Shown here: positions 1 through 64,000 of the stretch, in pieces | How positions within the stretch are numbered: position 1 is the first letter of the stretch | Layout: every line of letters starts with the position of its first letter | Assembly (NCBI RefSeq): GCF_055900595.2 | Contig: NZ_CM148325.1 | Length of the DNA: 64,000 bases | Direction: 5' to 3' (one strand) | Program-made: the position numbers and the translations under genes | The notes under the pieces: generated by a model | Told to the model about the DNA's origin: nothing | The model's input: the letters and a program-made list of their open reading frames with translations, nothing else | Database searches by the model: none

Positions 1-59
1 AAACCCACTTCAACAGCGGCGGCGAGTTAGACAAGCTGTTAGCGGCGGGGCGTAACTAA
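1..59 (+). CDS. cysP: 3' end of sulfate/thiosulfate-binding protein CysP (partial, runs off left edge)
   Basis: Frame 3 reads ...THFNSGGELDKLLAAGRN then TAA at 57-59, overlapping the cysU ATG (TAATG); position immediately upstream of cysU matches the cysPUWAM operon order. Confidence 0.7.
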   Translation, partial: THFNSGGELDKLLAAGRN

Positions 60-892
60 TGTTTGCAGTTTCTTCCAGACGCGTGCTGCCGGGCTTTACC
101 TTAAGCCTCGGCACCAGTCTGCTGTTTGTGTGCCTGATTTTGCTGCTGCCGCTCTCCGCACTGGTGATGCAACTGGCTCAGATGAGCTGGGCGCAGTACT
201 GGGAGGTGATCACCAACCCGCAGGTGGTCGCGGCCTATAAAGTGACGCTGCTGTCGGCGTTTGTGGCATCGATTTTTAACGGCGTTTTCGGCCTGCTTAT
301 GGCGTGGATTTTAACCCGCTACCGCTTTCCGGGTCGCACGCTGCTCGATGCGTTGATGGATTTACCCTTTGCGCTGCCGACGGCGGTCGCAGGTTTGACG
401 CTGGCCTCGCTCTTTTCCGTGAACGGTTTTTACGGCGAGTGGCTGGCGAAATTTGATATCAAAGTCACCTACACCTGGCTTGGTATTGCGGTGGCGATGG
501 CCTTTACCAGCATTCCGTTTGTGGTGCGAACCGTGCAGCCGGTGCTGGAAGAGTTAGGCCCGGAATATGAAGAAGCGGCAGAAACGCTCGGCGCAACGCG
601 CTGGCAGAGTTTCTGCAAAGTGGTGCTGCCGGAGCTTTCTCCGGCGCTGGTGGCGGGCGTGGCGCTGTCGTTTACCCGTAGTCTCGGTGAGTTTGGTGCG
701 GTGATTTTTATCGCCGGGAACATCGCCTGGAAGACGGAAGTGACGTCGCTGATGATTTTTGTTCGCTTACAGGAGTTTGATTACCCGGCGGCGAGCGCAA
801 TTGCTTCGGTGATCCTCGCGGCATCCCTGCTGCTGCTGTTCTCAATTAACACTCTGCAAAGTCGCTTTGGTCGGCGTGTGGTAGGTCATTAA
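59..892 (+). CDS. cysU: Sulfate/thiosulfate ABC transporter permease CysU (CysT)
   Basis: 277-aa ORF with multi-pass membrane profile and ABC-permease EAA-like loop; recognised sequence and operon context. Confidence 0.95.
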   Translation: MFAVSSRRVLPGFTLSLGTSLLFVCLILLLPLSALVMQLAQMSWAQYWEVITNPQVVAAYKVTLLSAFVASIFNGVFGLLMAWILTRYRFPGRTLLDALMDLPFALPTAVAGLTLASLFSVNGFYGEWLAKFDIKVTYTWLGIAVAMAFTSIPFVVRTVQPVLEELGPEYEEAAETLGATRWQSFCKVVLPELSPALVAGVALSFTRSLGEFGAVIFIAGNIAWKTEVTSLMIFVRLQEFDYPAASAIASVILAASLLLLFSINTLQSRFGRRVVGH

Positions 893-1767
893 TGGCGGAA
901 GTTACCCAATTGAAGCGTTATGACACGCGCCCAATTAACTGGGGCAAATGGTTTCTGATTGGCACCGGAATGCTGGTTTCGGCGTTCATCCTGCTGGTGC
1001 CGATGATTTACATTTTCGTGCAGGCATTCAGCAAAGGGCTGATGCCGGTGTTACAGAATCTGGCCGATCCGGACATGCTGCACGCCATCTGGCTGACGGT
1101 GATGATCGCGCTGATTGCCGTACCGGTAAACCTGGTGTTCGGGATTCTGCTGGCCTGGCTGGTGACGCGCTTTAACTTCCCCGGACGCCAGTTGCTGCTG
1201 ACGCTGCTGGACATTCCGTTTGCCGTGTCGCCGGTGGTTGCCGGTCTGGTCTATCTGCTTTTCTACGGCTCTAACGGCCCGCTCGGCGGCTGGCTGGATG
1301 AACATAATCTGCAAATTATGTTCTCCTGGCCGGGAATGGTGCTGGTCACCATCTTCGTGACCTGTCCGTTTGTGGTGCGCGAGCTGGTGCCGGTGATGTT
1401 AAGCCAGGGCAGCCAGGAAGACGAAGCGGCGATTTTGCTTGGCGCGTCTGGCTGGCAGATGTTCCGCCGCGTCACGCTGCCGAACATCCGCTGGGCTCTG
1501 CTTTATGGCGTGGTGCTGACCAACGCCCGTGCGATTGGCGAGTTTGGCGCGGTGTCGGTGGTTTCCGGCTCGATTCGCGGTGAAACACTTTCGCTGCCGT
1601 TACAGATTGAATTGCTGGAGCAGGACTACAACACCGTCGGCTCCTTTACCGCCGCGGCGCTGTTGACGCTGATGGCGATTATCACCCTGTTTTTAAAGAG
1701 TATGTTGCAGTGGCGCCTGGAGAATCAGGAAAAACGCGCGCAACAGGAGGAACATCATGAGCATTGA
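892..1767 (+). CDS. cysW: Sulfate/thiosulfate ABC transporter permease CysW
   Basis: 291-aa ORF; start overlaps cysU stop (TAATG); paralogous permease profile. Confidence 0.95.
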
Positions 1768-2854
1768 GATTGCCAATATTAAGAAGTCGTTTGGTCGCAC
1801 CCAGGTGCTGAACGATATCTCACTGGATATTCCTTCTGGTCAGATGGTCGCATTGCTGGGGCCGTCCGGTTCCGGGAAAACCACGCTGCTGCGGATTATC
1901 GCCGGGCTGGAGCATCAAACCAGCGGGCATATTCGTTTCCACGGCACCGACGTCAGCCGCCTTCACGCGCGCGATCGTAAAGTCGGTTTCGTGTTTCAGC
2001 ATTACGCCCTGTTCCGCCATATGACGGTGTTCGACAATATCGCCTTCGGCCTGACGGTGCTGCCGCGTCGCGAGCGCCCGAATGCCGCAGCCATCAAAGC
2101 GAAAGTGACAAAATTGCTGGAAATGGTGCAGCTTGCGCATCTGGCGGATCGTTATCCGGCCCAGCTTTCCGGCGGCCAGAAACAGCGTGTGGCGCTGGCG
2201 CGGGCGCTGGCTGTCGAACCGCAAATTCTGCTGCTTGATGAACCGTTTGGCGCGCTGGATGCGCAGGTGCGTAAAGAGCTGCGTCGTTGGCTGCGTCAGT
2301 TGCATGAAGAGCTGAAATTCACCAGCGTGTTCGTGACCCACGACCAGGAAGAAGCGATGGAAGTCGCCAACCGCGTGGTGGTCATGAGCCAGGGCAATAT
2401 CGAACAGGCCGATGAACCGGATCAGGTCTGGCGCGAGCCGGCGACCCGTTTTGTGCTGGAGTTTATGGGCGAAGTGAACCGCTTGCAGGGAACGATTCGC
2501 GGTGGGCAGTTCCACGTTGGTGCGCACCGCTGGCCGCTGGGATACACCCCTGCGTATCAGGGGCCGGTGGATCTCTTCCTGCGCCCGTGGGAAGTGGATA
2601 TCAGCCGCCGCACCAGCCTCGATTCGCCGCTGCCGGTGCAGGTGCTGGAAGCCAGCCCGAAAGGTCACTACACCCAATTAGTCGTGCAGCCGCTGGGGTG
2701 GTATGAAGATCCGCTCACCGTGGTAATGCGTGGTGATGATGCGCCGGTGCGCGGCGATCGTTTGTTCGTCGGGCTGCAACATGCGCGGCTGTATAACGGC
2801 GACGAGCGTATTGAAACCCGCGATGAGGAACTTGCTCTCGCACAAAGCGCCTGA
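1757..2854 (+). CDS. cysA: Sulfate/thiosulfate ABC transporter ATP-binding protein CysA
   Basis: 365 aa; Walker [13 protein letters not shown] signature LSGGQKQR, Walker B LLLDEP; 11-nt overlap with cysW. Confidence 0.95.
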
Positions 2855-2875
2855 TAGGTTGAGTGAATGTTAAAC

Positions 2876-2908
2876 GCCCGGAGGCGCTTCCCGCGATCCG
2901 GGCTTTTT
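2876..2908 (+). terminator. Candidate rho-independent terminator downstream of cysA
   Basis: GC stem gcccgga/tccgggc (7 bp) followed by TTTTT, about 20 nt after cysA stop. Confidence 0.4.
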
Positions 2909-2929
2909 AATGGCAAGGTTTTGTAACCT

Positions 2930-2966
2930 GTAGGCCTGATAAGACGCGTAAACGTCGCATCAGGCA
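2930..2966. repeat. REP (repetitive extragenic palindromic) element
   Basis: gtaggcctgataagacgcg...cgtcgcatcaggca, classic REP palindromic unit in cysA-cysM spacer. Confidence 0.6.
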
Positions 2967-2988
2967 ACACCACGTATGGACAGAAATC

Positions 2989-3900
2989 GTGAGTACATTA
3001 GAACAAACAATAGGCAATACGCCTCTGGTGAAATTACAACGAATGGGGCCGGATAACGGCAGTGAAGTGTGGTTAAAGCTGGAAGGCAATAATCCGGCCG
3101 GTTCGGTGAAAGATCGTGCGGCGCTTTCGATGATCGTCGAGGCGGAAAAGCGCGGGGAAATTAAACCGGGTGATGTGTTAATCGAAGCCACCAGTGGTAA
3201 CACCGGGATTGCGCTGGCAATGATCGCTGCGCTAAAAGGCTATCGCATGAAATTGCTGATGCCCGATAACATGAGCCAGGAGCGTCGCGCGGCGATGCGT
3301 GCCTACGGTGCGGAGCTGATTCTGGTCACCAAAGAGCAGGGCATGGAAGGTGCGCGCGATCTGGCGCTGGAGATGGCGAATCGTGGCGAAGGCAAGCTGC
3401 TCGATCAGTTTAATAATCCCGATAATCCTTATGCGCATTACACCACCACCGGGCCGGAAATCTGGCAGCAAACCGGCGGTCGCATTACCCATTTTGTCTC
3501 CAGCATGGGGACGACCGGTACGATTACCGGCGTGTCGCGCTTTATGCGCGAGCAATCCAAACCGGTGGCGATTGTTGGTCTGCAGCCGGAAGAGGGCAGC
3601 AGCATTCCCGGCATTCGTCGCTGGCCTGAGGAATATCTGCCAGGCATCTTCAACGCTTCGCTGGTGGATGAGGTGCTGGATATTCATCAGCGTGATGCGG
3701 AAAACACCATGCGCGAACTGGCAGTGCGGGAAGGGATTTTCTGCGGTGTAAGTTCCGGTGGCGCGGTTGCCGGAGCACTGCGGGTGGCAAAAGCCAACCC
3801 CGGCGCTGTAGTGGTGGCGATCATCTGCGATCGCGGCGATCGCTACCTTTCTACCGGGGTGTTTGGGGAAGAGCACTTTAGTCAGGGGGCGGGGATTTAA
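2989..3900 (+). CDS. cysM: Cysteine synthase B (O-acetylserine sulfhydrylase B), GTG start
   Basis: 303 aa; PLP-dependent cysteine synthase fold with lysine motif ...GSVKDRAA...; operon position after cysA. Confidence 0.95.
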   Translation: MSTLEQTIGNTPLVKLQRMGPDNGSEVWLKLEGNNPAGSVKDRAALSMIVEAEKRGEIKPGDVLIEATSGNTGIALAMIAALKGYRMKLLMPDNMSQERRAAMRAYGAELILVTKEQGMEGARDLALEMANRGEGKLLDQFNNPDNPYAHYTTTGPEIWQQTGGRITHFVSSMGTTGTITGVSRFMREQSKPVAIVGLQPEEGSSIPGIRRWPEEYLPGIFNASLVDEVLDIHQRDAENTMRELAVREGIFCGVSSGGAVAGALRVAKANPGAVVVAIICDRGDRYLSTGVFGEEHFSQGAGI

Positions 3901-3938
3901 GGATTAATAGCATTGGAGGCTGATGACAAACGCAAAAC

Positions 3939-4037
3939 TGCCTGATGCGCTACGCTTATCAGGCCTACAAGGTTCCTGTAATATATTGAATTAGCAATAT
4001 TTTGTAGGCCGAATAAGGCGTTTACGCTGCATCTGGC
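3939..4037. repeat. BIME-like pair of REP elements
   Basis: tgcctgatgcgctacgcttatcaggcctaca (3939-3969) and gtaggccgaataaggcgtttacgctgcatctggca (4003-4037) in inverted orientation. Confidence 0.6.
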
Positions 4038-4104
4038 ATAAACAAAGTGCACTTTGTCAATAATCTGCTTTGTCGGCAGTTGTTGCTGCCGACAAATGCA
4101 GTTT

Positions 4105-4839
4105 TTAATTTTCGTGTGGAAACGTAGTAAGGTCATCAATCATTTTTTGAAGTATTGGTGAGTCCTGACCATCACCCCATTGAAGAATTTTTGCGGTAAG
4201 CTGATGACGGGCTAGTGCATTGAGTCCCATCTTTTTAAGTTTATGGGAGATTTTACCCATGACTTTAATCTGACCGAATGCAGTTGCGTAGGTAATCATA
4301 TTGCTCTGGATAGTGCTCATTTCATCGGCTAGTAATTGCGCACGAATATCCTCTTCAAGAATACTTTCCATAGCGATATATTTCATACCCCAGATAGTTT
4401 CAATTAACATTTGAGGGAAATCAGCACAATCTAGATCCGGCTCTTTACGCAGGCTATTTTCAAGAACGTTTAGAGCATCAGCACCTTCATCGCTGCCAAA
4501 AGGAGATTCTTCATCCCAGCAACACACATAAAGTGGATCAGTAAAATGGCACTGGAAGTTTGGGTGTGACGTTTTAACATGTAACCCAATTTCTTCATCA
4601 TCAAAATAGTAGCGATCCATGTAGTTAAAGTTTGGATCTTCTTGATAGCCTTTCTTCATTTTTGCGGCAATCAATTTACTGGCTTCTTTCAGACACTGTT
4701 CTTCATTATCGAACTCTTTTGTCTGGAATTTACCAATACTACCTACCTTGCCATAGTTGATGGCTAAACTATCCCCTTCGTAATCTATCCACCAAAATTT
4801 ATTCGATTTTTCATCGTTATAAATAAAGCATTTTTTCAT
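4105..4839 (-). CDS. yfeS: WGR-domain protein YfeS (function unknown)
   Basis: 244-aa ORF, N-terminal FWWIDYEGDSLAINYGKVGSIG resembles WGR domain; conserved position between cysM and yfeK. Confidence 0.85.
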   Translation of the reverse strand: MKKCFIYNDEKSNKFWWIDYEGDSLAINYGKVGSIGKFQTKEFDNEEQCLKEASKLIAAKMKKGYQEDPNFNYMDRYYFDDEEIGLHVKTSHPNFQCHFTDPLYVCCWDEESPFGSDEGADALNVLENSLRKEPDLDCADFPQMLIETIWGMKYIAMESILEEDIRAQLLADEMSTIQSNMITYATAFGQIKVMGKISHKLKKMGLNALARHQLTAKILQWGDGQDSPILQKMIDDLTTFPHEN

Positions 4840-4871
4840 GTTACCTCCTGTAAATGCCTTGCCAAAGCGGA

Positions 4872-5246
4872 TTAATTCCCTTCCGCAGGCACCGTTTTAT
4901 CCGTCTGCGCAATTAACGCATGTAAAAAAGGTTGCGCGTTTTCATCGCTCTTACCGGGCATCTTCACGATATACGGCTTCCCGGTAATCGATGATGACGA
5001 AGCAACCTTATCAATAAATTGCTCAGCAGTATCAATGCGATTACGGGTATTGCCCAGCTTCAGACGCAAATGGGAAACCGCTTCATCGCAGGTATGTTCA
5101 TCGCCGTTGCGCACAAATATCAAATCCTTTTTCTGTGCTAATCCCTCCAGCATGGCGTTGATGCGGGCTTCTTCGTGGGCGGTTAACTTCGCGTAAGCGG
5201 GGAGTGTCATTAGCAGCGTAATGACCAGACAAATGATTTTCTTCAT
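4872..5246 (-). CDS. yfeK: Secreted small protein YfeK (signal peptide, function unknown)
   Basis: 124 aa with N-terminal signal peptide [19 protein letters not shown]; conserved position. Confidence 0.8.
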
Positions 5247-5271
5247 TGAATTACCTTATCCTTGTTTTGTG

Positions 5272-5337
<66 letters not shown>

Positions 5338-5350
5338 GAGAAAAAATTAA

Positions 5351-6202
5351 ATGAGTAGTTTGTTGTTGTTTAACGATAAGAGCAGGGCATTGCAGGCGGA
5401 TATCGTCGCCGTGCAGTCGCAGGTAGTGTACGGCAGCGTAGGCAACAGCATTGCCGTGCCTGCTATCAAACAGAACGGCCTGAATGTCTTTGCCGTGCCG
5501 ACGGTATTGCTGAGCAATACGCCGCATTATGACACTTTCTACGGTGGTGCGATTCCGGACGAATGGTTTAGCGGTTATTTGCGTGCGCTTCAGGAGCGTG
5601 ATGCGCTGCGCCAGCTGCGCGCTGTCACCACGGGCTATATGGGAACGGCATCGCAAATCAAAATCCTTGCCGAGTGGCTGACTGCGCTACGCAAAGACCA
5701 TCCTGACTTATTGATTATGGTCGATCCGGTGATTGGCGATATTGATAGCGGAATTTATGTCAAACCTGACCTTCCTGAGGCATACCGACAATATTTACTG
5801 CCTCTGGCGCAGGGTATTACGCCTAATATCTTTGAGCTGGAAATCCTGACCGGTAAAGATTGCCGCGATCTCGACAGTGCCATTGCCGCAGCAAAAAGTC
5901 TGCTTTCAGACACCTTAAAATGGGTGGTCATTACCAGCGCCTCCGGTAACGAAGAAAATCAGGAGATGCAGGTGGTGGTGGTCAGTGCCGACAGCGTGAA
6001 TGTCATTTCCCATTCTCGGGTAAAGACGGATCTTAAAGGAACAGGCGATCTGTTTTGCGCCCAGCTTATCAGTGGCTTGTTGAAAGGTAAGGAATTAACT
6101 GACGCGGTACATAGCGCGGGATTACGCGTGCTGCAGGTGATGCGCTATACCCAGCAGCATGGTAGTGATGAATTGATTTTGCCGCCCCTGACGGAAGCAT
6201 AA
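5351..6202 (+). CDS. pdxK: Pyridoxal/pyridoxine/pyridoxamine kinase PdxK
   Basis: 283 aa, ribokinase-like PL kinase family sequence; position adjacent to crr. Confidence 0.93.
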
Positions 6203-6230
6203 AAAAATGGCGCCCATCGGCGCCATTTTT
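6203..6230. terminator. Bidirectional rho-independent terminator between convergent pdxK and crr
   Basis: 8-bp perfect stem atggcgcc/ggcgccat flanked by A-run and T-run. Confidence 0.5.
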
Positions 6231-6244
6231 CACTGCGGCAAGAA

Positions 6245-6754
6245 TTATTTCTTGATGCGAATAACCGGAGTTTCACCCACAGTCACGCTACCGGACAGTT
6301 TGATCAGTTCTTTGATTTCGTCCATGTTGGAGATAACAACCGGAGTCAGGGTAGACTTGGCTTTCTCTTCCAGCAGCGGCAGATCGAATTCAATCACAGT
6401 ATCGCCAACTTTCACGCGCTGACCTTCTTCAGCAATACGCTTGAAGCCTTCGCCTTTCAGTTCAACAGTGTCGATACCGAAGTGAACGAACAACTCAACG
6501 CCGCTATCAGATTCGATAGAGAACGCGTGGTTGGTTTCAAAGATTTTACCAATGGTGCCGTCTACAGGCGCGACCATTTTGTTACCAGTTGGTTTGATAG
6601 CAATACCATCACCAACGATTTTTTCCGCAAAAACGACATCCGGCACGTCTTCGATATTGACGATCTCGCCAGAGAGCGGAGCAATGATCTCAATAGTTCC
6701 GGTATCCTTCTTGTCGTCGGAAACCAGAGATTTCAGTTTATCGAACAAACCCAT
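6245..6754 (-). CDS. crr: PTS glucose-specific EIIA component (Crr, EIIA-Glc)
   Basis: 169 aa, exact recognisable EIIA-Glc sequence ([11 protein letters not shown]...); downstream of ptsI. Confidence 0.97.
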
Positions 6755-6794
6755 GATCTTCTCCTAAGCAGTAAATTGGGCCGCATCTCGTGGA

Positions 6795-8522
6795 TTAGCA
6801 GATTGTTTTTTCTTCAATGAACTTGTTAACCAGCGTCATTAACTCGTCCGTTGTCGGTTGAGCAAGAGCCTGCTCTGCTAACACCTTCGCATCTTCGAAG
6901 TTCGTGTTACGGATAATCTTCTTAATGCGCGGGATAGAAATGGCGCTCATAGAGAATTCGTCCAGACCCATCCCCAGCAACAGAAGTGTAGCACGTTCAT
7001 CGCCAGCAAGCTCACCACACATGCCAGTCCATTTGCCTTCAGCATGAGAAGCATCAATAACTTGCTTGATCAAGTTCAGCACGGACGGTGACATTGGCTG
7101 GTAAAGGTGTGAAATCATATCATTACCACGGTCAACTGCCAGAGTGTACTGCGTTAAATCATTGGTGCCGATACTAAAGAAATCAACTTCTTTGGCTAAA
7201 TGACGTGCAATTGTTGCGGCCGCTGGTGTTTCCACCATTACGCCGATTTCAATTGACTCGTCAAACGCTTTACCTTCGTCGCGCAGTTCCTGTTTGTAGA
7301 TTTCGATCTCTTTGCGCAGTGCACGCACTTCTTCAACAGAGATGATCATCGGGAACATGATGCGCAATTTACCGAAAGCAGAGGCACGCAGGATAGCGCG
7401 GAGCTGATCGCGCAGGATCTCTTTACGATCCATCGCGATACGGATAGCGCGCCAGCCGAGGAACGGGTTCTCTTCTTTCGGGAAGTTCATGTATGGCAGC
7501 TCTTTGTCGCCGCCGATGTCCATGGTACGAACGATAACCGCTTGTGAGCCACACGCTTCAGCTACTGCTTTGTAAGCAGCAAACTGTTCTTCTTCAGTGG
7601 GCAGCGCGTCGCGGTCCATGAACAGGAACTCAGTACGATACAGACCAACGCCTTCAGCGCCGTTACGCTCTGCACCTTCAACGTCACGAACCGTACCGAT
7701 GTTAGCGCACACTTCTACCTGGTGACCGTCCAGCGTAATAGCTGGCAGATCTTTCAGTTTAGCAAGCTCTGCTTTTTCAGAAGCCACTTGCTCCTGAACA
7801 GCGCGCATTTTATCAATAACTTCGTTGGTTGGATTGACGTAAACCTGATTATTTACGGCATCCAGAATCAGATAGTCGTCATTTTTCACCTGAGAGGTGA
7901 CGCTACCGGTACCCACGATAGCAGGCAGTTCCAGAGAACGCGCCATGATAGAGGTGTGGGAAGTACGGCCACCCGCGTCGGTGATGAAACCCAGCACCTT
8001 CTTCAGGTTCAGCTGTGCGGTTTCGGACGGCGTCAGATCAGCGGCAACCAGAATGACTTCATCCTGAATGGCGCTCAGGTCGATAATCTTCAGGCCCAGG
8101 ATGTTGCGCAGCAGGCGCTTACCGATATCACGTACGTCAGCCGCACGCTCTTTCAGGTATTCATCATCCAGCTCTTCCAGGGCAGAAGCCTGACCTTCGA
8201 TAACTTCATGAGCAGCTGCGTCAGCTGTCATGTGCTTATCTTTAATCAGGGCTATGATTTCCTGCTCCAGCTCCTCATCTTCGAGTAGCATAATATGCCC
8301 TTCAAAGATGGCTTCTTTTTCTTCACCGAACGTTTCACCAGCTTTCGTTTTGATCGTTTCCAGCTGGGCTGATGCCTTGGCACGACCGCTCAGAAAACGT
8401 TCAACTTCCTGATCAACCTGGTCGGCAGAAATTTTTTTCCGGTCAATGACAATTTCGTCTTCTTTCAGAAGCAGAGCTTTACCGAAAGCGATACCCGGGG
8501 ATGCTAAAATGCCTGAAATCAT
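6795..8522 (-). CDS. ptsI: PTS Enzyme I (phosphoenolpyruvate-protein phosphotransferase)
   Basis: 575 aa, recognisable EI sequence; ptsH-ptsI-crr operon. Confidence 0.97.
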
Positions 8523-8566
8523 AACCCTACCTTACTTGTGACTGATTTTTAAAAGAACCCGGGAAA

Positions 8567-8824
8567 TTACTCGAGTTCCGCCATCAGTTTAACCAGATGT
8601 TCAACCGCTTTCTGTTCGTCTTCGCCTTCTGCGGAGATAGTCACAACGGTACCTTGAGTCAGGCCCAGAGTCTGCAGTTTAAACAGGCTTTTCGCGCTGG
8701 CGCTTTTGCCGTTGGAAGTCACAGTAATTTCAGAAGTGAAGCCCTTAGCTTCTTTTACAAACTGGGCAGCAGGGCGGGTGTGCAGACCGTTCGGAGCGGT
8801 AATGGTAACTTCTTGCTGGAACAT
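8567..8824 (-). CDS. ptsH: Phosphocarrier protein HPr
   Basis: 85 aa [23 protein letters not shown]... with active-site His15. Confidence 0.97.
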
Positions 8825-9156
8825 TGTATTTCCCCAACTTATAGGTTTAGTGTTGTGGAACTAAAGTCTAGCCTGGCGGTTCGACTTTAGCCTGTATTGT
8901 TAGCGCCAGTTTTTAACAGACGCGACGCACGAAGAGCGCAATACAGTCCTTTGCTGGCGGGTGTTGACCGCTGACGTTTCGTACGTCATTAAACATTATG
9001 CCGCTAAAGGAAGAATTGAACCAAATCATAAAATCGATTCAGCTATGGCTTTTCCTGTAACGATTAATTTCGCGCATCAAAATAATTAGTCTGGTTAAAT
9101 ACCAGTTCCGACAGGCTGAATCAATGCCAGGAGGGGCGAAAGTTTGAAGCAGGCCA

Positions 9157-9185
9157 CAAAAAAGCACCTGAAAAGGTGCTTTTTT
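9157..9185 (-). terminator. Candidate rho-independent terminator of cysK
   Basis: Stem gcacc/ggtgc flanked by A6/T6 immediately 3' of cysK stop on the minus strand. Confidence 0.5.
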
Positions 9186-9207
9186 ACGCATTTTTAACAA
9201 GCTGGCA

Positions 9208-10179
9208 TTACTGTTGCAATTCTTTCTCAGTGAAGAGATCGGCAAACAATGCGGTGCTTAAATAACGCTCACCCGATGACGGTAGAATAACCACAATATT
9301 CTTGTTGGTAAAGCTTTCATCTTCTTGTAGTTTCAACGCTGCAGCAACAGCCGCTCCAGAAGAGATACCTGCAAGAATACCTTCCTCTTCCATCAGACGA
9401 CGCGCGGTAGAAATAGCTTCTTCATTGGTGATGCCAATGACTTTATCGACCAGCTTGAGATCAAGATTAGCCGGGATAAAACCAGCGCCAATCCCCTGAA
9501 TTTTATGCGGGCCAGGTTTAATCTCTTCACCTGCCAGCGCCTGGGCGATAACCGGAGAATCGGTTGGCTCCACGGCGACAGAGATGAGATCAGTCTTGCC
9601 TTTAGTGCCTTTAATGTAGCGGCTGACGCCGGTCAGCGTACCGCCAGTCCCAACACCAGCAATAAATACATCAACCTGACCGTCGGTATCTTCCCAGATC
9701 TCCGGACCGGTGGTTTTTTCGTGAATTTCAGGGTTTGCCGGATTGCTGAATTGTTGCAGCAGTAGGTATTTCTCTGGATTGCTGGCGACAATTTCTTCTG
9801 CTTTTTGGATTGCGCCTTTCATGCCTTTAGCACCTTCGGTCAGCACCAGGTTTGCACCTAACGCTTTCAGCAGCTTGCGGCGTTCAATACTCATGGTTTC
9901 TGGCATGGTCAGGGTGAGTTTGTAACCGCGAGCGGCAGCCACATAGGCCAGTGCAATCCCGGTATTACCGCTGGTTGGTTCAACCAGTTCAACGCCTGGT
10001 TTCAGCACGCCGCGCTTTTCGGCATCCCAAATCATATTGGCACCGATACGGCACTTAACGCTGAAGCTGGGGTTACGAGATTCCACCTTCGCCAGAATGC
10101 GTCCGTTACCGATGCGATTCAGGCGAACCAGCGGTGTGTGACCGATAGTCAGCGAGTTATCTTCAAAAATCTTACTCAT
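9208..10179 (-). CDS. cysK: Cysteine synthase A (O-acetylserine sulfhydrylase A)
   Basis: 323 aa, PLP-lysine motif SVKCRIG; recognised sequence. Confidence 0.97.
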
Positions 10180-10363
10180 GGCCTGTCCTTAACTGTATGA
10201 AATTGGGATACAACAGGTAGCATACCCGCTCAGAGAATATGCGGAAGTAAGGATTTAGCATATCTATATACAGAAGGGAAATAATGACATGCAAGATGGA
10301 ATAAGGGGTGGCATAAGCCACCCCTGTTTCACACAAACGGTTTACAAAATAACCGGTAGATTG

Positions 10364-11125
10364 TTACCGCCACATCGCGTGTTTATCGCGATAGCAATCG
10401 ACCCACATCGCCGTCGCGCCACAAACGGCAACGGGCATAATGAACAGATTAAGCAGCGGGATCATCGTAAACAGGCTGGTTAAAGCACCAAACTGCATAT
10501 TGGTGATTTTGCGTGTGCGCAGGGCGGTGCGCATCTCTTTAAACGGCACTTTGTGGTTATCGAAGGGGTAATCGCAATACTGGATGGCTAACATCCAGGC
10601 GCTAAACAGGAACCACAGTACCGGTGCGACGGTTTGCCCAATGCCAGGGATGAAGTAAAGAATTAGCAATACAATTGCGCGCGGCAGATACCAGGCAAAT
10701 TTTTGCCATTCGCGTTTCATGATTCGCGGCACATCTTTCATGATACCGAAAATTCCGGTATCTGGCGGTGTAGCGCCAGTCAGTCTTGCTTCCAGTTGTT
10801 CAGCCAATAAACCGTTGAACGGAGCAGCAATCCAGTTAGCAATCGTTGAGAAGAAATAGCCAAACACTAACAGCACAGAGATGACAGCCAGGGGCCACAA
10901 CAGATAGCTCAGCCATTGTAACCAGTCCGGAACATAACTCATGAGAGTCGGGATCCAGACATCGAGTTGCGTAAAGAGCCACCAGAATGCGCCCCCCATC
11001 AACAAAATATTGACCAACAGCGGTAAAATAACAAAACGCCGAATCCCAGGTTGCGAGACGAGCTTCCAGCCTTGCGCAAAATAGTAAAAACCGCTGCGTG
11101 GGGCAGATGTGAATGATGAAACCAT
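10364..11125 (-). CDS. cysZ: Sulfate transporter CysZ
   Basis: 253-aa multi-pass membrane protein; conserved position between cysK and zipA. Confidence 0.93.
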
Positions 11126-11354
11126 AATCAGGATGAGCTCCTTTTGACCAATCCCAGGAAAATTCTGCGTATTTTACCGGGTAATTGCGCAATGGACAGT
11201 TAGGATATGTTCGAAAAAACAGCAAAAAGCACGATTTCATCTATCTTTGTGCTGTGAAAGTTAATAGTGCACTTGCACTTGAGGTAATCGGCAAATACTC
11301 TTAGTGAGTAAATGTTTGCCGTGGTGGCAAGGTGTTAGAACAACAGAGAATATA

Positions 11355-12353
11355 ATGATGCAGGATTTGCGTCTGATATTAATCATTGTTGGCGCGATCG
11401 CCATAATCGCTTTACTGGTACATGGTTTCTGGACCAGCCGTAAAGAACGATCTTCTATGTTCCGCGATCGGCCATTAAAACGAATGAAGTCAAAACGTGA
11501 CGACGATTCTTATGACGAGGATGTCGAAGATGATGAGGGCGTTGGTGAGGTTCGTGTTCACCGCGTGAATCATGCCCCGGCTAACGCCCAGGAGCATGAG
11601 GCTGCTCGTCCGTCGCCGCAACACCAGTACCAACCGCCTTATGCGTCTGCGCAGCCGCGTCAACCGGTCCAGCAGCCGCCTGAAGCGCAGGTACCGCCGC
11701 AACATGCTCCGCGTCCAACGCAGCCGGTGCAGCAACCCGTGCAGCAGCCTGCCTATCAGCCTCAGCCTGAACAGCCGTTGCAGCAGCCAGTTTCGCCACA
11801 GGTCGCGTCAGCGCCGCAGCCAGTGCATTCAGCACCGCAACCGGCACAACAGGCTTTCCAGCCTGCAGAACCTGTAGCGGCACCACAGCCTGAGCCTGTA
11901 GCGGAACCGGCTCCAGTTATGGATAAACCGAAGCGCAAAGAAGCGGTGATTATCATGAACGTCGCGGCGCATCATGGTAGCGAGTTAAACGGTGAACTGC
12001 TTCTTAACAGCATTCAACAAGCGGGCTTTATTTTTGGCGATATGAACATTTACCATCGTCATCTTAGCCCGGATGGCAGCGGCCCGGCGTTATTCAGCCT
12101 GGCGAATATGGTGAAACCGGGAACCTTCGATCCTGAAATGAAGGATTTCACTACTCCGGGTGTCACTATCTTTATGCAGGTACCGTCTTACGGTGACGAG
12201 CTGCAGAACTTTAAGCTGATGCTGCAATCTGCGCAGCATATTGCCGATGAAGTGGGCGGTGTAGTGCTTGACGATCAGCGCCGTATGATGACTCCGCAGA
12301 AATTGCGCGAGTACCAGGACATCATCCGCGAAGTCAAAGACGCCAACGCCTGA
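11355..12353 (+). CDS. zipA: Cell division protein ZipA (start trimmed to MMQDLRL; track ORF over-extended)
   Basis: N-terminal TM anchor, charged region, long P/Q-rich linker, C-terminal FtsZ-binding domain; recognised sequence. Confidence 0.93.
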
Positions 12354-12383
12354 TACACTTAAGGCAAATTAACTTATCTTCGA

Positions 12384-12406
12384 ACCCCCGCTTGTCGGGG
12401 GTTTTT
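12384..12406 (+). terminator. Candidate hairpin/terminator between zipA and ligA
   Basis: Stem acccccg/cggggg followed by TTTTT. Confidence 0.4.
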
Positions 12407-12414
12407 AGCATTGA

Positions 12415-14439
<2,025 letters not shown>

Positions 14440-14440
14440 G

Positions 14441-14659
14441 ATGGAAAAAGAGCAGCTGATTGAAATAGCCAATACGATAATGCCGTTTGGCAAATACAAA
14501 GGGCGTCGCTTAATCGACCTGCCGGAGGAGTATCTTCTGTGGTTTGCCCGCAAAGATGAGTTCCCGGCAGGGAAGCTCGGTGAGCTAATGCAAATCACGC
14601 TGCTGATTAAAACCGAGGGGCTGACGCAACTGGTCCAGCCCCTGAAACGCCCACTTTAA
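14441..14659 (+). CDS. ypeB: Small protein YpeB (DUF3820-like)
   Basis: 72-aa ORF MEKEQLIEIANTIMPFGKYKGRRLIDLPEEYLLWF..., starts 2 nt after ligA stop; track ORF 14348-14659 is over-extended. Confidence 0.8.
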   Translation: MEKEQLIEIANTIMPFGKYKGRRLIDLPEEYLLWFARKDEFPAGKLGELMQITLLIKTEGLTQLVQPLKRPL

Positions 14660-15654
14660 GCTTTATCGGCGCTGCTTTCCTGCTGCGCCTGTAACTGTTC
14701 GGTCTGGCGTTTGTATCGACGCGCCAGCACCGCACAGACCATCAATTGGATCTGATGGAAAATCATCAGAGGCAGCACCATCATACCGATCACCGATGTG
14801 GGGAACAGAATGTTTGCCATCGGGATGCCATTTGCCAGACTCTTTTTCGAACCACAAAAGACGATAGTAATTTCATCTGCCTTATTGAAGCCCAGTCGGC
14901 GTGCCATAAAGACGTTAACTACAATCACGATAGCCAGAAGAACGCAGCTGACCACCACGATAAACAGCAATGATCCCCAGCCAACTTTATGCCAGATGCC
15001 GTTAACGACGGCTTCGCTGAATGCCGTATAAACCACCAACAGAATGGACGTCTGGTCAGTTTTCGCAATCCATTTTTTATTACGCGACACCCAGTTGCCA
15101 ATCCAAGGGCGGGAAAGATGCCCCAACACAAATGGCAGCAACAGTTGCAGCATAATTTTACCGACCTGCTCAAGGCTGCCCCCTGCACCGTGAACATTCA
15201 TCACCAGACCAACCAGCAATGGTGAAAGGAAAATCCCCAGTAGGCTGGATGCCGACGCAGAACAAACCGCCGCCGCGACGTTACCGCCCGCCATTGACGT
15301 GAAGGCGATTGCAGACTGCACGGTAGCAGGAAGAATGCACAAGTAGAGAAAACCGGAATAGAGCATCGGGTCGACATTTACCGGTTTCCACCAGGCAAAC
15401 AGCACGCCCAAAATTGGGAACAGCACGAAGGTGCTACACATCACCCATAAATGCAGTCGCCAATGACCACCGCCTGCAATAATGGCCTCTCGCGATAACT
15501 TCGCACCGTGCATAAAGAACAGCAGGGCAATAGCTGCGGTAGTCAGATTTTCAAAGAAGGGAACGAAATCGCCCCTGGCCGGAAAGAAAGAGGCCAGCAA
15601 CACCACCGTGATCAGGGTTAAGGTGAAAGGATCGAGGATACGAAAAAGTTTCAT
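14656..15654 (-). CDS. yfeH: Putative Na+/bile-acid symporter family transporter YfeH
   Basis: 332-aa polytopic membrane protein; conserved position. Confidence 0.9.
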   Translation of the reverse strand: MKLFRILDPFTLTLITVVLLASFFPARGDFVPFFENLTTAAIALLFFMHGAKLSREAIIAGGGHWRLHLWVMCSTFVLFPILGVLFAWWKPVNVDPMLYSGFLYLCILPATVQSAIAFTSMAGGNVAAAVCSASASSLLGIFLSPLLVGLVMNVHGAGGSLEQVGKIMLQLLLPFVLGHLSRPWIGNWVSRNKKWIAKTDQTSILLVVYTAFSEAVVNGIWHKVGWGSLLFIVVVSCVLLAIVIVVNVFMARRLGFNKADEITIVFCGSKKSLANGIPMANILFPTSVIGMMVLPLMIFHQIQLMVCAVLARRYKRQTEQLQAQQESSADKA

Positions 15655-15743
15655 AAAGACTCCAGATGATCGATGGTTCTATTGTGCTTCTTCCAGTTTG
15701 AGAAATAAAATCGATTTATTGCATCCATTCATGAAGAAAACAG

Positions 15744-16670
15744 ATGAATTATTCTTTAAAGCAATTAAAGGTTTTCGTCACAGTAGCGCAGGAGAAAAGT
15801 TTTAGTCGTGCAGGAGAGCGTATCGGCCTGAGCCAGTCGGCAGTGAGTCACAGTGTGAAGGAGCTGGAAAATCATACTGGTGTTCGCCTGCTGGACAGAA
15901 CCACGCGTGAAGTGGTGCTTACAGATGCAGGGCAGCAGTTGGCTTTGCGTCTTGAGCGACTGCTGGATGAACTTAACAGCACGTTGCGCGATACCGGGCG
16001 TATGGGGCAACAACTGAGCGGAAAAGTTCGGGTCGCTGCCAGCCAGACCATTTCCGCGCATCTTATTCCGCAATGCATTGCTGAAAGCCATCGCCGCTAT
16101 CCAGATATTCAGTTTGTCCTGCACGATCGTCCGCAGCAGTGGGTGATGGAAAGTATTCGCCAGGGAGATGTCGATTTTGGCATCGTCATCGATCCAGGCC
16201 CAGTGGGCGATCTGCAATGTGAAGCGATTCTTTCCGAGCCTTTCTTTCTGCTTTGCCATCGCGATAGCGCTTTGGCCGTGGAAGATTATGTACCCTGGCA
16301 GGCATTACAGGGAGCGAAATTGGTGTTGCAGGATTACGCGTCAGGCAGCCGACCGCTGATTGACGCAGCGCTGACGCGCAATGGTATTCAGGCGAATATT
16401 GTGCAGGAGATTGGTCATCCGGCGACGCTGTTCCCGATGGTAGCCGCAGGCATCGGCATCAGTATTCTTCCCGCACTGGCGCTACCATTGCCTGAAGGTA
16501 GCCCACTGGTGGTAAAGCGCATTACGCCGGTGGTTGAACGCCAGTTGATGCTGGTGCGCAGGAAGAACCGTTCACTTTCCACCGCCGCTGAAGCGTTATG
16601 GGACGTAGTACGAGACCAGGGCAATGCGCTAATGGCTGGGCGGGAAGGGGATCCGTTGTATCAGATATAG
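15744..16670 (+). CDS. yfeR: LysR-family transcriptional regulator YfeR
   Basis: 308 aa with N-terminal HTH ([35 protein letters not shown]) and LysR substrate-binding domain; divergent from yfeH. Confidence 0.9.
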
Positions 16671-16708
16671 AGTGAATTCATACTGCCGGGAGCTCCGGCA
16701 GTAATCAA

Positions 16709-17473
16709 TCAGAAATTAAATTTGATGGAGTAGATTATCGCATCCTGGTAAAAATCTTCGCCCAGTTTGTCATCCGCATAACGATACTGAATCCCTGTGG
16801 TGATGTGTGAAGTTGCATTCCACCAAAGTGCGACGGCACCGTTCAGACCTTCTTTGCCGCCATTACCTGCCGCGTAGGTGGCATCACGATCAAACTCGTA
16901 CTCGTTCCAGTTGGTGAGGGTGAATTTCTCACTGCCCAGCATAAAGCTGTAACCTGCAACCCAACCGGCGACATAACCGTTATCGCCGGTATAATAGGTT
17001 TGGTCTGTATAGCGTTTTGCAAAGAACGGTTTGAACCACCAACCGCTGCCGGTGAAATTGTAGCCGATCCCGTAAAGGAACATATCGTCATGGAAATTCA
17101 CACGATTCGCAGAACCGTAGGTGCCATACGCATGCAAGTAGAGATTAAATCCGGTGTCACCCAGGTAAATACGGTTGGTATTTTTAAATGTATAACGCTG
17201 CTCGCTACCCTGTTTATCATGACGATCATTATAAAAGTTTTCCCAGTCGAAGAACCCGTACATTTCTCCCCAACTAAAGTTAGCGCCGCCTTCCAGTTCC
17301 AGATATCCAAAATCATCTTTGTGTGATTTGGTCGACGATTTCTCAGTGGTTCTGCTAGTCCAGTCAAGATAATGAATACCTATATCAGCAAAACCGCCTT
17401 TAAATTCTGCATGGGATACTGCTGGTATCGCCAATACAAAAGAGAGTGTCAGAGTAAAAAGATGTTTTTTCAT
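16709..17473 (-). CDS. yfeN: Tsx-family outer membrane channel homolog YfeN
   Basis: 254 aa, signal peptide, aromatic-rich beta-barrel pattern ending in terminal F. Confidence 0.85.
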   Translation of the reverse strand: MKKHLFTLTLSFVLAIPAVSHAEFKGGFADIGIHYLDWTSRTTEKSSTKSHKDDFGYLELEGGANFSWGEMYGFFDWENFYNDRHDKQGSEQRYTFKNTNRIYLGDTGFNLYLHAYGTYGSANRVNFHDDMFLYGIGYNFTGSGWWFKPFFAKRYTDQTYYTGDNGYVAGWVAGYSFMLGSEKFTLTNWNEYEFDRDATYAAGNGGKEGLNGAVALWWNATSHITTGIQYRYADDKLGEDFYQDAIIYSIKFNF

Positions 17474-17721
17474 AGCATAATTCCCTATGCCGATCGTTAT
17501 TAGTTGATTGCTTAATAAAAAGGTTGATTAAAAGCGGCATATTGTTAATGCAAGGGAAAGGAGAGTACCAATACAGTTTTTTCAGCCTATTAATAGTGAA
17601 AAAATATAAATATATCGATATCGAATAACTATCGGATACATGAAAAAAGTGTATTGGTATGAGGTAGGGCAATCTCGTTATAAAAAGGCGTTAGATTCCA
17701 CCCTACAAAAAAAGGATATAT

Positions 17722-18555
17722 ATGTATCAGGCTCAGTTTTCTCATAACCCACTGTATTGCGTAGATATTATCAAGACTTATAAACCTGATTTCACGCCAC
17801 GAGTGGCCTTTATTTTAGGTTCCGGGCTGGGCGCGCTGGCCGATCAGATTGAGAACGCGGTCGCAATTTCCTACGAAAAGCTGCCTGGGTTCCCGGTAAG
17901 TACCGTACACGGTCATGCGGGTGAGCTGGTGCTGGGTTATCTCCAGGGGGTGCCAGTGGCGTGCATGAAAGGTCGCGGACATTTCTACGAAGGTCGTGGG
18001 ATGACCATCATGACGGATGCAATCCGTACCTTTAAGTTGCTGGGCTGCGAGTTGCTGTTCTGCACCAATGCGGCTGGCTCACTGCATCCTGAAGTGGGGG
18101 CCGGCAGTCTGGTCGCATTGAAAGATCACATCAACACCATGCCGGGAACGCCGATGGTGGGTCTTAATGATGAACGTTTTGGTGAGCGCTTCTTCTCGCT
18201 GGCGAATGCCTACGATGCGGAATACCGCGCACTGTTACAAAAAGTGGCGAAAGAAGAGGGGTTCCCTCTGACGGAGGGCGTGTTCGTCTCGTATCCGGGG
18301 CCGAATTTCGAGACTGCGGCGGAAATTCGCATGATGCAAATTATTGGTGGGGATGTTGTTGGTATGTCTGTGGTGCCTGAGGTTATTTCAGCTCGCCATT
18401 GCGAACTTAAAGTCGTTGCGGTCTCTGCGATTACCAACATGGCGGAAGGTCTGAGTGACGTGAAGCTTTCTCATGCCCAAACGCTGGCAGCAGCGGAACT
18501 CTCAAAGCAAAACTTTATTAATCTTATTTGCGGCTTTCTGCGCAAAATTGCCTGA
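17722..18555 (+). CDS. xapA: Xanthosine phosphorylase (purine nucleoside phosphorylase II)
   Basis: 277 aa PNP-family sequence; followed by xapB. Confidence 0.95.
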   Translation: MYQAQFSHNPLYCVDIIKTYKPDFTPRVAFILGSGLGALADQIENAVAISYEKLPGFPVSTVHGHAGELVLGYLQGVPVACMKGRGHFYEGRGMTIMTDAIRTFKLLGCELLFCTNAAGSLHPEVGAGSLVALKDHINTMPGTPMVGLNDERFGERFFSLANAYDAEYRALLQKVAKEEGFPLTEGVFVSYPGPNFETAAEIRMMQIIGGDVVGMSVVPEVISARHCELKVVAVSAITNMAEGLSDVKLSHAQTLAAAELSKQNFINLICGFLRKIA

Positions 18556-18615
18556 GTAAAACAACAATAAACGGCCTCACTGAGTGAGGCCATATGATGC
18601 GACAAGGAAACGATT

Positions 18616-19872
18616 ATGAGCATCGCTTTGCGCTTAAAGGTAATGTCCTTTTTGCAATATTTTATCTGGGGGAGCTGGCTGGTTACCCTCGGTTCTTACA
18701 TGATTAATACCCTTCATTTCACCGGCGCTAATGTTGGCATGGTTTACAGTTCCAAAGGGATCGCCGCGATTATTATGCCTGGTATAATGGGGATCATCGC
18801 AGACAAATGGCTGCGTGCAGAACGTGCATACATGCTGTGTCACCTGGTGTGTGCGGGCGTACTTTTTTATGCGGCATCCGTAACTGATCCGGATATGATG
18901 TTTTGGGTGATGTTAGTCAATGCGATGGCGTTTATGCCGACTATTGCGTTATCGAACAGCGTCTCTTATTCCTGTCTTGCCCAGGCAGGGCTTGACCCGG
19001 TGACCGCTTTCCCGCCCATTCGCGTTTTTGGTACGGTGGGGTTCATTGTCGCCATGTGGGCAGTAAGCCTGCTGCATCTGGAATTGAGTAGTCTGCAACT
19101 GTATATCGCGTCCGGTGCGTCATTGCTGCTGTCGGCTTATGCGCTGACTTTGCCGAAGATTCCGGTTGCGGAGAAAAAAGCGACTACATCGCTTGCCAGC
19201 AAGCTGGGTCTGGATGCCTTCGTGCTGTTTAAAAATCCACGCATGGCTATCTTTTTCCTCTTCGCCATGATGCTGGGTGCGGTGCTGCAAATTACCAACG
19301 TTTTTGGCAACCCGTTCCTGCATGATTTCGCCCGTAATCCTGAGTTTGCTGATAGCTTCGTGGTGAAATATCCGTCCATTTTACTGTCAGTTTCACAGAT
19401 GGCTGAAGTCGGTTTCATTCTGACGATACCGTTCTTTTTGAAGCGTTTCGGTATTAAAACCGTCATGCTGATGAGTATGGTGGCGTGGACGCTGCGCTTT
19501 GGCTTCTTTGCCTATGGCGATCCATCACCAACCGGGTTTATTTTGCTGTTGCTGTCGATGATTGTTTACGGTTGTGCATTCGATTTCTTCAATATTTCTG
19601 GTTCGGTCTTTGTCGAACAGGAAGTTGATTCCAGCATTCGTGCCAGCGCCCAGGGCCTTTTTATGACGATGGTAAATGGCGTCGGCGCATGGGTTGGCTC
19701 GATTCTGAGCGGTATGGCAGTGGATTACTTCTCGGTGGATGGCGTAAAAGATTGGCATACCATTTGGCTGATGTTTGCAGGGTATGCTCTTTTCCTCGCA
19801 GTGATATTTTTCTTTGGGTTTAAATATAACCATGACCCTGAAAAGATAACGCATCGTTCAGTTACACATTAA
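18616..19872 (+). CDS. xapB: Xanthosine permease (nucleoside:H+ symporter family)
   Basis: 418 aa, 12-TM MFS-like profile. Confidence 0.93.
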   Translation: MSIALRLKVMSFLQYFIWGSWLVTLGSYMINTLHFTGANVGMVYSSKGIAAIIMPGIMGIIADKWLRAERAYMLCHLVCAGVLFYAASVTDPDMMFWVMLVNAMAFMPTIALSNSVSYSCLAQAGLDPVTAFPPIRVFGTVGFIVAMWAVSLLHLELSSLQLYIASGASLLLSAYALTLPKIPVAEKKATTSLASKLGLDAFVLFKNPRMAIFFLFAMMLGAVLQITNVFGNPFLHDFARNPEFADSFVVKYPSILLSVSQMAEVGFILTIPFFLKRFGIKTVMLMSMVAWTLRFGFFAYGDPSPTGFILLLLSMIVYGCAFDFFNISGSVFVEQEVDSSIRASAQGLFMTMVNGVGAWVGSILSGMAVDYFSVDGVKDWHTIWLMFAGYALFLAVIFFFGFKYNHDPEKITHRSVTH

Positions 19873-20123
19873 AAGGATTCGCAGCTCTGTTCCTTGGGGC
19901 TGCTTTTATGATAAAGGTTAATTAGTGAAAGATATTTTATTTTCTTCTGGCGTTGGTTTTGGCATTGGTGCTTTGTTTACAATCGTGCGATTACCTATTC
20001 CTGTTCCAAATGTATTGCCGGGTATATTATCCATCGTGTTTATGTATGTCGGATATCTGGTGGTGAAATACTTTATGCCATGATAATTTAATATGATGTA
20101 TTTTTTATATGGAGCACTTAATT

Positions 20124-21008
20124 ATGGAACGCGTATATAGAACAGATCTTAAGTTGCTCCGTTATTTTCTTGCCGTAGCGGAAGAGTTGCATTTTGGTCG
20201 CGCAGCAGCGCGTTTAAATATGTCTCAGCCTCCGCTCAGTATTCATATTAAAGAGCTGGAAAATCAACTCGGCACGCAGCTTTTTATTCGCCATTCGCGC
20301 AGCGTCGTACTGACACACGCGGGCAAAATCTTGATGGAAGAATCGCGTCGATTGCTGGTGAATGCAAATAATATATTGGCTCGGGTTGAACAAATAGGTC
20401 GGGGAGAAGCAGGGCGGATTGAACTCGGGGTTGTGGGAACGGCAATGTGGGGACGGATGCGCCCGGTTATGCGGCGATTCCTTAGAGAAAATCCTAACGT
20501 TGAAGTTCTGTTTCGCGAAAAGATGCCCGCGATGCAAATGGCCTTGCTGGAACGCCGCGAACTTGATGCCGGGATCTGGCGAATGGCGACAGAACCACCG
20601 ACTGGTTTTACCAGCTTACGGTTGCATGAATCGGCGTTTCTGGTGGCGATGCCTGAAGAGCATCATCTCTCATCATTTTCCACCGTCCCGCTGGAAGCGC
20701 TACGTGACGAGTATTTCGTTACAATGCCGCCCGTGTACACTGACTGGGATTTTTTGCAGCGAGTTTGCCAGCAGGTGGGATTTTCACCGGTTGTTATTCG
20801 CGAAGTTAATGAACCGCAAACGGTACTCGCCATGGTCAGTATGGGTATTGGTATCACATTGATAGCGGACAGCTACGCGCAGATGAACTGGCCCGGTGTC
20901 ATATTCCGTCCGCTCAAAGAACGCATCCCGGCAGACTTATATATTGTTTATGAAACGCAGCAGGTGACGCCCGCGCTGGTTAAACTGCTGGCGGCGTTGG
21001 CGCAGTAG
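20124..21008 (+). CDS. xapR: LysR-family activator XapR (start trimmed to MERVYR)
   Basis: LysR HTH (LKLLRYFLAVAEELHFGRAAARLNMSQPPLSIHIKELE); 294 aa from trimmed start. Confidence 0.9.
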   Translation: MERVYRTDLKLLRYFLAVAEELHFGRAAARLNMSQPPLSIHIKELENQLGTQLFIRHSRSVVLTHAGKILMEESRRLLVNANNILARVEQIGRGEAGRIELGVVGTAMWGRMRPVMRRFLRENPNVEVLFREKMPAMQMALLERRELDAGIWRMATEPPTGFTSLRLHESAFLVAMPEEHHLSSFSTVPLEALRDEYFVTMPPVYTDWDFLQRVCQQVGFSPVVIREVNEPQTVLAMVSMGIGITLIADSYAQMNWPGVIFRPLKERIPADLYIVYETQQVTPALVKLLAALAQ

Positions 21009-21078
21009 ATGAGAGGCACGGGAACTGCCGGACATAGTTGGTCTGATAAGCGAAGCGCATCAGGCAATTTCGCAAATT

Positions 21079-21291
21079 GCAGATAGCAAAAAAGCGCCTT
21101 TAGGGCGCTTTTTTACATTGGTGGGTCGTGCAGGATGACTCGCTTCGCTCGCCCTTCGGGCCGTCGCCGCGAGCGGCTCCGTTGTTTCGCTGCGCTCAAC
21201 TCGAACCTGCTGCAGGTTCGAATCTTTGAGTATCGCAGATAGCAAAAAAGCGCCTTTAGGGCGCTTTTTTACATTGGTGGGTCGTGCAGGA
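21079..21291. repeat. 57-bp direct repeat (two copies, 21079-21135 and 21235-21291) comprising the lysV terminator plus the 3'-terminal 17 nt of tRNA-Lys
   Basis: gcagatagcaaaaaagcgcctttagggcgcttttttacattggtgggtcgtgcagga occurs twice 156 bp apart; second copy continues into intact lysV. Confidence 0.7.
21243..21269 (-). terminator. Rho-independent terminator of the valU-valX-valY-lysV tRNA operon
   Basis: On minus strand: stem agcgcc/ggcgct followed by TTTTTT, immediately 3' of lysV CCA end. Confidence 0.55.
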
Positions 21292-21349
21292 TTCGAACCT
21301 GCGACCAATTGATTAAAAGTCAACTGCTCTACCAACTGAGCTAACGACC
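21274..21349 (-). tRNA. lysV: tRNA-Lys (anticodon UUU)
   Basis: Reverse complement reads GGGTCGTTAGCTCAGTTGGTAGAGCAGTTGACTTTTAATCAATTGGTCGCAGGTTCGAATCCTGCACGACCCACCA. Confidence 0.95.
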
Positions 21350-21353
21350 CGAA

Positions 21354-21429
21354 GTGGTGGGTGATGACGGGATCGAACCGCCGACCCCCTCCTTGTAAGG
21401 GAGGTGCTCTCCCAGCTGAGCTAATCACC
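21354..21429 (-). tRNA. valY: tRNA-Val (anticodon UAC)
   Basis: Reverse complement reads GGGTGATTAGCTCAGCTGGGAGAGCACCTCCCTTACAAGGAGGGGGTCGGCGGTTCGATCCCGTCATCACCCACCA. Confidence 0.95.
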
Positions 21430-21475
21430 CACTTCGGTACTTCACATTTTTACAAGAAATCTAGCTGGCGAGAAA

Positions 21476-21551
21476 GTGGTGGGTGATGACGGGATCGAAC
21501 CGCCGACCCCCTCCTTGTAAGGGAGGTGCTCTCCCAGCTGAGCTAATCACC
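21476..21551 (-). tRNA. valX: tRNA-Val (anticodon UAC)
   Basis: Identical 76-nt copy of the tRNA-Val sequence. Confidence 0.95.
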
Positions 21552-21596
21552 CACTTCTCAATTTCTTGCTACACGGCGGAGACTACATAAAGTAGT

Positions 21597-21672
21597 TGGT
21601 GGGTGATGACGGGATCGAACCGCCGACCCCCTCCTTGTAAGGGAGGTGCTCTCCCAGCTGAGCTAATCACCC
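21597..21672 (-). tRNA. valU: tRNA-Val (anticodon UAC)
   Basis: Identical 76-nt copy; promoter-proximal gene of the operon. Confidence 0.95.
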
Positions 21673-21689
21673 CCGCTGTGTGGAGTCGC

Positions 21690-21717
21690 ATTATAGGGAG
21701 AGTTCAAAATGAGTCAA
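21690..21717 (-). promoter_or_regulatory. Near-consensus sigma70 promoter of the valU tRNA operon
   Basis: Minus strand reads TTGACT-16 nt-TATAAT with about 8 nt to the valU 5' end and an AT-rich upstream region. Confidence 0.55.
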
Positions 21718-21930
21718 CGCATTTTCTAAAGAAATTGTTCGTTCGTCGTAAATTTAAGCAAGATGATCGCAAAACAGACCGTGTTGCGCAATTTGTCAAC
21801 GAAAACAATAATGCGTAAGGTTGCAACCCGAACTACATTGAGGAATCAGGCGGGAGTGATAGAATATCGCCCACTCAATTTTTCCAGGATTTGCCGGTTG
21901 TCGGCATCTTTCTAAACGTAAGGCCATTTC

Positions 21931-23346
21931 ATGAAAATCAAAACTCGCTTCGCGCCAAGCCCAACAGGCTATCTGCACGTTGGCGGCGCGCGTACTGCTC
22001 TTTACTCCTGGCTTTTTGCACGTAACCACGGCGGTGAGTTCGTGCTGCGTATTGAAGACACCGATCTTGAGCGTTCCACGCCGGAAGCTATCGAAGCCAT
22101 TATGGATGGTATGAACTGGCTGAGCCTGGAGTGGGATGAAGGTCCGTACTTCCAGACCAAACGTTTTGATCGCTACAACGCGGTGATCGATCAGATGCTG
22201 GAAGAGGGCACTGCCTATAAATGCTACTGCTCCAAAGAGCGTCTGGAAGCGCTGCGTGAAGAGCAAATGGCAAAAGGTGAGAAACCACGTTATGACGGTC
22301 GCTGCCGCCACAGTCATGAGCATCACGCTGATGATGAGCCGTGTGTCGTACGTTTTGCTAACCCGCAGGAAGGTTCTGTTGTTTTTGACGATCAGATCCG
22401 TGGTCCGATCGAGTTCAGCAACCAGGAGCTGGATGATCTGATTATCCGCCGTACCGATGGTTCCCCAACCTATAACTTCTGTGTGGTTGTCGATGACTGG
22501 GATATGGAAATCACCCACGTTATACGTGGCGAAGACCATATCAACAACACACCGCGCCAGATTAACATTCTGAAAGCGCTGAAAGCACCGGTACCGGTTT
22601 ACGCGCACGTTTCTATGATCAACGGCGATGACGGTAAAAAACTGTCCAAACGACACGGGGCGGTCAGCGTCATGCAGTATCGTGACGACGGTTATCTGCC
22701 AGAAGCATTGCTGAACTATCTGGTGCGTCTGGGCTGGTCCCACGGCGATCAGGAAATCTTCACTCGTGAAGAGATGATCAAATACTTCACTCTGAATGCC
22801 GTCAGCAAATCTGCCAGTGCGTTCAACACCGACAAGCTGCTGTGGCTGAACCATCACTACATTAACGCGTTGCCGCCGGAGTATGTTGCTACTCATTTAC
22901 AGTGGCACATTGAGCAGGAAAATATCGATACCCGTAACGGCCCGCAGCTGGCTGATCTGGTGAAACTGCTGGGCGAACGCTGCAAGACGCTGAAAGAGAT
23001 GGCACAGAGCTGCCGTTATTTCTACGAAGATTTTGCTGAGTTCGATGCTGACGCCGCGAAAAAACATCTGCGTCCGGTTGCGCGTCAGCCGCTGGAAGTG
23101 GTTCGTGACAAACTGACTGCGATTACTGACTGGACCGCTGAAAACGTTCATCACGCTATTCAGGCGACGGCGGATGAGCTGGAAGTGGGTATGGGTAAAG
23201 TTGGTATGCCGCTGCGTGTCGCCGTAACCGGTGCGGGGCAGTCTCCGGCGCTGGATGTTACCGTTCACGCAATCGGTAAGACCCGCAGTATCGAGCGTAT
23301 CAACAAAGCGCTGGCTTTTATTGCTGAACGCGAAAATCAGCAGTAA
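21931..23346 (+). CDS. gltX: Glutamyl-tRNA synthetase
   Basis: 471 aa; class I HIGH motif ([15 protein letters not shown]) and KMSKS-like KLSKR; divergent from tRNA operon. Confidence 0.97.
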
Positions 23347-23365
23347 TTAGCGCATAAAAGATAAA

Positions 23366-23394
23366 CGGCAGGAGAGATCCCCCTGCCGTTTTTT
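23366..23394. terminator. Bidirectional terminator between convergent gltX and yfeD
   Basis: Stem cggcagg/cctgccg followed by T6 on plus strand and a T-rich run on minus strand. Confidence 0.5.
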
Positions 23395-23396
23395 AT

Positions 23397-23789
23397 TTAT
23401 TCTGATTCATCTATGTCGAGACGAGCAAGGAAATGACGAATTCCTTCACGTGACAAAAATTGCGCAACTTTTTCCTGCTCACTGTGAGTCATGTTGTCTA
23501 TTGCGCTGATGATTTGCCGATAAGCGGGAGTGCGAATCCCCGGTGCATATTCGGCAAGCGGTTCTTCGGCTTCCAGAAGCATCGGCGTGTTATGGAAGGC
23601 TGGCGTGTTCTGAATAAACTCGCAAACTTGCGTATCGACCAGAATAAGTCTGGCACGACCGCCTTTCACGCCGGGAAATTTTTCCGTTTTCCAGCCTTTC
23701 TCTCTGATCCAACGGTTAACAGTTTGTTTAGCCACACCGAGGCATTCCGCCAGTTCTTCGGTGGTCATTTTATTGCGTAATCTTTTCAT
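23397..23789 (-). CDS. yfeD: Putative DNA-binding protein YfeD (HTH, DUF1323-like)
   Basis: 130 aa; paralogous to the adjacent yfeC product (shared MT.EELA..G...QT.N.W.R..GW....PGV.GG.AR motif). Confidence 0.85.
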   Translation of the reverse strand: MKRLRNKMTTEELAECLGVAKQTVNRWIREKGWKTEKFPGVKGGRARLILVDTQVCEFIQNTPAFHNTPMLLEAEEPLAEYAPGIRTPAYRQIISAIDNMTHSEQEKVAQFLSREGIRHFLARLDIDESE

Positions 23790-23790
23790 A

Positions 23791-24150
23791 TTATTTGCTA
23801 TCGCGAATCCCTAAGCGTTGTAATAACCCGATAATCCCTTCCCGCAGAAGCAAGGATGTAAACTGTTTTTGTTCAACTGGCGTCATCTCTTTCGCCAGTG
23901 TCACAAGCAACACTTCAAGCGGCGCATCACCAGAAAGGGCTGGCGCTTCTCCCTGACCTTCTGGACGTTCAGCATTGCGAATATATTCACGAACCTGTTC
24001 ATTGACGTGAACCAGTCGAGCTTTGCCACCCTGGACGCCTGGTTTTGGTGATGTCGTCCAGCCTTCCTTGCGTACCCATTTATTAATGGTCTGACGGCTA
24101 TAACCGGTCAGTCTGGCAAGTTCATCTGGCGTCATCCTCTCCTTGAACAT
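23791..24150 (-). CDS. yfeC: Putative DNA-binding protein YfeC (true start may be the internal MTPDEL, giving 114 aa)
   Basis: 119-aa ORF paralogous to yfeD; stop of yfeC 1 nt from yfeD start. Confidence 0.85.
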   Translation of the reverse strand: MFKERMTPDELARLTGYSRQTINKWVRKEGWTTSPKPGVQGGKARLVHVNEQVREYIRNAERPEGQGEAPALSGDAPLEVLLVTLAKEMTPVEQKQFTSLLLREGIIGLLQRLGIRDSK

Positions 24151-24309
24151 AACAATTCCCTGAATGTATGTAGGTCTATTAGCGGTTCATTTTATAACAC
24201 CACTTTACAGGAAACCGTGACATGAATAACTACTGAATGCGAGCGGTTTTCCAAAATTGTTCATTTGCCTGATTTTTCAGCGATTGAAACTACACGCTGC
24301 AATTTGCCG

Positions 24310-24338
24310 TTGACACATTCGGGCGGAATTCATATGAT
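24310..24338 (+). promoter_or_regulatory. Candidate sigma70 promoter of the tRNA-Ala pair
   Basis: TTGACA-17 nt-TATGAT followed by GC-rich discriminator gccgcccg typical of stable-RNA promoters, about 30 nt upstream of first tRNA-Ala. Confidence 0.45.
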
Positions 24339-24370
24339 GCCGCCCGTCAACTCGACAAGCTTTACGTGAT

Positions 24371-24446
<76 letters not shown>

Positions 24447-24485
24447 AATTTTGCACCCAGCAAATTTGGTACGTAAACGACTCGT

Positions 24486-24561
<76 letters not shown>

Positions 24562-24567
24562 AATTTC

Positions 24568-24596
24568 AAACCCTCGCTGTAAAGCGGGGGTTTTTT
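24568..24596 (+). terminator. Rho-independent terminator after the tRNA-Ala pair
   Basis: Stem ccctcgc/gcggggg followed by TTTTTT. Confidence 0.55.
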
Positions 24597-24768
24597 GTCT
24601 CTGCTTTTTGCCGCTTTTGTAATACAGTCTACGTCCGGGTCAGCGCCGCCTGGTGAAAGCATCATTGGATGAAAAATCGGCAACAGGCTGGCCTCTGTTT
24701 GCTTCGCGATGCGAATAAACTTATTATTTGTGTGCCTGAAAACCCCGATCAGTGAGAGTAGTGTACTC

Positions 24769-26958
24769 ATGTTTGTGGAGCATAACCTGATAAAAAATAT
24801 CAAGATATTCACACTAGCGTTTACGCTCACCGTGGTACTTATTCAGCTATCCCGTTTTATTTCGCCACTTGCCGTTATCCATTCCAGTTATATCTTTTTG
24901 GCGTGGATGCCACTGTGCGTAATGCTGGCAATCTTGTTTATCTTTGGCTGGCGCGGTGTCGTTCCTGTTTTAGGCGGGATGTTTTGCACCAATCTGTGGA
25001 ATTTTCATCTCTCTTTTTTACAGAACTCCGTCATGCTCGGCAGCCAGACGTTTGCAGTCCTGTGTGCCTGTGCAATATTACGCTGGCAATTGGGAACGCG
25101 TTGGCGTTATGGTTTGACCAGCCGATACGTCTGGCAACGTCTCTTCTGGCTTGGTTTGGTGGCACCGATTGGCATCAAATGCAGCATGTATCTTGTGGGG
25201 AATTTCTTTGATTTTCCGCTAAAGATATCTACCTTTTTCGGCGATGCGGATGCCATTTTCACGGTCGTTGATTTGCTAAGCCTTTTCACCGCAGTGCTGA
25301 TTTACAACATGCTGTTTTACTATCTCACCCGCATGATTGTAAGTCCCCACTTTGCGCAGATACTGTGGCGCAGGGATATCGCTCCGTCGTTGAGCAAAGA
25401 GAAACGCGTATTTACCTTAAGCTGGCTGGCAGCTCTTAGCGTGCTGCTACTTCTGATGTGTACACCGTATGAAAATGACTTCATTGCCGGTTACCTGGTA
25501 CCTGTTTTCTTTATCATCTTTACCCTCGGGGTCGGTAAGCTTCGCTATCCGTTTTTAAATCTCACCTGGGCTGTTTCAACGCTTTGCCTTCTGAATTACA
25601 ACCAGAACTTTTTGCAAGGGGTACTAACCGAATATTCGCTGGCATTTATTCTCGCGGTGCTGATTTCCTTTAGTGTTTGCCTGCTCTATATGGTGCGCAT
25701 TTATCATCGTAGTGAATGGCTTAACCGACGCTGGCATTTGCAGGCGCTGACCGATCCGTTAACGCTCTTACCCAACTTTCGCGCGTTGGAACAAGCACCA
25801 GAGCAAGAGGCTGGCAAGAGTTTTTGCTGCCTGCGTATTGATAACCTTGAGTTTATGAGTCGTCATTACGGGTTAATGATGCGCGTTCACTGTATCCGCT
25901 CAATTTACCGTACGTTAATGCCGCTGATGCAGGAAAACGAAAAGTTGTATCAATTGCCGGGGAGTGAACTGCTATTAGTACTGAGCGGGCCGGAAACGGA
26001 AGGGCGACTCCAGCATATGGTTAACATCCTGAATAGTCGGCAAATTCACTGGAACAATACCGGGCTGGATATGGGCTATGGTGCCGCCTGGGGGCATTTC
26101 GATGGAAATCAGGAAACCCTGCAACCCTTGTTGGGGCAGTTAAGCTGGCTGGCGGAGCAATCCTGCGCACATCATCATGTGCTGGCGCTGGATAGCAGAG
26201 AGGAGATGGTTTCCGGGCAAACCACTAAACAGGTGCTATTGCTGAATACCATTCGCACGGCGTTAGATCAGGGTGATTTGCTGCTCTACGCCCAGCCAAT
26301 TCGCAACAAAGAGGGTGAAGGTTATGATGAGATCCTCGCGCGACTGAAGTATGACGGCGGCATTATGACCCCGGATAAGTTTCTGCCCCTTATTGCTCAG
26401 TTTAACCTTAGCGCGCGTTTTGATTTGCAAGTGCTGGAATCCTTGTTGAAGTGGCTGGCAACACACCCTTGCGACAAAAAAGGTCCGCGCTTTTCAGTCA
26501 ATTTAATGCCGCTCACGCTGCTGCAAAAAAATATCGCCGGGCGGATTATTCGTCTGTTTAAGCGTTATCACATCTCCCCGCAGGCGGTCATTCTTGAGAT
26601 CACCGAGGAACAGGCGTTTTCTAACGCAGAAAGCAGTATGTACAACATCGAGCAGCTGCATAAGTTTGGTTTCCGGATTGCGATTGATGATTTTGGCACC
26701 GGCTATGCCAACTACGAACGGCTAAAGCGTTTGCAGGCTGATATCATCAAAATTGATGGCGTCTTTGTGAAAGATATCGTCACGAACACGCTGGATGCGA
26801 TGATTGTGAGATCAATTACCGATCTGGCGAAAGCGAAGTCATTGAGTGTGGTCGCGGAGTTTGTCGAGACGCCACAGCAGCAGGCGCTATTGCATAAGCT
26901 CGGGGTGCAATATCTGCAAGGGTATTTGATTGGTCGCCCTCAGCCATTAACTGATTAA
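24769..26958 (+). CDS. pdeA: c-di-GMP phosphodiesterase PdeA (YfeA): N-terminal membrane sensor region, degenerate GGDEF-like and EAL domains (start trimmed to MFVEHNL)
   Basis: 729 aa from trimmed start; multiple TM helices then C-terminal EAL-type motifs (QPIRNKEGEGYDEILARL, DDFGTGYANY). Confidence 0.9.
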   Translation: MFVEHNLIKNIKIFTLAFTLTVVLIQLSRFISPLAVIHSSYIFLAWMPLCVMLAILFIFGWRGVVPVLGGMFCTNLWNFHLSFLQNSVMLGSQTFAVLCACAILRWQLGTRWRYGLTSRYVWQRLFWLGLVAPIGIKCSMYLVGNFFDFPLKISTFFGDADAIFTVVDLLSLFTAVLIYNMLFYYLTRMIVSPHFAQILWRRDIAPSLSKEKRVFTLSWLAALSVLLLLMCTPYENDFIAGYLVPVFFIIFTLGVGKLRYPFLNLTWAVSTLCLLNYNQNFLQGVLTEYSLAFILAVLISFSVCLLYMVRIYHRSEWLNRRWHLQALTDPLTLLPNFRALEQAPEQEAGKSFCCLRIDNLEFMSRHYGLMMRVHCIRSIYRTLMPLMQENEKLYQLPGSELLLVLSGPETEGRLQHMVNILNSRQIHWNNTGLDMGYGAAWGHFDGNQETLQPLLGQLSWLAEQSCAHHHVLALDSREEMVSGQTTKQVLLLNTIRTALDQGDLLLYAQPIRNKEGEGYDEILARLKYDGGIMTPDKFLPLIAQFNLSARFDLQVLESLLKWLATHPCDKKGPRFSVNLMPLTLLQKNIAGRIIRLFKRYHISPQAVILEITEEQAFSNAESSMYNIEQLHKFGFRIAIDDFGTGYANYERLKRLQADIIKIDGVFVKDIVTNTLDAMIVRSITDLAKAKSLSVVAEFVETPQQQALLHKLGVQYLQGYLIGRPQPLTD

Positions 26959-27018
26959 CAGGCGTAAAAAAAGCAGGGAATTATCCCCGGCTTTTGTGGC
27001 TGATGACAAACAGAAAAA

Positions 27019-27049
27019 TGCCTGATGCGCTACGCTTATCAGGCCTACA
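27019..27049. repeat. REP element in yfeA-nupC spacer
   Basis: tgcctgatgcgctacgcttatcaggcctaca, same REP unit as at 3939-3969. Confidence 0.55.
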
Positions 27050-27059
27050 TGGAATTGAA

Positions 27060-27084
27060 GCCGGGGAATTATCCCCGGCTTTTT
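27060..27084. terminator. Bidirectional rho-independent terminator (yfeA / nupC), GGGG-N6-CCCC hairpin
   Basis: 8-bp stem gccgggga/tccccggc, 4-nt loop, T5 on plus strand; A/T-rich on the other side. Confidence 0.55.
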
Positions 27085-27100
27085 AATTAATGAATTGGAC

Positions 27101-28303
27101 TTACAGCACCAGTGCTGCGATTGACGCAGACAGCACACTCACCAGAGTAGAGCCGTAAACCAGTTTCAGACCGAAGCGAGAAACCACGTTACCTTGTTCT
27201 TCATTCAGGCCTTTAACCGCACCGGCGATAATCCCGATAGAAGAGAAGTTAGCGAAGGAAACCAGGAACACAGAGATGATGCCTTCAGCACGCGGAGAGA
27301 GCGTGGAAGCAATTTTCTGCAGATCCATCATTGCAACGAACTCGTTGGAAACCAGTTTGGTCGCCATAATACTGCCCACCTGCAGTGCTTCACTGGAAGG
27401 AACACCCATCACCCACGCAACCGGATAGAAGATGTAGCCCAGGATGCCCTGGAAGGAGATGCTGTAGCCAAACCAGCCAGTCACAGTGGCAAACAGTGCG
27501 TTCAGCGCAGCGATCAGGGCGATAAAGCCGATCAGCATCGCGGCAACGATAATAGCAACTTTGAAACCTGCCAGAATGTATTCACCCAGCATTTCGAAGA
27601 AGCTCTGACCTTCGTGCAGGTTGGACATCTGAATGTTTTCTTCACTGGCATCAACACGGTAAGGGTTGATCAGTGACAGCACGATAAAGGTGCTGAACAT
27701 GTTCAGTACCAGCGCCGCAACGACGTATTTCGGCTCCAGCATCGTCATGTATGCACCAACGATGGACATCGACACGGTGGACATCGCCGTAGCTGCCATG
27801 GTGTACATACGATTGCGGGAGATTTTGCCGAGGATATCTTTATAGGCAATAAAGTTTTCAGACTGACCCAGAATCAGAGAGCTGACGGCGTTGAAGGATT
27901 CCAGTTTGCCCATACCGTTGACTTTGGAGAGCAGGAAACCAATTGCGCGGATAATCACCGGCAACACGCGAATGTGCTGGAGAATACCAATCAGCGCAGA
28001 GATAAAGACGATTGGGCACAGCACTTTCAGGAAGAAGAATGCCAGGCCTTGATCATTCATGCTACCAAAGACGAAGTTAGTCCCTTCGTTGGCAAATCCG
28101 AGCAGTTTCTCAAACATTTCGGAGAAGCCTTTCACGAAGCCCAAACCAACGTCGGAGTTCAGGAAGAACCACGCCAGTAACACTTCGATAACAAGCAGTT
28201 GAATAACATAACGGATACGAATTTTTTTGCGGTCGCTGCTTACCAGCAGTGCGAGAATCGCAACAACGGCAAGTGCCAGTACAAAATGAAGGACGCGGTC
28301 CAT
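27101..28303 (-). CDS. nupC: Nucleoside:H+ symporter NupC (start trimmed to MDRVLHF)
   Basis: 400 aa from trimmed start; concentrative nucleoside transporter family membrane profile. Confidence 0.95.
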
Positions 28304-28395
28304 ATTTGCTCCAAATATGAGGCAGGTTAAATTTCCGTGCACATTCTATGTAACATGGTTAAGGAAAACGAGATCTGACACACACTATAATGACG

Positions 28396-28433
28396 TCCTG
28401 TGACAAGCTTCAAAAATAGTGAGCTGTCATACA
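28396..28433 (-). promoter_or_regulatory. Two tandem CRP-like sites upstream of nupC (CytR/CRP-type promoter architecture)
   Basis: tgtgaCAAGCTtcaaa (28399-28414) and agtgaGCTGTCataca (28418-28433) approximate TGTGA-N6-TCACA. Confidence 0.3.
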
Positions 28434-28570
28434 TTTCTGCTATGTTGTGTATGGAAGCTGAAAGTTATGTAAATGTGCTAACATTAAACATAATCACAAC
28501 ATTCAAGTCATCAATCTTTTCGTCGTCATAGTTCTGGTCTTTCAAAGAAATCATCACAATCCATTTAAAT

Positions 28571-28589
28571 GAATTTGATAATCATTCTC
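28571..28589 (+). promoter_or_regulatory. Fur box upstream of mntH
   Basis: gaatttgataatcattctc matches the 19-bp Fur consensus GATAATGATAATCATTATC at about 15 of 19 positions. Confidence 0.45.
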
Positions 28590-28604
28590 GTTTGACATAG
28601 CATG

Positions 28605-28626
28605 AAACATAGCAAAGGCTATGTTT
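28605..28626 (+). promoter_or_regulatory. MntR operator upstream of mntH
   Basis: Perfect palindrome AAACATAGC-AAAG-GCTATGTTT ending 13 nt before the mntH ATG. Confidence 0.6.
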
Positions 28627-28629
28627 TAG

Positions 28630-29877
<1,248 letters not shown>

Positions 29878-29906
29878 TTCAACTGGCGTCGTACCAGGCA
29901 TCACTG

Positions 29907-29995
29907 GCGGATGCGGCGTAAAACGCCTTATCCGCCCTACGCGTTAAAGAGCCGGTTTGTAGGCCTGATAAGACGCGCTAGCGTCGCATCAGGCA
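29907..29995. repeat. BIME-like pair of REP elements downstream of mntH
   Basis: ggcggatgcggcgtaaaacgccttatccgccctac and gtaggcctgataagacgcgctagcgtcgcatcaggca. Confidence 0.55.
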
Positions 29996-30018
29996 TTGTG
30001 CTCCAGTGGCGAATGTGT

Positions 30019-30345
30019 TTAATGGCGATGCCCATGTCCGCGGCCCTTTCCGCGATGATCATCACGATCGCGCCAGCCTTCACGATAGCCACGCTCATAG
30101 GCTTTACGCTTATCCCAGCCACGGTGGTAGCCATTATCATGACGCCACCAGCGGTTCTTACGCCATTCATAATTGCGATGCCAGTAGTCACGGTCGCGCC
30201 AGTGACCACCGTCCCAGTAATTACCGTAATGATCGCGATCGCCAATTTGTAATTTGATTGATGGCAGTAGGGTGATTTCACCTGCGTTTGCCGCAAGCGG
30301 GGTAAATGCCATCAGGGCGGCCGCCAGAAACAGTGACCTGAACAT
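30019..30345 (-). CDS. ypeC: Periplasmic small protein YpeC (DUF2502), Arg/Asp/His/Trp-rich
   Basis: 108 aa with signal peptide [21 protein letters not shown] and low-complexity RD/WR/H-rich C-terminal half. Confidence 0.85.
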
Positions 30346-30459
30346 TGTTATTCTCCTTCACGATCGAAGCCGTCAGCGGCCTGTTAACGCAATATTACGG
30401 GGAGGTAAAGCCCCGTATCATCGCCATAACTCTTAAATCATAAAGGAGAGCATTTTTTG

Positions 30460-31716
30460 CTAAACGTTATCGTGGGGTGGCTGTTGCTTCGGACGATTGA
30501 CCATCATCATCGGCTTACCGGCTAATAACAGCCATGCAGGAAGCATGACGATACAGAGCAGCGGTAGCAATGTGGTGTTAGGGACAACAACCGCAGCCAT
30601 AAATAGACTTAACCAGCCATCGCGTGTTACCACCAGCACGATGCCGAGAATAGCGCAGGAAACGGTTATTGCCGCCGGGACAGCGGGAACGTGCTCATGT
30701 AGCATCAATCCTAATGCCACGCCGACAAACACTGCCGGGAAGATTCGCCCACCGCGAAAGCCGCTGGCGGCAGCAACCACGAGAGCGGCAAGTTTAATCA
30801 CTGCCAGCAAAAAGTAATCGCTGGTGCTGAAAGCCTGATTTGCCACCATCTGCTGCATCTCATCCAGCCCTTTAAATAGCGAAACCGGTCCAGCAATAAC
30901 CCCCAGAATACCGAGAATAAATCCGCCCACTCCCAGCATTAGCACCGGATTTTTAATCTGATGCATCATCGCGTGCAACCGTGGCAGACACCATACGGCA
31001 ACCATCCCTGCTGCGATGGCAATCGCCGCCACAATTGCACCGCTGAGAATATCGGTCATCTCCATCTGCCCATAATGCGCAATGGGCAGTGAAAAATGAG
31101 GATGGAAAAATAATCCGGTAGTAAGTGCACCAGCTGCTGCGGCCATTAACGGCGCAAAGAGACGGTCCCATAGCGGAACCTCATTACTGCCATTTAAGGT
31201 TTGCGAAAATATCAACGCCGCCGCAACAGGTGTGCCAAACAGCGCGCCGATGGTTCCGGCAGAGGCTAAAATAGTCCACTCCATTCGGTTGACGCGCGGT
31301 AACAGACGAGCGCCAATGGCGACGGCAAGGGCGATATTGACGGTCATGATCGGATGTTCCGGCCCCAGGCTGACGCCGCCAGCAAGACCGAGAATTAATG
31401 CTACGATAAGTCCTGGTAGCGCAGAGGGCGGAACGGGTGCGCCGATCAGCGGTTCACAGGCGGGGTCTGGTCCAGCATGCCCCTGGCTGAAACGGATAAC
31501 CAACCCCACCGCAATACCCGTTAGCGTTAATATGGCGATGATCCAGAAAGGTGAATCCTGGGCTATTCCCAGAGTTCCCGGCAGTCGTTGCCAGAGCAGA
31601 GTCTGTAATACCGAGGCGATTTTCATCACCACAATCAGAATAAGACTGGACGCAATCCCAATTGCCACGGCGGGGAGTGATAATAACAACATGGTTCTGG
31701 CTCGCGGATGGAGCAT
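30460..31716 (-). CDS. yfeO: Putative ClC-like ion channel YfeO
   Basis: 418-aa polytopic membrane protein with G/A-rich helices typical of voltage-gated chloride channel family. Confidence 0.9.
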
Positions 31717-31919
31717 GGTCTATTCCTTATGCGGGGTCAGATACTTAGTTTGCCCAGCTTGCAAAAAGGCATCGCTGCAATTGGTGCTGAAACGATAAAG
31801 TAATTGTGTGACCCAGATCGATATTTACAGGGAGCCTGCCTTTCCGGCGTTGTTGTTATGCCCCCAGGTATTTACAGTGTGAGAAAGAATTATTTTGACT
31901 TTAGCGGAGCAGTTGAAGA

Positions 31920-32885
31920 ATGACAAAGTATGCATTAGTCGGTGATGTGGGCGGCACCAACGCACGTCTTGCTCTGTGTGATATTGCCAGTGGTGAAATC
32001 TCGCAGGCTAAGACCTATTCAGGGCTTGATTACCCCAGCCTCGAAGCGGTCATTCGCGTTTATCTTGAAGAACATAAGGTCGAGGTGAAAGACGGCTGTA
32101 TTGCCATCGCTTGCCCAATTACCGGTGACTGGGTGGCAATGACCAACCATACCTGGGCGTTCTCAATTGCCGAAATGAAAAAGAATCTCGGTTTTAGCCA
32201 TCTGGAAATTATTAACGATTTTACCGCTGTATCGATGGCGATCCCGATGCTGAAAAAAGAGCATCTGATCCAGTTTGGTGGCGCAGAACCGGTCGAAGGT
32301 AAGCCTATTGCGGTTTACGGTGCCGGAACGGGGCTTGGGGTTGCGCATTTGGTCCATGTCGATAAGCGTTGGGTAAGCTTGCCAGGCGAAGGCGGTCACG
32401 TTGATTTTGCGCCGAATAGTGAAGAAGAGGCCATTATCCTCGAAATACTGCGTGCAGAAATTGGTCATGTTTCGGCAGAGCGCGTGCTTTCTGGTCCTGG
32501 GCTGGTGAATTTGTATCGCGCGATTGTGAAAGCCGACAACCGCCTGCCAGAAAATCTCAAGCCAAAAGATATTACCGAACGTGCGCTGGCTGACAGCTGC
32601 ACCGATTGCCGCCGCGCGTTGTCGCTGTTTTGCGTCATTATGGGCCGTTTTGGCGGCAATCTGGCGCTCAATCTCGGGACATTTGGCGGCGTGTTTATTG
32701 CCGGTGGTATCGTGCCGCGCTTCCTTGAGTTCTTCAAAGCCTCTGGTTTCCGTGCCGCATTTGAAGATAAAGGGCGCTTTAAAGAATATGTCCATGATAT
32801 TCCGGTGTATCTCATCGTCCATGACAATCCGGGCCTTCTTGGTTCCGGTGCACATTTACGCCAGACCTTAGGTCACATTCTGTAA
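31920..32885 (+). CDS. glk: Glucokinase
   Basis: 321 aa; N-terminal ROK/glucokinase ATP motif [14 protein letters not shown]. Confidence 0.97.
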
Positions 32886-33103
32886 ATCCTTCCTGTTATA
32901 TCGGGAGATAACTCTCCCGATAATCTTTTAAATCAAACAGTTAATTCAATTTTTCTTTGTGTCCCCTCACAAGGCCGACCTGCGTCACACTTCCGTACAG
33001 CGGGATTAATTCTCCAGTAAATGCATTATTTGTCTGGTAACGGCGATTTGTTTTGCACGTTCATAATTTCACTCGTCAACTATCACCGAACGAGGAATTA
33101 ACG

Positions 33104-33430
33104 ATGAGTAAGAAACTGATTGCCTTATGTGCCTGCCCAATGGGCCTGGCTCACACCTTTATGGCCGCTCAGGCGCTGGAAGAAGCGGCGGTAGAAGCCG
33201 GTTATGAAGTGAAAATTGAAACCCAGGGTGCGGACGGCATCCAGAATCGTCTGACCGCGCAGGATATCGCCGAAGCGACCATCATCATCCACTCCGTGGC
33301 GGTTACCCCGGAAGATAACGAACGTTTCGAATCACGCGACGTTTATGAAATCACTTTGCAGGACGCAATTAAAAACGCTGCGGGCATCATCAAAGAAATC
33401 GAAGAGATGATTGCCGCTGAACAACAGTAA
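33104..33430 (+). CDS. fryB: PTS fructose-like EIIB component FryB (start trimmed to MSKKLIAL)
   Basis: 108 aa with EIIB-Fru-type CxxMG active-site cysteine context (ALCACPMGLAHTFMAA). Confidence 0.9.
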   Translation: MSKKLIALCACPMGLAHTFMAAQALEEAAVEAGYEVKIETQGADGIQNRLTAQDIAEATIIIHSVAVTPEDNERFESRDVYEITLQDAIKNAAGIIKEIEEMIAAEQQ

Positions 33431-33451
33431 TATTCGACAGGGATAATTGTT

Positions 33452-34699
33452 ATGGCCATTAAAAAACGCAGTGCAACCGTTGTGCCTGGCGCATCCGGTG
33501 CGGCAGCGGCAATTAAGAATCCGCAGGCCTCTAAAACCAGCTTCTGGGGTGAACTCCCGCAGCATGTGATGTCAGGGATTTCACGCATGGTGCCGACCTT
33601 AATTATGGGCGGTGTGATCCTCGCTTTCAGCCAGCTGATTGCTTATAGCTGGCTTAAAATTCCTGCGGATATCGGCATCATGGATGCGCTTAATAGCGGG
33701 AAATTCTCCGGTTTCGACCTCTCCTTACTGAAGTTTGCCTGGCTGTCACAGTCCTTTGGTGGCGTACTGTTTGGCTTTGCCATACCGATGTTTGCCGCTT
33801 TTGTGGCGAACTCCATCGGCGGCAAACTGGCGTTCCCGGCTGGTTTTATCGGCGGCTTGATGTCTACCCAGCCTACGCAACTGCTGAACTTCGATCCCAG
33901 CACGATGCAATGGGCGACCTCTTCGCCGGTGCCGTCCACCTTCATTGGTGCCCTGATTATTTCTATCGTTGCGGGTTACCTTGTGAAGTGGATGAACCAG
34001 AAAATCCAGTTACCGGATTTCCTGTTAGCGTTCAAAACCACATTTTTGCTACCGATTCTTTCCGCCATTTTTGTCATGCTGGCGATGTACTACGTCATCA
34101 CCCCCTTTGGTGGCTGGATTAACGGTGGTATCCGTACCGTGCTGACCGCCGCGGGTGAGAAGGGCGCGCTGATGTATGCGATGGGTATCGCAGCAGCGAC
34201 CGCCATCGACCTCGGTGGTCCAATCAACAAAGCAGCAGGTTTCGTTGCCTTTAGCTTTACCACCGACCACGTATTACCGGTTACCGCGCGTTCAATCGCT
34301 ATCGTTATTCCGCCGATAGGCCTGGGTCTGGCGACCATTATCGACCGTCGTTTAACTGGCAAACGCCTGTTCAACGCTCAGCTTTATCCGCAGGGTAAAA
34401 CCGCGATGTTCCTTGCTTTTATGGGGATCAGTGAAGGTGCGATTCCGTTTGCGCTGGAAAGCCCCATCACCGCTATTCCGTCCTATATGGTTGGCGCGAT
34501 TGTCGGCTCAACCGCCGCTGTCTGGCTGGGTGCAGTTCAATGGTTCCCGGAATCTGCTATCTGGGCATGGCCGCTGGTCACTAACCTCGGTGTCTATATG
34601 GCGGGGATCGCGCTGGGAGCAATCATTACTGCGCTGATGGTGGTATTCCTGCGTCTGATGATGTTCCGTAAAGGCAAATTGTTAATCGATAGCCTGTAA
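33452..34699 (+). CDS. fryC: PTS fructose-like EIIC component FryC
   Basis: 415-aa polytopic membrane protein of EIIC-Fru family. Confidence 0.9.
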
Positions 34700-34713
34700 G
34701 AAGGAAAATCCAG

Positions 34714-35799
34714 ATGACATTACTCGCTTCGCTGCGCGACTGGCTTAAGGCACAACAACTGGATGCAGTGCTTCTCTCCTCACGGCAGAACAAACAACCG
34801 CATCTGGGGATCTCCACCGGATCAGGCTATGTGGTGATTAGCCGTGAAAGTGCGCACATTCTGGTGGATTCGCGCTATTACGCGGATGTAGAAGCCCGCA
34901 CGCAAGGCTACCAGCTGCATTTGCTTGACGCGACGAACACGCTTACCACTATCGTCAATCAAATCATTGCCGATGAGCAGTTGCAAACGCTCGGTTTTGA
35001 AGGCCAGCAGGTAAGTTGGGAAACCGCGCACCGCTGGCAGTCTGAACTCAATGCGAAACTGGTAAGCGCCACGCCGGATGTGCTGCGGCAAATCAAAACG
35101 CCAGAGGAGGTGGAGAAAATCCGCCTCGCCTGTGGGATTGCCGATCGCGGTGCAGAGCATATTCGCCGCTTTATTCAGGCGGGGATGAGCGAATGCGAGA
35201 TTGCTGCTGAACTGGAGTGGTTTATGCGCCAGCAGGGCGCAGAAAAAGCCTCTTTTGACACCATTGTCGCCAGCGGCTGGCGTGGGGCGCTGCCGCACGG
35301 CAAAGCCAGCGACAAGATTGTTGCAGCGGGCGAGTTTGTCACTCTCGATTTCGGTGCGCTGTATCAGGGCTACTGCTCTGATATGACGCGCACCTTGCTG
35401 GTGAATGGCGAAGGGGTGAGCGCCGAATCTCACCCACTGTTTGATGTGTATAACATTGTCCTGCAGGCACAGCTCGCGGCAATCTCCGCGATTCGCCCCG
35501 GCGTGCGCTGCCAGCAGGTTGACGACGCCGCGCGCCGGGTCATTACAGAAGCCGGTTATGGCGACTATTTCGGTCATAACACCGGTCATGCTATCGGCAT
35601 TGAAGTCCATGAAGATCCGCGTTTTTCACCGCGGGACACCACGACGCTACAGCCAGGGATGTTACTGACCGTGGAGCCGGGGATTTATTTGCCAGGGCGA
35701 GGGGGCGTGCGCATCGAAGATGTCGTGCTGGTTACCCCGCAAGGCGCGGAAGTGCTCTACGCCATGCCAAAAACAGTGTTGCTCACGGGAGAGGCATAA
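34714..35799 (+). CDS. ypdF: Xaa-Pro aminopeptidase YpdF (M24 family)
   Basis: 361 aa with M24 metal-ligand pattern ([13 protein letters not shown], ...VEPGIY...). Confidence 0.9.
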
Positions 35800-36836
35800 T
35801 GGATTTATCGCTATTAAAAGCGTTGAGCGAGGCAGATGCGATCGCCTCCTCGGAACAGGAAGTGCGGCAGATCCTGCTGGATGAAGCGGATCGCCTGCAA
35901 AAGGAGGTGCGATTTGATGGTCTGGGATCGGTGCTGATCCGCCTCAATGAATCGACAGGTCCGAAGGTGATGATCTGTGCGCATATGGACGAAGTGGGAT
36001 TTATGGTGCGTAGCATCTCCCGCGAAGGGGCGATTGATGTCCTGCCAGTTGGCAATGTGCGCATGGCTGCCCGCCAGCTTCAGCCAGTACGGATCACTAC
36101 TCGTGAAGAGTGCAAAATTCCCGGTTTGCTCGATGGCGAGCGGCAGGGGAATGACGTCAGCGCCATGCGCGTGGACATTGGTGCGCGCTCGTATGACGAA
36201 GTGATGCAGGCAGGTATTCGTCCGGGCGATCGTGTCACGTTTGATACCACTTTTCAGGTTCTCCCTCACCAGCGAGTGATGGGTAAAGCCTTTGATGACC
36301 GCCTCGGTTGCTACCTGCTGGTGACGTTACTACGTGAGCTGCACAACACCGAGCTGCCTGCGGAAGTGTGGCTGGTGGCAAGTTCCAGCGAAGAGGTGGG
36401 ATTACGCGGCGGGCAAACCGCCACCCGCGCGGTGTCGCCGGACATCGCCATTGTGCTTGATACCGCCTGCTGGGCGAAAAACTTTGATTATGGCGCGGCT
36501 AACCATCGCCAGATTGGTAACGGCCCGATGCTGGTGTTAAGCGACAAGTCGCTGATTGCGCCGCCAAAACTTACCGCGTGGATCGAAACCGTGGCGGCAG
36601 AAATTGGCGTGCCGTTGCAGGCCGATATGTTCAGCAACGGCGGAACGGACGGCGGGGCGGTGCATTTAACCGGCACTGGCGTACCCACAGTGGTGATGGG
36701 GCCAGCAACCCGCCACGGACATTGCGCCGCATCGATTGCCGACTGCCGCGACATTTTGCAGATGCAGCAGCTTTTATCTGCCCTTATTCAACGTCTTACC
36801 CGTGAGACGGTTGTTCAACTGACGGATTTCAGATGA
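35799..36836 (+). CDS. ypdE: Aminopeptidase YpdE (M42 family)
   Basis: 345 aa, M42 peptidase-like; start overlaps ypdF stop. Confidence 0.9.
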
Positions 36837-36860
36837 TCTCCTGATTAACCCGGAGCGGTT

Positions 36861-39356
36861 ATGTTAACGATTCAATTTCTCTGTCCTTTGCCAAACGGTC
36901 TGCATGCTCGTCCGGCGTGGGAACTTAAAGAGCAGTGCAGCCAGTGGCAAAGTGAAGTCACCTTTATTAATCATCGCCAGAACGCCAGGGCTGATGCCAA
37001 AAGCTCGCTGGCGCTGATTGGCACCAGCACCTTATTTAATGACAGTTGCAGCTTGAACATTAGCGGCAGCGATGAAGAGCAGGCGCGGCGCGTGCTGGAA
37101 GAGTATATCCAGGTGCGCTTTATCGACAGCGACAGCGTTCAGCCGACGCAGGCAGAACTGACGGCGCATCCGCTGCCGCGTTCATTAAGCCGCCTTAACC
37201 CGGATTTACTGTACGGCAATGTGCTGGCAAGCGGCGTCGGCGTGGGTACGCTGACCCTGTTACAAAGCGACAGCCTCGACAGTTACCGGGCGATCCCCGC
37301 CAGTGCGCAAGATTCCACCCGGCTGGAGCACAGCCTGGCAACGCTTGCCGAGCAACTGAACCAGCAATTGCGCGAGCGTGACGGCGAAAGCAAAACCATT
37401 CTCAGCGCCCATTTGTCGCTGATTCAGGATGATGAATTCGCGGGCAATATCCGTCGCCTGATGACAGAACAACATCAGGGGTTGGGTGCAGCGATCATCA
37501 GCAATATGGAGCAGGTTTGCGCCAAACTTTCTGCTTCTGCCAGTGATTATCTGCGCGAACGTGTTAGCGACATTCGCGATATCAGCGAACAGTTACTGCA
37601 TATCACCTGGCCGGAACTGAAGCCGCGCAACAATCTGGTGCTGGAAAAACCGACTATTCTGGTAGCCGAGGATTTAACCCCAAGCCAGTTTTTGAGCCTC
37701 GATTTAAAAAATCTTGCGGGCATGATTCTGGAGAAAACCGGGCGCACCTCGCATACCCTGATTCTGGCCCGTGCCTCGGCGATCCCGGTTTTGAGCGGCC
37801 TGCCGCTGGATGCGATCGCGCGTTATGCCGGGCAACCGGCGGTGCTTGACGCCCAGTGCGGCGTGCTGGCGATTAACCCGAATGACGCGGTGAGCGGTTA
37901 TTATCAGGTTGCGCAGACGCTGGCGGATAAACGTCAGCAACAACAGGCGCAAGCTGCCGCGCAGCAGGCCTATTCCCGTGATAACAAGCGCATTGATATC
38001 GCGGCGAATATTGGCACCGCTCTTGAAGCGCCTGGCGCGTTTGCCAACGGCGCGGAAGGCGTTGGACTGTTCCGTACCGAAATGCTCTATATGGAGCGCG
38101 ACAGTGCGCCGGACGAACAGGAACAGTTTGAAGCATACCAACAGGTGCTACTGGCGGCGGGCGACAAGCCGATTATTTTCCGCACGATGGACATCGGCGG
38201 CGATAAAAGCATTCCTTACCTCAACATTCCCCAGGAAGAGAACCCGTTCCTCGGCTATCGCGCGGTACGTATTTACCCGGAATTTGCTGGTCTGTTCCGC
38301 ACTCAATTGCGGGCTATTTTGCGCGCTGCCAGTTTCGGTAATGCCCAGTTAATGATCCCAATGGTCCACAGCCTCGATCAGATCTTATGGGTGAAGGGCG
38401 AGATCCAAAAAGCGATCGTTGAGCTTAAGCGCGATGGCCTGCGTCATGCAGAGTCGATTACGCTGGGTATCATGGTGGAAGTACCGTCGGTGTGCTACAT
38501 CATCGACCACTTCTGCGATGAGGTCGATTTCTTCAGTATCGGTTCTAACGATATGACCCAGTATCTGTATGCGGTCGATCGTAATAACCCGCGCGTATCG
38601 CCGCTGTATAACCCGATTACGCCATCGTTCCTGCGCATGTTGCAGCAGATTGTTACCACTGCGCATCAGCGGGGTAAATGGGTAGGTATTTGCGGTGAAC
38701 TGGGCGGTGAAAGTCGTTATCTGCCGCTACTGCTTGGACTGGGCCTGGATGAGCTGAGTATGAGTAGCCCGCGTATTCCGGCGGTGAAAAGCCAGCTTCG
38801 TCAACTGGATAGCCAGGCGTGTCGGGAATTGGCTCGTCAGGCATGTGAATGCCGCAGTGCGCAGGAAATTGAAGCGTTACTCACCGCCTTTACGCCGGAA
38901 GAAGACGTTCGCCCACTGCTGGCGCTGGAGAATATCTTTGTTGATCAGTCATTTAGCAATAAAGAGCAGGCGATCCAGTTCCTGTGCGGCAACCTTGGCG
39001 TTAACGGGCGTACTGAACATCCGTTTGAGCTGGAAGAAGATGTCTGGCAGCGGGAAGAGATTGTTACTACTGGCGTTGGTTTTGGCGTGGCGATCCCGCA
39101 CACCAAATCTCAGTGGATCCGTCATTCCAGTATCAGCATTGCCCGGCTGGTGAAACCGGTTGACTGGCAGTCAGAAATGGGCGAAGTCGAACTGGTGATT
39201 ATGCTGACGCTGGGCGCTAACGAAGGGATGAATCATGTGAAAGTCTTCTCGCAGCTGGCGCGTAAACTGGTGAATAAAAACTTCCGCCAGTCGTTGTTTG
39301 CCGCGCAAGATGCACAAAGCATCCTGACGCTGCTGGAAACGGAATTAACCTTCTGA
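36861..39356 (+). CDS. fryA: PTS multiphosphoryl transfer protein FryA (HPr-like, EI-like and EIIA-Fru-like domains)
   Basis: 831 aa; N-terminal HPr-like (LHARPAWEL), central Enzyme I homology closely paralleling ptsI in this same window, C-terminal EIIA domain. Confidence 0.92.
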   Translation: MLTIQFLCPLPNGLHARPAWELKEQCSQWQSEVTFINHRQNARADAKSSLALIGTSTLFNDSCSLNISGSDEEQARRVLEEYIQVRFIDSDSVQPTQAELTAHPLPRSLSRLNPDLLYGNVLASGVGVGTLTLLQSDSLDSYRAIPASAQDSTRLEHSLATLAEQLNQQLRERDGESKTILSAHLSLIQDDEFAGNIRRLMTEQHQGLGAAIISNMEQVCAKLSASASDYLRERVSDIRDISEQLLHITWPELKPRNNLVLEKPTILVAEDLTPSQFLSLDLKNLAGMILEKTGRTSHTLILARASAIPVLSGLPLDAIARYAGQPAVLDAQCGVLAINPNDAVSGYYQVAQTLADKRQQQQAQAAAQQAYSRDNKRIDIAANIGTALEAPGAFANGAEGVGLFRTEMLYMERDSAPDEQEQFEAYQQVLLAAGDKPIIFRTMDIGGDKSIPYLNIPQEENPFLGYRAVRIYPEFAGLFRTQLRAILRAASFGNAQLMIPMVHSLDQILWVKGEIQKAIVELKRDGLRHAESITLGIMVEVPSVCYIIDHFCDEVDFFSIGSNDMTQYLYAVDRNNPRVSPLYNPITPSFLRMLQQIVTTAHQRGKWVGICGELGGESRYLPLLLGLGLDELSMSSPRIPAVKSQLRQLDSQACRELARQACECRSAQEIEALLTAFTPEEDVRPLLALENIFVDQSFSNKEQAIQFLCGNLGVNGRTEHPFELEEDVWQREEIVTTGVGFGVAIPHTKSQWIRHSSISIARLVKPVDWQSEMGEVELVIMLTLGANEGMNHVKVFSQLARKLVNKNFRQSLFAAQDAQSILTLLETELTF

Positions 39357-39358
39357 CG

Positions 39359-40216
39359 TTAGCCCTGAAAACGGGCGCTGTACTCTCCCGGCGTCAGGCC
39401 AAACTGACGCCGGAAGACGCGACAAAAATAGTCGCTGTCCGGAAAGCCGCAACGCTGCGCCACTTCATGAATCGACAGATGATATTTCTGCAAAATCATC
39501 CTCGCCTTCGCCATTCGCACCCAACGCACATATTCGATAAAACGCATTGTTCCATGCTGCGCAAACAGTTTTGACAGATGATTGGGCGTGATATTAAAAA
39601 ACTGCGCCACGTTCTCACGGGTGAGCGGCTGGGCATAATTATCCTGAACCCAGTTACAAATGCTGTGATAGAGAAAATCGCCGCGCGGCTGCGAATTACC
39701 CGGCGGCATATTCACCACGTTGCGGCAAAGATGCAGCAAACTTAACACCAGCGGCTGAATGATATTCTGCTCCAGCGGCGAACGGCTAAGATGGGTGAGG
39801 GCAGTAAGCATTGCTTCACCTTCGCCGCGTTGCAGGCTGGGAAGTTGGATCTGGCGAGCAGGATGCAACAACGACGTGGTGCGGCTATCGTAAAACGATA
39901 ACCCAAGCCAGGTCGGCGCGAATACCAGGCTTAACAGCATTACCGGTTTGTTGTTGACCGGTAAATTAGCCGCGCGCGCTGGAATAAACAGCATTTCTCC
40001 TTCCACCATACGCTGCTGCTTTGCTTCCAGCAGGTTGCCGTATTCGCCGCGTAGCACGATATCCAGACGGGGAAAATCAATACATAAACTGCCCACCGGC
40101 AATGAGGCAGGCTGGCTGGCAAACCAGACGCGCCCCAGTAGTTGCGGGTTAAGCACCAGGCCGCTGAACAGATCGGCGAAAAATTGTTGATCGGCGGGCA
40201 AGCCTGTTGCTTTCAT
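39359..40216 (-). CDS. ypdC: AraC-family transcriptional regulator YpdC
   Basis: 285 aa with C-terminal AraC-type HTH. Confidence 0.9.
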   Translation of the reverse strand: MKATGLPADQQFFADLFSGLVLNPQLLGRVWFASQPASLPVGSLCIDFPRLDIVLRGEYGNLLEAKQQRMVEGEMLFIPARAANLPVNNKPVMLLSLVFAPTWLGLSFYDSRTTSLLHPARQIQLPSLQRGEGEAMLTALTHLSRSPLEQNIIQPLVLSLLHLCRNVVNMPPGNSQPRGDFLYHSICNWVQDNYAQPLTRENVAQFFNITPNHLSKLFAQHGTMRFIEYVRWVRMAKARMILQKYHLSIHEVAQRCGFPDSDYFCRVFRRQFGLTPGEYSARFQG

Positions 40217-40227
40217 GAAAATCCCGA

Positions 40228-40962
40228 TTACAGATGCATTAACTGCCTGAATTCTTTTACTTTGCTACGGCTGACCGGTACTTCAAAATCCAGATCTTTC
40301 AGTCGCAGAATGTAGGTGTTATTAAACCACGGTTCGATTTCGCGGATTTTGTTCAGATTGACACAAAATGAGCGATGGCAGCGGAAAAAATGTGACGGCG
40401 GCAGCTTGCTGCAAAACTCGGTAATGTTCATCGGCATTACGTAGGATTCACGCCGCGTATAGACAAAGGTCATTTTCTCGTGCGCTTCGGCGTAATAGAT
40501 ATCGTTAATTGGCGTGACGATGATGCGCTCATCTTTCACCAGATTAATGGTGTCATTCTCACGCATTACCGTCGTGGCAGGCGTACTGCTGGTCTGCTGT
40601 TGTTGCCAGGCCGCTTCCAGCTTTTGCAGCATTCCTGTAATGCGTGATTCCTGATACGGTTTGAGAATGTAGTCAAACGCCTCCAGTTCAAACGCTTCTA
40701 CCGCATGTTCTTTCCAGGCGGTGATAAATACAATAAACGGTTTATGAGCAAACTGGCTGATGTTTTGCGCCAGCAACACGCCATCCAGCGACGGAATATT
40801 GATATCCAGAAAAATGGCGTCGACGCGGTTATGCTGCAAAAACTTCAACACGTCCAGACCATCGTCAAAGGTGCCGACAATCTCCATCTGGCTGTGCTCT
40901 TTAATCAGCCAGCTCAGTTCCTGTTGTGCCAGGAATTCGTCTTCAACAATGATGACTTTCAC
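40228..40962 (-). CDS. ypdB: LytTR-family response regulator YpdB (GTG start; track ORF begins 18 nt upstream at TTG)
   Basis: Receiver domain with D-D-K pattern plus C-terminal LytTR DNA-binding domain; 244 aa from GTG with GGAG 6-9 nt upstream. Confidence 0.88.
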   Translation of the reverse strand: MKVIIVEDEFLAQQELSWLIKEHSQMEIVGTFDDGLDVLKFLQHNRVDAIFLDINIPSLDGVLLAQNISQFAHKPFIVFITAWKEHAVEAFELEAFDYILKPYQESRITGMLQKLEAAWQQQQTSSTPATTVMRENDTINLVKDERIIVTPINDIYYAEAHEKMTFVYTRRESYVMPMNITEFCSKLPPSHFFRCHRSFCVNLNKIREIEPWFNNTYILRLKDLDFEVPVSRSKVKEFRQLMHL

Positions 40963-40976
40963 AATATCACTCCGGC

Positions 40977-42674
40977 TCAAAGCAATAACGTAGCCTGTGA
41001 GGCGACAGGGGTGCGTTGGTTAGGAATGTAAAACGCAATTTCCGTTCCTGGTTCCAGGCGGCGGATATGCAGCCCCTCGCCATACAATAACTTCACGCGA
41101 TGATGGACATTCAGCAGGCCAATTTTATTGCCCGGCATTTCGTTCGCTTCGACCCGCTCAATGACTTTTGGATCGATGCCGTGCCCGGTATCTCGCACCG
41201 CAATGCGTACCCGATTACCGCACTCTGCAACGCTGATGGTGACAACGCCTTTACCTTTGCAAGGCTGAATACCGTGGACAATGGCGTTTTCCACCAACGG
41301 CTGGATCAGCAGGCTGGGAATGCAGCAATTGACCTCTTCATCAATATCATAGATAACCGTCAGCTTGTCGCCAAAGCGGGCCTGCTCAATGGCAATATAG
41401 TCTTTAATTTGATACAGCTCTTTTTTGATATCGATTTGCTCATCGTCTTTTAATTCAATGTTATAGCGTAGATAACGCGACAGATTAAAGATTAACTGGC
41501 GAGCGGTATCCGGATTCAGACGGATCGACGATGAGATAGCATTCAGAGCATTAAACAGGAAATGGGGATTAATTTTGCTTTGCAGAGCGCGAAGCTCTGC
41601 CTTATTTGCCATTTCACGTAGCTGCTCGGCGCGTGAAACCTCCAGTTGGGTGGAGATGATTTGCGACAGACCGACAGCCATTTCCTGTAATGACGAGGTG
41701 ATCTGATGCGCGTGGCAGTAGTAAATTTTCAGTGTTCCTGTCACCACGCCTTTCTCCCACAATGGGATCACCAGCATCGAATGAATCTCTGGCGTGCGGT
41801 GGGCTTCATCATTATTTTTAATAATGATTTTTCCGTAATTCATTGCCTGACGCGTTGTTGGGCTAATGAAGTCATCGCCATTCTGATAGTTGTGTTCACC
41901 TACGCCAACATAGGCCAGCACATGATCGGTGTTGGTAATCGCTACCGCATCGGCGTGAATATCATCGCGGATAATTTCACAAACTTTGCGTAATGACTCG
42001 CTATTGACATGGCGAAACAGCGGCAGCGTTTTGTTGGCGATATCCAGCGCCAACTTGGCCTGCCGCGCGGCGCTGGCCTCTTTTTCGCCCTCAACGCTTT
42101 GTACCAGCAACACAATAAAGCCGATACAAACGCTGCCGAGGATCATCGGAATCCCGATTTTGGAGACGATATCAATCCCCAGTGCAGTGGTGGGCGCCCA
42201 GACAATCACCAGAATCATCGTCAACGTTTCACATAACATGCCACCGAGAATACCGACGCGCCAGCGCTGTGCTTTGGGGATTTTCAGGTTGATCCAGCCT
42301 GATATGCAACCCGCGAGAATACTGGTGATAAAGCACGGAATTGCCGTCACGCCGCCGATGTCAATTAAATAACGGTGAATACCCGCAATCACACCGGTAA
42401 TGATGCCTACCCACGGGCCAAATAGAATTCCGCCTGACATCACCGCGATAATGCGCACATTAACCAGCGAGCCTTCTACGGGCACGCCGGACCAGGTGCT
42501 GAACAGGGCGAACAGCGAGAAAATGGCGGTAACGGCGAGCAGCTCTTTTGGGGAGTGCGCCGACTTGTGCAACAGTTCGCGAAACAGGCGGATACGGATG
42601 AGAAAGAACAGGCAGATAAGCATTAACGCTGCCCGATCGAAGACCGCCAGCAGCATATTGAATATTTCGTGCAC
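40977..42674 (-). CDS. ypdA: Sensor histidine kinase YpdA (LytS-type: 5TM-LytS membrane domain, GAF, HisKA_3/HATPase)
   Basis: 565 aa; membrane N-terminus, conserved His region ([11 protein letters not shown]), ATPase G-box (DTGHGI). Confidence 0.92.
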
Positions 42675-43050
42675 GGGTGACTCTGAATAAGGATTAAACC
42701 TCTATGATAGGTAACCTGAAGGCCGATGACCAGCAGGCCGTTTTTGAGGAAAGACCACAACTTTAAAAGGGGATTGAAAGTTAAATGGTGTATTAGCAAT
42801 GCATCTCTTGATAATGCATATCTGTTTGGTAAATTTATTGAAATTATAATGTTAATAGATTGGGTGGTAATTTTCTTGTTAGCGTAGATAAATTTCCTGT
42901 TTTTAAAGCGGAGTTCCTCATTTAAGGCTATTAACAAAAATGTTCTAAAACGCTGGACAGACAGAAATTAATCAGGCTATTTTCAAAACAGCCACCATCG
43001 TGGCAGCGTCGCTCGGACGGTCCGGGCGCTCACGTTAATCTGAGGAAATT

Positions 43051-44289
43051 ATGGCTGACACTCGCCCTGAACGTCGCTTTACGCGTATTGATCGTCTCCC
43101 ACCCTACGTTTTTAACATTACCGCTGAACTGAAAATGGCTGCGCGTCGGCGCGGCGAAGATATTATCGATTTCAGTATGGGTAACCCGGACGGTGCGACC
43201 CCGCCGCATATCGTCGAAAAATTATGTACGGTGGCCCAGCGACCGGACACGCATGGTTATTCCACCTCGCGTGGTATTCCGCGGTTACGTCGCGCCATTT
43301 CCCGCTGGTATCAGGATCGTTACGACGTCGAGATCGACCCGGAATCAGAGGCTATCGTCACCATTGGCTCGAAAGAGGGGCTGGCGCATCTGATGCTGGC
43401 GACGCTGGATCACGGTGACACTGTACTGGTGCCTAATCCAAGCTACCCGATTCATATTTACGGCGCGGTGATTGCCGGGGCGCAGGTACGCTCAGTGCCG
43501 CTGGTGGACGGTGTCGATTTCTTCAACGAACTGGAACGCGCCATTCGCGAAAGTTATCCGAAACCGAAGATGATGATCCTCGGCTTTCCCTCGAACCCAA
43601 CCGCGCAATGCGTGGAACTGGAATTCTTTGAGAAGGTTGTAGCGCTGGCGAAACGCTACGATGTGCTGGTGGTCCATGACCTGGCCTATGCCGATATCGT
43701 CTACGATGGCTGGAAAGCGCCGTCAATCATGCAGGTGCCAGGTGCACGCGATGTGGCGGTCGAGTTCTTTACGCTGTCGAAAAGCTACAACATGGCGGGC
43801 TGGCGTATCGGCTTTATGGTCGGTAACAAAACGCTGGTCAGCGCGTTGGCACGTATTAAAAGCTATCACGATTACGGCACCTTTACGCCGTTGCAGGTGG
43901 CGGCGATTGCGGCACTGGAGGGCGATCAACAGTGCGTTCGCGACATTGCCGAACAGTACAAACGCCGCCGTGATGTACTGGTTAAAGGGCTGCATGAAGC
44001 GGGCTGGATGGTCGAAATGCCGAAGGCTTCGATGTATGTCTGGGCGAAAATCCCGGAACCATATGCGGCCATGGGCTCACTGGAATTTGCCAAGAAACTG
44101 CTTAACGAAGCGAAGGTCTGTGTCTCTCCAGGGATTGGCTTTGGCGACTACGGCGACACCCATGTTCGCTTTGCGCTGATTGAAAACCGCGATCGTATTC
44201 GCCAGGCGATTCGTGGAATTAAAGCGATGTTCCGTGCCGACGGTTTACTACCCGCCAGCAGCAAACATATTCACGAAAACGCGGAATAA
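43051..44289 (+). CDS. alaC: Glutamate-pyruvate aminotransferase AlaC (YfdZ)
   Basis: 412 aa class-I aminotransferase with PLP-lysine context ([12 protein letters not shown]). Confidence 0.95.
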
Positions 44290-44309
44290 ACACCATCGCC
44301 AGAAATGCA

Positions 44310-44336
44310 AACAGGAGCCAGATGGCTCCTGTTTTT
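44310..44336 (+). terminator. Rho-independent terminator of alaC
   Basis: 10-bp stem aacaggagcc/ggctcctgtt, loop agat, followed by TTT. Confidence 0.5.
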
Positions 44337-44353
44337 CATTGCACAGTTTGCTT

Positions 44354-44425
44354 TTAGATCATCAGGGCAAAAGTACCGGCCCAAACGATGACCATAAAAG
44401 AAATGCCCATAAAGAAATATTTCAC
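44354..44425 (-). CDS. ypdK: Small membrane protein YpdK (23 aa, GTG start)
   Basis: Minus strand reads GTG-AAA-TAT... translating to MKYFFMGISFMVIVWAGTFALMI with GGAGAG about 8 nt upstream; too short for the ORF track. Confidence 0.55.
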   Translation of the reverse strand: MKYFFMGISFMVIVWAGTFALMI

Positions 44426-44712
44426 TTTACATCTCTCCGCGTAATTACTGTTACGCCTGAATGACTTCATTACACCTGATACAGTGAGTTGACACCGGGC
44501 AAAACGACATTGAAAGTCCGTATTTTACCGTGGGCATCACCCCAGAATTCTGAGCTAAACTGCTCCAGACGGCGCTAATGTACGCCTAAAACTGAAACGA
44601 GACAAGAGGCATTTTCTTATTTACTTTTAGTAACTTACAGGTGTCTCATATCGGCGACAGTTTAATTTCTGACGGTAATAATTAGAGATTCAGCGAAGGA
44701 AAAAACCTTAAG

Positions 44713-44747
44713 AAAAAAGCCATAAAAACCATGAGGTTATTATGGCT
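44713..44747 (-). terminator. Candidate rho-independent terminator of lpxP
   Basis: On minus strand: stem agccata/tatggct followed by TTTTTT, about 35 nt 3' of lpxP stop. Confidence 0.45.
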
Positions 44748-44779
44748 GATTTGAGGAGGGAAAGAGTAAGAGCAATTTG

Positions 44780-45700
44780 TTAAATGTATAACGACGATTC
44801 TCCCACCGGGCGCGTTTTAAAGCGACGGTGGATCCAGAGGTACTGCTCAGGTGCGCGCATAATCTCTTTCTCGATAATCTTGTTCATATAGGCAGCGGCT
44901 TGATTTTCATCTGCCGGGTAGCCTTCCATTTCAGGGGTGATGAACAACCGATATCCGCTGTAATCCGCTTTTCTGACCATCGTTACGGTCAACATGGCTG
45001 CGCCAGAGAGACGAGAGAGGACATAGGTGCCATTGGTTGTGGCAACATTTTCTACCGCAAAGAACGGTGCGAAGGAGCTGCCTTTACGACCATAATCCTG
45101 ATCGGGAGCAAACCATACGGCTTCACCTTTCTTCAGCGCACCGACAATACCGCGCAGATTATTTCTGCCGATCATCGCTTTGTTAGAGCGCATGCGACCA
45201 CGGGTCTGCACCCATTCCATCAGCTGATTATTATGCGGACGATAGGTGGCCATCATTGGCTGACATAGTCCCATCACGCGGCCGCCCAATTCCAGCGACA
45301 TAAAATGGACGCCGACAACCATCACGCCACGATTTTGCAGTTGTGCGCGTTTGAGGTTATCCAGCCCTTCAACATCAAACCATTTACGTACGCGACTGTC
45401 GGGCCAGAACCATGCCATGCCGGTTTCTACCAGCGCCATGCCGAGTGAACGAAAGTTTTCGGCAATCATCTTCTCGCGCTCTTCAGCAGAATGCTGTGGG
45501 AAACAAAGTTCCAGGTTCTTACGGGCGATAGATTCACGACGTTTCAGGAATGGTCGCGCCATCGTGCCGATACGCGTGCCGAGAAAACAGAGAACAGGGT
45601 AAGGAAGCTGTACCCAAAGCCAGAGTACACCAAGCCCAAACCATGTGAGCCAGTAGCGAGGATGTAGAAACTCGCGGGAAAATTTGCATTTTGGAAACAT
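44780..45700 (-). CDS. lpxP: Lipid A palmitoleoyl-ACP acyltransferase LpxP (cold-induced LpxL paralog; start trimmed to MFPKCKF)
   Basis: 306 aa from trimmed start; LpxL/HtrB-family lauroyl/palmitoleoyl acyltransferase sequence. Confidence 0.9.
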   Translation of the reverse strand: MFPKCKFSREFLHPRYWLTWFGLGVLWLWVQLPYPVLCFLGTRIGTMARPFLKRRESIARKNLELCFPQHSAEEREKMIAENFRSLGMALVETGMAWFWPDSRVRKWFDVEGLDNLKRAQLQNRGVMVVGVHFMSLELGGRVMGLCQPMMATYRPHNNQLMEWVQTRGRMRSNKAMIGRNNLRGIVGALKKGEAVWFAPDQDYGRKGSSFAPFFAVENVATTNGTYVLSRLSGAAMLTVTMVRKADYSGYRLFITPEMEGYPADENQAAAYMNKIIEKEIMRAPEQYLWIHRRFKTRPVGESSLYI

Positions 45701-46053
45701 AGTTACCTTCTGTAGATACGAATTGTTGTATCGCAGAAGATTCCATGTCGACAGCGGTACACTCAATTGGTTGGGCCATCATGTACGACAATGGTTCCTG
45801 TAAAGAGTGTAAAGACTAGTCAGGACATAACCACGAGGAGCATGAATGCGGTGCTTTTACTTTATCACTGGCTGACTGCTTTCAGCTACTGATTATTTAT
45901 CGTGCAAAGTAAATATTTTTTTCGCACATTACAGTCTTGCATTTAACGTGCTGTTTTCATTAATACTTAGCAAAAATTGCCAGAGGTTAAGGATTGTCTT
46001 ACTATTAAAGTGACTGAAGTTACAGGTTTTTTAGCGCGGCAGGAGGTTGAGCT

Positions 46054-46296
46054 ATGATTTATTTATGGATGTTTCTCGCCCTGTGTATTGTCTGCGTAAG
46101 CGGATACATCGGTCAGGTACTGAACGTGGTCTCGGCGGTCTCTTCTTTCTTCGGCATGGTGATCCTCGCTGCACTCATTTACTACTTCACCATGTGGTTA
46201 ACTGGCGGTAATGAACTAGTGACGGGGATATTTATGTTTCTTGCCCCGGCTTGTGGCTTGATGATTCGCTTTATGGTGGGGTATGGCAGGCGGTAG
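46054..46296 (+). CDS. yfdY: Small inner-membrane protein YfdY (DUF2545)
   Basis: 80 aa, two predicted TM helices; conserved position. Confidence 0.75.
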   Translation: MIYLWMFLALCIVCVSGYIGQVLNVVSAVSSFFGMVILAALIYYFTMWLTGGNELVTGIFMFLAPACGLMIRFMVGYGRR

Positions 46297-46372
46297 TAGT
46301 TCAGGATGGATCATTTGGGCAGGTGCTCACATCATCAACAGATATGATTGTTCACCTGCCATGTGACAGACG

Positions 46373-46648
46373 CTATCGCACAGGATGAATAAGATAATTC
46401 GCCTTTGTCGGAAAAGGGGGCGTGATGTCTTCTGTGAGATTTAATGGTGGCGCATCTTCTCTCATCTTAAACAAAATCGCCTGTGATGGTTGAAGTTTTG
46501 TAGAATGAGTTGTCGTCATCACTGACGTTTTTTCTGTCCCTTTATAGCTCGTCTCACTTCCACCACCAGAAATGGAAAATGCAAAAACATTGCATGCCAT
46601 AATAGAGACCAATAAAAATAAGCTAAAAAGCATTAAGTTTACTTTCAT
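46373..46648 (-). CDS. ypdI: Small secreted/lipoprotein-like protein YpdI
   Basis: 91 aa with signal peptide and Cys near the cleavage region (SIMAC); conserved position. Confidence 0.75.
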   Translation of the reverse strand: MKVNLMLFSLFLLVSIMACNVFAFSISGGGSETSYKGTEKTSVMTTTHSTKLQPSQAILFKMREDAPPLNLTEDITPPFPTKANYLIHPVR

Positions 46649-46790
46649 AGAAAGTTATCCTGAGAATGGCTCACTGAGAACCTACGATGTTATGGCTGTA
46701 TTTACATTTAATTAATCAGTATTTACATCGATATAATAAATGACATCTCTTTGTGGTATATAAGAATAGTTCTCTGCGACAGGAAGCATA

Positions 46791-46845
46791 TTCCTACAAT
46801 TGTAAGACTAAATACTTCTTGCGATAATAACTACAACTGTAAGAT
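46791..46845. promoter_or_regulatory. Two EvgA-box-like 18-bp inverted repeats upstream of yfdX
   Basis: TTCCTACA-AT-TGTAAGAC (46791-46808) and TAACTACA-AC-TGTAAGAT (46828-46845) versus consensus TTCYTACA-N2-TGTARGAA. Confidence 0.45.
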
Positions 46846-46942
46846 AACCCTTTCAAAATGACCGTTGCTCTCTGATTTCTCATTTCATGCTCACCCAATA
46901 TGATGGCGGCGTTTTCTAAAACTGTTAAAGAATGAGGTAAGT

Positions 46943-47575
46943 ATGAAACGTTTAATTATGGCTACGATGGTCACAGCAGTTCTGGCATCTTCAACTGTAT
47001 GGGCTGCTGATAATGCACCGGTAGCAGCACAACAGCAAACTCAGCAAGTTCAGCAAACCCAGAAAACGGTAGCAGCAGAGCGTATCTCTGAACAGGGTTT
47101 ATATGCGATGCGTGACGTGCAGGTAGCGCGCCTGGCTCTGTTTCATGGCGATCCGGAAAAGGCAAAAGAACTGACCAATGAAGCTTCCGCTTTGCTGTCA
47201 GATGACAGTACTGAATGGGCAAAGTTCGCTAAGCCAGGTAAAAAGACCAATGTCAATGATGACCAATATATTTTCATTAATGCATCTGTCGGAATTTCTG
47301 AGAGTTATGTAGCGACACCCGAAAAAGAAGCCGCGATAAAAATTGCCAACGAAAAAATGGCGAAAGGGGATAAAAAGGGCGCAATGGAAGAGCTTCGCCT
47401 GGCCGGTGTTGGTGTAATGGAAAACCAATATCTGATGCCGCTTAAACAGACTCGTAATGCACTTGCTGATGCGCAGAAACTGCTTGATAAAAAGCAATAC
47501 TACGAGGCAAACCTGGCGCTTAAAGGTGCGGAAGATGGAATCATCGTCGATAGCGAAGCACTGTTTGTGAACTAA
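46943..47575 (+). CDS. yfdX: Periplasmic protein YfdX (EvgA-regulated, function unclear)
   Basis: 210 aa with signal peptide; first gene of yfdX-frc-oxc-yfdV-yfdE cluster. Confidence 0.9.
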
Positions 47576-47819
47576 TGCTGACAGGCAGCATATTGAAGTA
47601 AAAGATTTTACTCCCTCCTGGCGACAATTTTTTATGACCACAATACGACCGATTGTGGTCATAAAATTATTTGGCGCTCGCGGTTCTATTAACACGAATT
47701 TTCTATTCCTCAAAGTAAACATCAATAATCCCGTGTCATCACGAAATCATTGTTTATGTTATGTTTTATGGTACGATTTAAAAATCGTAATCATTTCCCT
47801 AACTGTAAATCACAATCGC

Positions 47820-47837
47820 TTCTTACAGTTGTAAGAA
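47820..47837. promoter_or_regulatory. Perfect EvgA-box palindrome about 250 bp upstream of frc
   Basis: TTCTTACA-GT-TGTAAGAA, a perfect 8-2-8 inverted repeat matching the EvgA consensus. Confidence 0.55.
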
Positions 47838-48088
47838 TAACATCACAAATGTCGCGGCTCTCTCTGATTACCGCAAACCAATATTTATCATATTCTTCTT
47901 TTCGTCCTCACTACTTACCATGCAAAAAGGAATTGGAAGTGGCGATGAAATGATTTTCCGCACTTGATACAGGAATTTAAAAATATCGAGTGCAGCTACG
48001 ACGATATTTTGCGGATTATTTATAGAGGGCGTTATGCCTTAAATAAACGCTAAATTAACATATATTTAATTAACTAATAGGTATTGCT

Positions 48089-49339
48089 ATGTCAACTCCA
48101 CTTCAAGGAATTAAAGTTCTCGATTTCACCGGTGTGCAATCTGGCCCATCTTGTACTCAGATGCTGGCGTGGTTTGGCGCTGACGTCATTAAAATTGAAC
48201 GTCCCGGCGTTGGTGACGTAACGCGTCGCCAGCTGCGAGATATTCCTGATATCGATGCGCTTTACTTCACCATGCTTAACAGCAACAAACGTTCTATTGA
48301 ATTAAATACCAAAACAGCGGAAGGCAAAGAGGTAATGGAAAAGCTGATCCGCGAAGCTGATATCTTGGTCGAGAACTTTCATCCAGGGGCTATTGATCAC
48401 ATGGGCTTCACCTGGGAGCATATTCAGGAAATCAACCCACGTCTGATTTTTGGTTCGATCAAAGGGTTTGATGAGTGTTCACCTTATGTGAATGTAAAAG
48501 CCTATGAAAACGTTGCTCAGGCAGCGGGTGGCGCGGCATCCACTACGGGTTTTTGGGACGGCCCGCCGCTGGTAAGCGCTGCAGCGTTGGGTGACAGCAA
48601 CACCGGAATGCATTTGCTGATCGGTTTACTTGCTGCTTTGCTGCATCGCGAAAAAACGGGGCGTGGGCAACGAGTTACCATGTCAATGCAGGATGCCGTG
48701 TTGAACCTTTGCCGCGTGAAATTACGTGACCAGCAGCGCCTCGATAAGCTGGGTTATCTGGAAGAATACCCGCAGTATCCGAATGGCACATTTGGCGACG
48801 CAGTACCACGCGGTGGTAATGCGGGTGGTGGCGGTCAGCCTGGCTGGATCCTGAAATGTAAAGGCTGGGAAACCGATCCTAACGCCTATATTTATTTCAC
48901 TATTCAGGAGCAAAACTGGGAAAACACCTGTAAAGCTATCGGCAAACCAGAATGGATTACCGATCCGGCATACAGTACAGCTCATGCCCGACAGCCACAT
49001 ATTTTCGATATTTTTGCTGAAATCGAAAAATACACTGTCACTATTGATAAACATGAAGCGGTGGCCTATTTGACTCAGTTTGATATTCCTTGTGCACCGG
49101 TTTTAAGTATGAAAGAAATTTCACTCGATCCCTCTTTGCGCCAAAGTGGCAGTGTTGTCGAAGTAGAGCAACCGTTGCGTGGAAAATATCTGACAGTTGG
49201 TTGTCCAATGAAATTCTCTGCCTTTACGCCGGATATTAAAGCTGCGCCGCTATTAGGTGAACATACCGCTGCTGTATTGCAGGAGCTGGGTTATAGCGAC
49301 GATGAAATTGCTGCAATGAAGCAAAACCACGCCATCTGA
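48089..49339 (+). CDS. frc: Formyl-CoA:oxalate CoA-transferase (family III CoA-transferase)
   Basis: 416 aa, CaiB/BaiF family; paired with oxc. Confidence 0.95.
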
Positions 49340-49392
49340 TATTAACGGGGGCTTCTGGCTCCCAATTTATAAAAATTTCGAGGTTATTAATC

Positions 49393-51087
49393 ATGTCAGA
49401 TCAACTTCAAATGACAGATGGTATGCATATCATCGTTGAAGCATTAAAACAGAATAATATTGACACTATTTATGGTGTTGTAGGTATTCCTGTGACGGAT
49501 ATGGCGCGCCATGCCCAGGCGGAAGGCATTCGTTATATTGGTTTTCGTCATGAGCAATCTGCAGGCTATGCGGCTGCGGCAAGCGGTTTTCTTACCCAAA
49601 AGCCAGGGATCTGCCTGACCGTTTCTGCGCCAGGATTCCTCAATGGTTTGACTGCATTGGCCAACGCAACAGTAAATGGTTTTCCGATGATCATGATCAG
49701 CGGCTCCAGCGATCGCGCGATCGTTGATCTCCAGCAAGGTGATTATGAAGAGCTGGACCAAATGAATGCGGCAAAACCCTATGCCAAAGCGGCATTCCGC
49801 GTTAACCAGCCGCAGGATCTTGGCATTGCGTTGGCACGCGCTATCCGGGTCTCCGTTTCGGGTCGCCCTGGTGGTGTTTATCTTGATTTGCCAGCAAATG
49901 TCCTGGCTGCGACGATGGAAAAAGACGAAGCATTAGCCACTATTGTTAAAGTTGAAAACCCATCGCCAGCGTTATTGCCATGCCCGAAGTCAGTCACTAG
50001 TGCAATTTCGCTGTTAGCAAAAGCAGAACGGCCATTAATTATCCTTGGTAAAGGCGCGGCGTATTCACAAGCTGATGAGCAGCTTCGTGAGTTTATTGAA
50101 AGTACCCAGATTCCATTCCTGCCAATGTCTATGGCGAAAGGGATCCTGGAAGATACGCATCCACTTTCTGCGGCGGCTGCGCGTTCGTTTGCGCTGGCAA
50201 ATGCTGATGTTGTCATGCTTGTTGGGGCGCGACTGAATTGGTTACTGGCGCACGGTAAAAAAGGATGGGCGGCAGATACACAGTTTATTCAACTGGATAT
50301 AGAACCGCAGGAAATTGACAGCAATCGACCCATTACTGTGCCAGTCGTTGGCGATATTGCATCCAGTATGCAAGGTATGCTGGCAGAACTGAAACAAAAC
50401 ACATTTACGACTCCACTGGTGTGGCGCGATATTTTAAATATCCACAAGCAGCAAAATGCGCAAAAAATGCATGAAAAGTTAAGTACAGATACCCAACCAT
50501 TAAATTACTTTAATGCATTGAGTGCGGTGCGCGATGTATTGCGCGAGAACCAGGATATTTATTTAGTTAATGAAGGGGCAAATACCCTAGATAATGCACG
50601 AAATATTATTGATATGTATAAACCACGTCGTCGTCTGGATTGTGGCACCTGGGGGGTTATGGGCATCGGTATGGGTTATGCTATCGGCGCGAGTGTAACC
50701 TCTGGTTCCCCAGTTGTTGCCATTGAAGGTGATAGTGCTTTTGGTTTCAGTGGGATGGAGATTGAAACGATTTGTCGATATAACCTGCCGGTGACAATCG
50801 TTATTTTTAATAATGGCGGCATCTACAGAGGAGACGGTGTTGATCTCAGTGGCGCTGGTGCACCATCACCAACAGATCTATTGCACCATGCAAGGTATGA
50901 CAAATTAATGGATGCATTTCGTGGCGTTGGATATAACGTCACCACGACAGATGAACTTCGTGATGCTTTAACCACCGGTATTCAGTCGCGCAAACCGACC
51001 ATTATTAATGTGGTCATCGACCCAGCAGCAGGAACTGAAAGTGGCCATATTACCAAACTTAACCCAAAACAAGTCTCTGGTAATTAA
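49393..51087 (+). CDS. oxc: Oxalyl-CoA decarboxylase (ThDP-dependent)
   Basis: 564 aa, thiamine-diphosphate enzyme with [14 protein letters not shown] ThDP-binding motif. Confidence 0.95.
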
Positions 51088-51155
51088 ATACTGACATCGT
51101 CTCCTCTTGCCAACTCATTATCGATGGTGAGGGGACCCTTATCGGAAATACTATT

Positions 51156-52100
51156 ATGCTAACATTTTTTATTGGCGATTTATTGCCTATTATCGTAATC
51201 ATGCTGTTGGGTTATTTTAGCGGCAGACGAGAAACTTTTTCAGAAGATCAAGCCCGGGCATTTAATAAACTGGTATTAAATTACGCTCTTCCTGCGGCCC
51301 TATTTGTTTCTATTACCCGGGCAAACAGGGAAATGATTTTTGCGGACACTCGCCTGACCCTTGTATCACTTGTGGTTATTGTCGGATGTTTCTTTTTCTC
51401 CTGGTTTGGTTGCTACAAATTTTTTAAACGTACCCATGCAGAAGCAGCAGTATGTGCATTAATTGCAGGTTCACCTACCATTGGATTCCTGGGGTTTGCA
51501 GTTCTCGACCCTATTTATGGTGATTCCGTATCAACAGGTTTAGTGGTAGCAATTATTTCTATTATTGTTAACGCAATTACTATTCCTATTGGTCTGTATT
51601 TGCTGAATCCCTCCTCAGGAGCGGATGGTAAGAAGAATAGCAATCTGAGCGCGTTAATCTCTGCGGCAAAGGAGCCAGTCGTATGGGCACCTGTTCTGGC
51701 AACGATCCTGGTGTTGGTTGGGGTAAAAATTCCGGCAGCATGGGATCCAACCTTTAATCTGATTGCGAAGGCCAACTCAGGGGTAGCGGTATTCGCTGCG
51801 GGTTTGACTCTGGCTGCACATAAATTCGAGTTCAGTGCTGAAATTGCTTATAACACCTTCCTGAAGCTGATTCTGATGCCACTGGCACTGCTTCTCGTTG
51901 GTATGGCATGTCATTTGAACAGCGAACATCTGCAGATGATGGTACTGGCAGGCGCATTACCGCCGGCATTCTCCGGAATCATTATTGCCAGCCGGTTTAA
52001 TGTCTACACCCGCACTGGTACAGCGTCATTGGCTGTTAGCGTGCTGGGTTTTGTCGTCACGGCTCCCTTGTGGATTTATGTCAGTCGACTGGTTTCATAA
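51156..52100 (+). CDS. yfdV: AEC-family membrane transporter YfdV
   Basis: 314-aa polytopic membrane protein. Confidence 0.9.
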
Positions 52101-52173
52101 TTAATCATGTTATTAATTTTCATAAATGCCGAAGAGTCTTTTCACCTTCGGCTTTTTTTCAAGGCATAAGCAA

Positions 52174-53319
52174 ATGACAAATACTGAAAGCAAAGGCCCA
52201 TTTGAAGGGTTATTAGTTATTGATATGACTCATGTCCTTAATGGGCCTTTCGGAACTCAACTCCTTTGTAATATGGGCGCAAGGGTCATTAAAGTTGAGC
52301 CGCCGGGTCATGGTGATGATACCCGCACATTTGGTCCCTATGTGGATGGGCAGTCACTCTATTACAGTTTTATTAATCATGGCAAAGAGAGCGTGGTTCT
52401 TGATTTAAAGAATGACCACGATAAAAGTATATTTATAAATATGCTTAAACAAGCTGATGTATTAGCCGAGAATTTCCGCCCAGGTACAATGGAAAAAATG
52501 GGGTTTTCGTGGGAAACGCTACAAGAAATCAACCCACGTCTCATCTATGCTTCATCGTCAGGTTTCGGACATACCGGTCCGCTAAAAGATGCTCCGGCCT
52601 ACGATACCATTATTCAGGCAATGAGTGGAATAATGATGGAAACGGGATATCCTGATGCTCCGCCAGTGCGTGTTGGCACCTCTCTTGCAGATCTCTGTGG
52701 CGGTGTCTATTTATTCAGTGGAATCGTGAGTGCGCTTTATGGCCGCGAAAAGAGCCAGCGAGGGGCGCATGTCGATATCGCGATGTTTGATGCCACTCTG
52801 AGTTTTCTGGAGCATGGACTGATGGCATATATCGCGACTGGGAAGTCACCACAACGTCTGGGAAATCGCCATCCCTACATGGCTCCTTTTGATGTTTTCG
52901 ATACTCAGGATAAACCAATTACTATTTGTTGTGGTAATGACAAGCTTTTTTCTGCGTTATGCCAGGCACTGGATCTGACGGAACTTGTTGATGATCCCCG
53001 ATTTAACAGCAATATTTTACGTGTACAAAATCAAGCTATTCTTAAACAATATATTGAGCGGACGTTAAAAACGCAGGCAGCTGAAGTTTGGTTAGCCAGA
53101 ATACATGAAGTTGGTGTACCCGTAGCGCCGTTATTAAGTGTGGCTGAGGCCATTAATTTGCCACAAACTCAGGCGAGAAATATGTTGATTGAAGCCGGGG
53201 GAATAATGATGCCGGGTAATCCGATAAAAATCAGCGGCTGCGCGGACCCGCATGTTATGCCGGGAGCGGCAACGCTCGACCAGCATGGGGAACAAATTCG
53301 CCAGGAATTCTCATCGTAA
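52174..53319 (+). CDS. yfdE: Acetyl-CoA:oxalate CoA-transferase YfdE (start trimmed to MTNTESK)
   Basis: 381 aa from trimmed start; family III CoA-transferase, paralogous to frc. Confidence 0.9.
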   Translation: MTNTESKGPFEGLLVIDMTHVLNGPFGTQLLCNMGARVIKVEPPGHGDDTRTFGPYVDGQSLYYSFINHGKESVVLDLKNDHDKSIFINMLKQADVLAENFRPGTMEKMGFSWETLQEINPRLIYASSSGFGHTGPLKDAPAYDTIIQAMSGIMMETGYPDAPPVRVGTSLADLCGGVYLFSGIVSALYGREKSQRGAHVDIAMFDATLSFLEHGLMAYIATGKSPQRLGNRHPYMAPFDVFDTQDKPITICCGNDKLFSALCQALDLTELVDDPRFNSNILRVQNQAILKQYIERTLKTQAAEVWLARIHEVGVPVAPLLSVAEAINLPQTQARNMLIEAGGIMMPGNPIKISGCADPHVMPGAATLDQHGEQIRQEFSS

Positions 53320-53341
53320 ATGTTAGATGTGCTGGTAAATA

Positions 53342-53368
53342 GCTCCCACATTTGAACATTGTGGGAGC
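53342..53368. other. 9-bp-stem hairpin between convergent yfdE and evgS (possible terminator)
   Basis: gctcccaca ... tgtgggagc inverted repeat; no clear T-run. Confidence 0.3.
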
Positions 53369-53374
53369 CGCTAT

Positions 53375-56300
53375 TTAGTCATTTTGTTGACAGAAAACCG
53401 CAATCTCCTGGTCTAACTCTGCAATGTGTTCTTTAACAGAGTTCAGCAACTTAAGAATTTCAGGCTTGCTGTCATCTGAAACTGGCGTTATTTCTAACTG
53501 GTGGCTAAGATTAATCAACTTTTGCAAATTCAGGATGTTAGCCGCACCGTGGATGCGATGAATACACTGATGGAAAGTTCTGTTATCGCCAGCTTCTAAC
53601 GCATGAAACGCAGCGGGTAGATCTTTATGCGTTTCATGCTGGAAAGTCATGAGAATCTCCTGCATCAGTTGTAGATCGTTCGCCGTATTATTTTTCAGGG
53701 CCTCGATATCAAGGTGGCGATACTGAGGTGCAATATGTGCAACCTGGTGTAACTGACTTAAATGTGTTTTCAGTACATCCAGGGTTAACGGTTTGAACAA
53801 ACATAAGTTCATGCCGCAATTTAACCCTTTTTCACGTTCGTTAGCCTGTGCGTTGGCTGTAAGCCCCCAGATGGGTAAGGAAGAATTTTGCTCACGGAGT
53901 TTGCGAGTCAACTCAAAACCATCCATATTCGGCATATTAACGTCAGTAATAAGCAGATCATAATGCTGCATACTGACTTTGTGTAGCGCCTGTACACCAT
54001 CAGAGGCTTCATCAACATCATATCCTAATAGGTTTAGCTGGCGTTTGAGTAATAGCCTGTTGGTCGGATGATCATCCGCGATTAATATGCTCAACTTTTC
54101 AGGGAGTGTCATAGGTTGTTCTGCTTTTGCCTCGACAGTCGCCACTTGTTGGGTAATTTCTACCGGGATTGTGATCGTAAATGTCGTTCCTATGCCGGGA
54201 TGACTTTCTAATGACAAATCGCCCTGCATGTTTTTAATTAATTCTTTGCAGATCATTAAGCCTAAACCAGAACCTGTTTGCTGACGACCTGCTGTTGTTT
54301 GGCTATAGCGTTTAAACAGTTGTTGTTGTTCTTCCTGCGATAATCCGCTTCCGGTGTCCATAATCGTCATTTTGATAACAGCGTGGTTGTCATCAATATG
54401 AACCAGGGAAGTCGTAATTTTTACTGCCCCCTCGGTGGTAAATTTAAGGGCATTACTCAGTAAATTAGACAGCACCTGCTTAAATGCTTGAGGGTCGATT
54501 TTAACCAGGTAGCGTTCAGGAAGCGTACTGCTGCAATTTAATGCGATGGATTTGCTTGCAGCAATCGCACCGAAAGAATGACAAGTGTTCTGGACTAAAG
54601 TAGGGATATCGACCCATTGTGGTTGAAGTTGATAGTTACCCGACTCAATTTTGTCGACATCAAGGATTTCACCAATTAAGCCGAGGAGCGACTGTCCGGT
54701 GGCGTAAGCAAGTGAAATCGCCTCCACACGTTGCTCCTTGCTAAGACCTGAACCCGACAGAAGTTCCAGGAAGCCCATAATGGAGCTTATTGGTGTTCTT
54801 ATTTCGTGACTCATTGTTGCCAGGAACTGGCTTTTTGCGACAGTTGCATTGATCGCTTTATTTCTTTCTACTTCGAGTGCATGAATTAAATCACGCGTCT
54901 CGGTAATATCTTGCCAACCACAAATATATACTGCATTGTCACTTGCAGGTAAATTGCATAATGTATGCCAATGATTAATGCATCTTTTTTCAGTACCATT
55001 ATTAATTTCAAAAACTTGGCTATATATTGTTCTGTTTTCTTTTGTTTCTGCTGTGACTTCATGCACATTAGAAAAAACATCTTTAAAGGGGGAGTCACTG
55101 TTTTCTAATGGTAACATTGCATTTTTGTAGTAATCAGCAGTGAAATAATGTTCAAATGCACTATTGTGACTAATGACATTACCTTGCCAGTTTACAACAT
55201 AAGTTGGATTCGGTAAGGAATCCGAGAGTGCTTTCCGGAATGATATTTGGTTTTCTAAATCACCCTGAATTACCTTACGACGACGAACTGAGCGTAACAG
55301 GTAGAATCCCCATAAAAGGCTACTGCCAACTAATAAAACGGATAAAGTCGTAACAATGTAAAATTGCTCACTATAGAGGTCCCATGTGTCAATGGTCACA
55401 TTGGGCATTTTGATCCATTTTTCCGTCAGGCGCAGAACTTCGCTTGGGGGAATTGCATTCAATGCTTTATTAATAATATCCTTAAGTTCTGGTTCTCCGC
55501 GAGGAAAAGCGAACGAAAGCGATGCATTCTCAACGCCGGGAATAAGAAAATGATAAAGCTCATTAGGATAGTAATGGTCGATCATGTAACGCGAATTTAG
55601 CTGTGTCGCGACCAGGGCATCAAGTTCACCTTCCTTAACCTTGTGAAATGCAGCGCTAGCATTATCGACTTGTATCCACTCAACCTCCGGATACATCTCT
55701 TTCAATTGCGAATGAAGCTCATAATAATATGGAATGGCAACTTTCATTCCTTTTTTTAAAGTTTGTTCACTATCAGGCGCTTTTTGCATGACGAAAACGT
55801 AAGGCGTTGTTATGAATGCTTCAGCAAATAAAACATTATTTTCTCGATCTTCATTATAAATAGCGCCAGGTAAGATATCCCATCCATCGGGATTAAGCTG
55901 TGTTCCGGCATGGATATTGTGTGAAACGGTGATCGGAGAAAATCTTAAACCTGTTTGCAATGTAATAATATTAAGAATATCCCCCATAACGCCCCGAACC
56001 GAGCCATTTTCATCAGTCATAGAATAGGGAGGGGAGTAAGGATTTTCCAGCACCTTTAAATCGGGATGTTGCTTAATCCACTGTTTTTCATGTTCAGTGA
56101 GTTCTAATGGTTTGTTCAGAAAGGCCAGGTTTCCTGTATCAAGCCAATTTTGTGATACTTCATAGCGAACTTCATTTGTTAAAGCATCAACAAACCGATT
56201 GAGTACTTCATTAAGAATGACGGATTCTTTTCTGGTCAAGAAAAAATTATATTGACGCGGCGAGTTATAATATTTCACTACATTTAAGGAGTGAGTGAAA

Positions 56301-56968
56301 TAGCGGGAAATCATACTGCTGGTAATGATGTTACTACCAATAAAGTAATCATTATGTCCGGTAGAAACGGATGCTAATGCCTGATATAAATTTGTAAAAG
56401 AGATAATTGTTGCTTTTGGAAATGATTGATGAATTACCTTGTCTGGGGGGTAATTTGCTACCCGAGCAATATTTACTGGTTTTGGTGAGGTAAGCGGTCG
56501 CATTGAGTCGTGAAGGGTGGTTACCAGCGCCGGAAAGGTAATTATCAATGGTTTGGTTGCAGCAATGTCATTATTAAGAGGCGGCGAAGTAACTAAATGT
56601 GATAACACTATATCGACTTCACCTTCTGCAAGCGCGTCCATTGCTTTTTGATGATCTGCGTATTCCCGGAGTGTTAATTTGATATTTAACGCTCTTTTTA
56701 AAAGATTTAAATAATCAGCATTAATACCACGAACCCGTTGCTGCGAATCGGTATGCAACAACGTAGCCGTTTGGGACTTGTGTACTGCAATCACAAGATT
56801 TTTTTTGCTCGCTAACCAACGTAATTCCTTGTTGCTCAGACGTAGTGGATCAAGCGTGACACGGTTGTTACTACTGATGCCACGATATTCGATGTAATCT
56901 TCGTCTGCGAAACTTATGGTCGACCAAAGACCACAACAGAGAAGAAAAAAATAGGGTAAAAACTTCAT
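53375..56968 (-). CDS. evgS: Hybrid sensor histidine kinase EvgS (periplasmic tandem binding domains, HisKA/HATPase, receiver, HPt)
   Basis: 1197 aa; His box SHEIRTP, receiver domain and C-terminal HPt. Confidence 0.95.
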   Translation of the reverse strand: MKFLPYFFLLCCGLWSTISFADEDYIEYRGISSNNRVTLDPLRLSNKELRWLASKKNLVIAVHKSQTATLLHTDSQQRVRGINADYLNLLKRALNIKLTLREYADHQKAMDALAEGEVDIVLSHLVTSPPLNNDIAATKPLIITFPALVTTLHDSMRPLTSPKPVNIARVANYPPDKVIHQSFPKATIISFTNLYQALASVSTGHNDYFIGSNIITSSMISRYFTHSLNVVKYYNSPRQYNFFLTRKESVILNEVLNRFVDALTNEVRYEVSQNWLDTGNLAFLNKPLELTEHEKQWIKQHPDLKVLENPYSPPYSMTDENGSVRGVMGDILNIITLQTGLRFSPITVSHNIHAGTQLNPDGWDILPGAIYNEDRENNVLFAEAFITTPYVFVMQKAPDSEQTLKKGMKVAIPYYYELHSQLKEMYPEVEWIQVDNASAAFHKVKEGELDALVATQLNSRYMIDHYYPNELYHFLIPGVENASLSFAFPRGEPELKDIINKALNAIPPSEVLRLTEKWIKMPNVTIDTWDLYSEQFYIVTTLSVLLVGSSLLWGFYLLRSVRRRKVIQGDLENQISFRKALSDSLPNPTYVVNWQGNVISHNSAFEHYFTADYYKNAMLPLENSDSPFKDVFSNVHEVTAETKENRTIYSQVFEINNGTEKRCINHWHTLCNLPASDNAVYICGWQDITETRDLIHALEVERNKAINATVAKSQFLATMSHEIRTPISSIMGFLELLSGSGLSKEQRVEAISLAYATGQSLLGLIGEILDVDKIESGNYQLQPQWVDIPTLVQNTCHSFGAIAASKSIALNCSSTLPERYLVKIDPQAFKQVLSNLLSNALKFTTEGAVKITTSLVHIDDNHAVIKMTIMDTGSGLSQEEQQQLFKRYSQTTAGRQQTGSGLGLMICKELIKNMQGDLSLESHPGIGTTFTITIPVEITQQVATVEAKAEQPMTLPEKLSILIADDHPTNRLLLKRQLNLLGYDVDEASDGVQALHKVSMQHYDLLITDVNMPNMDGFELTRKLREQNSSLPIWGLTANAQANEREKGLNCGMNLCLFKPLTLDVLKTHLSQLHQVAHIAPQYRHLDIEALKNNTANDLQLMQEILMTFQHETHKDLPAAFHALEAGDNRTFHQCIHRIHGAANILNLQKLINLSHQLEITPVSDDSKPEILKLLNSVKEHIAELDQEIAVFCQQND

Positions 56969-56972
56969 GTGA

Positions 56973-57587
56973 TTAGCCGATTTTGTTACGTTGCGCGAAT
57001 GTGTAAAGATCCATCAGTGATTTACATTCTAATTTTTCCATCAGGCGACTTTTATACGTGCTGACAGTTTTGTTGCTGATGAACATTTTTTCCGCAATGT
57101 CATTATTGTCCTTGCCATCAAGAATATACCTCATGACACTAATTTCTTGTTTCGATAAGGAGTCGAGTTTTTGCTGGTCGGACGTTAAACTTCCAACAAA
57201 CCGGTTGAGAGAGAAAGGGAAATAGCAGTAGCCATTTTTTGCAGCTTCAATAGCCGCAATGATATTGTTCATGCCTTCTTTTTTACTCACGAATCCATTA
57301 GCGCCTGCATCAGCACAATGTTTCCCGTAAAAATGGTCATTTTTAGCGGAGACGATAATAATAATTCCGCTATATTGGCGCTTCCTCAGCGTTTCTAACA
57401 CCTGGATACCGTTAACTCCGGGGATATCGACATCAATGATGACGATATCAGGTTTAAGTGTTTCCACCCGCTGAACGGCACTTCCCCCTTCAGTCAACTC
57501 CGCTAAGATTTCAATATCGTTTTTGATCAATAAATTACGAATTGCTGCGATAGCAAGAGGATGGTCATCAATAATTATTGCGTTCAT
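56973..57587 (-). CDS. evgA: Response regulator EvgA (NarL/FixJ family)
   Basis: 204 aa; receiver domain plus LuxR-type HTH. Confidence 0.95.
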   Translation of the reverse strand: MNAIIIDDHPLAIAAIRNLLIKNDIEILAELTEGGSAVQRVETLKPDIVIIDVDIPGVNGIQVLETLRKRQYSGIIIIVSAKNDHFYGKHCADAGANGFVSKKEGMNNIIAAIEAAKNGYCYFPFSLNRFVGSLTSDQQKLDSLSKQEISVMRYILDGKDNNDIAEKMFISNKTVSTYKSRLMEKLECKSLMDLYTFAQRNKIG

Positions 57588-57801
57588 AGATTATTCCCTT
57601 TGCAATGAAGCATCTCCCTTCTCCCTGTAGTAATACAGACATAAGGCATCATCTCATTTTCTCAATCAAAATAAGAAAATTTGAGCTTCCTTTAAGATAA
57701 TTCAACAAGTATACCATATAAATAGTCGGCATAAATGAAATGTCAACAATAAAATCAGGGATAATACCGCTAACTTATAGTTTCAAATGAGTACTATAAG
57801 G

Positions 57802-57819
57802 CTTCTTATTAATCCTACA
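57802..57819. promoter_or_regulatory. EvgA-box-like inverted repeat in evgA-emrK divergent region
   Basis: ATCCTACA-GG-CGTAAGAA versus TTCYTACA-N2-TGTARGAA, one mismatch per half. Confidence 0.5.
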
Positions 57820-58002
57820 GGCGTAAGAATTGTATTGCAAAAGTCACGGTTTAGTCCTCTGTTGTATCTTCTGCAACTCCTTTAAATTAGGCCTCCAACG
57901 TTCCTGGGATAATGTGTAACACATGCACTGTGTTTGATATGAAGAATGAATACTCTTTTCATTCAATTCATAAATTTCATCTATGCGAAATGAGAGATAA
58001 TA

Positions 58003-59166
58003 GTGGAACAGATTAATTCAAATAAAAAACATTCTGACAGAAGAAAATATTTTGCTTTATTAGCAGTGGTTTTATTTATTGCGTTTTCAGGAGCCTATGC
58101 CTATTGGTCACTGGAATTAGAAGACATGATTAGTACAGATGACGCCTATGTTACGGGGAATGCTGATCCAATTTCTGCACAAGTCTCAGGCAGTGTCACT
58201 GTCGTTAATCATAAAGATACGAACTTTGTTCGACAGGGTGACATTTTAGTTTCACTGGATAAAACTGATGCTACGATTGCACTCAATAAAGCTAAAAATA
58301 ATCTGGCAAATATTGTGCGACAAACGAATAAACTATACTTACAGGATAAACAATACAGTGCCGAAGTCGCTTCAGCACGTATCCAGTATCAACAATCTTT
58401 AGAAGATTATAATCGTCGTGTGCCGCTAGCAAAGCAGGGGGTTATTTCAAAAGAAACGCTGGAGCACACCAAAGATACGTTAATAAGTAGCAAAGCGGCA
58501 TTGAATGCAGCTATTCAGGCTTATAAAGCGAACAAAGCCTTAGTAATGAACACACCATTAAATCGCCAGCCACAAGTTGTTGAAGCTGCGGATGCAACCA
58601 AAGAAGCCTGGTTGGCGCTTAAACGTACGGATATTAAGAGTCCGGTTACCGGTTATATTGCCCAGAGAAGTGTTCAGGTCGGCGAAACAGTGAGTCCTGG
58701 ACAATCGTTAATGGCTGTCGTACCGGCACGTCAAATGTGGGTTAATGCCAACTTTAAAGAAACACAACTCACGGATGTACGGATTGGTCAATCGGTTAAT
58801 ATAATCAGCGATCTTTATGGTGAAAATGTTGTGTTTCATGGTCAGGTGACAGGGATCAATATGGGAACCGGCAATGCGTTCTCCTTATTACCTGCACAAA
58901 ATGCGACAGGGAACTGGATCAAAATCGTTCAGCGTGTACCGGTTGAGGTGTCTCTGGATCCAAAAGAACTCATGGAACATCCCTTGCGCATTGGTTTATC
59001 GATGACTGCAACCATTGATACCAGGAACGAAGACATTGCCGATATGCCTGATCTGGCTTCATCCGTGACGTCAATGCCTGCTTACACCAGTAAGGCCTTA
59101 GTTATCGATACCAGTCCGATAGAAAAAGAGATTAACAACATTATTTCTCATAATGGACAACTTTAA
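58003..59166 (+). CDS. emrK: Multidrug efflux periplasmic adaptor EmrK (EmrA paralog)
   Basis: 387 aa HlyD-family membrane fusion protein. Confidence 0.93.
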   Translation: MEQINSNKKHSDRRKYFALLAVVLFIAFSGAYAYWSLELEDMISTDDAYVTGNADPISAQVSGSVTVVNHKDTNFVRQGDILVSLDKTDATIALNKAKNNLANIVRQTNKLYLQDKQYSAEVASARIQYQQSLEDYNRRVPLAKQGVISKETLEHTKDTLISSKAALNAAIQAYKANKALVMNTPLNRQPQVVEAADATKEAWLALKRTDIKSPVTGYIAQRSVQVGETVSPGQSLMAVVPARQMWVNANFKETQLTDVRIGQSVNIISDLYGENVVFHGQVTGINMGTGNAFSLLPAQNATGNWIKIVQRVPVEVSLDPKELMEHPLRIGLSMTATIDTRNEDIADMPDLASSVTSMPAYTSKALVIDTSPIEKEINNIISHNGQL

Positions 59167-60704
59167 TGGCAATCACTAAATCAACTCCGGCACCATTAAC
59201 CGGTGGGACGTTATGGTGCGTCACTATTGCATTGTCATTAGCGACGTTTATGCAAATGTTGGACTCCACTATTTCTAACGTCGCAATACCCACAATATCT
59301 GGCTTTCTCGGAGCATCAACGGACGAAGGCACATGGGTTATCACATCGTTTGGCGTAGCAAATGCCATTGCGATCCCTGTTACCGGCAGGCTGGCACAAA
59401 GAATAGGCGAATTAAGGTTATTTTTACTATCAGTAACCTTCTTTTCGCTGTCTTCATTAATGTGTAGTCTTTCGACTAATCTTGATGTTCTTATATTTTT
59501 TAGAGTCGTCCAGGGATTAATGGCGGGGCCGTTAATTCCATTGTCACAGAGTTTATTATTAAGGAATTATCCGCCAGAAAAAAGAACATTTGCTTTGGCG
59601 TTATGGTCAATGACCGTAATTATCGCTCCGATTTGTGGGCCGATATTGGGTGGCTATATTTGTGATAACTTTAGTTGGGGATGGATATTTTTAATCAATG
59701 TCCCTATGGGGATTATCGTCCTGACATTATGTTTAACTTTACTTAAAGGAAGAGAAACTGAAACTTCACCGGTCAAAATGAATTTACCAGGGTTGACCCT
59801 GTTAGTGCTCGGTGTTGGTGGCTTGCAAATTATGCTTGATAAAGGGCGCGATCTGGATTGGTTTAACTCGAGTACAATCATAATATTAACAATAGTGTCA
59901 GTTATTTCTCTGATCTCTCTAGTCATTTGGGAGTCGACCTCAGAGAACCCGATTCTTGACCTCAGTTTATTCACGTCGCGTAATTTCACCATTGGTATTG
60001 TGTGTATCACATGCGCATATTTATTTTACTCTGGGGCGATTGTACTTATGCCGCAGTTGCTGCAGGAAACTATGGGGTATAATGCGATATGGGCCGGGCT
60101 TGCCTATGCGCCAATCGGCATAATGCCACTATTAATATCGCCTTTAATAGGACGTTATGGCAACAAAATTGATATGCGTGCATTGGTTACATTTAGTTTT
60201 TTGATGTATGCGGTTTGCTATTACTGGCGTTCTGTGACATTTATGCCAACGATTGATTTCACAGGCATCATTTTGCCACAGTTTTTCCAGGGATTCGCCG
60301 TTGCCTGTTTCTTTTTACCCTTAACAACGATTTCGTTTTCAGGGTTGCCAGATAATAAATTTGCCAATGCCTCGAGTATGAGTAATTTTTTTCGTACCCT
60401 GTCAGGATCAGTTGGTACGTCGTTGACAATGACGTTGTGGGGACGACGCGAATCGTTACACCATAGTCAGTTGACAGCAACCATCGATCAATTTAACCCC
60501 GTGTTTAATTCATCATCACAAATTATGGATAAATACTATGGTTCGCTTTCAGGGGTTCTTAATGAAATTAATAATGAAATAACTCAGCAGTCACTTTCAA
60601 TTTCTGCAAATGAGATTTTCCGTATGGCGGCTATTGCTTTTATCTTACTTACGGTATTGGTTTGGTTTGCGAAACCGCCGTTTACAGCGAAAGGTGTTGG
60701 GTGA
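59166..60704 (+). CDS. emrY: Multidrug efflux MFS transporter EmrY (EmrB paralog)
   Basis: 512 aa, 14-TM MFS; start overlaps emrK stop. Confidence 0.93.
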   Translation: MAITKSTPAPLTGGTLWCVTIALSLATFMQMLDSTISNVAIPTISGFLGASTDEGTWVITSFGVANAIAIPVTGRLAQRIGELRLFLLSVTFFSLSSLMCSLSTNLDVLIFFRVVQGLMAGPLIPLSQSLLLRNYPPEKRTFALALWSMTVIIAPICGPILGGYICDNFSWGWIFLINVPMGIIVLTLCLTLLKGRETETSPVKMNLPGLTLLVLGVGGLQIMLDKGRDLDWFNSSTIIILTIVSVISLISLVIWESTSENPILDLSLFTSRNFTIGIVCITCAYLFYSGAIVLMPQLLQETMGYNAIWAGLAYAPIGIMPLLISPLIGRYGNKIDMRALVTFSFLMYAVCYYWRSVTFMPTIDFTGIILPQFFQGFAVACFFLPLTTISFSGLPDNKFANASSMSNFFRTLSGSVGTSLTMTLWGRRESLHHSQLTATIDQFNPVFNSSSQIMDKYYGSLSGVLNEINNEITQQSLSISANEIFRMAAIAFILLTVLVWFAKPPFTAKGVG

Positions 60705-60781
60705 TGGTAAAAAGAGGAGGCTAGAGCAGGCAAGTCCGCGGAATTTTGAACCTGTACCATCATTTTATATGGATATTATCA

Positions 60782-60821
60782 GGCAGCATCGCTCACCCAG
60801 GGAAAGGATGGCGATGCTGCG
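60782..60821. other. Perfect 10-bp inverted repeat hairpin between convergent emrY and dsdA (possible terminator)
   Basis: gcagcatcgc ... gcgatgctgc; no T-run. Confidence 0.3.
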
Positions 60822-60832
60822 GTGAAACGTTA

Positions 60833-62161
60833 TTAACGGCCTTTAGCCAGATATTGCTTCATCTCTTCTTCCGGCACCATTCCACCTCCTGTCGCCCACA
60901 CCAGATGAGTGGCATTACGCAGTTGTTCTGTGCTGAAACCTTGCATCTGTTGGTAAATTACTGATGCGCACACGCGCTGAGGCCCGGCCATACCCGCCAG
61001 TGCTGAAGGCTCAAGACGAATGTCTTCTTCCTGCGCCAGCCAGCCAAGCATGTCATACATGGTTTGATCGCTAAGGGTATAGAAGCCATCCAGCAGACGC
61101 TCCATTGCCCGCCCGACAAAGCCTGATGCGCGACCAACAGCAAGGCCATCCGCTGCGGTAAGGTTGTCGATACCAATATCCTGAACAGAAATCTGATCGT
61201 GTAATCCAGTATGGACGCCTAACAGCATACAAGGGGAGTGCGTGGGTTCGGCAAAAAAGCAGTGAACATGATCGCCAAACGCCAGTTTAAGACCGAATGC
61301 GACGCCACCAGGACCACCGCCAACGCCACACGGCAGATAGACAAACAGAGGGTTACCAGCATCGACGATACGACCTTGCTTGGCAAATTGCGCTTTAAGA
61401 CGCTGGCCTGCGACGGAATACCCAAGGAACAACGTGCGGGAATTCTCGTCATCAATAAAGAAACAGTTCGGGTCAGACTGCGCTGCTTTACGTCCTTCCT
61501 CGACGGCAACCCCATAATCTTGCTCATATTCCACGACCGTAACGCCATGGCTGCGCAGTTTCTCTTTTTTCCATGCTCGGGCATCAGCAGACATATGCAC
61601 TGTCACCTTAAAGCCAATGCGGGCGCTCATAATGCCGATTGATAACCCCAGATTTCCGGTTGAGCCCACAGCAATGCTGTATTGGCTAAAGAACTGTTTA
61701 AACTCCGGAGAAAGCAGTTTGCTGTAGTCATCTTCAAGCGTCAGCAACCCTGCTTCCAGAGCCAGTTTTTCTGCATGTGCCAGGACTTCATAAATCCCGC
61801 CGCGTGCTTTTATGGAGCCGGAAATAGGCAAATGGCTATCTTTTTTCAGTAACAGTTGCCCGCTGATCGGTTGCTGATATTCCTTTTCCAGCCGTTTTTG
61901 CATAGCCGGAATGGCAACCAGTTCTGATTCAATAATCCCTCCAGAGGCAGCCGTTTCAGGAAATGCTTTTGCCAGATAGGGGGCAAAACGAGATAAGCGC
62001 GCATGGGCGTCCTGAACATCCTGTTCGGTCAGGCCAACATAAGGTAAACCTTCAGCCAATGAGGTCGTGCCAGGATTGAACCAGGTGGTTTCTTTAAGAG
62101 CAACCAGATCCTTTACCAACGGATACTGGGCGATGAGCGAGTTCATTTTAGCGTTTTCCAT
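60833..62161 (-). CDS. dsdA: D-serine ammonia-lyase (D-serine dehydratase)
   Basis: 442 aa [19 protein letters not shown]...; PLP-lysine context SGSIKARGG. Confidence 0.95.
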
Positions 62162-62361
62162 AGTATGTCTCTTTGCGCTTCGATGATAAATGACAGCAGG
62201 AATGTGCCCGCCAGAGCGACGACTGAAGCGATAAATGTCGCTGTCGTATAGTATTTATATGTTTCACTGAGCGTAGCGCCGCAAAATTGTTTCATCAGCC
62301 AGAAAAACGAGTCCGTAACGATCGTGCAGCCAATCGCAATAATTTCCGGGCTGATGTCTGG
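62143..62361 (-). pseudogene. dsdX: 3'-terminal remnant of D-serine transporter gene dsdX (about 72 codons, 5' truncated)
   Basis: Hand translation of minus strand gives [60 protein letters not shown]..., a GntP-family C-terminus; frame closed by in-frame TAA at 62362-62364; overlaps dsdA start. Confidence 0.5.
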
Positions 62362-62617
62362 TTACAGCCACAGCACAATGATCCATATTTATATTTTTTC
62401 TCCGGGTGGGTGATGCCAGTCGGCATGTTTTACCTACTTGTCTGCATGGTGACTCGTTGGCGAGAACAGAGGCGGAATTGGTTACAATTGTCCGGGAATT
62501 CTTGTTATTTTTTACTGTATTGTCGTGTCGGGTGATAGGACGTTAAGAATATCGCTGGATCTCGCCAGTGACGTCTGTTTCTGCTACAGTGCCCGTTTTA
62601 CGGCAAACGGCTTGGGT

Positions 62618-63613
62618 ATGGCTTCATTAAAGGATGTCGCACGCCTGGCGGGAGTGTCGATGATGACTGTCTCCCGGGTGATGCATAATGCAGAATCTGT
62701 GCGTCCTGCAACGCGTGACCGCGTATTGCAGGCAATCCAAACCCTGAATTATGTTCCTGATCTTTCCGCTCGTAAGATGCGCGCTCAGGGACGTAAGCCG
62801 TCGACTCTCGCCGTGCTGGCGCAGGATACTGCTACCACTCCTTTCTCTGTTGATATTCTGCTTGCCATTGAACAAACCGCCAGCGAGTTTGGCTGGAATA
62901 GTTTTTTAATCAATATTTTTTCTGAAGATGACGCTGCCCGCGCGGCACGTCAGCTGCTTGCCCTCCGTCCGGATGGCATTATCTATTCTACAATGGGACT
63001 GAGGCATATCACGCTGCCTGAGTCTCTGCATGGTGAAAATATTGTATTGGCGAACTGTGTGGCGGATGACCCAGCGTTACCCAGTTATATCCCTGATGAT
63101 TACACTGCCCAATATGAAGCAACACAGCATTTGCTCGCGGCAGGCTATCGTCAACCGTTATGCTTCTGGCTACCGGAAGGTGCGTTGGCAACAGGGTATC
63201 GTCGGCAGGGATTTGAGCAGGCCTGGCGTGATGCTGGACGAGATCTGGCTGAGGTGAAACAATTTCACATGGTCATAGGTGATGATCACTACACCGATCT
63301 CGCAAGTATACTCAATGCCCACTTCCCGTCTGGAAAACCAGATTTTGATGTTCTGATTTGTGGTAACGATCGCGCAGCCTTTGTGGCTTATCAGGTTCTT
63401 CTGGCGAAGGGGGTACGTATCCCGCAGGATGTCGCCGTAATGGGCTTTGATAATCTGGTTGGCGTCGGGCATCTGTTTTTACCGCCGCTGACCACAATTC
63501 AGCTTCCACATGACATTATCGGGCGGGAAGCTGCATTGCATATTATTGAAGGTCGTGAAGGGGGAAGGGTAACGCAGATCCCTTGCCCGCTGTTGATCCG
63601 TTGTTCCACCTGA
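62618..63613 (+). CDS. cscR: LacI-family sucrose operon repressor CscR (start trimmed to MASLKDV)
   Basis: 331 aa from trimmed start; LacI-type HTH (MASLKDVARLAGVSMMTVSRVMHN) and periplasmic-binding-like sugar domain. Confidence 0.85.
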   Translation: MASLKDVARLAGVSMMTVSRVMHNAESVRPATRDRVLQAIQTLNYVPDLSARKMRAQGRKPSTLAVLAQDTATTPFSVDILLAIEQTASEFGWNSFLINIFSEDDAARAARQLLALRPDGIIYSTMGLRHITLPESLHGENIVLANCVADDPALPSYIPDDYTAQYEATQHLLAAGYRQPLCFWLPEGALATGYRRQGFEQAWRDAGRDLAEVKQFHMVIGDDHYTDLASILNAHFPSGKPDFDVLICGNDRAAFVAYQVLLAKGVRIPQDVAVMGFDNLVGVGHLFLPPLTTIQLPHDIIGREAALHIIEGREGGRVTQIPCPLLIRCST

Positions 63614-63620
63614 TATTATG

Positions 63621-64000
63621 TTACCCCAGTTGCCAGAGTGCTCCATGTTTCAGCACGGCCACTCCGTGGGCGGCATAGAGCGACAGTTCCCGTTCTTCTG
63701 GCTGCGGATAGATTCGGCTACTCATCACTGCTTCCCCGTCGTTAATAAATACTTCCACGGATGATGTATCGATAAATATCCTTAGGGCGAGCGTGTCACG
63801 CTGCGGGAGGGGAATACTACGGTAACCATCTAAATTCTCGTGTGGGTAATACCGCCACAAAACAAGTCGCTCAGATTGGTTATCAATATACAGCCGCATT
63901 CCCGTGCCGAGCTGTAATCCGTAATGTTCGGCATCGCTGTTCTTCAGAGCCCAGTGCAACTGAATCTCAACCGCTTGCGCGTTTTCCTGCAAAACATATT
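63621..64000 (-). CDS. cscA: Sucrose-6-phosphate hydrolase / invertase CscA (GH32), C-terminal part only; gene runs off right edge
   Basis: Minus-strand ORF ending 7 nt from cscR stop, C-terminal beta-sandwich-like sequence; convergent cscR-cscA arrangement typical of the csc locus. Confidence 0.75.
   Translation of the reverse strand, partial: YVLQENAQAVEIQLHWALKNSDAEHYGLQLGTGMRLYIDNQSERLVLWRYYPHENLDGYRSIPLPQRDTLALRIFIDTSSVEVFINDGEAVMSSRIYPQPEERELSLYAAHGVAVLKHGALWQLG

Follow-up and report, generated by a model that had tools for sequence, protein, structure and literature searches.

A probable horizontally acquired, self-regulated nine-gene cassette comprising yfdX, frc-oxc-yfdVE, evgSA and emrKY in Escherichia

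The segment at 46.3-60.8 kb of the 64-kb stretch of DNA that was analyzed, referred to here as the window, is best read as a horizontally acquired nine-gene cassette that carries its own regulation and has been inherited vertically since, with an orphan gene, ypdI, beside it. We assign this reading a probability of roughly 0.85. The acquired unit consists of yfdX, frc-oxc-yfdV-yfdE, evgS-evgA and emrK-emrY, and excludes yfdY and ypdI (Table 1). The first-pass annotation had proposed an old acquired module extending from yfdY to emrY: the foreign origin, the age and the possession of a regulator were upheld, but yfdY proved to be a backbone gene that is shared with Salmonella and ypdI is confined to Escherichia. 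Gene identities were taken from the RefSeq annotation of a near-identical record (8 mismatches in 26,001 bases over the stretch). The locus is already known: resistance to acid through EvgAS, acid tolerance induced by oxalate and the EmrKY pump all belong to textbook knowledge of E. coli. The evgAS-emrKY/yfdXWUVE locus of E. coli K-12 has the same genes, order, promoters and EvgA boxes with ~95.7% nucleotide identity between the window and K-12-like sequences, and no functional difference between the two loci was apparent. The lineage of the window is ~4% diverged from mainstream E. coli, and csc genes lie to the right of its cassette in place of the dsdX/dsdC genes of K-12-like genomes.

Table 1. 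Features of the cassette region, with positions in the window.
Feature	Position	Strand	Remarks
yfdY (DUF2545)	46054..46296	+	Conserved backbone outside the acquired block; GC3 0.63; same place in Salmonella
ypdI, small lipoprotein gene	46373..46648	-	GC 0.388, GC3 0.359; Escherichia-specific; adjoins the cassette but is not a member
ypdI-yfdX intergenic region, yfdX promoter	46649..46942	.	GC 0.344; EvgA-box matches 46791-46808 and 46828-46845
yfdX, periplasmic YfdX-family protein	46943..47575	+	First cassette gene (RefSeq annotation)
Perfect hairpin with arms of 11 bp, immediately 3' of yfdX	47634..47662	+	Only one in the window; candidate terminator
yfdX-frc intergenic region, frc promoter	47576..48088	.	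GC 0.349; exact EvgA box 47820-47837
frc-oxc-yfdV-yfdE	48089..53319	+	Formyl-CoA transferase, oxalyl-CoA decarboxylase, transporter and acetyl-CoA:oxalate CoA-transferase, respectively (annotation); GC3 0.40-0.45
evgS-evgA	53375..57587	-	Unorthodox sensor kinase and NarL-family response regulator (annotation); GC 0.40-0.41
evgA-emrK divergent promoter region	57588..58002	.	GC 0.333; EvgA box 57812-57829
emrK-emrY	58003..60704	+	Adaptor and MFS permease of a TolC-dependent efflux pump (annotation); GC3 0.36-0.41, CAI 0.16-0.24

The A+T-richness of the block, previously judged by eye, was confirmed when GC content and codon adaptation were computed. The GC content of 46000-60704, and likewise of 46,297-60,780, was 0.426 compared to 0.509 in the remaining window, and when the whole window was segmented with two breakpoints, the optimum delimited a low-GC segment of 45,680-60,780 (log-likelihood gain, 164). 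Individual genes from ypdI to emrY had GC values of 0.39-0.48 and GC3 values of 0.36-0.45, with a mean GC3 of 0.401 versus 0.562 for the 39 genes of at least 300 bp outside the block (Mann-Whitney p = 5e-6). The codon adaptation index (CAI), calculated with the Sharp-Li E. coli weights, was lower in the block than elsewhere (0.259 vs 0.345; p = 0.008), and the fraction of rare codons was higher (0.076 vs 0.042; p = 0.003). The block thus deviates in both base composition and codon usage in the manner of a genomic island. The evgSA-emrKY coding sequences and the three intergenic regions that had been singled out as especially A+T-rich also bore out that description: the former have GC values of 0.40-0.42, and the latter (Table 1) have the lowest in the window, that of nupC-mntH (0.349) excepted. 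Composition was the sole evidence for acquisition offered by the first-pass annotation. Alone it is weak evidence, because the block is compositionally stationary as described below.

The cassette is missing beside alaC/lpxP/yfdY in Salmonella, Atlantibacter and Buttiauxella (one genome each), and this absence from the syntenic site of related genera is coupled with a patchy distribution, as is characteristic of islands. In the Salmonella genome, glk-alaC-ypdK-lpxP-yfdY is followed by pgt genes, and its similarity to the window at the nucleotide level runs out at 46297, exactly at the yfdY stop codon. In the Atlantibacter genome, alaC is followed by two small genes, argW and yfdC, and K-12-like genomes have the order emrY-dsdAXC-prophage-intS-argW-yfdC. 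Entry into the Escherichia ancestor would have occurred between yfdY and dsdA, within the variable region from alaC to the tRNA-Arg gene argW. The right boundary was placed where copies in other hosts come to an end and where the GC content has its change-point, with no empty site behind it. Two candidates were discarded during the comparison: LpxP homologue P0203, labelled as Salmonella, lies in an unrelated locus near suf and was replaced as the empty site by the AlaC context, and L092, with an LpxP match of 88%, was an ordinary E. coli genome with a longer gene call. Neither edge in the window carries an adjacent tRNA or tmRNA gene, an integrase or transposase gene, or direct repeats (no shared repeats of at least 9 bp), and for this reason they do not reveal how the cassette was inserted in Escherichia. 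No tRNA was found at the related Escherichia locus L003, and argW is ~16 kb distant in K-12-like genomes, past dsd and a prophage. Searches for a terminator or promoter consensus in the emrY-dsdA gap, and for Rfam families in 44000-62500, produced no matches.

Comparison with other hosts provided the decisive evidence for acquisition: the flanks differ, one copy lies on a plasmid and the trees are incongruent. Homologues of EvgS form a graded series from 96% down to 43% identity. The species-representative genomes searched with EvgS included at least one true orthologue among the matches listed, a result that speaks to presence and cannot show absence; one EvgS search pattern also matched receiver domains of many hybrid kinases. 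The order of the nine genes is identical in the Escherichia, Yersinia, Rahnella-like and Klebsiella variicola copies down to 54% EvgS identity, and the neighborhood differs in all four chromosomal or contig contexts examined. In Yersinia (L082; EvgS 81%), the cassette is located between DUF3302/RND-adaptor genes and arsCBR with tRNA-Gly. In Rahnella/Ewingella-like loci L083/L084 (EvgS 58%), whose hosts were deduced from the 90%-identity clusters to which the flanking proteins belong and are not species assignments, the order is smpB, tmRNA (ssrA), a P4-type primase, slp, the cassette and hdeD-hdeA. The K. variicola locus L086 (EvgS 54%) comprises the cassette with slp, and a further copy without emrKY lies between IS elements on the 378-kb K. 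variicola plasmid CP103421 (L085). As in the window, yfdX lies at this one end of the cassette in L082, L083, L085, L086 and L087, and emrY is the terminal gene in L082, L083 and L086. All nine proteins fall into the same two clades, (Escherichia, Yersinia) and (Rahnella-like, Klebsiella), a grouping which rests on pairwise identities instead of formal phylogeny and which conflicts with the Enterobacteriaceae/Yersiniaceae split. The cassette therefore appears to have been transferred as a unit. A literature search found no paper on mobility of the cassette, which does not prove that none exists.

Instead of being acquired, ancestral enterobacterial DNA might have turned A+T-rich in place through poor expression, rare recombination and A+T-biased mutation, with the patchy distribution reflecting repeated loss. 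The low CAI of the block is compatible with this proposal, as is the GC3 of 0.52-0.60 in the more distant copies of the cassette, because of which low GC cannot be intrinsic to the genes. However, decay in place sits poorly with a neighborhood that changes in four of four contexts, with copies between IS elements on a plasmid and beside ssrA and a P4-type primase, with nine trees that all conflict with the family phylogeny, and with syntenic sites that lack the cassette in three genera. We consider it improbable as the origin of the block, but decay of this type following acquisition could explain part of the composition.

The acquired unit also is unlikely in the extreme to be a mosaic in which yfdX-frc-oxc-yfdVE, evgAS and emrKY arrived at different times and came under common EvgA control later. 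The GC difference between frc-yfdE (0.45-0.48) and evgSA-emrKY is what a mosaic might leave behind, but it recurs in the Yersinia copy and therefore travels with the genes. Similarly, partial versions exist: L090 has evgAS alone adjoining ICE genes, L088 has a Klebsiella pneumoniae KvhAS-like pair without the remaining cassette genes, and the plasmid copy lacks emrKY. The presence of a remnant of emrK truncated by an IS, and of frc/oxc fragments in L087, makes these versions look instead like derived losses. Moreover, the hierarchy of pairwise identities is the same for all nine proteins, and the full gene order shared by the copies in four hosts also argues against piecemeal assembly.

Acquisition of the cassette as a unit was not recent. 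At least 80% of the block is carried by 5385 of 5426 complete E. coli genomes, so that the variable presence within a species that typifies many islands is not seen; the block is an old, fixed island that is core in E. coli. Values of dS in the block and flanks were 0.168 and 0.170, respectively, against K-12-like sequences, and 0.40 and 0.43 against a lineage ~10% diverged. The dN/dS ratio of the block was ~0.05, and that of frc-oxc-yfdV-yfdE was 0.00-0.035. The ypdI gene gave ratios of 0.20 against K-12-like sequences and 0.60 against L003, and is missing from every non-Escherichia copy of the cassette: it is a lineage-specific orphan gene beside the cassette. The cassette shows no amelioration. 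Changes of W->S and S->W in the block numbered 228 and 244 at all sites, and 173 and 173 at third positions, with an implied equilibrium GC3 of 0.386 (0.34-0.44) which equals the current value of 0.386. The per-site rates were alike in block and flanks (W->S, 0.066 vs 0.062; S->W, 0.105 vs 0.081), and the implied equilibrium GC3 of the flanks, 0.43 (0.33-0.54), overlaps the current value of the block, two observations which favor a composition that arose in place. Once it had arrived horizontally, the cassette would have passed down by vertical descent, with purifying selection acting on it and with a low G+C that stayed stationary and did not drift upward to the host value.

As the first-pass annotation had described, the regulator of the cassette is encoded within it, and three promoters have EvgA boxes. 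Membership of the EvgA regulon was assessed by the presence of TTCYTACA-NN-TGTARGAA, an inverted repeat of 18 bp, in front of the regulated operon, and the 64 kb were searched with the pattern TTCYTACANNTGTARGAA allowing ≤3 mismatches. Four matches were obtained, all within the three A+T-rich intergenic regions upstream of the target operons and none elsewhere in the 64 kb, and at least four matches were reached in 0 of 100 shuffles. The two matches in the yfdX promoter, at 46791 and 46828, have one and three mismatches, respectively, and have equivalents in L081, L003 and the Yersinia copy. The exact box of the frc promoter is kept in the Yersinia copy together with ~30 bp downstream. The core of the evgA-emrK box, ACAnnnGTAnGAAT, is invariant in six of six aligned copies, compared to a mean column identity of 60%. 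The hairpin 3' of yfdX also is kept in Yersinia within intergenic DNA that has diverged, and is probably the yfdX terminator. EvgA-dependent induction of yfdX, frc-oxc-yfdVE and emrKY has been published (PMC3720670, PMC4283999, PMC9496106), as have the functions of frc-oxc-yfdV-yfdE and their control by EvgA (PMC3720670), and both EvgA binding and EvgA/EvgS-dependent induction are described in K-12 and Shigella (PMC3720670, PMC4283999, PMC8147483, PMC9496106). The cassette would be self-contained, with the acid sensor and regulator EvgS/EvgA and three boxed target promoters (yfdX, frc and divergent evgA/emrK). As sensor, regulator and boxed targets reside together in the cassette, mild acid would jointly switch on oxalate decarboxylation, YfdX and the EmrKY pump, in agreement with the literature.

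The first-pass annotation also suggested silencing of the block by H-NS. The DNA has the A+T-richness of an H-NS target: GC falls below 0.33 in 6.8% of the 100-bp windows of the block compared to 1.2% of those outside, and tracts with GC <0.30 are present in all three promoter regions. The block was not clearly enriched in the Lang-type H-NS motif (2 vs 10 matches at ≤1 mismatch). Genomic SELEX entries for K-12 in PMC3946193 place one H-NS site between emrK and evgA and another between frc and yfdX; these entries include no site in yfdY-lpxP or yfdV-oxc, and the table of that study gives no H-NS site for the ypdI-yfdX spacer. Derepression of emrKY in an hns mutant is attributed to Nishino and Yamaguchi (2004) in PMC8678522, and the cassette genes go unmentioned in PMC1636352. 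The support for H-NS silencing comes from this literature and covers two of the three spacers and emrKY. As A+T-rich promoter regions of the cassette are reported H-NS targets in K-12, EvgA most likely would act at them partly by counteracting H-NS.

Islands that are silenced by H-NS and that possess a resident anti-silencing activator include Salmonella SPI-2 with SsrB, the E. coli acid fitness island with GadE/GadX, and LEE with Ler. The cassette resembles these islands as an acquired A+T-rich block that is induced by acid, a signal relevant to life in the host, with an internal activator and with promoter H-NS sites known from the literature. In contrast, it is core and not strain-variable in E. 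coli, its edges are without visible mobility genes, and anti-silencing by EvgA is a prediction. The Klebsiella KvgAS/KvhAS clusters likewise link an EvgAS-type two-component system to yfdX and acid-chaperone genes, and are regarded as horizontally acquired (PMC6394985). In the K. variicola copies of the present comparison, the complete frc-oxc-yfdVE set is there too. The Klebsiella copies differ from that in the window in EvgS (54% identity, or 43% for the KvhAS-like protein), in GC3 (~0.60 vs 0.40), in the attachment of slp, and in the location of one copy on a plasmid between IS elements. Bordetella BvgAS shares the unorthodox architecture of EvgS, which combines a pair of SBP_bac_3 domains in the periplasm with PAS, HisKA, receiver and Hpt domains, and likewise has a NarL-type regulator (Pfam; PMC8174306). 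It is a remote homologue, however, that controls a different regulon and is not linked to genes for oxalate metabolism or efflux. According to a recent paper (PMC8174306), EvgS/EvgA is confined to E. coli and Shigella except for its homologues in Bordetella and Klebsiella.

What is added here to a known locus is modest, and consists of the mobility of the cassette and the stability of its composition. The acquired unit is now delimited to nine genes, with direct evidence that it has moved between families of the Enterobacterales, a plasmid included. An old island without amelioration is a caution against dating transfers by composition. As a tentative and somewhat doubtful suggestion, the low G+C of the Escherichia/Yersinia version may be a maintained state and no waning relic of the donor: the cassette would be a portable regulon, comprising sensor, regulator, cis boxes and targets, that the A+T-richness of its promoters and gene bodies holds under H-NS silencing until EvgA fires. 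If true, this would explain why there has been no amelioration across the divergence of Escherichia while the sister clade has the higher GC3 noted above.

The window is a segment of the E. coli chromosome that extends from cysUWA as far as dsdA-cscR. Over positions 46000-60704 it matches a few RefSeq genomes with 100% identity. Gene annotation was carried over from these records after coordinates had been checked; the genes in this interval are yfdY, ypdI, yfdX, frc, oxc, yfdV, yfdE, evgS, evgA, emrK and emrY. The first-pass annotation described 46-60.7 kb as markedly A+T-rich, which sliding GC and codon-usage analyses confirmed for all but yfdY. GC was 0.37-0.48 in every 1-kb bin between 46 and 61 kb compared to ~0.50 in other bins, with overall values of 0.426 for the block and 0.509 for the remaining window. 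An unsupervised two-breakpoint fit delimited the low-GC segment with a log-likelihood gain of 164. Across ypdI-emrY (ten genes) GC3 was 0.36-0.45 versus a mean of 0.56 in 39 other genes (p = 5e-6), and the CAI and rare-codon use of block genes were shifted in the expected direction, the CAI weights being those of the Sharp-Li table. The three intergenic regions singled out previously had GC of 0.33-0.35, and tracts with GC <0.30 were present in all three promoter regions.

Compared with complete E. coli genomes, the block and 14.7 kb of left flank showed only ~95.5-96.0% identity in nearly every case, and at least 99% identity to positions 30000-60704 was found in only 8-13 records, including Z0117EC0005 and Mali stool isolates. 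The window strain is an unusual, divergent lineage that carries the E. coli label. In its closest annotated relative, strain E200086, IS3 splits pdxK and IS421 lies beside nupC; the window has neither insertion.

Salmonella retains the order glk-alaC-ypdK-lpxP-yfdY followed by pgtP/C/B/A-pgtE, and its nucleotide homology with the window ends at the first base past the yfdY stop codon. Atlantibacter has just two small genes between alaC and tRNA-Arg(CCT) argW plus yfdC, Buttiauxella has still different genes past alaC-ypdK, and the order in a K-12-like genome is emrY-dsdAXC-CPS-53 prophage-intS-argW-yfdC. As the contents between alaC and argW differ in each genus examined, the block is part of a variable region and yfdY belongs to the backbone. 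The earlier assignment of yfdY and ypdI to the module did not hold: yfdY has a GC3 of 0.63 and is shared with Salmonella at the same place, and both genes were absent from all non-Escherichia cassette copies examined.

The proposal that the block was acquired is supported by comparative evidence, not by composition. EvgS homologues formed a graded series of 96, 81, 64, 58-54 and 45-43% identity. The 81% copy resides in a Yersinia genome whose flanking proteins match Yersinia/Y. frederiksenii entries exactly; emrY-emrK, evgA-evgS, yfdE-yfdV-oxc-frc and yfdX are arranged exactly as in E. coli, with unrelated genes on one side and arsCBR and tRNA-Gly on the other. The 58% copy, in a Rahnella/Ewingella-like genome, includes all nine genes, and the locus reads smpB, tmRNA, P4-type primase, slp, cassette, hdeD-hdeA. 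K. variicola has the 54% copy in two settings, once as slp with the full cassette and once between IS elements on a 378-kb plasmid (CP103421) with loss of emrKY. In a further copy (L087) yfdE, oxc and frc are in short fragments and evgAS, emrKY and yfdX are intact, and in another the evgAS pair alone adjoins ICE transfer genes. For all nine proteins, Escherichia groups with Yersinia, and Klebsiella with the Rahnella-like copy. This pairing is at odds with the separation of Enterobacteriaceae from Yersiniaceae, so the cassette travels as one unit of nine genes, and the protein groupings imply at least two inter-family transfers of it. The E. coli slp and hdeD-hdeA genes are located in a separate acid fitness island, likewise under the EvgA cascade, and their position beside the cassette elsewhere is a hint that a larger acid-stress island once existed.

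Within E. coli the block is core, with 5385 of 5426 genomes possessing ≥80% of it. Block dS was 0.168 against a K-12-like genome, compared to 0.170 for 14 flank genes (p = 0.93), and 0.40 versus 0.43 for the flanks against L003, a collinear Escherichia lineage ~10% diverged. Block dN/dS was ~0.05-0.10, ypdI excepted. Arrival of the cassette predates the split of these lineages and was followed by vertical inheritance under purifying selection.

Differences between the window and K-12 were polarised with L003 as outgroup. The block showed 228 AT-to-GC and 244 GC-to-AT changes at all sites, and third positions had 173 of each. The GC3 implied at equilibrium, 0.386 (0.34-0.44), equals the current value, and drift towards the host value of 0.56 was rejected (p = 1e-10). 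Therefore the block composition is stationary and is not ameliorating, which may reflect either selection for A+T-richness or simple arrival at the local mutational equilibrium. In a small flank sample, per-site substitution rates did not differ from those of the block, and the implied equilibrium GC3 was ~0.43 (0.33-0.54), below the current 0.52. The Yersinia copy is likewise A+T-rich (GC3 0.31-0.42); GC3 in the other clade is 0.44-0.64.

Coordinates of features in the window and in related copies
Feature	Sequence	Coordinates	Observation
Low-GC segment	window	45,680-60,780	
End of Salmonella homology	window	46297	
ypdI	window	46373-46648	only in Escherichia copies of region; fast-evolving, dN/dS 0.20 (K-12-like), 0.60 (L003); 71% protein identity to L003, neighbours 90-99%
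Hairpin	window	47634-47662	perfect, 11-bp arms, directly downstream of yfdX; kept in Yersinia despite diverged spacer; probably yfdX terminator
Backbone flanks	window	43386-46296, 60781-62283	GC-to-AT exceeds AT-to-GC, 49 vs 37 and 18 vs 12 (small sample)
yfeS islet	window	4105-4839	A+T-rich, outside block; GC 0.381, GC3 0.347
yfeR-xapA gap	window	16671-17721	A+T-rich islet, GC 0.419; yfeN/tsx-like pseudogene in related strain
52-aa DUF1427 ORF	window	19925-20083	A+T-rich islet, GC 0.377
fryB-fryC-ypdF-ypdE-fryA(ptsP)-ypdC	window	33104-40216	GC 0.51-0.57; absent from the glk to ypdAB/alaC interval of Salmonella (ypdAB also missing), Atlantibacter, Buttiauxella; looks like second, G+C-rich lineage-specific insertion
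cscR, cscA (sucrose), truncated dsdX remnant	window	62143-64000	dsdX-dsdC here in K-12-like genomes
IS3, IS421	L002 (E200086)	3195-4540, 25897-27009	
slp and/or hdeD-hdeA	L083 (Rahnella/Ewingella-like)	4901-5485, 19361-20308	flank cassette
slp and/or hdeD-hdeA	L086 (K. variicola)	5422-5964	flank cassette
slp and/or hdeD-hdeA	L087	17339-18271	flank cassette
Fragmented yfdE, oxc, frc	L087	13761-15792	

EvgA boxes had been proposed at three promoters, and the consensus indeed matched four times in 64 kb, solely within the three intergenic regions; one match, upstream of frc, was exact, and at least four matches arose in none of 100 shuffles. The box core in the evgA-emrK spacer was invariant in 6/6 aligned copies against a mean column identity of 60%. 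The frc box sits in a long spacer common only to the Escherichia and Yersinia copies, and in the latter each of the three promoters has a box. In constitutive evgS mutants frc is the most strongly induced gene, with oxc and emrKY also induced (PMC4283999), and EvgA binds the emrKY promoter (PMC9496106). Genomic SELEX in K-12 assigned sites for H-NS to the emrK-evgA and frc-yfdX spacers and none to yfdY-lpxP or yfdV-oxc (PMC3946193), and emrKY is derepressed by hns deletion according to work cited in PMC8678522. Probable H-NS silencing is a reasonable reading for the promoters and, for the entire block, a possibility.

Overall the locus is already well known and the first-pass interpretation was largely right, with the amendments that the module excludes yfdY and ypdI, that its acquisition is evident from comparison between hosts, and that its base composition is not ameliorating.

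Follow-up and report, generated by a model that had tools for sequence, protein, structure and literature searches.

The window, a stretch of 64,000 nucleotides analyzed at its full length, is a segment of the Escherichia coli chromosome in reversed orientation relative to K-12. It carries the lipoprotein gene ypdI and, divergent from it, the known EvgA-induced gene yfdX, together with frc, oxc, yfdV, yfdE, emrK, and emrY. The cognate regulator genes evgA and evgS are both encoded in the same window as the boxes described below (Table 1). The ypdI-yfdX intergenic region (46649-46942) was 99.0% identical to that of K-12, compared with 91.6-97.4% for the flanking genes and spacers, and this high identity could reflect either local constraint or a recombination mosaic. 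The most diverged segment between the window and K-12 was the yfdX-frc spacer (91.6% identity). Identity of at least 99% to the window over positions 46300-48200 was found in only 17 of 5,423 records. In E. coli strain 3359, IS1 takes the place of the sequence from the ypdI-yfdX intergenic region through most of yfdE, and both boxes and the whole yfdX-frc-oxc-yfdV block are gone.

Table 1. Genes, EvgA-type boxes, and promoter elements, with positions in the window
Feature	Position	Strand	Description
ypdI CDS	46373..46648	-	Lipoprotein gene, divergent from yfdX
Predicted ypdI -10	46733..46738	-	TATTAT
ypdI fixed-distance element	46758..46765	-	TCTTATAT, exactly 25 nt from box 1 toward ypdI
Box 1	46791..46808		TTCCTACAATTGTAAGAC; 18-bp EvgA-type inverted repeat; 1 mismatch to TTCYTACANNTGTARGAA
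Conserved decamer	46818..46827	+	TTGCGATAAT, directly upstream of box 2
Box 2	46828..46845		TAACTACAACTGTAAGAT; 18-bp EvgA-type inverted repeat; 3 mismatches to TTCYTACANNTGTARGAA
Conserved CA	46854..46855	+	Offset 9-10 past box 2
yfdX fixed-distance element	46871..46878	+	TCTGATTT, exactly 25 nt past box 2; TCYKATTT class
Predicted yfdX -10	46899..46904	+	TATGAT
yfdX CDS	46943..47575	+	Pfam YfdX; ATG at 46943; known EvgA-induced gene
frc box	47820..47837		Perfect EvgA box, upstream of frc
evgS	53375-56968	-	
evgA	56973..57587	-	Response regulator, presumed binder of the boxes
evgA/emrK intergenic box	57812..57829		2 mismatches; canonical layout toward emrK

Sequence, conservation, and spacing of the two boxes

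The original prediction had placed two 18-bp inverted repeats, 37 bp apart, upstream of yfdX, had likened them to EvgA boxes with the second as the weaker, and had read them as a tandem pair with graded or cooperative EvgA occupancy. Sequence and coordinates of the repeats proved exact. Box 1 and box 2 are separated by 37 bp from start to start, and their centers lie 143.5 and 106.5 bp upstream of the yfdX ATG, respectively. The likeness to EvgA boxes held as well: neither repeat is explained by chance, and both show conservation. When the window was searched over its full length with up to 3 mismatches to TTCYTACANNTGTARGAA, 4 matches were obtained against 0.63 expected, the remaining two being the frc box and the evgA/emrK box, and 0 of 100 shuffles reached this number. 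A weight matrix was trained on five other K-12 EvgA boxes (evgA/emrK, frc, safA, ydeP, and yegR). With this matrix, box 1 scored 19.0 bits and box 2 14.6 bits, ranking third and fourth in the 64-kb window. Box 2 is thus the weaker of the two by mismatches as well as by score, and it falls clearly below the 19-25 bits of the known sites. However weak, a score of this height is expected by chance at only ∼6 × 10−6 per position, or ∼0.002 per 300-bp intergenic region. All three mismatches of box 2 are at outer positions, and its 14-bp core CTACA-NN-TGTAAGA is perfect.

Activation of yfdX by EvgA has been described (PMC3720670). As relayed in that paper, EvgA-bound inverted repeats upstream of yfdX and yfdW were reported in 2003 (Masuda and Church 2003, via PMC3720670). 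Also cited there to the 2003 study is the K-12 EvgA box TTCYTACA-NN-TGTARGAA, for evgA/emrK, ydeP, safA(b1500)-ydeO, yegR, yfdX, and frc(yfdW). The 2003 study reportedly included gel shifts for the "yfdX repeat". Box 1 is the best consensus match of the region and is therefore probably the published yfdX site, known since 2003. Considering the match statistics, the conservation, the presence of evgA and evgS in the window, and the literature on EvgA control of yfdX, both boxes are very probably functional in the yfdX control region.

Conservation was assessed in an intergenic alignment of nine diverse E. coli strains and one Yersinia vastinensis, and both boxes were kept in all ten sequences. 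Within E. coli, the substitutions were concentrated at the central NN, which was AT or AC in box 1 and AC or GT in box 2, and in the spacer separating the boxes. Among the nine E. coli strains, 1 of 32 specified box positions was variable, compared with 3 of 4 at the central NN and 58 of 262 in the rest of the intergenic region. In this small and phylogenetically related sample, Fisher tests on the specified positions gave p = 0.002 versus NN and p = 0.009 versus the rest of the intergenic region. The whole comparative set (nine E. coli, six Buttiauxella, and one Yersinia) is likewise small and phylogenetically non-independent. The 9 nt after box 1 were hypervariable in the nine strains. The decamer TTGCGATAAT that follows them is nearly invariant in E. 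coli and kept in Y. vastinensis. It overlaps a TG-extended −10-like hexamer whose −35 (TTGTAA) sits inside box 1, so that it may represent either the TG-extended −10 within a promoter-like sequence, TTGTAA-17-GATAAT, or the site of another protein. As a rival core promoter, TTGTAA-17-(TG)GATAAT (46800-46828) was rejected because box 1 would cover its −35 and box 2 its start, a repressor geometry that is unfit for activation by EvgA.

The 37-bp spacing of the window is a rare allele, with exact matches to the window's 66-bp query (≥99% identity, a level that no inexact match of this length attains) in 8 of ∼4,140 matching records. In the other genomes sampled, K-12 included, one extra A results in a spacing of 38 bp. 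The 38-bp unit that spans box 1 to box 2 is polymorphic in copy number, and its tandem duplication creates a hybrid third box, TAACTACAATTGTAAGAC. The duplication junction, and with it three boxes, was present in 414 of 5,426 complete E. coli genomes (e.g. STEC434), and four boxes were found in one strain, IBS28. Both outer promoter layouts, described in the next section, are kept intact by the duplication. The variation in copy number looks like the outcome of unequal crossing-over between the two boxes.

A fixed-distance layout downstream of EvgA boxes

Known EvgA-box promoters were aligned on the box and read toward the regulated gene. A common layout was observed, consisting of CA at offsets 9-10, a TCYKATTT-like octamer at offsets 26-33, which begins exactly 25 nt past the box, and, after another 19-20 nt, a −10-like hexamer at offsets 53-59. 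Octamer and −10-like hexamer were TCCTATTT and TATATT at safA, TCTTATTT and TAATTT at ydeP, TCCTATTC and TATTAT at yegR, TCCTCTGT and TTAAAT at emrK, and TCTGATTA and TATTCT at frc. The CA was found at all five of these promoters and also at yfdX of Buttiauxella. With the five independent promoters anchored on the box, the strongest downstream conservation lay at offsets 24-33. The best 8-column block reached 7.15 bits, whereas the random-shift null gave 4.42 ± 0.46, and 0 of 5000 nulls reached 7.15. The chance of finding TCYKAT plus a −10-like hexamer at the fixed offsets was 4 × 10−5 per position for the window and 1.5 × 10−4 for AT-rich sequence.

At frc, safA, ydeP, yegR, and emrK the layout was confined to the gene side of the box. 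No second box was detected within ±120 bp of any of these five boxes, the best neighbor scoring ≤2.3 bits, so tandem boxes are no general requirement of EvgA. The frc box is located 260 bp upstream of the frc ATG, which together with the layout implies a long 5′ leader of the frc transcript. CA and TCYKA fit positions 7-8 and 2-6 of an EvgA-like half-site, with implied dimer centers at ∼+20 and +42 bp from the box. The two elements may thus be extra low-affinity EvgA contacts reaching to the −35 region, or a specialized RNA polymerase contact may be made there.

When the two boxes of the window were compared with this layout, box 2 showed it in full toward yfdX, with the CA, TCTGATTT, and TATGAT. 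The element TCTGATTT resembles an EvgA half-site, overlaps the −35 region, and is invariant in the nine E. coli strains. Toward ypdI, box 1 has TCTTATAT, of the same class as TCTTATTT of ydeP, and TATTAT in register, but lacks the CA at offsets 9-10. In the fixed-offset comparison, neither box 1 read toward yfdX nor box 2 read toward ypdI showed the layout. The "weaker" box 2 is thus in the canonical position for yfdX, and the "stronger" box 1 in that for ypdI. Starts were set ∼7 nt after each −10, which predicts a yfdX start at ∼46911 (K-12 ∼2494434, minus strand) and a ypdI start at ∼46726 (K-12 ∼2494620, plus strand). Relative to these predicted starts, box 2 would be centered at ∼−74.5 for yfdX and box 1 at ∼−73.5 for ypdI.

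Two further sequences on the ypdI side were noted. The sequence TAAGAATAGTTCTC (46761-46774) resembles an RcsB box, but the TCTTAT element of the layout facing ypdI accounts better for these bases. A direct repeat of GTATTTACAT, with the copies 21 bp apart, occupies positions 46698-46737, around and just downstream of the predicted ypdI start. Within this repeat, TATTTACA matches the EvgA half-site at 6 of 8 positions.

In published expression data ypdI behaves as an EvgA target. On exposure to glutathione, ypdI was up 5.5-fold together with yfdX (9.8-fold), yegR (11.9-fold), and ydeO (5.3-fold), and emrK, frc, and oxc rose as well (PMC5811628). The ypdI RNA amounted to ∼1.1 rpkm at pH 7.6, ∼11 at pH 5.8, and ∼2.9 at pH 4.4 (PMC10746267, Table S3), and yfdX had a log2 fold change of 4.89 under acid stress in the same work. 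Furthermore, ypdI belongs to the EvgA i-modulon (Sastry et al. 2019, PMC6892915), for which a computed EvgA motif "upstream of ypdI" is listed at K-12 position 2494486 as TTTTGAAAGGGTTATCTTACAGTTGTAGT (Suppl. Table 4). This 29-mer is identical to box 2 plus its yfdX-ward flank. A literature search, with the original EvgA papers outside its reach, returned no mapped transcription start, footprint, or EvgA ChIP result specific to the ypdI-yfdX region, and nothing that tells binding at box 1 from binding at box 2.

Related yfdX loci in Buttiauxella and Yersinia

A YfdX scan of the genome collection returned nine loci, namely E. coli, Y. vastinensis, six Buttiauxella, and one contaminant-like contig of 241 bp. 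No other Escherichia species, Klebsiella, or Salmonella was among these nine. The contig, part of a Limosilactobacillus vaginalis scaffold, encodes a YfdX C terminus 100% identical to the window's protein and is almost certainly E. coli contamination of the assembly.

In the six Buttiauxella species yfdX adjoins evgS/evgA homologues and is divergent from hdeD-hdeB-gad. The Buttiauxella EvgA is 71% identical over all 204 residues, and the segment SNKTVSTYKSRLMEKL is identical. Two TCTGACA-type palindromes, 20 bp apart, are present between hdeD and yfdX. The distance from the center of the yfdX-side palindrome to the end of the −10 is 67.5 bp, identical to that of E. coli box 2. In all six species the distal palindrome is followed toward hdeD by 25 nt, TCTTATTT, and then TACTAT or TACCAT. 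These registers indicate that the design of two boxes and two promoters recurs with a different left-hand gene. The surrounding region is a compact acid-stress island, with a gad-like decarboxylase gene, an hdeB/A-like gene, and hdeD on one strand and yfdX divergent from them, followed by evgS-like and evgA-like genes on the strand opposite to yfdX. The Buttiauxella half-site has TCTGACA in place of TCYTACA, and the G variant also occurs in the E. coli TCTGATTT elements.

In Y. vastinensis the yfdX-frc-oxc block is present but ypdI is missing. The layouts of box 2 toward yfdX and of the frc box are preserved there. Box 1 is degraded, at 13.3 bits as compared with 19.1, and no leftward layout is present. 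The block, which resembles that of E. coli and includes the EvgA boxes, follows arsB-arsC (NZ_CACVAF010000001.1). Its YfdX is 83% identical, and the block was probably acquired by horizontal transfer.

Proposed assignment of the boxes and comparison with known systems

The register of box 2 toward yfdX and of box 1 toward ypdI, the expression of ypdI, and the Buttiauxella loci argue for one box per promoter. We therefore lean, at somewhat better than even confidence, toward two genuine EvgA boxes serving back-to-back divergent EvgA-dependent promoters, box 2 that of yfdX and box 1 that of ypdI. EvgA is a response regulator of the NarL/FixJ family that EvgS activates at mildly acidic pH. In the corresponding mechanism, a dimer of EvgA∼P on box 2, at ∼−74.5, would drive rightward transcription of yfdX from a weak core promoter composed of TCTGATTT and TATGAT, and another dimer on box 1, at ∼−73.5, would drive leftward transcription of ypdI via TCTTATAT and TATTAT. 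We infer the transcription starts, the occupancy of each box by EvgA, and the promoter that each box activates. Box 1 may also help yfdX besides ypdI. Some observations speak against this assignment. Toward ypdI, box 1 lacks the CA. The acid induction of ypdI could come through another regulator. In the 2003 study of Masuda and Church, ypdI is reportedly not among the seven directly EvgA-induced operons. In addition, the published assignment ties the sequence of box 2 to ypdI (PMC6892915, Suppl. Table 4).

The latter entry would fit a crossed assignment, with box 1 as the yfdX site and box 2 as the ypdI site, each acting from ∼−111, and box 1 as the best consensus match would then be the likely yfdX site of 2003. 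However, neither box has the shared downstream layout in the crossed direction. The 2019 motif of 29 nt, which extends from box 2 into the yfdX-ward flank, fits box 2 serving yfdX, and the wording "upstream of ypdI" sets no direction because the intergenic region is common to both genes. We consider the crossed assignment very unlikely. It is likewise highly improbable that box 2 is only a degenerating copy of box 1 without function, left over from duplication of the 38-bp unit, which is prone to it. The two boxes do have the core CTACAAYTGTAAGA in common and are offset by one repeat unit, the alleles with three and four boxes demonstrate present-day duplication of this unit, and box 2 scores below every validated site. 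Yet hardly any variation affects box 2 and its flanks across E. coli, Y. vastinensis has kept them as well, and the changes are limited to the central NN. Box 2 also stands at exactly the right distance from a conserved core promoter, in the same register as the strong proximal Buttiauxella box, and the sequences flanking box 1 are otherwise unlike those flanking box 2.

The graded or cooperative tandem pair at yfdX could not be upheld in the form originally predicted. Only box 2 is in the yfdX register, box 1 is in register only for ypdI on the opposite strand, a single box suffices elsewhere, and the spacing varies and places the boxes on opposite helix faces. Worked out further, this tandem model, in which both boxes act on yfdX and EvgA∼P recruited by the high-affinity box 1 helps to fill the weaker box 2 near the promoter through cooperativity, is possible but on balance unlikely. 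It would result in graded or more sensitive activation of yfdX, as with primary and secondary sites at BvgA-dependent promoters, for which a strong distal and a weak proximal site are the classic design. In its favor, E. coli and Y. vastinensis have retained the two boxes jointly, and CA and TCYKA at ∼+20 and +42 bp hint that EvgA may extend downstream in steps of ∼21 bp. Such half-site-like elements toward the −35 would be one feature of a cooperative array and are conserved downstream of every box (box 1 with the CA missing, as noted above), but they may be contacts either of EvgA or of RNA polymerase. In a cooperative array, adjacent dimers would also share one helical face, ∼21-22 bp apart at constant spacing, whereas the boxes are 37 or 38 bp apart from center to center, at variable spacing. 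This distance corresponds to ∼3.5-3.6 helical turns and so puts the boxes on roughly opposite faces of the helix. Moreover, alleles that set the boxes a further 38 or 76 bp apart are frequent, with a count of 414 in 5,426 genomes, and the 9 nt after box 1 are hypervariable. The five other EvgA promoters work with one box, and box 1 has a canonical layout of its own toward ypdI. Action of both boxes on yfdX is compatible with the preferred reading of one box per promoter, and the two are not mutually exclusive.

EvgAS heads the acid-resistance cascade of E. coli, and yfdX-frc-oxc is among its strongest outputs. If the assignment of one box per promoter is true, what textbooks give as the "yfdX EvgA site" belongs to ypdI, the actual site of yfdX is a box below consensus that motif thresholds miss, and EvgA acts directly on ypdI, which opens a plausible way to activate Rcs. 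SafA is annotated as a two-component system connector in K-12 and is linked to PhoQ/PhoP. Overproduction of YpdI switches on the Rcs phosphorelay independently of RcsF, according to the account of Potrykus and Wegrzyn 2004 given in PMC11709261. A speculative extension, which we regard as doubtful, is that EvgA directly activates ypdI via box 1 and that YpdI is a second EvgAS connector beside SafA, leading from mild acid to Rcs envelope and acid-resistance functions. In addition, the copy number of the 38-bp box unit (two, three, or four boxes) could tune the output of both divergent promoters between E. coli lineages. For the prediction of EvgA or KvhA targets in other enterobacteria, the layout of box, 25 nt, TCYKATTT, ∼20 nt, and −10 is a sharper tool than the 18-mer. 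Overall, the result is a modest refinement of the known EvgA regulon, and the mechanism is not new.

The K-12 EvgA box is the same motif in the same organism, at the same locus and with the same regulator gene, and box 2 has the same invariant core. The account available for K-12, as far as it is relayed in PMC3720670, describes one repeat for yfdX, whereas here two are found and assigned to opposite promoters. The work of Sastry et al. (PMC6892915) shares with ours the membership of ypdI in the EvgA i-modulon and the motif of box 2, but gives no direction or promoter architecture and does not mention two boxes. Considering the repeat of 2003 and the motif and i-modulon of 2019, neither box is new as a sequence, and EvgA control of ypdI had already been proposed. 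To our knowledge, the fixed-distance layout, the assignment of boxes to promoters, and the Buttiauxella parallel are new.

The closest characterized homologue of EvgA is BvgA of Bordetella, whose promoters have a primary high-affinity inverted repeat and secondary low-affinity sites extending to the −35. Likenesses are the heptad-like TTCCTA half-sites in an inverted repeat, the far-upstream primary site (at ∼−74 here), and the weaker half-site-like elements toward the −35, represented here by CA at +20 and TCYKA at +42. In contrast, the box spacing of 37 or 38 bp does not fit the BvgA periodicity of ∼22 bp. In the Buttiauxella locus, too, divergent acid-stress genes are separated by a region with two EvgA-type palindromes, and each palindrome is placed canonically for its neighboring gene. 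The locus differs from that of E. coli in the half-site TCTGACA, the spacing of 20 bp, and the left-hand gene hdeD, and the stronger of its boxes is the one on the yfdX side. A comparable locus is the kvhAS-yfdX-hdeDB cluster of Klebsiella (PMC6394985).

Follow-up and report, generated by a model that had tools for sequence, protein, structure and literature searches.

The 18-bp palindrome at 47820-47837 of the window (the whole stretch of DNA that was analysed, a segment of E. coli chromosome 64,000 nucleotides long) is very probably the site at which a dimer of phosphorylated EvgA (EvgA-P) activates the oxalate-detoxification genes frc-oxc-yfdV-yfdE from a promoter of their own, apart from the yfdX promoter, as the sequence and the published work taken together indicate. 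The palindrome is an already described EvgA site and the inference of direct control is the published view; with both the site and its meaning in print, it carries little weight as a discovery. The EvgA-dependent promoters of this regulon were reportedly examined by Itou et al. in 2009, and databases give frc-oxc-yfdVE as a separate EvgA-activated unit.

EvgA-bound inverted repeats upstream of both yfdX and yfdWUVE are recorded in the legend to Fig. 2 of PMC3720670, which cites Masuda and Church 2003, and the same paper names yfdX and yfdWUVE separately as induced. In evgS-constitutive mutants the highest fold increase was that of frc, and every directly regulated gene had an EvgA site (PMC4283999). 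RNA-seq and ribosome profiling show that acid induces yfdX, frc, oxc and yfdV (PMC10746267). A paper on CsrA and EvgA and a regulatory-network preprint both mention EvgA and hold nothing on the frc site.

The palindrome, its setting and its conservation

Read directly from the letters, positions 47820-47837 are TTCTTACAGTTGTAAGAA, with 8-bp arms that are exact reverse complements of each other and GT between them, and the match to TTCYTACA-N2-TGTARGAA, which an earlier note on this DNA had given as the EvgA consensus, is 18 of 18. The frc ATG stands at 48089, leaving 251 nt between box and ATG, and the yfdX stop at 47575, so that the yfdX-frc spacer (47576-48088) measures 513 bp at 65% A+T. 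The earlier note had described a perfect inverted repeat lying about 250 bp upstream of frc in an AT-rich spacer after yfdX, and this description was confirmed in all details. On the plus strand the gene order is alaC-ypdK-lpxP-yfdY-ypdI-yfdX-frc-oxc-yfdV-yfdE, followed by evgS and evgA on the minus strand and then by emrK and emrY. Both evgA and evgS are intact and adjoin the frc cluster, and evgS is annotated in a strain whose yfdX-frc spacer is 100% identical. The box and the genes concerned are as follows.

46943-47575, plus strand: yfdX, upstream of frc, induced by EvgA and preceded by boxes of its own (ORF list and annotation)
47820-47837, no strand assigned: candidate EvgA box of the frc promoter, TTCTTACA-GT-TGTAAGAA, a perfect TTCYTACA-N2-TGTARGAA match
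48089-49339, plus strand: frc (yfdW), formyl-CoA transferase, with which the regulated unit begins (NCBIfam TIGR03253, 783 bits)
49393-51087, plus strand: oxc (yfdU), oxalyl-CoA decarboxylase (ORF and annotation)
51156-52100, plus strand: yfdV, putative transporter (ORF and annotation)
52174-53319, plus strand: yfdE, acetyl-CoA:oxalate CoA-transferase (start transferred from an identical strain; function from PMC3720670)
53375-56968, minus strand: evgS, acid-sensing hybrid histidine kinase (1197-aa ORF)
56973-57587, minus strand: evgA, NarL-family response regulator (NCBIfam NF007419, EvgA equivalog, 438 bits, full length)

The box is found unchanged in K-12 (NC_000913.3, 2493506-2493523), and of 5,426 complete E. 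coli genomes 5,403 carry the 36 bp around it (47817-47852) at 100% identity. The whole yfdX-frc spacer reaches at least 99% identity in 14 of these 5,426 genomes and 90-95% in 5,385 (about 92% to most). In an alignment of nine spacer sequences 140 of the 526 columns were variable, the longest invariant runs being both arms of a hairpin after yfdX, 47830-47850 (the right half-site and its flank), 47890-47906, 47926-47940 and the frc ribosome-binding region. A divergent Escherichia genome, NZ_JAATUR01, retains only 79% identity across the spacer and is heavily substituted directly 5' of the box; it keeps 16 of the 16 half-site bases, and within the box it differs only at the spacer base 47829 (GT to GC). 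Invariant half-sites around a free centre are the pattern expected of a site read by a protein dimer.

The spacer of the window (47576-48088) is itself a rare allele, 100% identical only to that of strain Z0117EC0005. The Frc protein is 99% identical although the spacer is ~92% identical to the rest of E. coli, and the allele may represent a divergent lineage or a recombined segment.

Palindromy by itself is unremarkable here. Perfect 8-N2-8 palindromes of any sequence number 4 in the window against 1.1 +/- 1.2 expected from first-order Markov simulations, and since about one per 64 kb arises by chance, the box might be just such a palindrome, functionless, in intergenic DNA rich in A+T. It is the match to a motif fixed beforehand that is not chance: exact matches to TTCYTACANNTGTARGAA are expected 6.7e-5 (~7e-5) times per 64-kb window and 1.6e-6 times within the yfdX-frc spacer when the base composition of that spacer is used. 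With as many as 3 mismatches to the consensus allowed, the window holds 4 matches against 0.63 expected, a number that none of 100 shuffles reached, and all 4 are confined to the spacers upstream of yfdX, frc and emrK/evgA, with none elsewhere in the window, so that this consensus finds every EvgA-controlled promoter of the window. Moreover, the box is invariant in ~5,400 genomes while the spacer diverges by 8-21%. Statistics and conservation together effectively refute a chance palindrome, to which we assign next to no probability.

The inverted repeat could instead work as an RNA hairpin, for example by attenuating a transcript that reads through or starts upstream. Read as RNA it forms a 7-bp stem with a 4-nt loop (-6.0 kcal/mol, z = -2.7), and PMC3946193 predicts a promoter on the upstream side of the box. 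Against this, the hairpin is weak, has no U-tract after it and is absent from a terminator scan; its arms are without any variation and hence without covariation, the sole change falling in the central 2 bp; and it is the same sequence motif, rather than any palindrome, that stands at unrelated EvgA promoters. An Rfam scan of 46600-48200 gave no match to the box and only a chance-level one (E = 0.41), which covers the yfdX hairpin on the other strand. Energy and context rule out a terminator or structured RNA at the box, and the hairpin explanation as a whole has hardly any chance of being correct.

The motif at other EvgA targets

Besides the frc box, three matches lie in the window.

46791-46808, no strand assigned: candidate distal EvgA box of yfdX, TTCCTACAATTGTAAGAC, 1 mismatch, with a counterpart in K-12
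46828-46845, no strand assigned: proximal box-like site of yfdX, TAACTACAACTGTAAGAT, 3 mismatches, right half intact
57812-57829, no strand assigned: candidate EvgA box in the divergent emrK-evgA spacer, ATCCTACAGGCGTAAGAA, 2 mismatches

In K-12 MG1655 the motif precedes safA by 112 bp (TGCCTACAGCTGTAAGAA, as read on the gene strand, with 1 mismatch) and ydeP by 244 bp (AGCCTACACCTGTAAGAA, 2 mismatches); the only remaining match in those 14 kb of K-12, at 3 mismatches, lies inside ydeO. The consensus of five sites is TTCCTACA-NN-TGTAAGAA. Direct regulation of ydeP and emrKY by EvgA and binding of EvgA to the safA-ydeO promoter are on record (PMC8174306; PMC9496106), as is EvgA binding at emrKY (PMC8174306). 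That established direct targets of EvgA (ydeP, safA and emrK-evgA) share the motif with 1-2 mismatches supports the consensus that the earlier note had given as a real EvgA motif.

The sites of the EvgA regulon (ydeP, safA-ydeO, emrKY/evgAS and yfdX) are thus the same 18-bp inverted repeat as that of frc, and all of them, frc included, lie 110-260 bp upstream of a start codon in A+T-rich spacers, the distance from box to ATG at ydeP (244 bp) being almost that at frc (251 bp). The frc site is the sole one with 0 mismatches and fully symmetric half-sites, whereas in the others the outer bases of one half are degenerate, a difference in degree and not in kind. The frc box is therefore the best consensus match among the sites found as well as being essentially invariant across E. 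coli, which agrees with the published finding that no gene is induced more strongly than frc in mutants with EvgS locked on. A mutant design, which is a design only, carries TTCTGCCA as the altered form of the half-site TTCTTACA.

Another NarL/LuxR-family regulator that reads the same hexamer, such as UvrY, could in principle use the palindrome as its operator. Like the frc box, the UvrY/SirA/GacA box is an 18-bp inverted repeat bound by a NarL-family dimer with the same hexamer half-site, the UvrY site being TGTAAG-N6-CTTACA (PMC4682653). However, its half-sites stand in the opposite relative orientation and 6 bp apart instead of 2, the frc box being CTTACA-N2-TGTAAG with the hexamers in the reverse order and closer together; the UvrY box also serves other genes (csrB, csrC), from a position near -180. 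The complete 18-bp pattern with its outer TT/AA was seen again at EvgA targets only, and evgS-constitutive alleles induce frc (PMC4283999). The arrangement of the half-sites rules out a UvrY box at frc, and control of this site by some other regulator of the family is very improbable.

A further likeness is to BvgA of Bordetella, the closest characterised homologue of EvgA. BvgA binds as a phosphorylated dimer to inverted heptads of the type TTTCCTA upstream of weak promoters, which typically add arrays of lower-affinity sites towards the -35 element. The TTCYTA core of BvgA sites resembles the EvgA half-site, in another organism and another regulon.

Several smaller likenesses between EvgA promoters were seen. 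The box-to-start-codon distance is unusually long (~250 bp) in both ydeP and frc. The two box-like sites of yfdX, with 1 and 3 mismatches, lie 37 bp apart (46791-46845), and it is the weaker, proximal one that stands at a frc-like distance from the predicted yfdX -10 element, TATGAT at 46899-46904, on a naive geometry. The element CTCTCTGATT is common to yfdX (46868-46877) and frc (47860-47869), in each case 40 nt after the start of a box (46828 and 47820), and more likeness between the two promoters follows further downstream (TCNTTTCNTNCTCAC and CCAATAT); these common elements suggest, from sequence comparison, that a promoter module was duplicated or that both promoters use one contact element. 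Downstream of their EvgA boxes the promoters of ydeP and safA resemble paralogues, with A(A/C)TCCGC..CA...TGAAGC..CAG.GTCYTATTT in common; the K-12 sites of this comparison are 8731-8748 and 6072-6089 in the coordinates of the extracted K-12 locus.

A predicted frc promoter behind the yfdX hairpin

The features between yfdX and frc that bear on a separate frc promoter are these.

47630-47666, plus strand: terminator-like hairpin after yfdX, its 15-bp stem perfectly paired, its loop 7 nt long, with TTATTT behind it
47859-47869, plus strand: segment with a predicted weak -35 element, CTGATT, within TCTCTCTGATT, conserved, of putative promoter function
47886-47891, plus strand: predicted -10 element, TATCAT (TATTAT in some strains), from our own scan; only the 4th base varies

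The yfdX hairpin folds as RNA at -19.9 kcal/mol (z = -5.7), and its stem is invariant and its loop variable, one closing pair being either U-A or U-G. Downstream of the box, ~58 bp from its centre, TAT(C/T)AT is conserved. If CTGATT-16-TATCAT is taken as the promoter, transcription is predicted to start near 47898, which would put the box centre near -69.5 and give a leader of ~190 nt. The predicted pair matches the -35 and -10 consensus at only 8 of 12 positions, and a stricter consensus scan listed no promoter downstream of the frc box, as might be expected of a promoter that depends on an activator. With a naive -10 scan the box centres fall at -69.5 for frc, -74.5 for yfdX (proximal box), -73.5 for safA, -74.5 for emrK and -66.5 for evgA, so that the box-to-start geometry, in so far as the predicted -10 hexamers hold, is consistent across the five promoters; because -10-like hexamers are common in A+T-rich DNA, the value of -69.5 is uncertain.

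A genomic SELEX study reported in vitro binding of RNA polymerase holoenzyme within the yfdX-frc spacer, which it marked as an H-NS site (PMC3946193); the same paper suggests different hexamers, TTTATA-18-AATAAT, ~100 bp upstream of the box. The hairpin after yfdX, the conserved -10-like hexamer and the reported binding of RNA polymerase together make a separate promoter plausible, and frc probably has its own. Control of frc-oxc-yfdVE by EvgA apart from the yfdX promoter, which the earlier note had proposed, therefore finds support in the sequence and in the literature alike.

The competing explanation is that EvgA does bind the box, but that frc-oxc-yfdVE are expressed mostly by read-through of a yfdXWUVE transcript, leaving the box redundant or a booster. 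Several papers name a single yfdXWUVE operon, the five genes yfdX, frc, oxc, yfdV and yfdE are co-oriented, and the T-tract behind the yfdX hairpin is broken by an A (TTATTT), all of which would agree with read-through. Conversely, the hairpin is strong and conserved, the frc box is under strong constraint besides matching the consensus best, and yfdX and yfdWUVE are induced separately in PMC3720670. Moreover, when EvgA is overproduced the induction of yfdX exceeds that of yfdWUVE by orders of magnitude (PMC4759549), a gap that argues against a single transcript. Read-through as the main route to frc expression is, on this balance, improbable.

The preferred reading, activation of frc from its own promoter by EvgA-P, would proceed as follows. 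Mild acid would activate EvgS, and EvgS would phosphorylate EvgA, which is encoded 9 kb from the box. A dimer of EvgA-P would then bind the two TTCTTACA half-sites, with one helix-turn-helix domain per 8-bp half, and would sit ~70 bp upstream of the weak sigma-70 promoter predicted above. From about -70 it would recruit or stabilise RNA polymerase, in what would be a class-I-type activation, and it might also counter H-NS silencing of the A+T-rich spacer. Transcription would run through frc, oxc, yfdV and yfdE, the proton-consuming oxalyl-CoA decarboxylation route, and wiring of this kind would link acid sensing to oxalate-dependent proton consumption.

The predicted frc leader of ~190 nt folds no better than shuffles (z = -1.8), and we therefore propose no riboswitch-like element in it. 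A 15-codon ORF (MQKGIGSGDEMIFRT, then a stop) lies at 47920-47967, within the predicted leader and in a well-conserved stretch. It is without an obvious Shine-Dalgarno sequence, is unannotated in K-12 and has a C-terminus that is unconserved in the divergent genome, and is probably not a gene.

Elements upstream of the box and the wiring outside Escherichia

A second perfect 8-2-8 palindrome, TACGATTTAAAAATCGTA, lies at 47772-47789, 48 bp upstream of the EvgA box from centre to centre. In K-12 it reads TACGCTTTAAAAAGCGTA, a compensatory change of A:T to C:G, and in the divergent Escherichia genome the adjoining pair has gone from G:C to A:T. Double changes thus affect 2 of 7 pairs, wobbles are allowed on the plus strand only and the RNA fold is -7.2 kcal/mol; the covariation is weak, coming from 8 distinct sequences and being equalled by 35 of 500 shuffles.

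Further upstream, at 47751-47767, stands TGTTTA-TGTTA-TGTTTT. The PhoP box is a direct repeat, (T/G)GTTTA-N5-(T/G)GTTTA, which this sequence matches at 11 of 12 positions. The repeat is present in the allele of the window and in the divergent Escherichia genome, the first half being TTATTA in K-12 and most strains. Since ~140 bp separate it from the predicted start of frc transcription further downstream, it may be a matter of chance.

These two elements, together with the H-NS-marked promoter predicted ~100 bp upstream of the box, are the grounds for imagining a further layer of control upstream of the EvgA box, in which a second regulator or an upstream transcript with a conserved hairpin would modulate EvgA-dependent expression of frc. 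As the one site found without a mismatch, the box might in addition give frc the highest sensitivity among EvgA targets. We hold this elaboration to be unlikely.

Among the matches listed, the closest homologues of Frc outside Escherichia are those of the Morganellaceae Moellerella wisconsensis (87%) and Providencia stuartii (86%), after which identity falls to 78% in Paraburkholderia. No EvgA-type box was found near frc in either Moellerella wisconsensis or Providencia stuartii (frc at 8001-9251 of each extracted locus), and the two loci supply no phylogenetic footprint. Because these closest outside homologues are without the box, the EvgA-frc wiring looks Escherichia-specific as judged on the matches listed, in keeping with the position of evgAS next to the operon. 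The same matches hint that frc-oxc was transferred horizontally and its control rewired according to the host.

Follow-up and report, generated by a model that had tools for sequence, protein, structure and literature searches.

The 415-bp spacer (57588-58002) that separates the divergent evgS-evgA (-) and emrK-emrY (+) operons of an Escherichia coli genome contained an 18-bp imperfect inverted repeat, ATCCTACAGGCGTAAGAA, which is very probably the EvgA operator of emrKY, with evgAS itself being essentially independent of EvgA and ruled mainly at the post-transcriptional level. The spacer was analysed within its surrounding 64-kb stretch of DNA (the window), and the features discussed below are collected in Table 1.

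The limits of the spacer proposed in the initial annotation were correct, with the evgA ATG at 57587 (-) and the emrK GTG at 58003 as the flanking start codons. The cognate regulator was present and intact, with the Pfam domains Response_reg (1.5e-27) and GerE (2.8e-22), and its accession (WP_000991370.1) was common to most of the sampled E. coli strains. The spacer had an A+T content of 67% and was 100% identical to that of strain Z0117EC0005 and ~94% identical to those of K-12 and most other E. coli. Identity of at least 99% was reached in just 13 of 5418 records, which indicates that the window belongs to an uncommon E. coli lineage. Twenty places matching the evgA-emrK spacer in the search of E. 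coli genomes were on plasmid-typed records, and an Rfam scan of 57300-58300 returned no match.

Table 1. Genes, sites and promoter regions at the evgA-emrK locus and related loci; positions refer to the window except in the last two rows, where they refer to the locus named.
Feature	Position	Strand	Remarks
yfdX upstream EvgA boxes	46791-46808 and 46828-46845		two, 37 bp apart
frc upstream EvgA box	47820-47837		perfect palindrome
evgS	53375-56968	-	hybrid sensor kinase
evgA	56973-57587	-	response regulator
evgL leader ORF	57584-57613	-	9 codons, MLHCKGNNL; intact; stop codon overlaps evgA start
evgA core promoter region	57701-57746	-	-35 and -10-like hexamers, published leader 5' ends
Inverted repeat TTATAGT ... 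ACTATAA	57775-57799	.	7-bp arms; adjoins EvgA box
Proposed half-site TTCTTATT	57803-57810	+	chance level, polymorphic; judged not functional
EvgA box, ATCCTACA-GG-CGTAAGAA	57812-57829	.	18-bp imperfect inverted repeat; motif, shuffles, conservation
emrK core-promoter region (predicted)	57830-57870	+	AGTCCT at 57853-57858, safA/ydeP geometry
emrK	58003-59166	+	efflux operon
emrY	59166-60704	+	efflux operon with emrK; dsdA next
TTCCTACAGCTGTCATCC, Klebsiella pneumoniae (L007)	1175-1192		162 bp upstream of kvgA
TTCCTACAGCTGTCATCC, Buttiauxella sp. B2 (L008)	4244-4261		288 bp upstream of evgA-like gene

The sequence TTCYTACA-NN-TGTARGAA, taken to be the EvgA consensus, served as a lead only, and an EvgA matrix was re-derived from five other sites (safA, ydeP, frc and the two of yfdX) with the emrK site excluded. 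The 18-mer ATCCTACAGGCGTAAGAA was found exactly once in the window, with half-sites at 57812-57819 and 57822-57829 on either side of a central dinucleotide at 57820-57821 (centre 57820.5). The initial annotation had read its sequence correctly but had placed it at 57802-57819 and the adjacent octamer TTCTTATT at 57793-57800, and both required a shift of +10. Two mismatches to the consensus were present in the box, one per half-site. With the matrix it scored 19.4 bits against 4.2 for the next-best site in the spacer, a small palindrome (CTGTA-GTAA-TACAG) in the evgA leader at 57619-57636. A score of 19.4 bits was reached by none of 5000 shuffles of the spacer, in which ~0.002 consensus matches with at most two mismatches would be expected. 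Taken together, the matrix score, the shuffles and the expected count show that the EvgA box is real, well beyond chance and the sole EvgA-type site between evgA and emrK. Across the window, four matches with at most three mismatches were found where 0.63 were expected, and these were the emrK, frc and two yfdX boxes. A further sequence, TGCTTACACCAGTAAGGC, located at 59079-59096 in the 3' end of emrK just before emrY, scored 14.8 bits with the EvgA matrix and is probably a chance match, a few such scores being expected in 64 kb by a rough estimate.

The EvgA box 18-mer was identical in K-12, where it occupies positions 2,483,513-2,483,530. A 34-mer around it (57810-57843) occurred exactly in 4889 of 5417 E. 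coli records, and 374 further records differed from it by G>T at 57820 alone, which is the first base of the central dinucleotide and is left free by the consensus; both half-sites were unchanged in ~97% of the 5417 records. The two positions at which the E. coli box deviates from the consensus were likewise unchanged across the sampled strains. The 12 diverse spacers compared had 49 variable columns out of 439, of which only 57820 lay in the box. Given that proportion of variable columns, the chance that all 16 half-site positions would be invariant was ~0.15 by our own arithmetic, so that conservation within the species is weak when taken alone, and a divergent lineage and the motif statistics were relied on instead. 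The divergent lineage was represented by contig NZ_JAATUR010000016.1, labelled E. coli, in which the spacer was ~87% identical to those of more than 5000 E. coli genomes. Its box, read toward emrK, was TTCCTACAGGTGTAAGAA (1256-1273), a perfect match to the consensus, and both differences from the E. coli box went in the direction of the consensus.

The adjacent octamer TTCTTATT had been put forward as an additional half-site, a role that was not upheld as it was at chance level, polymorphic and without an inverted partner. It had two mismatches to the half-site and recurred at 57670-57677, and the spacer contained 10 half-site matches with at most two mismatches where 9.8 were expected. Among the 12 spacers it was polymorphic at 57807 and 57809, and the columns just upstream (57801-57802) were also variable. 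In K-12 the octamer is replaced by TTCTTACT, in the majority of sampled strains by TTCTCACT and in the divergent lineage by TTCTCATT.

The orientation and surroundings of the box pointed to emrK. K-12 has emrK, yfdX and frc sites and, in addition, a site upstream of each of safA and ydeP; in PMC3720670, citing Masuda & Church 2003, inverted repeats bound by EvgA are marked at those yfdX and frc positions. Toward the gene that is activated, the sequence is CCTACA-NN-TGTAAG or a near variant of it at safA, at ydeP and at the two yfdX sites; frc has a symmetric palindrome. This polarity was displayed by the spacer box, as CCTACA-NN-nGTAAG, toward emrK and not toward evgA, and the distance from the centre of the box to the emrK start codon downstream was 182.5 bp. 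An AGTCYT element began exactly 24 nt past the box at emrK, safA and ydeP, and the in-register identity over 70 nt downstream was 30/70 between emrK and safA (shuffle P ~0.003) and 28/70 between emrK and ydeP (shuffle P ~0.01). Positions 57847-57865 were invariant in the 12 E. coli spacers. The frc and proximal yfdX promoters formed a second class with a common CTCTCTGATT starting 23 nt past the box.

Based on this geometry, the emrK core promoter would be located at ~57830-57870, and the emrK transcription start is predicted at ~57870. Judged by the element shared at +24 to +34, the centre of the box would lie near -50 from that start. A consensus scan revealed no convincing sigma-70 -10/-35 pair downstream of the box, as would normally be the case where a promoter depends on an activator. 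The promoter and terminator consensus scan of the spacer gave one promoter-like match where 2.3 were expected and was uninformative. The start-site supplement of Kim 2012 lists an antisense start within emrK but none for emrK itself.

Direct binding of EvgA to the emrKY promoter is stated in PMC8174306, PMC9496106 and PMC5706723, all of which cite Kato 2000, and the reviews among them place it at the emrKY promoter region and no finer (PMC9496106, PMC8174306). In macrophages, emrK is induced in an EvgA-dependent manner, and mutants of evgA or evgS no longer show the induction (PMC6393483). All directly EvgA-regulated genes are described as carrying an EvgA binding site. Control of emrKY by the EvgA box, as the initial annotation had suggested, was therefore a point on which the motif score, uniqueness, conservation, promoter geometry and direct-binding literature agreed.

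The initial annotation had gone further and treated the box as a shared bidirectional operator, through which EvgA would activate emrKY and positively autoregulate evgAS, and this appears unlikely. It would be consistent with the spacer having just one site of the EvgA type. PMC11210196 cites Utsumi 1996 and Tanabe 1998 as having reported autoregulation, and a compilation from 2011 lists evgAS autoregulation with one binding site at a weaker evidence grade (PMC3219618). Against a shared operator, the polarity of the box and the +24 motif suit emrK only, and the distance to the evgA promoter is large. The evgA hexamers comprised a perfect -35 (TTGACA, 57741-57746), a -10-like TATTTA/TTTATA at ~57717-57724 and TATACT at 57708-57713. 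The 5' end of the evgA leader given by Rojano-Nisimura et al. maps to 57710/57711, and in the numbering of Gorelik et al. the evgL ATG is +89, which places their sigma-S evgA start at 57701. With respect to these two published starts the centre of the box is thus at -110.5 or -119.5, which is far for a simple activator, though not impossible. Variability within the spacer was also highest from the box to the evgA -35 (57756-57809), where 16 of 54 columns varied as compared with 11% overall.

Expression data were also against autoregulation. Fusions of evgA show no response to mild acid (PMC11210196), and evgA mRNA was unchanged in macrophages while emrK was induced (PMC6393483). According to PMC8174306, citing Eguchi 2003 from the Eguchi/Utsumi laboratory, there is no autoregulation of evgAS and EvgS is kept at a constant level, and by this account the laboratory behind an earlier report of evgAS autoregulation later concluded that there was none (PMC8174306). 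In E. coli NCTC10444 the spacer is cut short by an IS1 element ~175 bp upstream of evgA; this strain retains evgAS together with its core promoter but lacks the EvgA box and emrKY, with fimbrial genes next in line. In view of the later literature and of NCTC10444, the shared-operator half of the interpretation is not supported.

One other arrangement on the evgA side was considered and set aside. A second evgA promoter nearer to the box was not apparent from the published starts, which are only ~10 nt apart (57701 and 57710/57711), and the TATAGT-like hexamers beside the box, which would put the box at ~-34 if they served as an evgA promoter, had no -35. The evgL reading frame, described in the evgA leader (PMC11210196), is part of that leader and not of the operator. 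One start reported in Kim 2012 lies 613 nt upstream of evgA, at ~58200 (-) on the antisense strand of emrK, with a promoter that is TTGTCG-17-TATGAT in K-12 and has CTGTCG in the window. Shimada 2017 described a strong RpoS-holoenzyme SELEX peak inside emrK, flagged for evgA. A transcript from this antisense start would run across both the promoter of emrK and the box.

An identical 18-mer, TTCCTACAGCTGTCATCC, was located upstream of evgA-like regulator genes in Klebsiella pneumoniae and Buttiauxella sp. B2, and it also speaks for a shared operator in that it is half EvgA-like and lies upstream of the regulator's own gene. The left half of this kvgA-type sequence is a perfect EvgA half-site, and the sequence shares the polarity of the EvgA box and a position upstream of the homologous regulator gene, but its right half fails to match. 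The next gene upstream in Buttiauxella is an SDR gene of the same orientation, so that the putative site can serve only the operon of the regulator itself. A quite improbable proposal is that the box is the core of a longer conserved module and, separately, that the 18-mer retained at kvgA-type loci points to an ancestral autoregulatory operator, later re-purposed for emrKY in Escherichia.

The longer module would draw on elements common to the emrK and safA promoters, AGTCCT at +24 and ACTATAAG upstream of the box, the latter being at emrK one arm of the inverted repeat at 57775-57799. The arms of this repeat were invariant both in the divergent lineage, with its 87%-identical spacer, and in the set of 12 from E. 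coli, and its centre was hypervariable, with five of the seven positions of 57786-57792 varying. The right arm, ACTATAAG, occurred at -19 to -12 from the box in both the emrK and safA promoters, a coincidence with P ~0.002 per pair and ~0.03 after 15 pairs. The repeat could be the site of a second factor or of secondary EvgA contacts that tune emrK or link the box to evgA.

The presence of this conserved repeat next to the box, the AT-rich spacer and the lack of recognisable -35/-10 sequences downstream of the box would be compatible with another regulator of the NarL/FixJ family, one with similar half-sites such as an RcsB-containing dimer, being the main user of the site, or with EvgA acting chiefly through displacement of a silencer such as H-NS instead of recruitment of RNA polymerase. 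We regard this as very improbable, given that EvgA is the only regulator common to emrKY and ydeP (EcoCyc, as quoted in PMC8174306) and that the mutant data for emrK induction (PMC6393483) stand against it. That the box is a chance palindrome of AT-rich intergenic DNA, without a regulatory role, has a negligible probability: the promoter-like and half-site-like matches in the spacer were indeed at chance level, but the full site exceeded both the expected count and every shuffle, was kept and even improved in the 87%-identical lineage, and belongs to a promoter for which direct EvgA binding is reported in the literature.

With the box as the EvgA operator of emrKY, regulation at the locus would very probably proceed as follows. 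The EvgS phosphorelay is activated by mild acid in combination with alkali metals and aeration, leading to phosphorylation of EvgA. A dimer of phosphorylated EvgA, with its receiver and LuxR/GerE-type helix-turn-helix domains, would bind the two half-sites of the box, and through a presumed EvgA-RNA polymerase contact the bound regulator may help the polymerase to start at the weak promoter predicted directly downstream, within ~57830-57870. The resulting emrKY mRNA would have a leader of roughly 130 nt and give rise to the EmrKY-TolC efflux pump. The evgAS operon would be transcribed on the other strand from its own largely constitutive promoters 110-120 bp away, and is controlled for the most part post-transcriptionally, by way of CsrA and the evgL leader ORF.

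These results illustrate that a reading of the raw sequence can recover a genuine operator known from experiment, with details to be corrected such as the coordinates, an extra half-site without support and a weak case for autoregulation. Through the EvgA box, the induction of EmrKY-mediated efflux is coupled to acid sensing, a connection relevant to bile and drug tolerance and to the survival of Shigella in macrophages; all of this is established and nothing new is opened by the window.

Operators of Bordetella BvgA (fha, bvg P1) are bound by a NarL-family regulator at an inverted-repeat primary site, and the system is positively autoregulated. EvgA and BvgA both use an inverted-repeat operator. 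Unlike for BvgA, there was no sign of cooperative secondary sites at the EvgA box, the adjacent octamer being at chance level, and autoregulation of evgAS was not supported by the literature, although older reports disagree. EvgS/EvgA were named after their similarity to BvgS/BvgA, of the NarL family (PMC9496106). The window corresponded to the E. coli EvgS/EvgA regulon (emrK, ydeP, safA, yfdX, frc) in having the same locus, the K-12 18-mer, the motif and the adjacent regulator. EvgA-binding inverted repeats of E. coli were reportedly described by Kato in 2000, by Masuda & Church in 2003 and by Itou in 2009. About 6% of the positions of the window spacer differed from K-12, none of them in the box and with nothing substantive being different, and the site is very probably the already known EvgA operator of emrKY, described since 2000-2003, at the orthologous position in another E. 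coli strain.

Follow-up and report, generated by a model that had tools for sequence, protein, structure and literature searches.

What does a strong hairpin do in the short gap between two convergent genes, to which of the two does it belong, and where did it come from? These questions are raised by a locus in a stretch of 64,000 nucleotides, referred to here as a whole as the window. On its + strand the window carries emrY (59166-60704), the convergent neighbour in E. coli, and on its - strand dsdA (60833-62161), which encodes D-serine ammonia-lyase. The convergent calls for both genes were confirmed from the annotation of the identical RefSeq record NZ_CP027579.1 (strain 2013C-4282). The two genes are separated by a gap of 128 nt, and this gap holds the hairpin at 60783-60820. 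On the + strand the emrY stop codon lies 78 nt before the hairpin; on the - strand the dsdA stop codon (60833-60835) lies 12 nt upstream of it. A preliminary description of the locus had recognised the stem and had offered three readings of it, namely a Rho-dependent or a factor-independent block to convergent transcription, or a protein-binding palindrome.

Structure of the hairpin

The outer stem is built from the arms GCAGCATCGC (60783-60792) and GCGATGCTGC (60811-60820), which are 100% complementary and form the ten perfect base pairs of the preliminary description; the spacing of 20 nt that it gave between the arms is in fact 18 nt. It was right about the strength of the stem and missed five further pairs that form on the - strand, the strand of the dsdA-sense RNA. 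In this inner stem nucleotides 60806-60810 pair with 60794-60798 (CAUCC/GGGUG), and one of the pairs is a U.G that corresponds to a C.A mismatch on the + strand. The two strands are unequal in this respect, the inner stem pairing on the dsdA-sense strand only. The complete - strand fold comprises 15 pairs, a one-base bulge at 60793 and a 7-nt loop at 60799-60805. Folding energies, which the preliminary description had named as a check, bear out a strong structure: a segment of 57 nt reaches -28.1 kcal/mol (z -6.5) on the - strand and -24.5 kcal/mol (z -4.7) on the + strand, and on either strand 0 of 200 shuffles were equally stable.

The inverted repeat exceeds chance. First-order Markov simulations of 64 kb led us to expect about two perfect 10-mer inverted repeats per window (loop of 3-30 nt), and the window has 29 of them, distributed over about 14 loci and mostly in the form of A/T-flanked, terminator-like hairpins. 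A single match to the core pattern CAGCATCG(N5-30)CGATGCTG exists in the window, and none turned up in 100 shuffles. Among the other long perfect inverted repeats are those at 47630-47666, 53601-53639 and 55066-55110, with arms of up to ~15 bp, and a pair of perfect hairpins with the same arms (AAAAAAGCGCC...) at 21088-21114 and 21244-21270, 156 nt apart.

A G+C-rich hairpin between convergent 3' ends, with a stem of 10-15 bp and a folding energy of -28.1 kcal/mol, has much in common with canonical intrinsic and bidirectional terminators. Unlike those, it lacks the U-rich tract (about five or more U in 8 nt): the tail is CUGAUAAU on the - strand and GGUGAAAC on the + strand, with neither a U tract on one side nor an A tract on the other, whereas most of the other repeats in the window have A/T runs. 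The statement that no T-run flanks the stem on either side thus stands, and a terminator scan of 60300-61300 returned 0 sites. A factor-independent block to transcription is unlikely because there is no U tract. Searches of the same interval (60300-61300) yielded chance-level matches only to Rfam 15 at E values up to 10 (E 2-8, bit scores far below gathering), and only one weak promoter-like site, inside emrY, in a consensus promoter scan.

Origin from the 3' end of yidF

When the hairpin alone is used as the query of a sensitive BLAST search, the median number of places matched in an E. coli genome is two. The second copy is the 3' coding end of yidF, a gene that is convergent with emrD and separated from it by 7 nt, and the two copies are 84% identical over 43 nt. 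The likeness extends to the encoded peptide. Read on the + strand, 60772-60825 corresponds to the last 17 codons and the stop codon of yidF, no longer part of any gene, and its translation DIIRQHRSPRERMAMLR matches the YidF C-terminus DLIKQHRSPMELMTMLR at 12 of 17 residues, each peptide ending in a stop; many of the differences at the DNA level fall on third codon positions. The hairpin is almost certainly the remnant of the last ~18 codons of a yidF gene, an origin in a coding 3' end that the preliminary description had overlooked. YidF is itself a truncated anaerobic-sulfatase-maturase-like protein, a sub-threshold fragment of the TIGR03942 family (E 5e-21; 75 bits, with a cut-off of 349 bits). 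Two other K-12 anaerobic-sulfatase-maturase genes, aslB and ydeM, were taken as controls; they have the C-terminal peptide motif in common and the hairpin is absent from both.

The two copies are homologous, with the same 10-bp stem and one compensated pair, and both lie 7-12 nt past the stop codon of the convergent gene. They differ in their setting: the yidF copy is coding, with UUUAUC behind it, and the copy in the window codes for nothing and lacks a U tract. The remnant need not be derived from the yidF gene that E. coli retains, and the arrangement in other species points elsewhere. In a comparison set of 80 dsdA loci, all of species other than E. coli, about 35 enterobacterial species have a yidF that converges on dsdA and stops 9-20 nt past the dsdA stop codon, the genera including Citrobacter, Klebsiella, Pseudocitrobacter, Leclercia, Lelliottia and Silvania, together with Salmonella diarizonae. 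Behind the dsdA-adjacent yidF lie yidG and yidH, and in many of the loci emrD is found upstream of dsdC. The final codons of the dsdA-adjacent yidF (...MRVMRDLIKQHRSPxELMAMLR, then stop) hold this same hairpin, read on the dsdA-sense strand. As a test of the origin, the intact dsdA-yidF junctions of other genera were compared with the E. coli intergenic sequence, and they do align with it. The innermost stem pair is C-G both in the window and in the dsdA-adjacent yidF of Citrobacter, and in E. coli's own yidF it is T-A, a compensated change. By these comparisons the remnant is to be traced to a dsdA-adjacent yidF of another lineage and not to E. coli's own yidF.

The near-identity of the window stem to that of the dsdA-adjacent yidF of Citrobacter implies an ancestral order in which dsdA was convergent with yidF and the hairpin lay inside yidF. 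That order, found in most Enterobacteriaceae, is emrD, dsdC, dsdX and dsdA, followed by yidF-yidG-yidH on the opposite strand. In E. coli, dsdCXA has come to lie elsewhere, beside emrKY, bringing along only the tail of yidF (~18 codons), whose reading frame has then decayed with both arms of the stem kept. The hairpin marks the donor edge of the relocated dsdCXA segment, ~55 nt into yidF. Upstream of 60772, local alignments to seven yidF genes found no yidF similarity, and the suggestion by eye that 60690-60771 might be decayed yidF (a likeness to GGAGG...GGGTTAT) was rejected, as the alignments to these seven genes were no better than those of shuffles. A protein-database search with the 41-aa + strand translation gave no match and no candidate with enough shared 5-residue words, and a literature search found no paper that names both dsdCXA and yidF.

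Association with dsdA

The preliminary description had tied the hairpin to the convergent layout of emrY and dsdA. This tie does not survive comparison, since the hairpin follows dsdA in Escherichia sp. E1V33, in E. albertii and in Kluyvera, all of which lack emrY at this place. In E1V33 and E. albertii the gene after dsdA is co-directional, lpxP-like and ~0.9 kb away. In Kluyvera georgiana and K. ascorbata the relic hairpin stands after dsdA with neither yidF nor emrY there, the Kluyvera evidence consisting of three genomes without emrY. Judging from this distribution, the partner of the hairpin is dsdA and not emrY. The arrangement suggests that the emrKY block, presumably with evgAS, was inserted between the dsdA-hairpin unit and the lpxP-like gene in the E. 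coli lineage. The lpxP-like gene encodes an acyltransferase and occupies positions 5217-6137 of the E1V33 locus (L007) and 5245-6231 of the E. albertii locus (L008).

Transcript ends and a probable role in dsdXA mRNA

On balance, the hairpin is probably a protective 3' stem-loop without a U tract that serves a Rho-terminated dsdXA mRNA and is derived from the yidF remnant. According to this scheme the hairpin would form in the dsdXA mRNA 12 nt past the dsdA stop codon, RNA polymerase would read through it, and Rho would terminate transcription farther downstream, in an untranslated C-rich stretch antisense to emrY. Exonucleases working in the 3'-to-5' direction would then trim the transcript to the base of the hairpin, and the message would thereby be protected. 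We infer that the dsdA mRNA ends at the hairpin, and that the hairpin is a barrier to exonucleases rather than a weak terminator.

Just downstream of the hairpin on the dsdA-sense strand lies a C-rich, G-poor tract (60658-60735; 37% C, 13% G), by composition only a candidate Rho loading region. In K-12, regions of Rho termination have been defined by DirectRNA-seq with and without the Rho inhibitor bicyclomycin (Adams et al.; PMC7815308, supplementary file 2). One of them, at 2480768 (+), is antisense to emrY (Rho score 3.87, p 3.9e-9); at the orthologous K-12 locus it falls 238 nt past the dsdA stop codon and 188 nt past the hairpin, the coordinates being coarse since they derive from 800-nt comparison windows (PMC7815308). 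The Rho-dependent part of the preliminary description is made plausible by the bicyclomycin-defined region and the C-rich tract; its link to the convergent arrangement of emrY and dsdA is not. Structure behind dsdA is also a wider phenomenon. Across 79 enterobacterial loci the 80 nt after dsdA fold at a median of -28.7 kcal/mol, as against -22.5 kcal/mol for windows inside dsdA (p 7e-11). The structures in question range from yidF hairpins and relics to REP-like palindromes and, in a few cases, canonical terminators; a U tract is lacking in most.

The 3' ends of dsdA and emrY are absent from both K-12 tables (PMC10687069, PMC7815308), and both genes are poorly expressed in LB, dsdA requiring induction by D-serine. 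The paralogous locus is more informative. The primary 3' end of K-12 emrD has been placed at 3855162 (+) in the LB RNAtag-seq sheet of the TRS study (PMC10687069, Supplementary Data 3), significant in two of three replicates of one data set; the Term-seq list of PMC7815308 does not include it. This end lies 6 nt past the yidF-embedded hairpin, within UUUAUC (emrD ends at 3855106 and the stem at 3855156), and the fold listed for it is that very hairpin on the emrD-sense strand, at -19.2 kcal/mol (PMC10687069). The site concerned is 3855119-3855162 of NC_000913.3 (2120-2163 of locus L088), and the emrD 3' end there is within the yidF coding sequence. A second Rho region of K-12, at 3854772 (-), lies inside emrD and antisense to it (PMC7815308), which indicates that yidF-sense transcripts pass the hairpin and are stopped by Rho in emrD.

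These data also bear on whether the hairpin might serve both neighbours. A two-way barrier that ends or caps the emrKY as well as the dsdXA transcripts, and so insulates the convergent operons, would be in keeping with a + strand RNA that folds well too (-24.5 kcal/mol, z -4.7), with the C-rich composition of the emrY-sense strand past the hairpin (60822-60919; 35% C, 15-17% G) and with G.U and A.C counts at variable sites that are free of strand bias. It is at odds with the inner stem, which pairs on the dsdA-sense strand only, and with the paralogous K-12 locus, where the mapped 3' end lies at the hairpin on the emrD-sense strand only and yidF-sense transcripts continue to the Rho region at 3854772 (-). 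The hairpin is, moreover, conserved without emrY and with a co-directional gene next to it, so that a role for emrY cannot account for its retention. For these reasons we consider a two-way barrier unlikely.

Slightly more doubtful still is weak hairpin-dependent intrinsic termination, in which the hairpin would stop RNA polymerase without Rho despite its poor U tract. The tail reads CUGAUAAU in the window and CGAUGGCG in K-12 (1 U in 8), the scan gave no site resembling a terminator, and in K-12 there is Rho-dependent control of read-through downstream. The history of the tail is kinder to this alternative, as the ancestral stem is followed by UUUGAU or UUUAAU and that of Kluyvera by UUUAUC, and the emrD 3' end, 6 nt past the stem within UUUAUC, is at the usual distance for intrinsic termination.

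A protective stem-loop would find precedents among Rho-dependent transcripts. One report (PMC6061677) describes such transcripts as carrying stable stem-loops that are not followed by U-rich sequence and that protect against PNPase and RNase II, with Rho-loading (rut) sites just downstream. The hairpin described here is alike in being stable, in lying just past a stop codon and in lacking a U-rich stretch. The C-rich region immediately downstream is a candidate for Rho loading, and the Rho region mapped in K-12 is situated farther on. Membership of the hairpin in this class is putative, and it has the additional feature that it can be traced to the coding 3' end of a convergent gene.

Conservation of the stem

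An alignment of ten non-coding relics from Escherichia and Kluyvera defines which parts of the remnant have been kept. Invariance among the intergenic columns is confined to the stop codon of dsdA, to the arms CAGCATCG and CG(A/G)TGCTG, and to two bases past the stem. Invariant positions account for 16/20 of the stem as against 14/68 of loop plus flank in the Escherichia relics (p 2e-6), and for 20/20 as against 35/68 in those of Kluyvera (p 3e-5). In E. albertii the 18-nt interior has been exchanged for a loop of 5 nt, giving a 12-bp stem of -22.5 kcal/mol, and Kluyvera has a different short loop and retains the tail UUUAUC; in both, the loop codons of the remnant have been deleted.

That the hairpin is a functionless fossil, yidF sequence that has simply not yet decayed and plays no role in E. 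coli, is improbable in the light of this pattern. The element is demonstrably a gene remnant, the YidF peptide sequence imposes much of the pairing, and the expression data hold no transcript end there, dsdA and emrY being poorly expressed in LB; all this would suit a fossil. Across Escherichia and Kluyvera, however, loop and flanks have been deleted or have diverged and the arms are invariant, and the sparing of exactly the 2 x 8-10 paired bases is not what neutral decay would produce. The same variation leaves the protein-binding palindrome of the preliminary description unsupported, as in E. albertii and Kluyvera the arms are intact at a spacing of 5-9 nt instead of 18 nt. Any palindrome acting at the DNA level, whether as the target of a protein or as a place of recombination or cruciform formation, is most improbable: it has in its favour the perfect 10-bp inverted arms and the position at the edge of a segment moved between genomic sites, and against it the varying distance between conserved arms (18, 9 and 5 nt), the lack of a repeat family (per genome only the dsdA copy and the yidF copy) and the absence of a REP consensus or an Rfam match.

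Constraint is also evident where yidF is intact. Between E. coli and Citrobacter or Salmonella, YidF is 86-95% identical over its final 22 residues, as compared with 45-50% over the first 143. In Klebsiella and Enterobacter, paired changes keep the stem: H to Q goes with M to L, and A to P with a synonymous change of an Arg codon. The gene is of full length (370-376 aa) in C. amalonaticus and Pseudocitrobacter (loci L033 and L017) and reaches only 160-176 aa in E. coli, other Citrobacter, Salmonella diarizonae and Klebsiella (L035, L036, L020, L021, L023, L045). It seems that yidF is decaying from its 5' end in several lineages with the last 22 codons nearly fixed, and we read these stages as a progressive decay in which the 3' end would be the last to go.

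Part of the pairing has its source in the protein. Shuffles of synonymous codons still fold at -14 to -20 kcal/mol, so that the YidF peptide itself imposes much of it. The real yidF ends are ~2 sd more stable than such shuffles in the Citrobacter, Klebsiella and Salmonella group, an excess that is absent in Lelliottia, Leclercia and Silvania. Covariation is weak: pairing is 82.9%, as against 81.1% in shuffles, of which 3/500 score as high, and the covariation score is matched by 49/500 shuffles. Changes on both sides are limited to two pairs and probably come from a single lineage. The counts are blurred by lineages in which the hairpin is in a shifted register (Pseudocitrobacter, Leclercia, Silvania). 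The G.U and A.C counts do not tell which strand is under selection, as the asymmetry disappears once the fixed U.G pair is removed (23 G.U and 25 A.C at variable sites). As a separate observation, Klebsiella oxytoca and K. spallanzanii have a canonical terminator (a stem followed by T7) inserted between dsdA and yidF (L026 4330-4390, L030 4330-4395). Both also retain only 6-8 of the 14 pairs of the yidF-embedded hairpin, which is suggestive and confined to one clade.

Relation to REP elements and wider significance

The role proposed for the hairpin, a barrier to exonucleases, is the one ascribed to REP (repetitive extragenic palindromic) elements, which Newbury, Higgins and colleagues reportedly recognised as 3' stabilisers of mRNA in 1987. 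Several Enterobacter and Lelliottia species in fact have a REP-like palindrome (GCCGGGTGGCGGCTGCGCCTTACCCGGCCTAC) at the same spot after dsdA. The hairpin is set apart from the REP/BIME family in that it departs from the REP consensus and, instead of being dispersed, occurs once in the window and, as a median, twice per E. coli genome; both of these copies are explained by yidF ancestry.

If the 3' end of yidF has been held in place by the needs of the opposite strand, it could be an old dual-use sequence, encoding the C-terminus of YidF on one strand and the 3'-end hairpin of the convergent gene on the other, with its codons conserved by the antisense RNA requirement and not by the protein. 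We put this forward tentatively, at slightly under even chances. Were it true, the convergent partner would be dsdA in most Enterobacteriaceae and emrD in E. coli, and the antisense requirement would force paired amino-acid changes such as H to Q with M to L. The hairpin would also outlive the gene, passing from a reading frame of 370-376 aa to one of 160-176 aa, on to an 18-codon relic and finally to a bare stem. Were it general, it would be common for convergent genes to carry, in their ends, the transcript-end signals of their partners, and the retention of some 'junk' gene fragments would be due to such signals.

The derivation from yidF and the proposed protective role would together account for an unannotated, strongly conserved block of 38 nt in an intergenic region that nearly all E. 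coli possess. They predict where the dsdXA mRNA ends, which is of relevance to the D-serine catabolism of uropathogenic and enterohaemorrhagic strains. The loci compared here form a clean natural series in which a transcript-end hairpin inside the coding sequence of a convergent gene would survive the loss of that gene, and they might become a test case for how Rho-dependent transcripts gain and keep protective 3' structures. The element is of an ordinary kind with an unusual, traceable origin, and no new mechanism is revealed by it.

Variation among E. coli genomes and the surrounding region

The intergenic region, compared as window 60650-60890, is present in 5,397 of 5,426 complete E. coli genomes, and only 12 of the complete genomes carry a form at least 99% identical to that of the window. 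Most E. coli versions are 80-90% identical to the window and 21-22 nt shorter. Missing from most E. coli is a 20-nt segment, ATTTTATATGGATATTATCA (60762-60781), which holds the D-I-I codons of the remnant; since these codons are part of yidF, the common E. coli form is the product of a deletion, and this deletion breaks the reading frame of the remnant. The alignment has a near-invariant hairpin block and a diverged emrY-side half of the gap. In comparison with K-12, the hairpin block is identical at 49/51 positions, and the rest of the gap is ~72% identical with the 20-nt indel; dsdA is 97.0% identical (93% at third codon positions) and emrY 94.5%. The emrY-side half of the gap is closer to divergent Escherichia lineages (L007, L009) than to typical E. 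coli, and together with the small number of closely matching genomes this hints that the dsdA-proximal segment of this strain may be recombinant or imported.

The gap also contains features with the outward signs of a gene. A + strand open reading frame at 60610-60825 (71 aa) terminates in the yidF-relic codons. As a candidate small gene it was rejected: it overlaps the 3' end of emrY out of frame, it is not conserved, it is destroyed by the 20-nt deletion in most E. coli, and it is very probably spurious. A strong Shine-Dalgarno-like sequence, AAGAGGAGG at 60712-60720 (+), lies 8 nt past the stop codon of emrY, and within its reach there is no start codon; its complement falls within the C-rich tract that follows the hairpin.

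On the far side of dsdA the window departs from the usual arrangement. Directly upstream of the gene, dsdX is reduced to a fragment of 219 nt (62143-62361, - strand), and beyond it lie a gene for a LacI-family regulator (62525-63613, + strand) and cscA, encoding sucrose-6-phosphate hydrolase (63621-64000, - strand). The dsdX remnant and the csc sucrose genes represent the known replacement of dsdCX by csc, which leaves the dsdA of this strain without its activator and its transporter.

Follow-up and report, generated by a model that had tools for sequence, protein, structure and literature searches.

A csc-type allele of the Escherichia coli argW-dsd region with a decayed dsdX stub next to an intact dsdA

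At the right end of the DNA analyzed here, a stretch of 64,000 nucleotides to which we refer as the window, dsdA stands without a neighboring dsdC or a full-length dsdX. What has taken the place of these genes, how did the exchange come about, and what does it imply for the dsdA that was left behind? We are confident that this end of the window is the csc-type form of the E. coli argW-dsd region, in which a block of about 5.56 kb comprising cscR, cscA, cscK, and cscB was swapped in for dsdC and the first ~373 codons of dsdX by a single ancestral illegitimate recombination, the allele being passed on later by inheritance or by homologous recombination in the core DNA on either side. Gene content, the breakpoint and its identity across lineages, allele frequencies, and signatures of selection were read directly from the genomes compared, and no feature of the sequence speaks against this reading.

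Genes at the csc side of dsdA

The gene for D-serine ammonia-lyase, dsdA (60833-62161, minus strand), is an intact open reading frame of 442 aa, as had been supposed from the letters alone. Its product scores 808 bits against TIGR02035 (cut-off, 368) and 774 bits against NF002823, also above the cut-off, and differs from K-12 DsdA at 11 residues. The dN/dS of the gene is 0.10-0.12 in comparisons with O157, FORC_043, CNREC_004-43, and K-12.

On the opposite strand lies cscR (62618-63613, plus strand), an intact gene for a LacI-family sucrose-operon repressor of 331 aa. Two Pfam domains were found in the product, a LacI helix-turn-helix (PF00356, residues 3-48, E = 2e-21) and Peripla_BP_1 (PF00532, residues 61-329, E = 5e-87), and 319 of its residues are identical to WP_001309629.1, annotated as "sucrose operon repressor CscR" (319-320 of 331, or 96%, when the O157 orthologue is included). 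All 17 matches to LacI-family equivalog models fall below the curated cut-offs and NCBIfam holds no CscR-specific model, so the assignment rests on the 96% identity to annotated CscR together with synteny; the gene occupies the position of z3626/cscR in EDL933 (PMC7486766). Alignment of the product to CscR agrees with the sequence-only reading. The dN/dS of cscR is 0.18-0.19. Upstream of the gene, a csc-side spacer without a K-12 counterpart (62376-62617) presumably holds the cscR promoter. The spacer is 7-12% different from that of other csc+ strains, with a 12-bp indel in FORC_043, and a promoter scan of positions 62000-64000 found no consensus promoter in it; the only promoter-like site reported (2.3 expected) is inside cscR, on the antisense strand. 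A terminator scan of the same positions gave six hairpins (2.0 expected), all within coding sequence or the spacer and unconvincing.

The last 126 codons of cscA (63621-64000, minus strand), cut by the end of the window, are convergent with cscR, the stop codons of the two genes being 7 nt apart. This fragment covers the GH32 C-terminal domain of the invertase, matches positions 353-447 of TIGR01322 (scrB_fam, E = 1.4e-16), and is identical to RefSeq CscA at 120 of 126 residues (tblastn), so that the invertase proposed as the neighbor of the repressor is indeed present. The genes cscK and cscB, the cscA promoter, and the CscR operators lie outside the window and are known from a near-identical genome that mismatches the final 12.3 kb of the window at three positions. 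There, cscA is intact (477 aa, with Glyco_hydro_32N and 32C domains) and is followed by genes annotated as intact for the fructokinase (cscK, 304 aa) and the sucrose:H+ symporter (cscB, 415 aa).

The missing genes were not found elsewhere in the DNA searched. K-12 DsdC used as a tblastn query recovered in the window only 28-42% paralogue matches, at yfeR and xapR, and the near-identical genome also gave no dsdC match. No full-length dsdX or dsdC lies adjacent to the locus in the window or in the 9 kb beyond it in the near-identical genome, which bears out the claim that dsdC and most of dsdX are missing next to dsdA. A duplicate dsdCXA such as K1 strains have was considered and rejected for the closest relatives, as each of the 25 window-type genome records has just one place where the 3′ end of dsdX meets the 5′ end of dsdA.

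Positions 1-62375 of the window are collinear with K-12 (blastn), position 62375 corresponding to K-12 2478967. No further extra segment longer than 20 nt relative to K-12 was found in the 64-kb window, so the description of csc as its sole accessory island holds against K-12, the other extra segments being at most 20 nt. Base composition was discarded as an island marker, as the GC content of the csc block (48.1%) is not distinctive from that of the window (49.0%). Taken alone, cscB has 42.9% GC.

According to RefSeq annotation, the cscRAKB-for-dsdCX arrangement is found in 2660 of 5426 complete E. coli genomes, about half, and dsdC with the 5′ part of dsdX in 2772; both arrangements are chromosomal in every case. 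The arrangement is therefore ordinary, and it is well known: the replacement of dsdCX by csc and its phenotypes have been published (PMC7486766, PMC4366372, PMC3032704, PMC11251922, PMC13054288). Slow growth on sucrose by way of csc and the toxicity of D-serine, which csc strains cannot use, are also credited to Jahreis 2002, Moritz & Welch 2006, Connolly 2015, O'Boyle 2020, and Stephens 2024. These counts, the breakpoint shared with O157, and the literature together uphold the earlier identification of a known strain-variable allele of the argW-dsdCXA region, and the coordinates proposed for all its features were confirmed. An assembly artefact or chimera was rejected, since the arrangement is common to 2660 complete chromosomes.

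The dsdX/csc junction and the decay of the dsdX remnant

A five-way alignment of the window, O157, FORC_043, CNREC_004-43, and K-12 places the point where dsdX-derived backbone gives way to the csc block between positions 62375 and 62376. The sequence across the breakpoint reads GGCAGCA followed by CAATGATCC. Homology to K-12 ends at base 2478967 in all four csc+ lineages, that of the window (represented by the near-identical genome), O157, FORC_043, and CNREC_004-43, and resumes beyond the csc block at the 3′ end of argW or at attR. A breakpoint identical to the base in four lineages points to one ancestral replacement event and marks the allele as old. One might suppose instead that csc was inserted repeatedly and independently at the argW hotspot in separate lineages, for example through integrating phages or islands, the window being one of several events. 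It is true that argW is a documented hotspot of integration and recombination and that the region downstream of cscB varies, with a prophage in the near-identical genome, a DUF4942 fragment and a recombinase in O157, and in FORC_043 argW itself, immediately after the csc block. However, this variability is on the argW side of cscB and not at the junction, and independent illegitimate events should not coincide in a breakpoint base for base, as the four lineages do at K-12 2478967, the divergent lineage of the window included. We regard recurrent insertion as highly improbable.

All the dsdX-derived DNA in the window amounts to 197 nt (62179-62375, minus strand; blastn to K-12, five-way alignment, and tblastn) and corresponds to the last 218 nt of K-12 dsdX less a 21-bp deletion near 62350/62351. 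Full-length DsdX (445 aa) is absent: by tblastn and alignment, only K-12 DsdX residues 374-445 are represented, with seven of them deleted and an internal stop, and the remnant matches positions 379-445 of 445 of the DsdX equivalog model NF007395. When translated and aligned with the K-12 gene, the remnant shows an open frame of 72 sense codons (62143-62361, minus strand), bounded by a TAA at 62362-62364 (TTA on the plus strand) and a TGA at 62143-62145, that overlaps the start of dsdA by 19 nt. The sequence-only reading had counted about 72 surviving dsdX codons closed by the in-frame stop at 62362-62364. The frame and its stop are real, but only 60 of the codons are derived from dsdX (62182-62361); the native stop was lost by a TAA-to-GAA change (62179-62181), and this codon and 11 further ones are read-through. 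Nor is the stop the end of the remnant, as it arose by a TAT-to-TAA point mutation 11 nt inside the true junction. The figure of 72 codons masks a decay of the stub that is specific to the lineage. In genomes identical to the window across 60700-64000, the 219 nt of this frame carry the PGAP annotation of a partial GntP/DsdX pseudogene.

In the five-way alignment, the stub carries 12-14 substitutions in 214 nt, in addition to the indel, an in-frame deletion that took out seven dsdX codons, and the two changes at stop codons. Only 25 of the 2658 csc+ complete-genome records (~1%) have this stub allele. The lineage of the window is probably cryptic clade I rather than a classical phylogroup, and the decayed stub appears to mark that clade.

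Age of the allele and state of the orphan dsdA

Relative to mainstream E. coli, dS is 0.09 for dsdA, 0.09-0.16 for the csc genes, and 0.24-0.26 for emrY. Thirty-nine core genes of the window have a median of 0.171, and with values that run from 0.03 to 0.54 the window is clearly a mosaic. These values could be taken to mean that the csc allele is a recent arrival in cryptic clade I, obtained from mainstream E. coli through homologous recombination over argW and dsdA-emrY, since dsdA and the csc genes are below the core median, the neighboring emrY stands at 0.24-0.26, and the window is a mosaic. Nevertheless, 0.09-0.16 is far from zero, the csc and dsdA values lie at the 10th to 50th percentile of the core genes, and the changes in stub and spacer are confined to the 25 records mentioned above. 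A dS so far from zero, together with these lineage-specific changes, argues for a long residence in the lineage and not for a recent transfer, which we consider improbable.

For regulation and phenotype we drew on the literature. CscR represses the cscA and cscKB promoters; when sucrose is present, it enters through the proton symporter CscB and is cleaved by CscA to glucose and fructose, the latter being phosphorylated by CscK. The use of sucrose predicted from the letters alone rests on cscK and cscB, outside the window, and csc alone confers slow growth or sometimes none: csc+ scr- isolates are slow on sucrose, with no growth in 5 of 29 (PMC11251922).

Having lost the activator DsdC and the dsdX promoter, dsdA would be essentially silent, and csc+ cells would be expected not to grow on D-serine and to be inhibited by it, unless deletions placed dsdA under the cscA promoter. 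The useless dsdX stub has decayed further in the lineage of the window, through the 21-bp deletion, the new stop, and the loss of the native one, with dsdA and cscR remaining intact. One can also ask whether the orphan dsdA is kept in use, either from a weak promoter of its own or through transcription running on from the CscR-controlled promoter of cscA, which has the same direction. That would leave D-serine deamination under the control of sucrose. The gene is intact and its dN/dS stays at 0.10-0.12 even between csc+ lineages while the adjacent stub decays, more than 98% of E. coli retain dsdA (PMC4366372), and cscA and dsdA are on the same strand with no convincing terminator between them in our scan. 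Moreover, in EHEC the loss of cscR, or deletions that move the cscA promoter closer, activate dsdA and allow D-serine catabolism (PMC7486766). However, D-serine inhibits wild-type csc+ EHEC and EPEC, which fail to grow on it, and a reporter fragment spanning the wild-type stretch from the cscA promoter to dsdA gave a low signal (PMC7486766, PMC4366372). The low dN/dS, in turn, could stem from recombination with dsd+ strains, where selection acts on dsdA. We find it unlikely that the gene is in use. The same reserve applies to a broader proposal, to which we would give a small chance: that csc-for-dsdCX is an old polymorphism maintained at about 50:50, judging from the identical breakpoint in clade I and E. 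coli sensu stricto and from csc dS values near the core, and that purifying selection keeps the orphan dsdA because the cell still makes use of it, perhaps by read-through from the CscR-controlled promoter of cscA. If this were true, D-serine detoxification in csc+ strains would be sucrose-inducible and not lost.

Comparison with known csc and dsd loci

The alternative between csc and dsd is a textbook-level strain marker that predicts sensitivity to D-serine and slow use of sucrose. It also correlates with pathotype, in that most LEE-positive gut pathogens have csc and urinary and meningitis strains have dsdCXA. Bockmann 1992, Jahreis 2002, and Moritz & Welch 2006 are said to be the sources for the cscRAKB regulon at the argW-dsd locus. 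Compared with the intact dsdCXA of K-12 and CFT073, the window shares dsdA and the last 65 dsdX-derived codons, in the same place by emrY, but lacks dsdC, DsdX residues 1-373, and the DsdC-dependent dsdC-dsdX promoter region. The csc genes of Citrobacter freundii are homologous (cscR, cscA, cscK, cscB) and their CscR operators are conserved (Stephens 2024, PMC11251922), but each of the genes cscA and cscR is inverted, and divergence has put the locus beyond the reach of blastn (PMC11251922).

The closest known counterpart is the cscRAKB locus at argW-dsd of EC3132, W, and O157:H7 EDL933. It has the same order and orientation, with dsdA, the dsdX stub, cscR, a convergent cscA, and then cscK and cscB, in the same chromosomal place beside emrY-emrK-evgAS; in O157 it also has the same dsdX/csc breakpoint. 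CscR and the C-terminus of CscA are 96% and 95% identical, respectively, to the proteins in the window. The window differs from this allele by a divergence of 3-4% in cscR and cscA and by a more degraded stub, with the 21-bp deletion, the TAT-to-TAA change, the loss of the native stop, and a frame that overlaps dsdA. Current understanding of the locus is unchanged by an old allele whose stub decay appears to tag clade I, and the csc locus of the window is useful mainly for annotation and as a lineage marker.

Gene content at the end of the window

The sequence-only reading had placed a csc locus beside dsdA in place of dsdC and most of dsdX, and our analysis confirmed this replacement. Four features occupy the terminal 3.2 kb of the window. 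Particularly, dsdA (60833-62161, minus strand) codes for 442 aa and scores 808 bits (cut-off, 368) against TIGR02035, the D-serine ammonia-lyase equivalog model. Next to it on the same strand lies a short open frame (62143-62361), the dsdX stub, whose match to the DsdX model is confined to the C-terminal end (positions 379-445 of 445), and then comes cscR (62618-63613, plus strand), a 331-codon gene whose product combines an HTH of the LacI type with an effector domain, Peripla_BP_1. The last feature is the 3′ end of cscA (63621-64000, minus strand), cut by the window end; its match to the GH32 sucrose hydrolase family is to the C-terminal portion. All the coordinates proposed earlier were correct, including an in-frame TAA at 62362-62364 (TTA on the plus strand). 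The window carries no dsdC: in tblastn searches of it, DsdC retrieved only weak LysR paralogues, and DsdX matched only through residues 374-445.

The 62618-63613 product aligns to CscR, as predicted: it is identical at 319-320 of 331 residues to the same-position proteins of O157 FDAARGOS_293, FORC_043, and CNREC_004-43, the last of which is WP_001309629.1, the RefSeq "sucrose operon repressor CscR". Likewise, the convergent gene read as the 3′ end of a GH32 invertase is cscA, with 120 of its 126 C-terminal residues identical to RefSeq CscA. E200086, which shows 3 differences from the window over its last 12.3 kb, carries past the window end the remainder of cscA (full product 477 aa, with the N and C domains of GH32), cscK (304 aa), and cscB (415 aa), all three annotated as intact; these are followed by torI and by a prophage located at argW attR.

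Positions 1-62375 are collinear, in reverse orientation, with K-12 MG1655 2542570..2478967 at about 95.7% identity, the sole break being a missing IS186C, and the window holds no further extra segment longer than 20 nt relative to K-12. The csc block is therefore the only accessory island against K-12, as had been stated. IS186C lies between nupC and pdeA in K-12; at 26988-27063 of the window, a 76-nt stretch without the IS joins the collinear blocks. In-frame length differences occur in zipA (11731, +12 nt) and yfdX (47072, −3 nt). The emrY-dsdA spacer (60705-60832) exceeds its K-12 counterpart by about 21 nt, the additional bases lying at about 60739-60782, and in many genomes megablast homology begins only at 60778. 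Immediately 3′ of dsdA, a 10-bp perfect inverted repeat (60783-60792/60811-60820) could be a shared terminator.

The junction and the dsdX stub

Homology to K-12 stops within dsdX at window position 62375 (K-12 2478967). The junction is thus 62375|62376, with GGCAGCA on the dsdX side and CAATGATCC opening the csc side; the stop at 62362-62364 is present as described but is not the junction. The dsdX-derived DNA (62179-62375, 197 nt) corresponds to the last 218 nt of K-12 dsdX less an in-frame deletion of 21 bp that has short direct repeats on its flanks. This allele also carries three changes of its own: TAT, coding for Tyr, became TAA at 62362-62364, 11 nt inside the junction; GTG became ATG at 62295; and the native dsdX stop, TAA, became GAA at 62179-62181, so that the frame extends 12 codons and overlaps the dsdA start codon. 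The 72 dsdX codons previously said to survive do form a 72-codon frame, but only 60 are dsdX-derived and 12 are read-through. As would be expected of a pseudogene, 12-14 substitutions have built up over 214 nt of the stub, together with an indel and two stop-codon changes.

Within the stub, a 50-codon ORF (62143-62295, minus strand) starts at ATG where K-12 has GTG, continues past the former dsdX stop and shares 19 nt with the start of dsdA. This ORF is probably meaningless, but it could affect dsdA translation.

Distribution, origin and lineage

The whole dsdA-stub-cscR-cscA arrangement was found in 2660 of 5426 complete E. coli genomes, invariably on the chromosome, and the K-12 dsdC-dsdX 5′ segment in 2772. 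The two are close to complementary alleles, and the earlier reading of a known strain-variable dsdCXA arrangement is supported. The csc block spans about 5.56 kb, and K-12 homology restarts at the argW 3′ end, or at attR where a prophage occupies argW. In E200086, O157, FORC_043, and CNREC_004-43, K-12 homology ends at the identical base, 2478967. A dsdX breakpoint common to all the lineages examined argues for one ancestral replacement rather than repeated insertions. The argW side is variable: the window's relatives carry torI and a lambdoid/P22-like prophage (L001, the E200086 locus, 15805-21301); O157 carries a DUF4942 fragment and a recombinase gene (L005, 12427-14623); and FORC_043 has argW about 440 nt past cscB (L006, 12415-12930). 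The element that introduced csc may have left the DUF4942 fragment behind as a relic.

The window is 95.2-95.8% identical to K-12, while three other csc-positive strains reach 97.4-99.3% over the evgS-to-dsdX segment; median synonymous divergence is 0.171 (39 core genes). Among the closest complete genomes are 2013C-4282 and EC42405, which PMC10100065 lists as cryptic clade I, a group for which it gives ANI >95.9% to E. coli sensu stricto. The source strain is probably a member of clade I. The shortened stub is present in only 25 of 2658 csc-positive records, each with a single dsdX3′/dsdA5′ place and therefore no second dsdXA copy. The dS of the csc genes against O157 (0.09-0.16) lies inside the core-gene range, indicating long residence of the allele in this lineage, and purifying selection acts on both dsdA (dN/dS 0.10-0.12) and cscR (0.18-0.19). 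Along the window, divergence from K-12 forms a strongly mosaic pattern, with high dS in yfeN (0.54) and in xapA, pdxK, cysM, and cysA (0.31-0.35), and only 0.03-0.04 in ptsI and yfeR (cysA, cysM, and pdxK at ~1757-5351; ptsI, 6795-8522; yfeR, 15744-16670; yfeN and xapA, ~16709-18555), which suggests past recombination tracts.

Relation to known csc/dsd loci

In characterized strains, CscR represses cscA and cscKB; sucrose is imported by CscB and hydrolyzed by CscA, and the fructose is phosphorylated by CscK (PMC3032704, PMC11251922). Growth on sucrose with csc alone is slow or very slow, and 5 of 29 csc-positive, scr-negative isolates did not grow (PMC11251922). Once DsdC is lost and DsdX truncated, the dsd system is non-functional and D-serine is both unusable and toxic; in EHEC, D-serine represses the LEE secretion system (PMC4366372, PMC7486766). 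Deletion of cscR or of the entire csc block can reactivate dsdA, with transcription from either the cscA promoter or one lying upstream (PMC7486766).

Work spanning the late 1970s to 2026 had already made the csc/dsd arrangement known; our analysis adds only the exact position of the junction, the decay of the stub particular to this lineage, the probable clade I origin and evidence for an old allele. In the O157-type stub, a 17-nt gap separates the 72 retained dsdX codons from dsdA, whereas the stub described here overlaps the dsdA start, and their equal length of 72 codons is a coincidence.

Follow-up and report, generated by a model that had tools for sequence, protein, structure and literature searches.

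A diverged csc island junction in Escherichia coli that probably leaves an intact dsdA gene without D-serine induction

The window analyzed here is the whole 64,000-nucleotide stretch of contig NZ_CM148325.1, and close to its end the D-serine ammonia-lyase gene dsdA (start codon at 62161, minus strand) and the repressor gene cscR (start codon at 62618) are transcribed away from each other (Table 1). The first-pass annotation had described the roughly 450 bp between them as holding only a remnant of dsdX and about 250 bp of noncoding DNA, and the layout we obtained agrees with this, the gap of 456 bp being the sum of 17, 197 and 242 bp. By homology, this interval is where the chromosomal csc sucrose island (cscB-cscK-cscA-cscR), located next to argW, meets the dsd locus on its dsdA side, and the structure is defined by that homology and is not a chance pattern. 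In genomes identical over the region, PGAP annotates the dsdX remnant as a partial pseudogene with a missing N-terminus. The identity of cscR follows from the annotation in identical genomes, from matches to LacI-family profiles, and from a close allele that already bears the name CscR.

Table 1. Features of the dsdA–cscR region (coordinates are those of the window)
Feature	Coordinates	Strand	Description	Basis
dsdA	60833..62161	minus	intact D-serine ammonia-lyase ORF, 442 aa	
50-aa ORF	62143..62295	minus	old dsdX frame; overlaps the dsdA start by 19 nt; probably not expressed	
dsdA–cscR gap	62162..62617		456 bp between the two ATG codons	
dsdX-dsdA spacer	62162..62178	minus	native 17-nt spacer with the dsdA ribosome-binding region	alignments
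dsdX 3' remnant	62179..62375	minus	197 bp (218 bp in mainstream csc+ genomes)	alignments
Breakpoint	62375..62376		dsdX-derived DNA / csc-island DNA; minus strand ...GATCATTG/TGCTG...	
csc-side noncoding DNA	62376..62617		242 bp upstream of cscR	
cscR	62618..63613	plus	LacI-family sucrose-operon repressor, 996 bp; transcription directed away from dsdA	
cscA, 3' part	63621..64000	minus	sucrose-6-phosphate hydrolase, cut by the window end	annotation

The DsdA protein matches the NCBIfam equivalog TIGR02035 over its full length (807.9 bits, cut-off 368) and aligns without gaps to K-12 DsdA, with 431 of 442 residues identical (98%). The SGSIK118AR motif, with Lys118, which we take to be the PLP lysine, is unchanged between the two proteins. 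In the 17-nt spacer there is one SNP relative to the K-12 and mainstream alleles, G to A at −5; by predicted RNA folding, the accessibility of the dsdA Shine–Dalgarno sequence and start codon is not lowered relative to the mainstream allele, and there is no meaningful folding difference. Thus the native ribosome-binding site and the reading frame of dsdA are preserved, and the gene has neither an activator gene nor an activator-dependent promoter in cis. On the opposite side of the gene, the convergent emrY-dsdA intergenic region (60705–60832) measures 128 bp (K-12, 107 bp); the part that aligns is confined to the 51 bp next to dsdA, with the CAGCATCGC...GCGATGCTG hairpin, and the 77 bp on the emrY side are related to neither K-12 nor O111:H8.

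We aligned the region with MG1655 dsdX-dsdA and with one mainstream csc+ genome, then with seven other csc+ alleles. Homology to K-12 reaches from dsdA to 62375 and stops there, and the junction that had been posited in the first-pass annotation is in this way mapped, against K-12 dsdX, to the boundary 62375/62376. The following segment, 62376–62617, has no K-12 counterpart and is common only to csc+ genomes. The breakpoint is identical in all eight csc+ alleles aligned (the window and the seven others, including O111:H8); for EHEC, this statement refers to the aligned ERL04-3476 and O111:H8 rather than to EDL933. The single breakpoint nucleotide in all eight alleles indicates descent from one event. 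An independent insertion event for the window allele was considered and rejected, its breakpoint being the mainstream one.

The locus lacks dsdC, the dsdC-dsdX control region with the dsdX promoter, and 5/6 of dsdX (its first ~1,120 bp). The claim of the first-pass annotation that dsdA has lost its DsdC-dependent dsdX promoter is therefore borne out, and with only the last 197 bp of dsdX left, the locus is not a DsdC-activated dsdXA operon of the K-12 type. We also considered whether dsdA could still be inducible by D-serine and rejected this, as nothing of the DNA that DsdC targets remains in cis. In strain E200086, which is identical to the window over 20 kb, cscB is followed by torI-side sequence, which in K-12 lies beyond dsdC; in the genomes identical to the window, dsdA and the junction are single-copy. 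Compared with the dsdCXA system of K-12 and UPEC, with its LysR-type activator DsdC, the window is homologous and collinear over dsdA, the 17-nt spacer, and the last ~200 bp of dsdX, but the locus lacks dsdC, the promoter/operator between dsdC and dsdX, and a functional dsdX.

The gene arrangement corresponds to the csc configuration: cscR adjoins the dsdX remnant and converges with cscA, from which cscK-cscB diverges. The same order of dsdA, dsdX remnant, cscR, cscA, cscK, and cscB is found where csc has replaced dsdCX at argW in EC3132, E. coli W, and EHEC O157:H7 EDL933, a system with which the window also shares the breakpoint in dsdX, the loss of dsdC and the dsdX promoter, and an intact dsdA with its native spacer and ribosome-binding site. 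That cscRAKB took the place of dsdC and part of dsdX at the argW hotspot, and that sucrose use and D-serine use consequently exclude each other, was described earlier (Connolly 2015, PMC4366372), and later papers cite Alaeddinoglu & Charles 1979, Jahreis 2002, and Moritz & Welch 2006 for the same replacement and exclusion. Both the observation of the junction and its regulatory reading are thus already established in the literature.

Some further details of the island were noted. Just 5' of the cscR start codon, at 62590–62607, there is an inverted repeat, CCGTTT-N6-AAACGG, a candidate operator or hairpin. Past the window end, at 32505–33228 of the locus sequence L004, torI and prophage genes come after cscB, and the annotation shows no tRNA-Arg in between; in strains 162.2, F1053, and O111:H8, argW comes directly after cscB. 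A prophage has probably integrated at argW in the window lineage, as in K-12.

The junction of the window differs from the mainstream csc-for-dsdCX junction, to which it is 89.7% identical. In the csc-side segment (62376–62617) the identity is 91.8%, with 19 substitutions and a 1-bp indel. The dsdX remnant has a 21-bp deletion relative to the mainstream allele, located between 62335 and 62334 and flanked by ATTG microhomology; the window allele also carries a 1-bp deletion, and the dsdX stop codon is lost (TAA to GAA, 62179–62181). Eight SNPs distinguish the two alleles within the 150 bp upstream of dsdA, among them TTTAAAT to TATAAAT and CTGGTG to CTGATG, the latter 17 bp upstream of TACGCT, and some of the eight fall around the reported dsdA promoter at −115. 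A Val-to-Met SNP, which creates a new ATG, together with the lost stop codon gives rise to the 50-aa ORF of Table 1; when the bases were read by eye, no obvious Shine–Dalgarno sequence was seen upstream of this ORF, and it is probably not expressed.

The junction, counted as present when covered over at least 80% of its length, occurs in 2,658 of 5,426 complete E. coli genomes, that is, in about half. The window-type allele (identity of at least 95%) is found in ~26 of these 2,658 genomes, 10 of which are identical to it. Over the interval 44000–64000, 8 of the 5,426 genomes are 100% identical to the window and 13 are at 99% or above; E200086, one of the identical ones, came from human stool in Mali. 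The comparable part of the window, 7456–62375, is ~96% identical to K-12 (89 to 99.5% in 1-kb bins), and together with a core-gene dS of 0.11–0.29 this indicates a rare, deep-branching E. coli lineage, possibly one akin to the cryptic clades.

Synonymous divergence from the mainstream amounts to 0.09–0.17 for the csc genes and ~0.09–0.10 for dsdA, and this divergence between csc haplotypes indicates that the junction is old. Recombination is rife around it. The csc+ strain EC61 carries a DsdA protein identical to that of K-12 (same accession, WP_000426427.1), which indicates that csc and dsd configurations swap by homologous recombination without dsdA being replaced. Allele combinations of other kinds were also recorded: in BEC1 and 2EC1 the distal junction is of the window type and the proximal remnant of the mainstream type, in 162.2 and F1053 a window-type dsdA (99.1%) adjoins a mainstream junction, and strain 2013C-4282 is identical over 62000–62800 and has 204 differing sites across 54000–64000.

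We then compared the coding sequence of dsdA between alleles. The dN/dS ratio is 0.10–0.13 relative to the mainstream csc+ and K-12 alleles, close to the 0.06–0.18 of the functional csc genes, and there are 9–12 nonsynonymous differences versus ~96 expected under neutrality. Ten genomes, all of them csc+, carry the window-type dsdA allele; every one of them has an intact gene, and among these ten there are 43 synonymous and 18 nonsynonymous segregating changes (p = 1.6 × 10−14 against neutral proportions). No indels are present in dsdA, versus four different deletion events in the adjacent 456 bp among the eight alleles aligned. The purifying selection and the intact state in all ten relatives indicate that dsdA is probably not dead. 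Judged from sequence comparison, the gene is not decaying in the window lineage and is still under constraint, the evidence being modest. Part of the signal of purifying selection may have been inherited through recombination with dsdCXA+ strains, because csc+ EC61 has a DsdA identical to that of K-12.

These values bear directly on the possibility that dsdA is a fully silent relic in the course of pseudogenization, with a junction that gives no transcriptional output toward it. Such a reading agrees with the lack of a consensus promoter in the junction, with the absence of growth of csc+ strains on D-serine (PMC4366372), and with the name of silent enzyme given to dsdA of EHEC by O'Boyle et al. 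(2020, PNAS; PMC7486766). Moreover, dsdA is disrupted in three of ten mainstream csc+ genomes taken as a spread sample (loci L002, L006, and L021), by a stop at codon 197 in O111:H8 7-58 72A and by frameshifts in 2014C-3011 and F8111-1SC3, and dsdA of E. coli W is described as a pseudogene. However, a drifting gene would not be expected to show a dN/dS of ~0.1 over a synonymous divergence similar to the 8% seen in the adjacent noncoding junction, or so few nonsynonymous changes, no indels next to a segment with four deletions, and an intact frame in every window-type relative. It should be noted that a 2026 PNAS paper reports dsdA of EHEC to be intact and not up-regulated by D-serine, because dsdC is lost, and finds that disruption of dsdA raises the basal activity of the recA promoter (PMC13012123); a knockout phenotype implies some expression of the gene. 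We therefore regard a fully silent relic as quite improbable.

The first-pass annotation had suggested that dsdA may be silent or constitutive rather than inducible by D-serine. Of this, the loss of inducibility appears to stand, given the EHEC papers, and the word silent appears too strong in view of the EHEC knockout phenotype and the purifying selection.

If some transcription reaches dsdA, it would have to start in the junction or come from the island, as was supposed in the first-pass annotation; this supposition holds with a refinement, namely that cscR points away from dsdA, so that read-through from the island can be supplied only by cscA, antisense through cscR. We looked for signals of both kinds with promoter and terminator scans covering 61900–64000.

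As for initiation, a consensus sigma-70 scan found no promoter-like site on either strand in 61900–62900. With a sigma-70 position weight matrix, the best score on the dsdA-sense strand was 6.7, below the median best score of shuffled sequences (7.9), and the best scores of the mainstream allele and of K-12 were likewise below the shuffled ones. Since nothing exceeds shuffled sequence, the dsdAp at −115 of O'Boyle et al. is neither confirmed nor located by these scans. An Rfam scan of 61800–63000 gave no family, with one chance SNORD49 match below threshold.

It could be supposed that an effective new constitutive promoter arose from the SNPs of the window or from the formation of the junction, so that this lineage, unlike EHEC, makes useful amounts of DsdA. 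The eight window-type SNPs upstream of dsdA, including the changes that give TATAAAT and CTGATG, would fit this, as would the intact dsdA in every genome with the window-type allele. On the other hand, the best window-specific candidate scores 5.2, which, like the overall best, is below the shuffled median; the TATAAA box, when the sequence is read by eye, has no acceptable −35 element at 16–18 bp, and the SNPs resemble the general ~5–8% neutral divergence of the region. A new effective promoter is thus, in our estimate, highly unlikely. The allele is ~8% off the one studied in EHEC in the junction, and its junction SNPs may give a promoter stronger or weaker than that of EHEC.

As for read-through, cscA is the closest island gene with the same direction as dsdA, and the distance from its stop codon to dsdA is 1,459 nt (~1.46 kb). 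On the minus strand between these two points no strong intrinsic terminator was predicted, and there are two weak terminator-like hairpins. The sole hairpin inside the junction (62213–62194) belongs to native dsdX; K-12 has the identical sequence there and reads dsdXA as a single operon. The 1-kb stretch antisense to cscR is untranslated, with 10–21 stop codons per frame, and it has C-rich, G-poor stretches with a C/G ratio of up to 2.4, as scored by a C/G-skew heuristic for Rho-utilization sites. This skew suggests, at the level of the heuristic, a Rho-dependent loss of read-through in the wild type.

Published data on EHEC allow the two sources to be weighed (O'Boyle 2020; PMC7486766). Wild-type upstream fragments fused to gfp gave 63–134 RFU, and this weak series includes the fragment from cscAp to codon 6 of dsdA, measured with CscR present and without sucrose. 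Two spontaneous deletions, LCV2, which begins 149 bp short of the cscA 3' end and reaches 8 bp into cscR, and LCV10B, of 5.6 kb, place dsdA under cscAp or z3622p. The deletion variants express dsdA constitutively (2,001 and 257 RFU), with 33-fold more dsdA mRNA, and catabolize D-serine; deletion of cscR also makes dsdA constitutive, and cscR supplied in trans represses it again. As the LCV2 deletion keeps the whole junction, the latter must be permeable to transcription. LCV2, LCV10B, and the cscR deletion are thus cases in which an orphan dsdA is activated by promoter capture across a junction that lets transcription pass, but none of these deletions is present in the window, where cscR is intact, as is cscA at its 3' end.

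The same data can be read as meaning that dsdA owes most of its expression to read-through from the cscA promoter, which CscR represses; this would make dsdA inducible by sucrose rather than by D-serine. Here the co-directional cscA, the stretch of 1,459 nt with no strong intrinsic terminator predicted, the 33-fold rise in EHEC dsdA on deletion of cscR or fusion of cscA to the junction, with repression by cscR in trans, and the purifying selection, which requires some expression to act on, all point in one direction. Nevertheless, the wild-type fragment that includes the cscA promoter yields no more than the low fluorescence given above, the untranslated antisense cscR bears the heuristic signature of Rho-dependent termination, and convergent transcription of cscR would oppose read-through from cscA. 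Our search of the literature, including O'Boyle 2020, found no report of sucrose-dependent dsdA expression in wild-type csc+ cells. Expression mainly by read-through is in our opinion unlikely.

Overall, our analysis makes it probable that the csc junction leaves an intact dsdA that is no longer inducible, is transcribed at a low constitutive level, and can be activated by deletion, and, jointly with this, that the window carries a copy of this junction that is rare, old and diverged, with extra decay in the dsdX remnant; this degree of confidence refers to the explanation as a whole. In this explanation the csc island took the place of dsdC, of the dsdX promoter that depends on DsdC, and of the first ~1.1 kb of dsdX. 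Judging from EHEC, dsdA would then lack induction by D-serine, and its transcription would be low and constitutive, with its source in a weak promoter activity of the terminal ~200 bp of dsdX, in some remaining cscA transcription that crosses antisense cscR, or in both. The resulting level of dsdA would be too low for growth on D-serine or for its detoxification, and deletions that move an island promoter closer would switch the gene on.

With some hesitation, and as a possibility we think doubtful, it can be suggested that the orphan dsdA is maintained, not a relic, in a role that is independent of D-serine or re-wired. The suggestion draws on the persistence of one junction across a synonymous divergence of about 0.09–0.17 between two csc haplotypes, with dsdA under purifying selection meanwhile. 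Such a role may be low constitutive detoxification of endogenous or dietary D-serine, or coupling to sucrose through read-through from the cscA promoter.

Taken together, the window adds to the known system a rare diverged junction allele in a deep lineage, with a dsdA gene still under selective constraint. The csc/dsd switch at argW is among the better-known either-or metabolic polymorphisms of E. coli, between the use of sucrose and that of D-serine, and D-serine serves as a niche signal by which intestinal (LEE+) pathotypes are set apart from those of the urinary tract and of meningitis. If dsdA is indeed expressed via cscA read-through or a weak internal promoter, this would explain why the orphan gene is frequently intact and how D-serine tolerance can evolve through single deletions.
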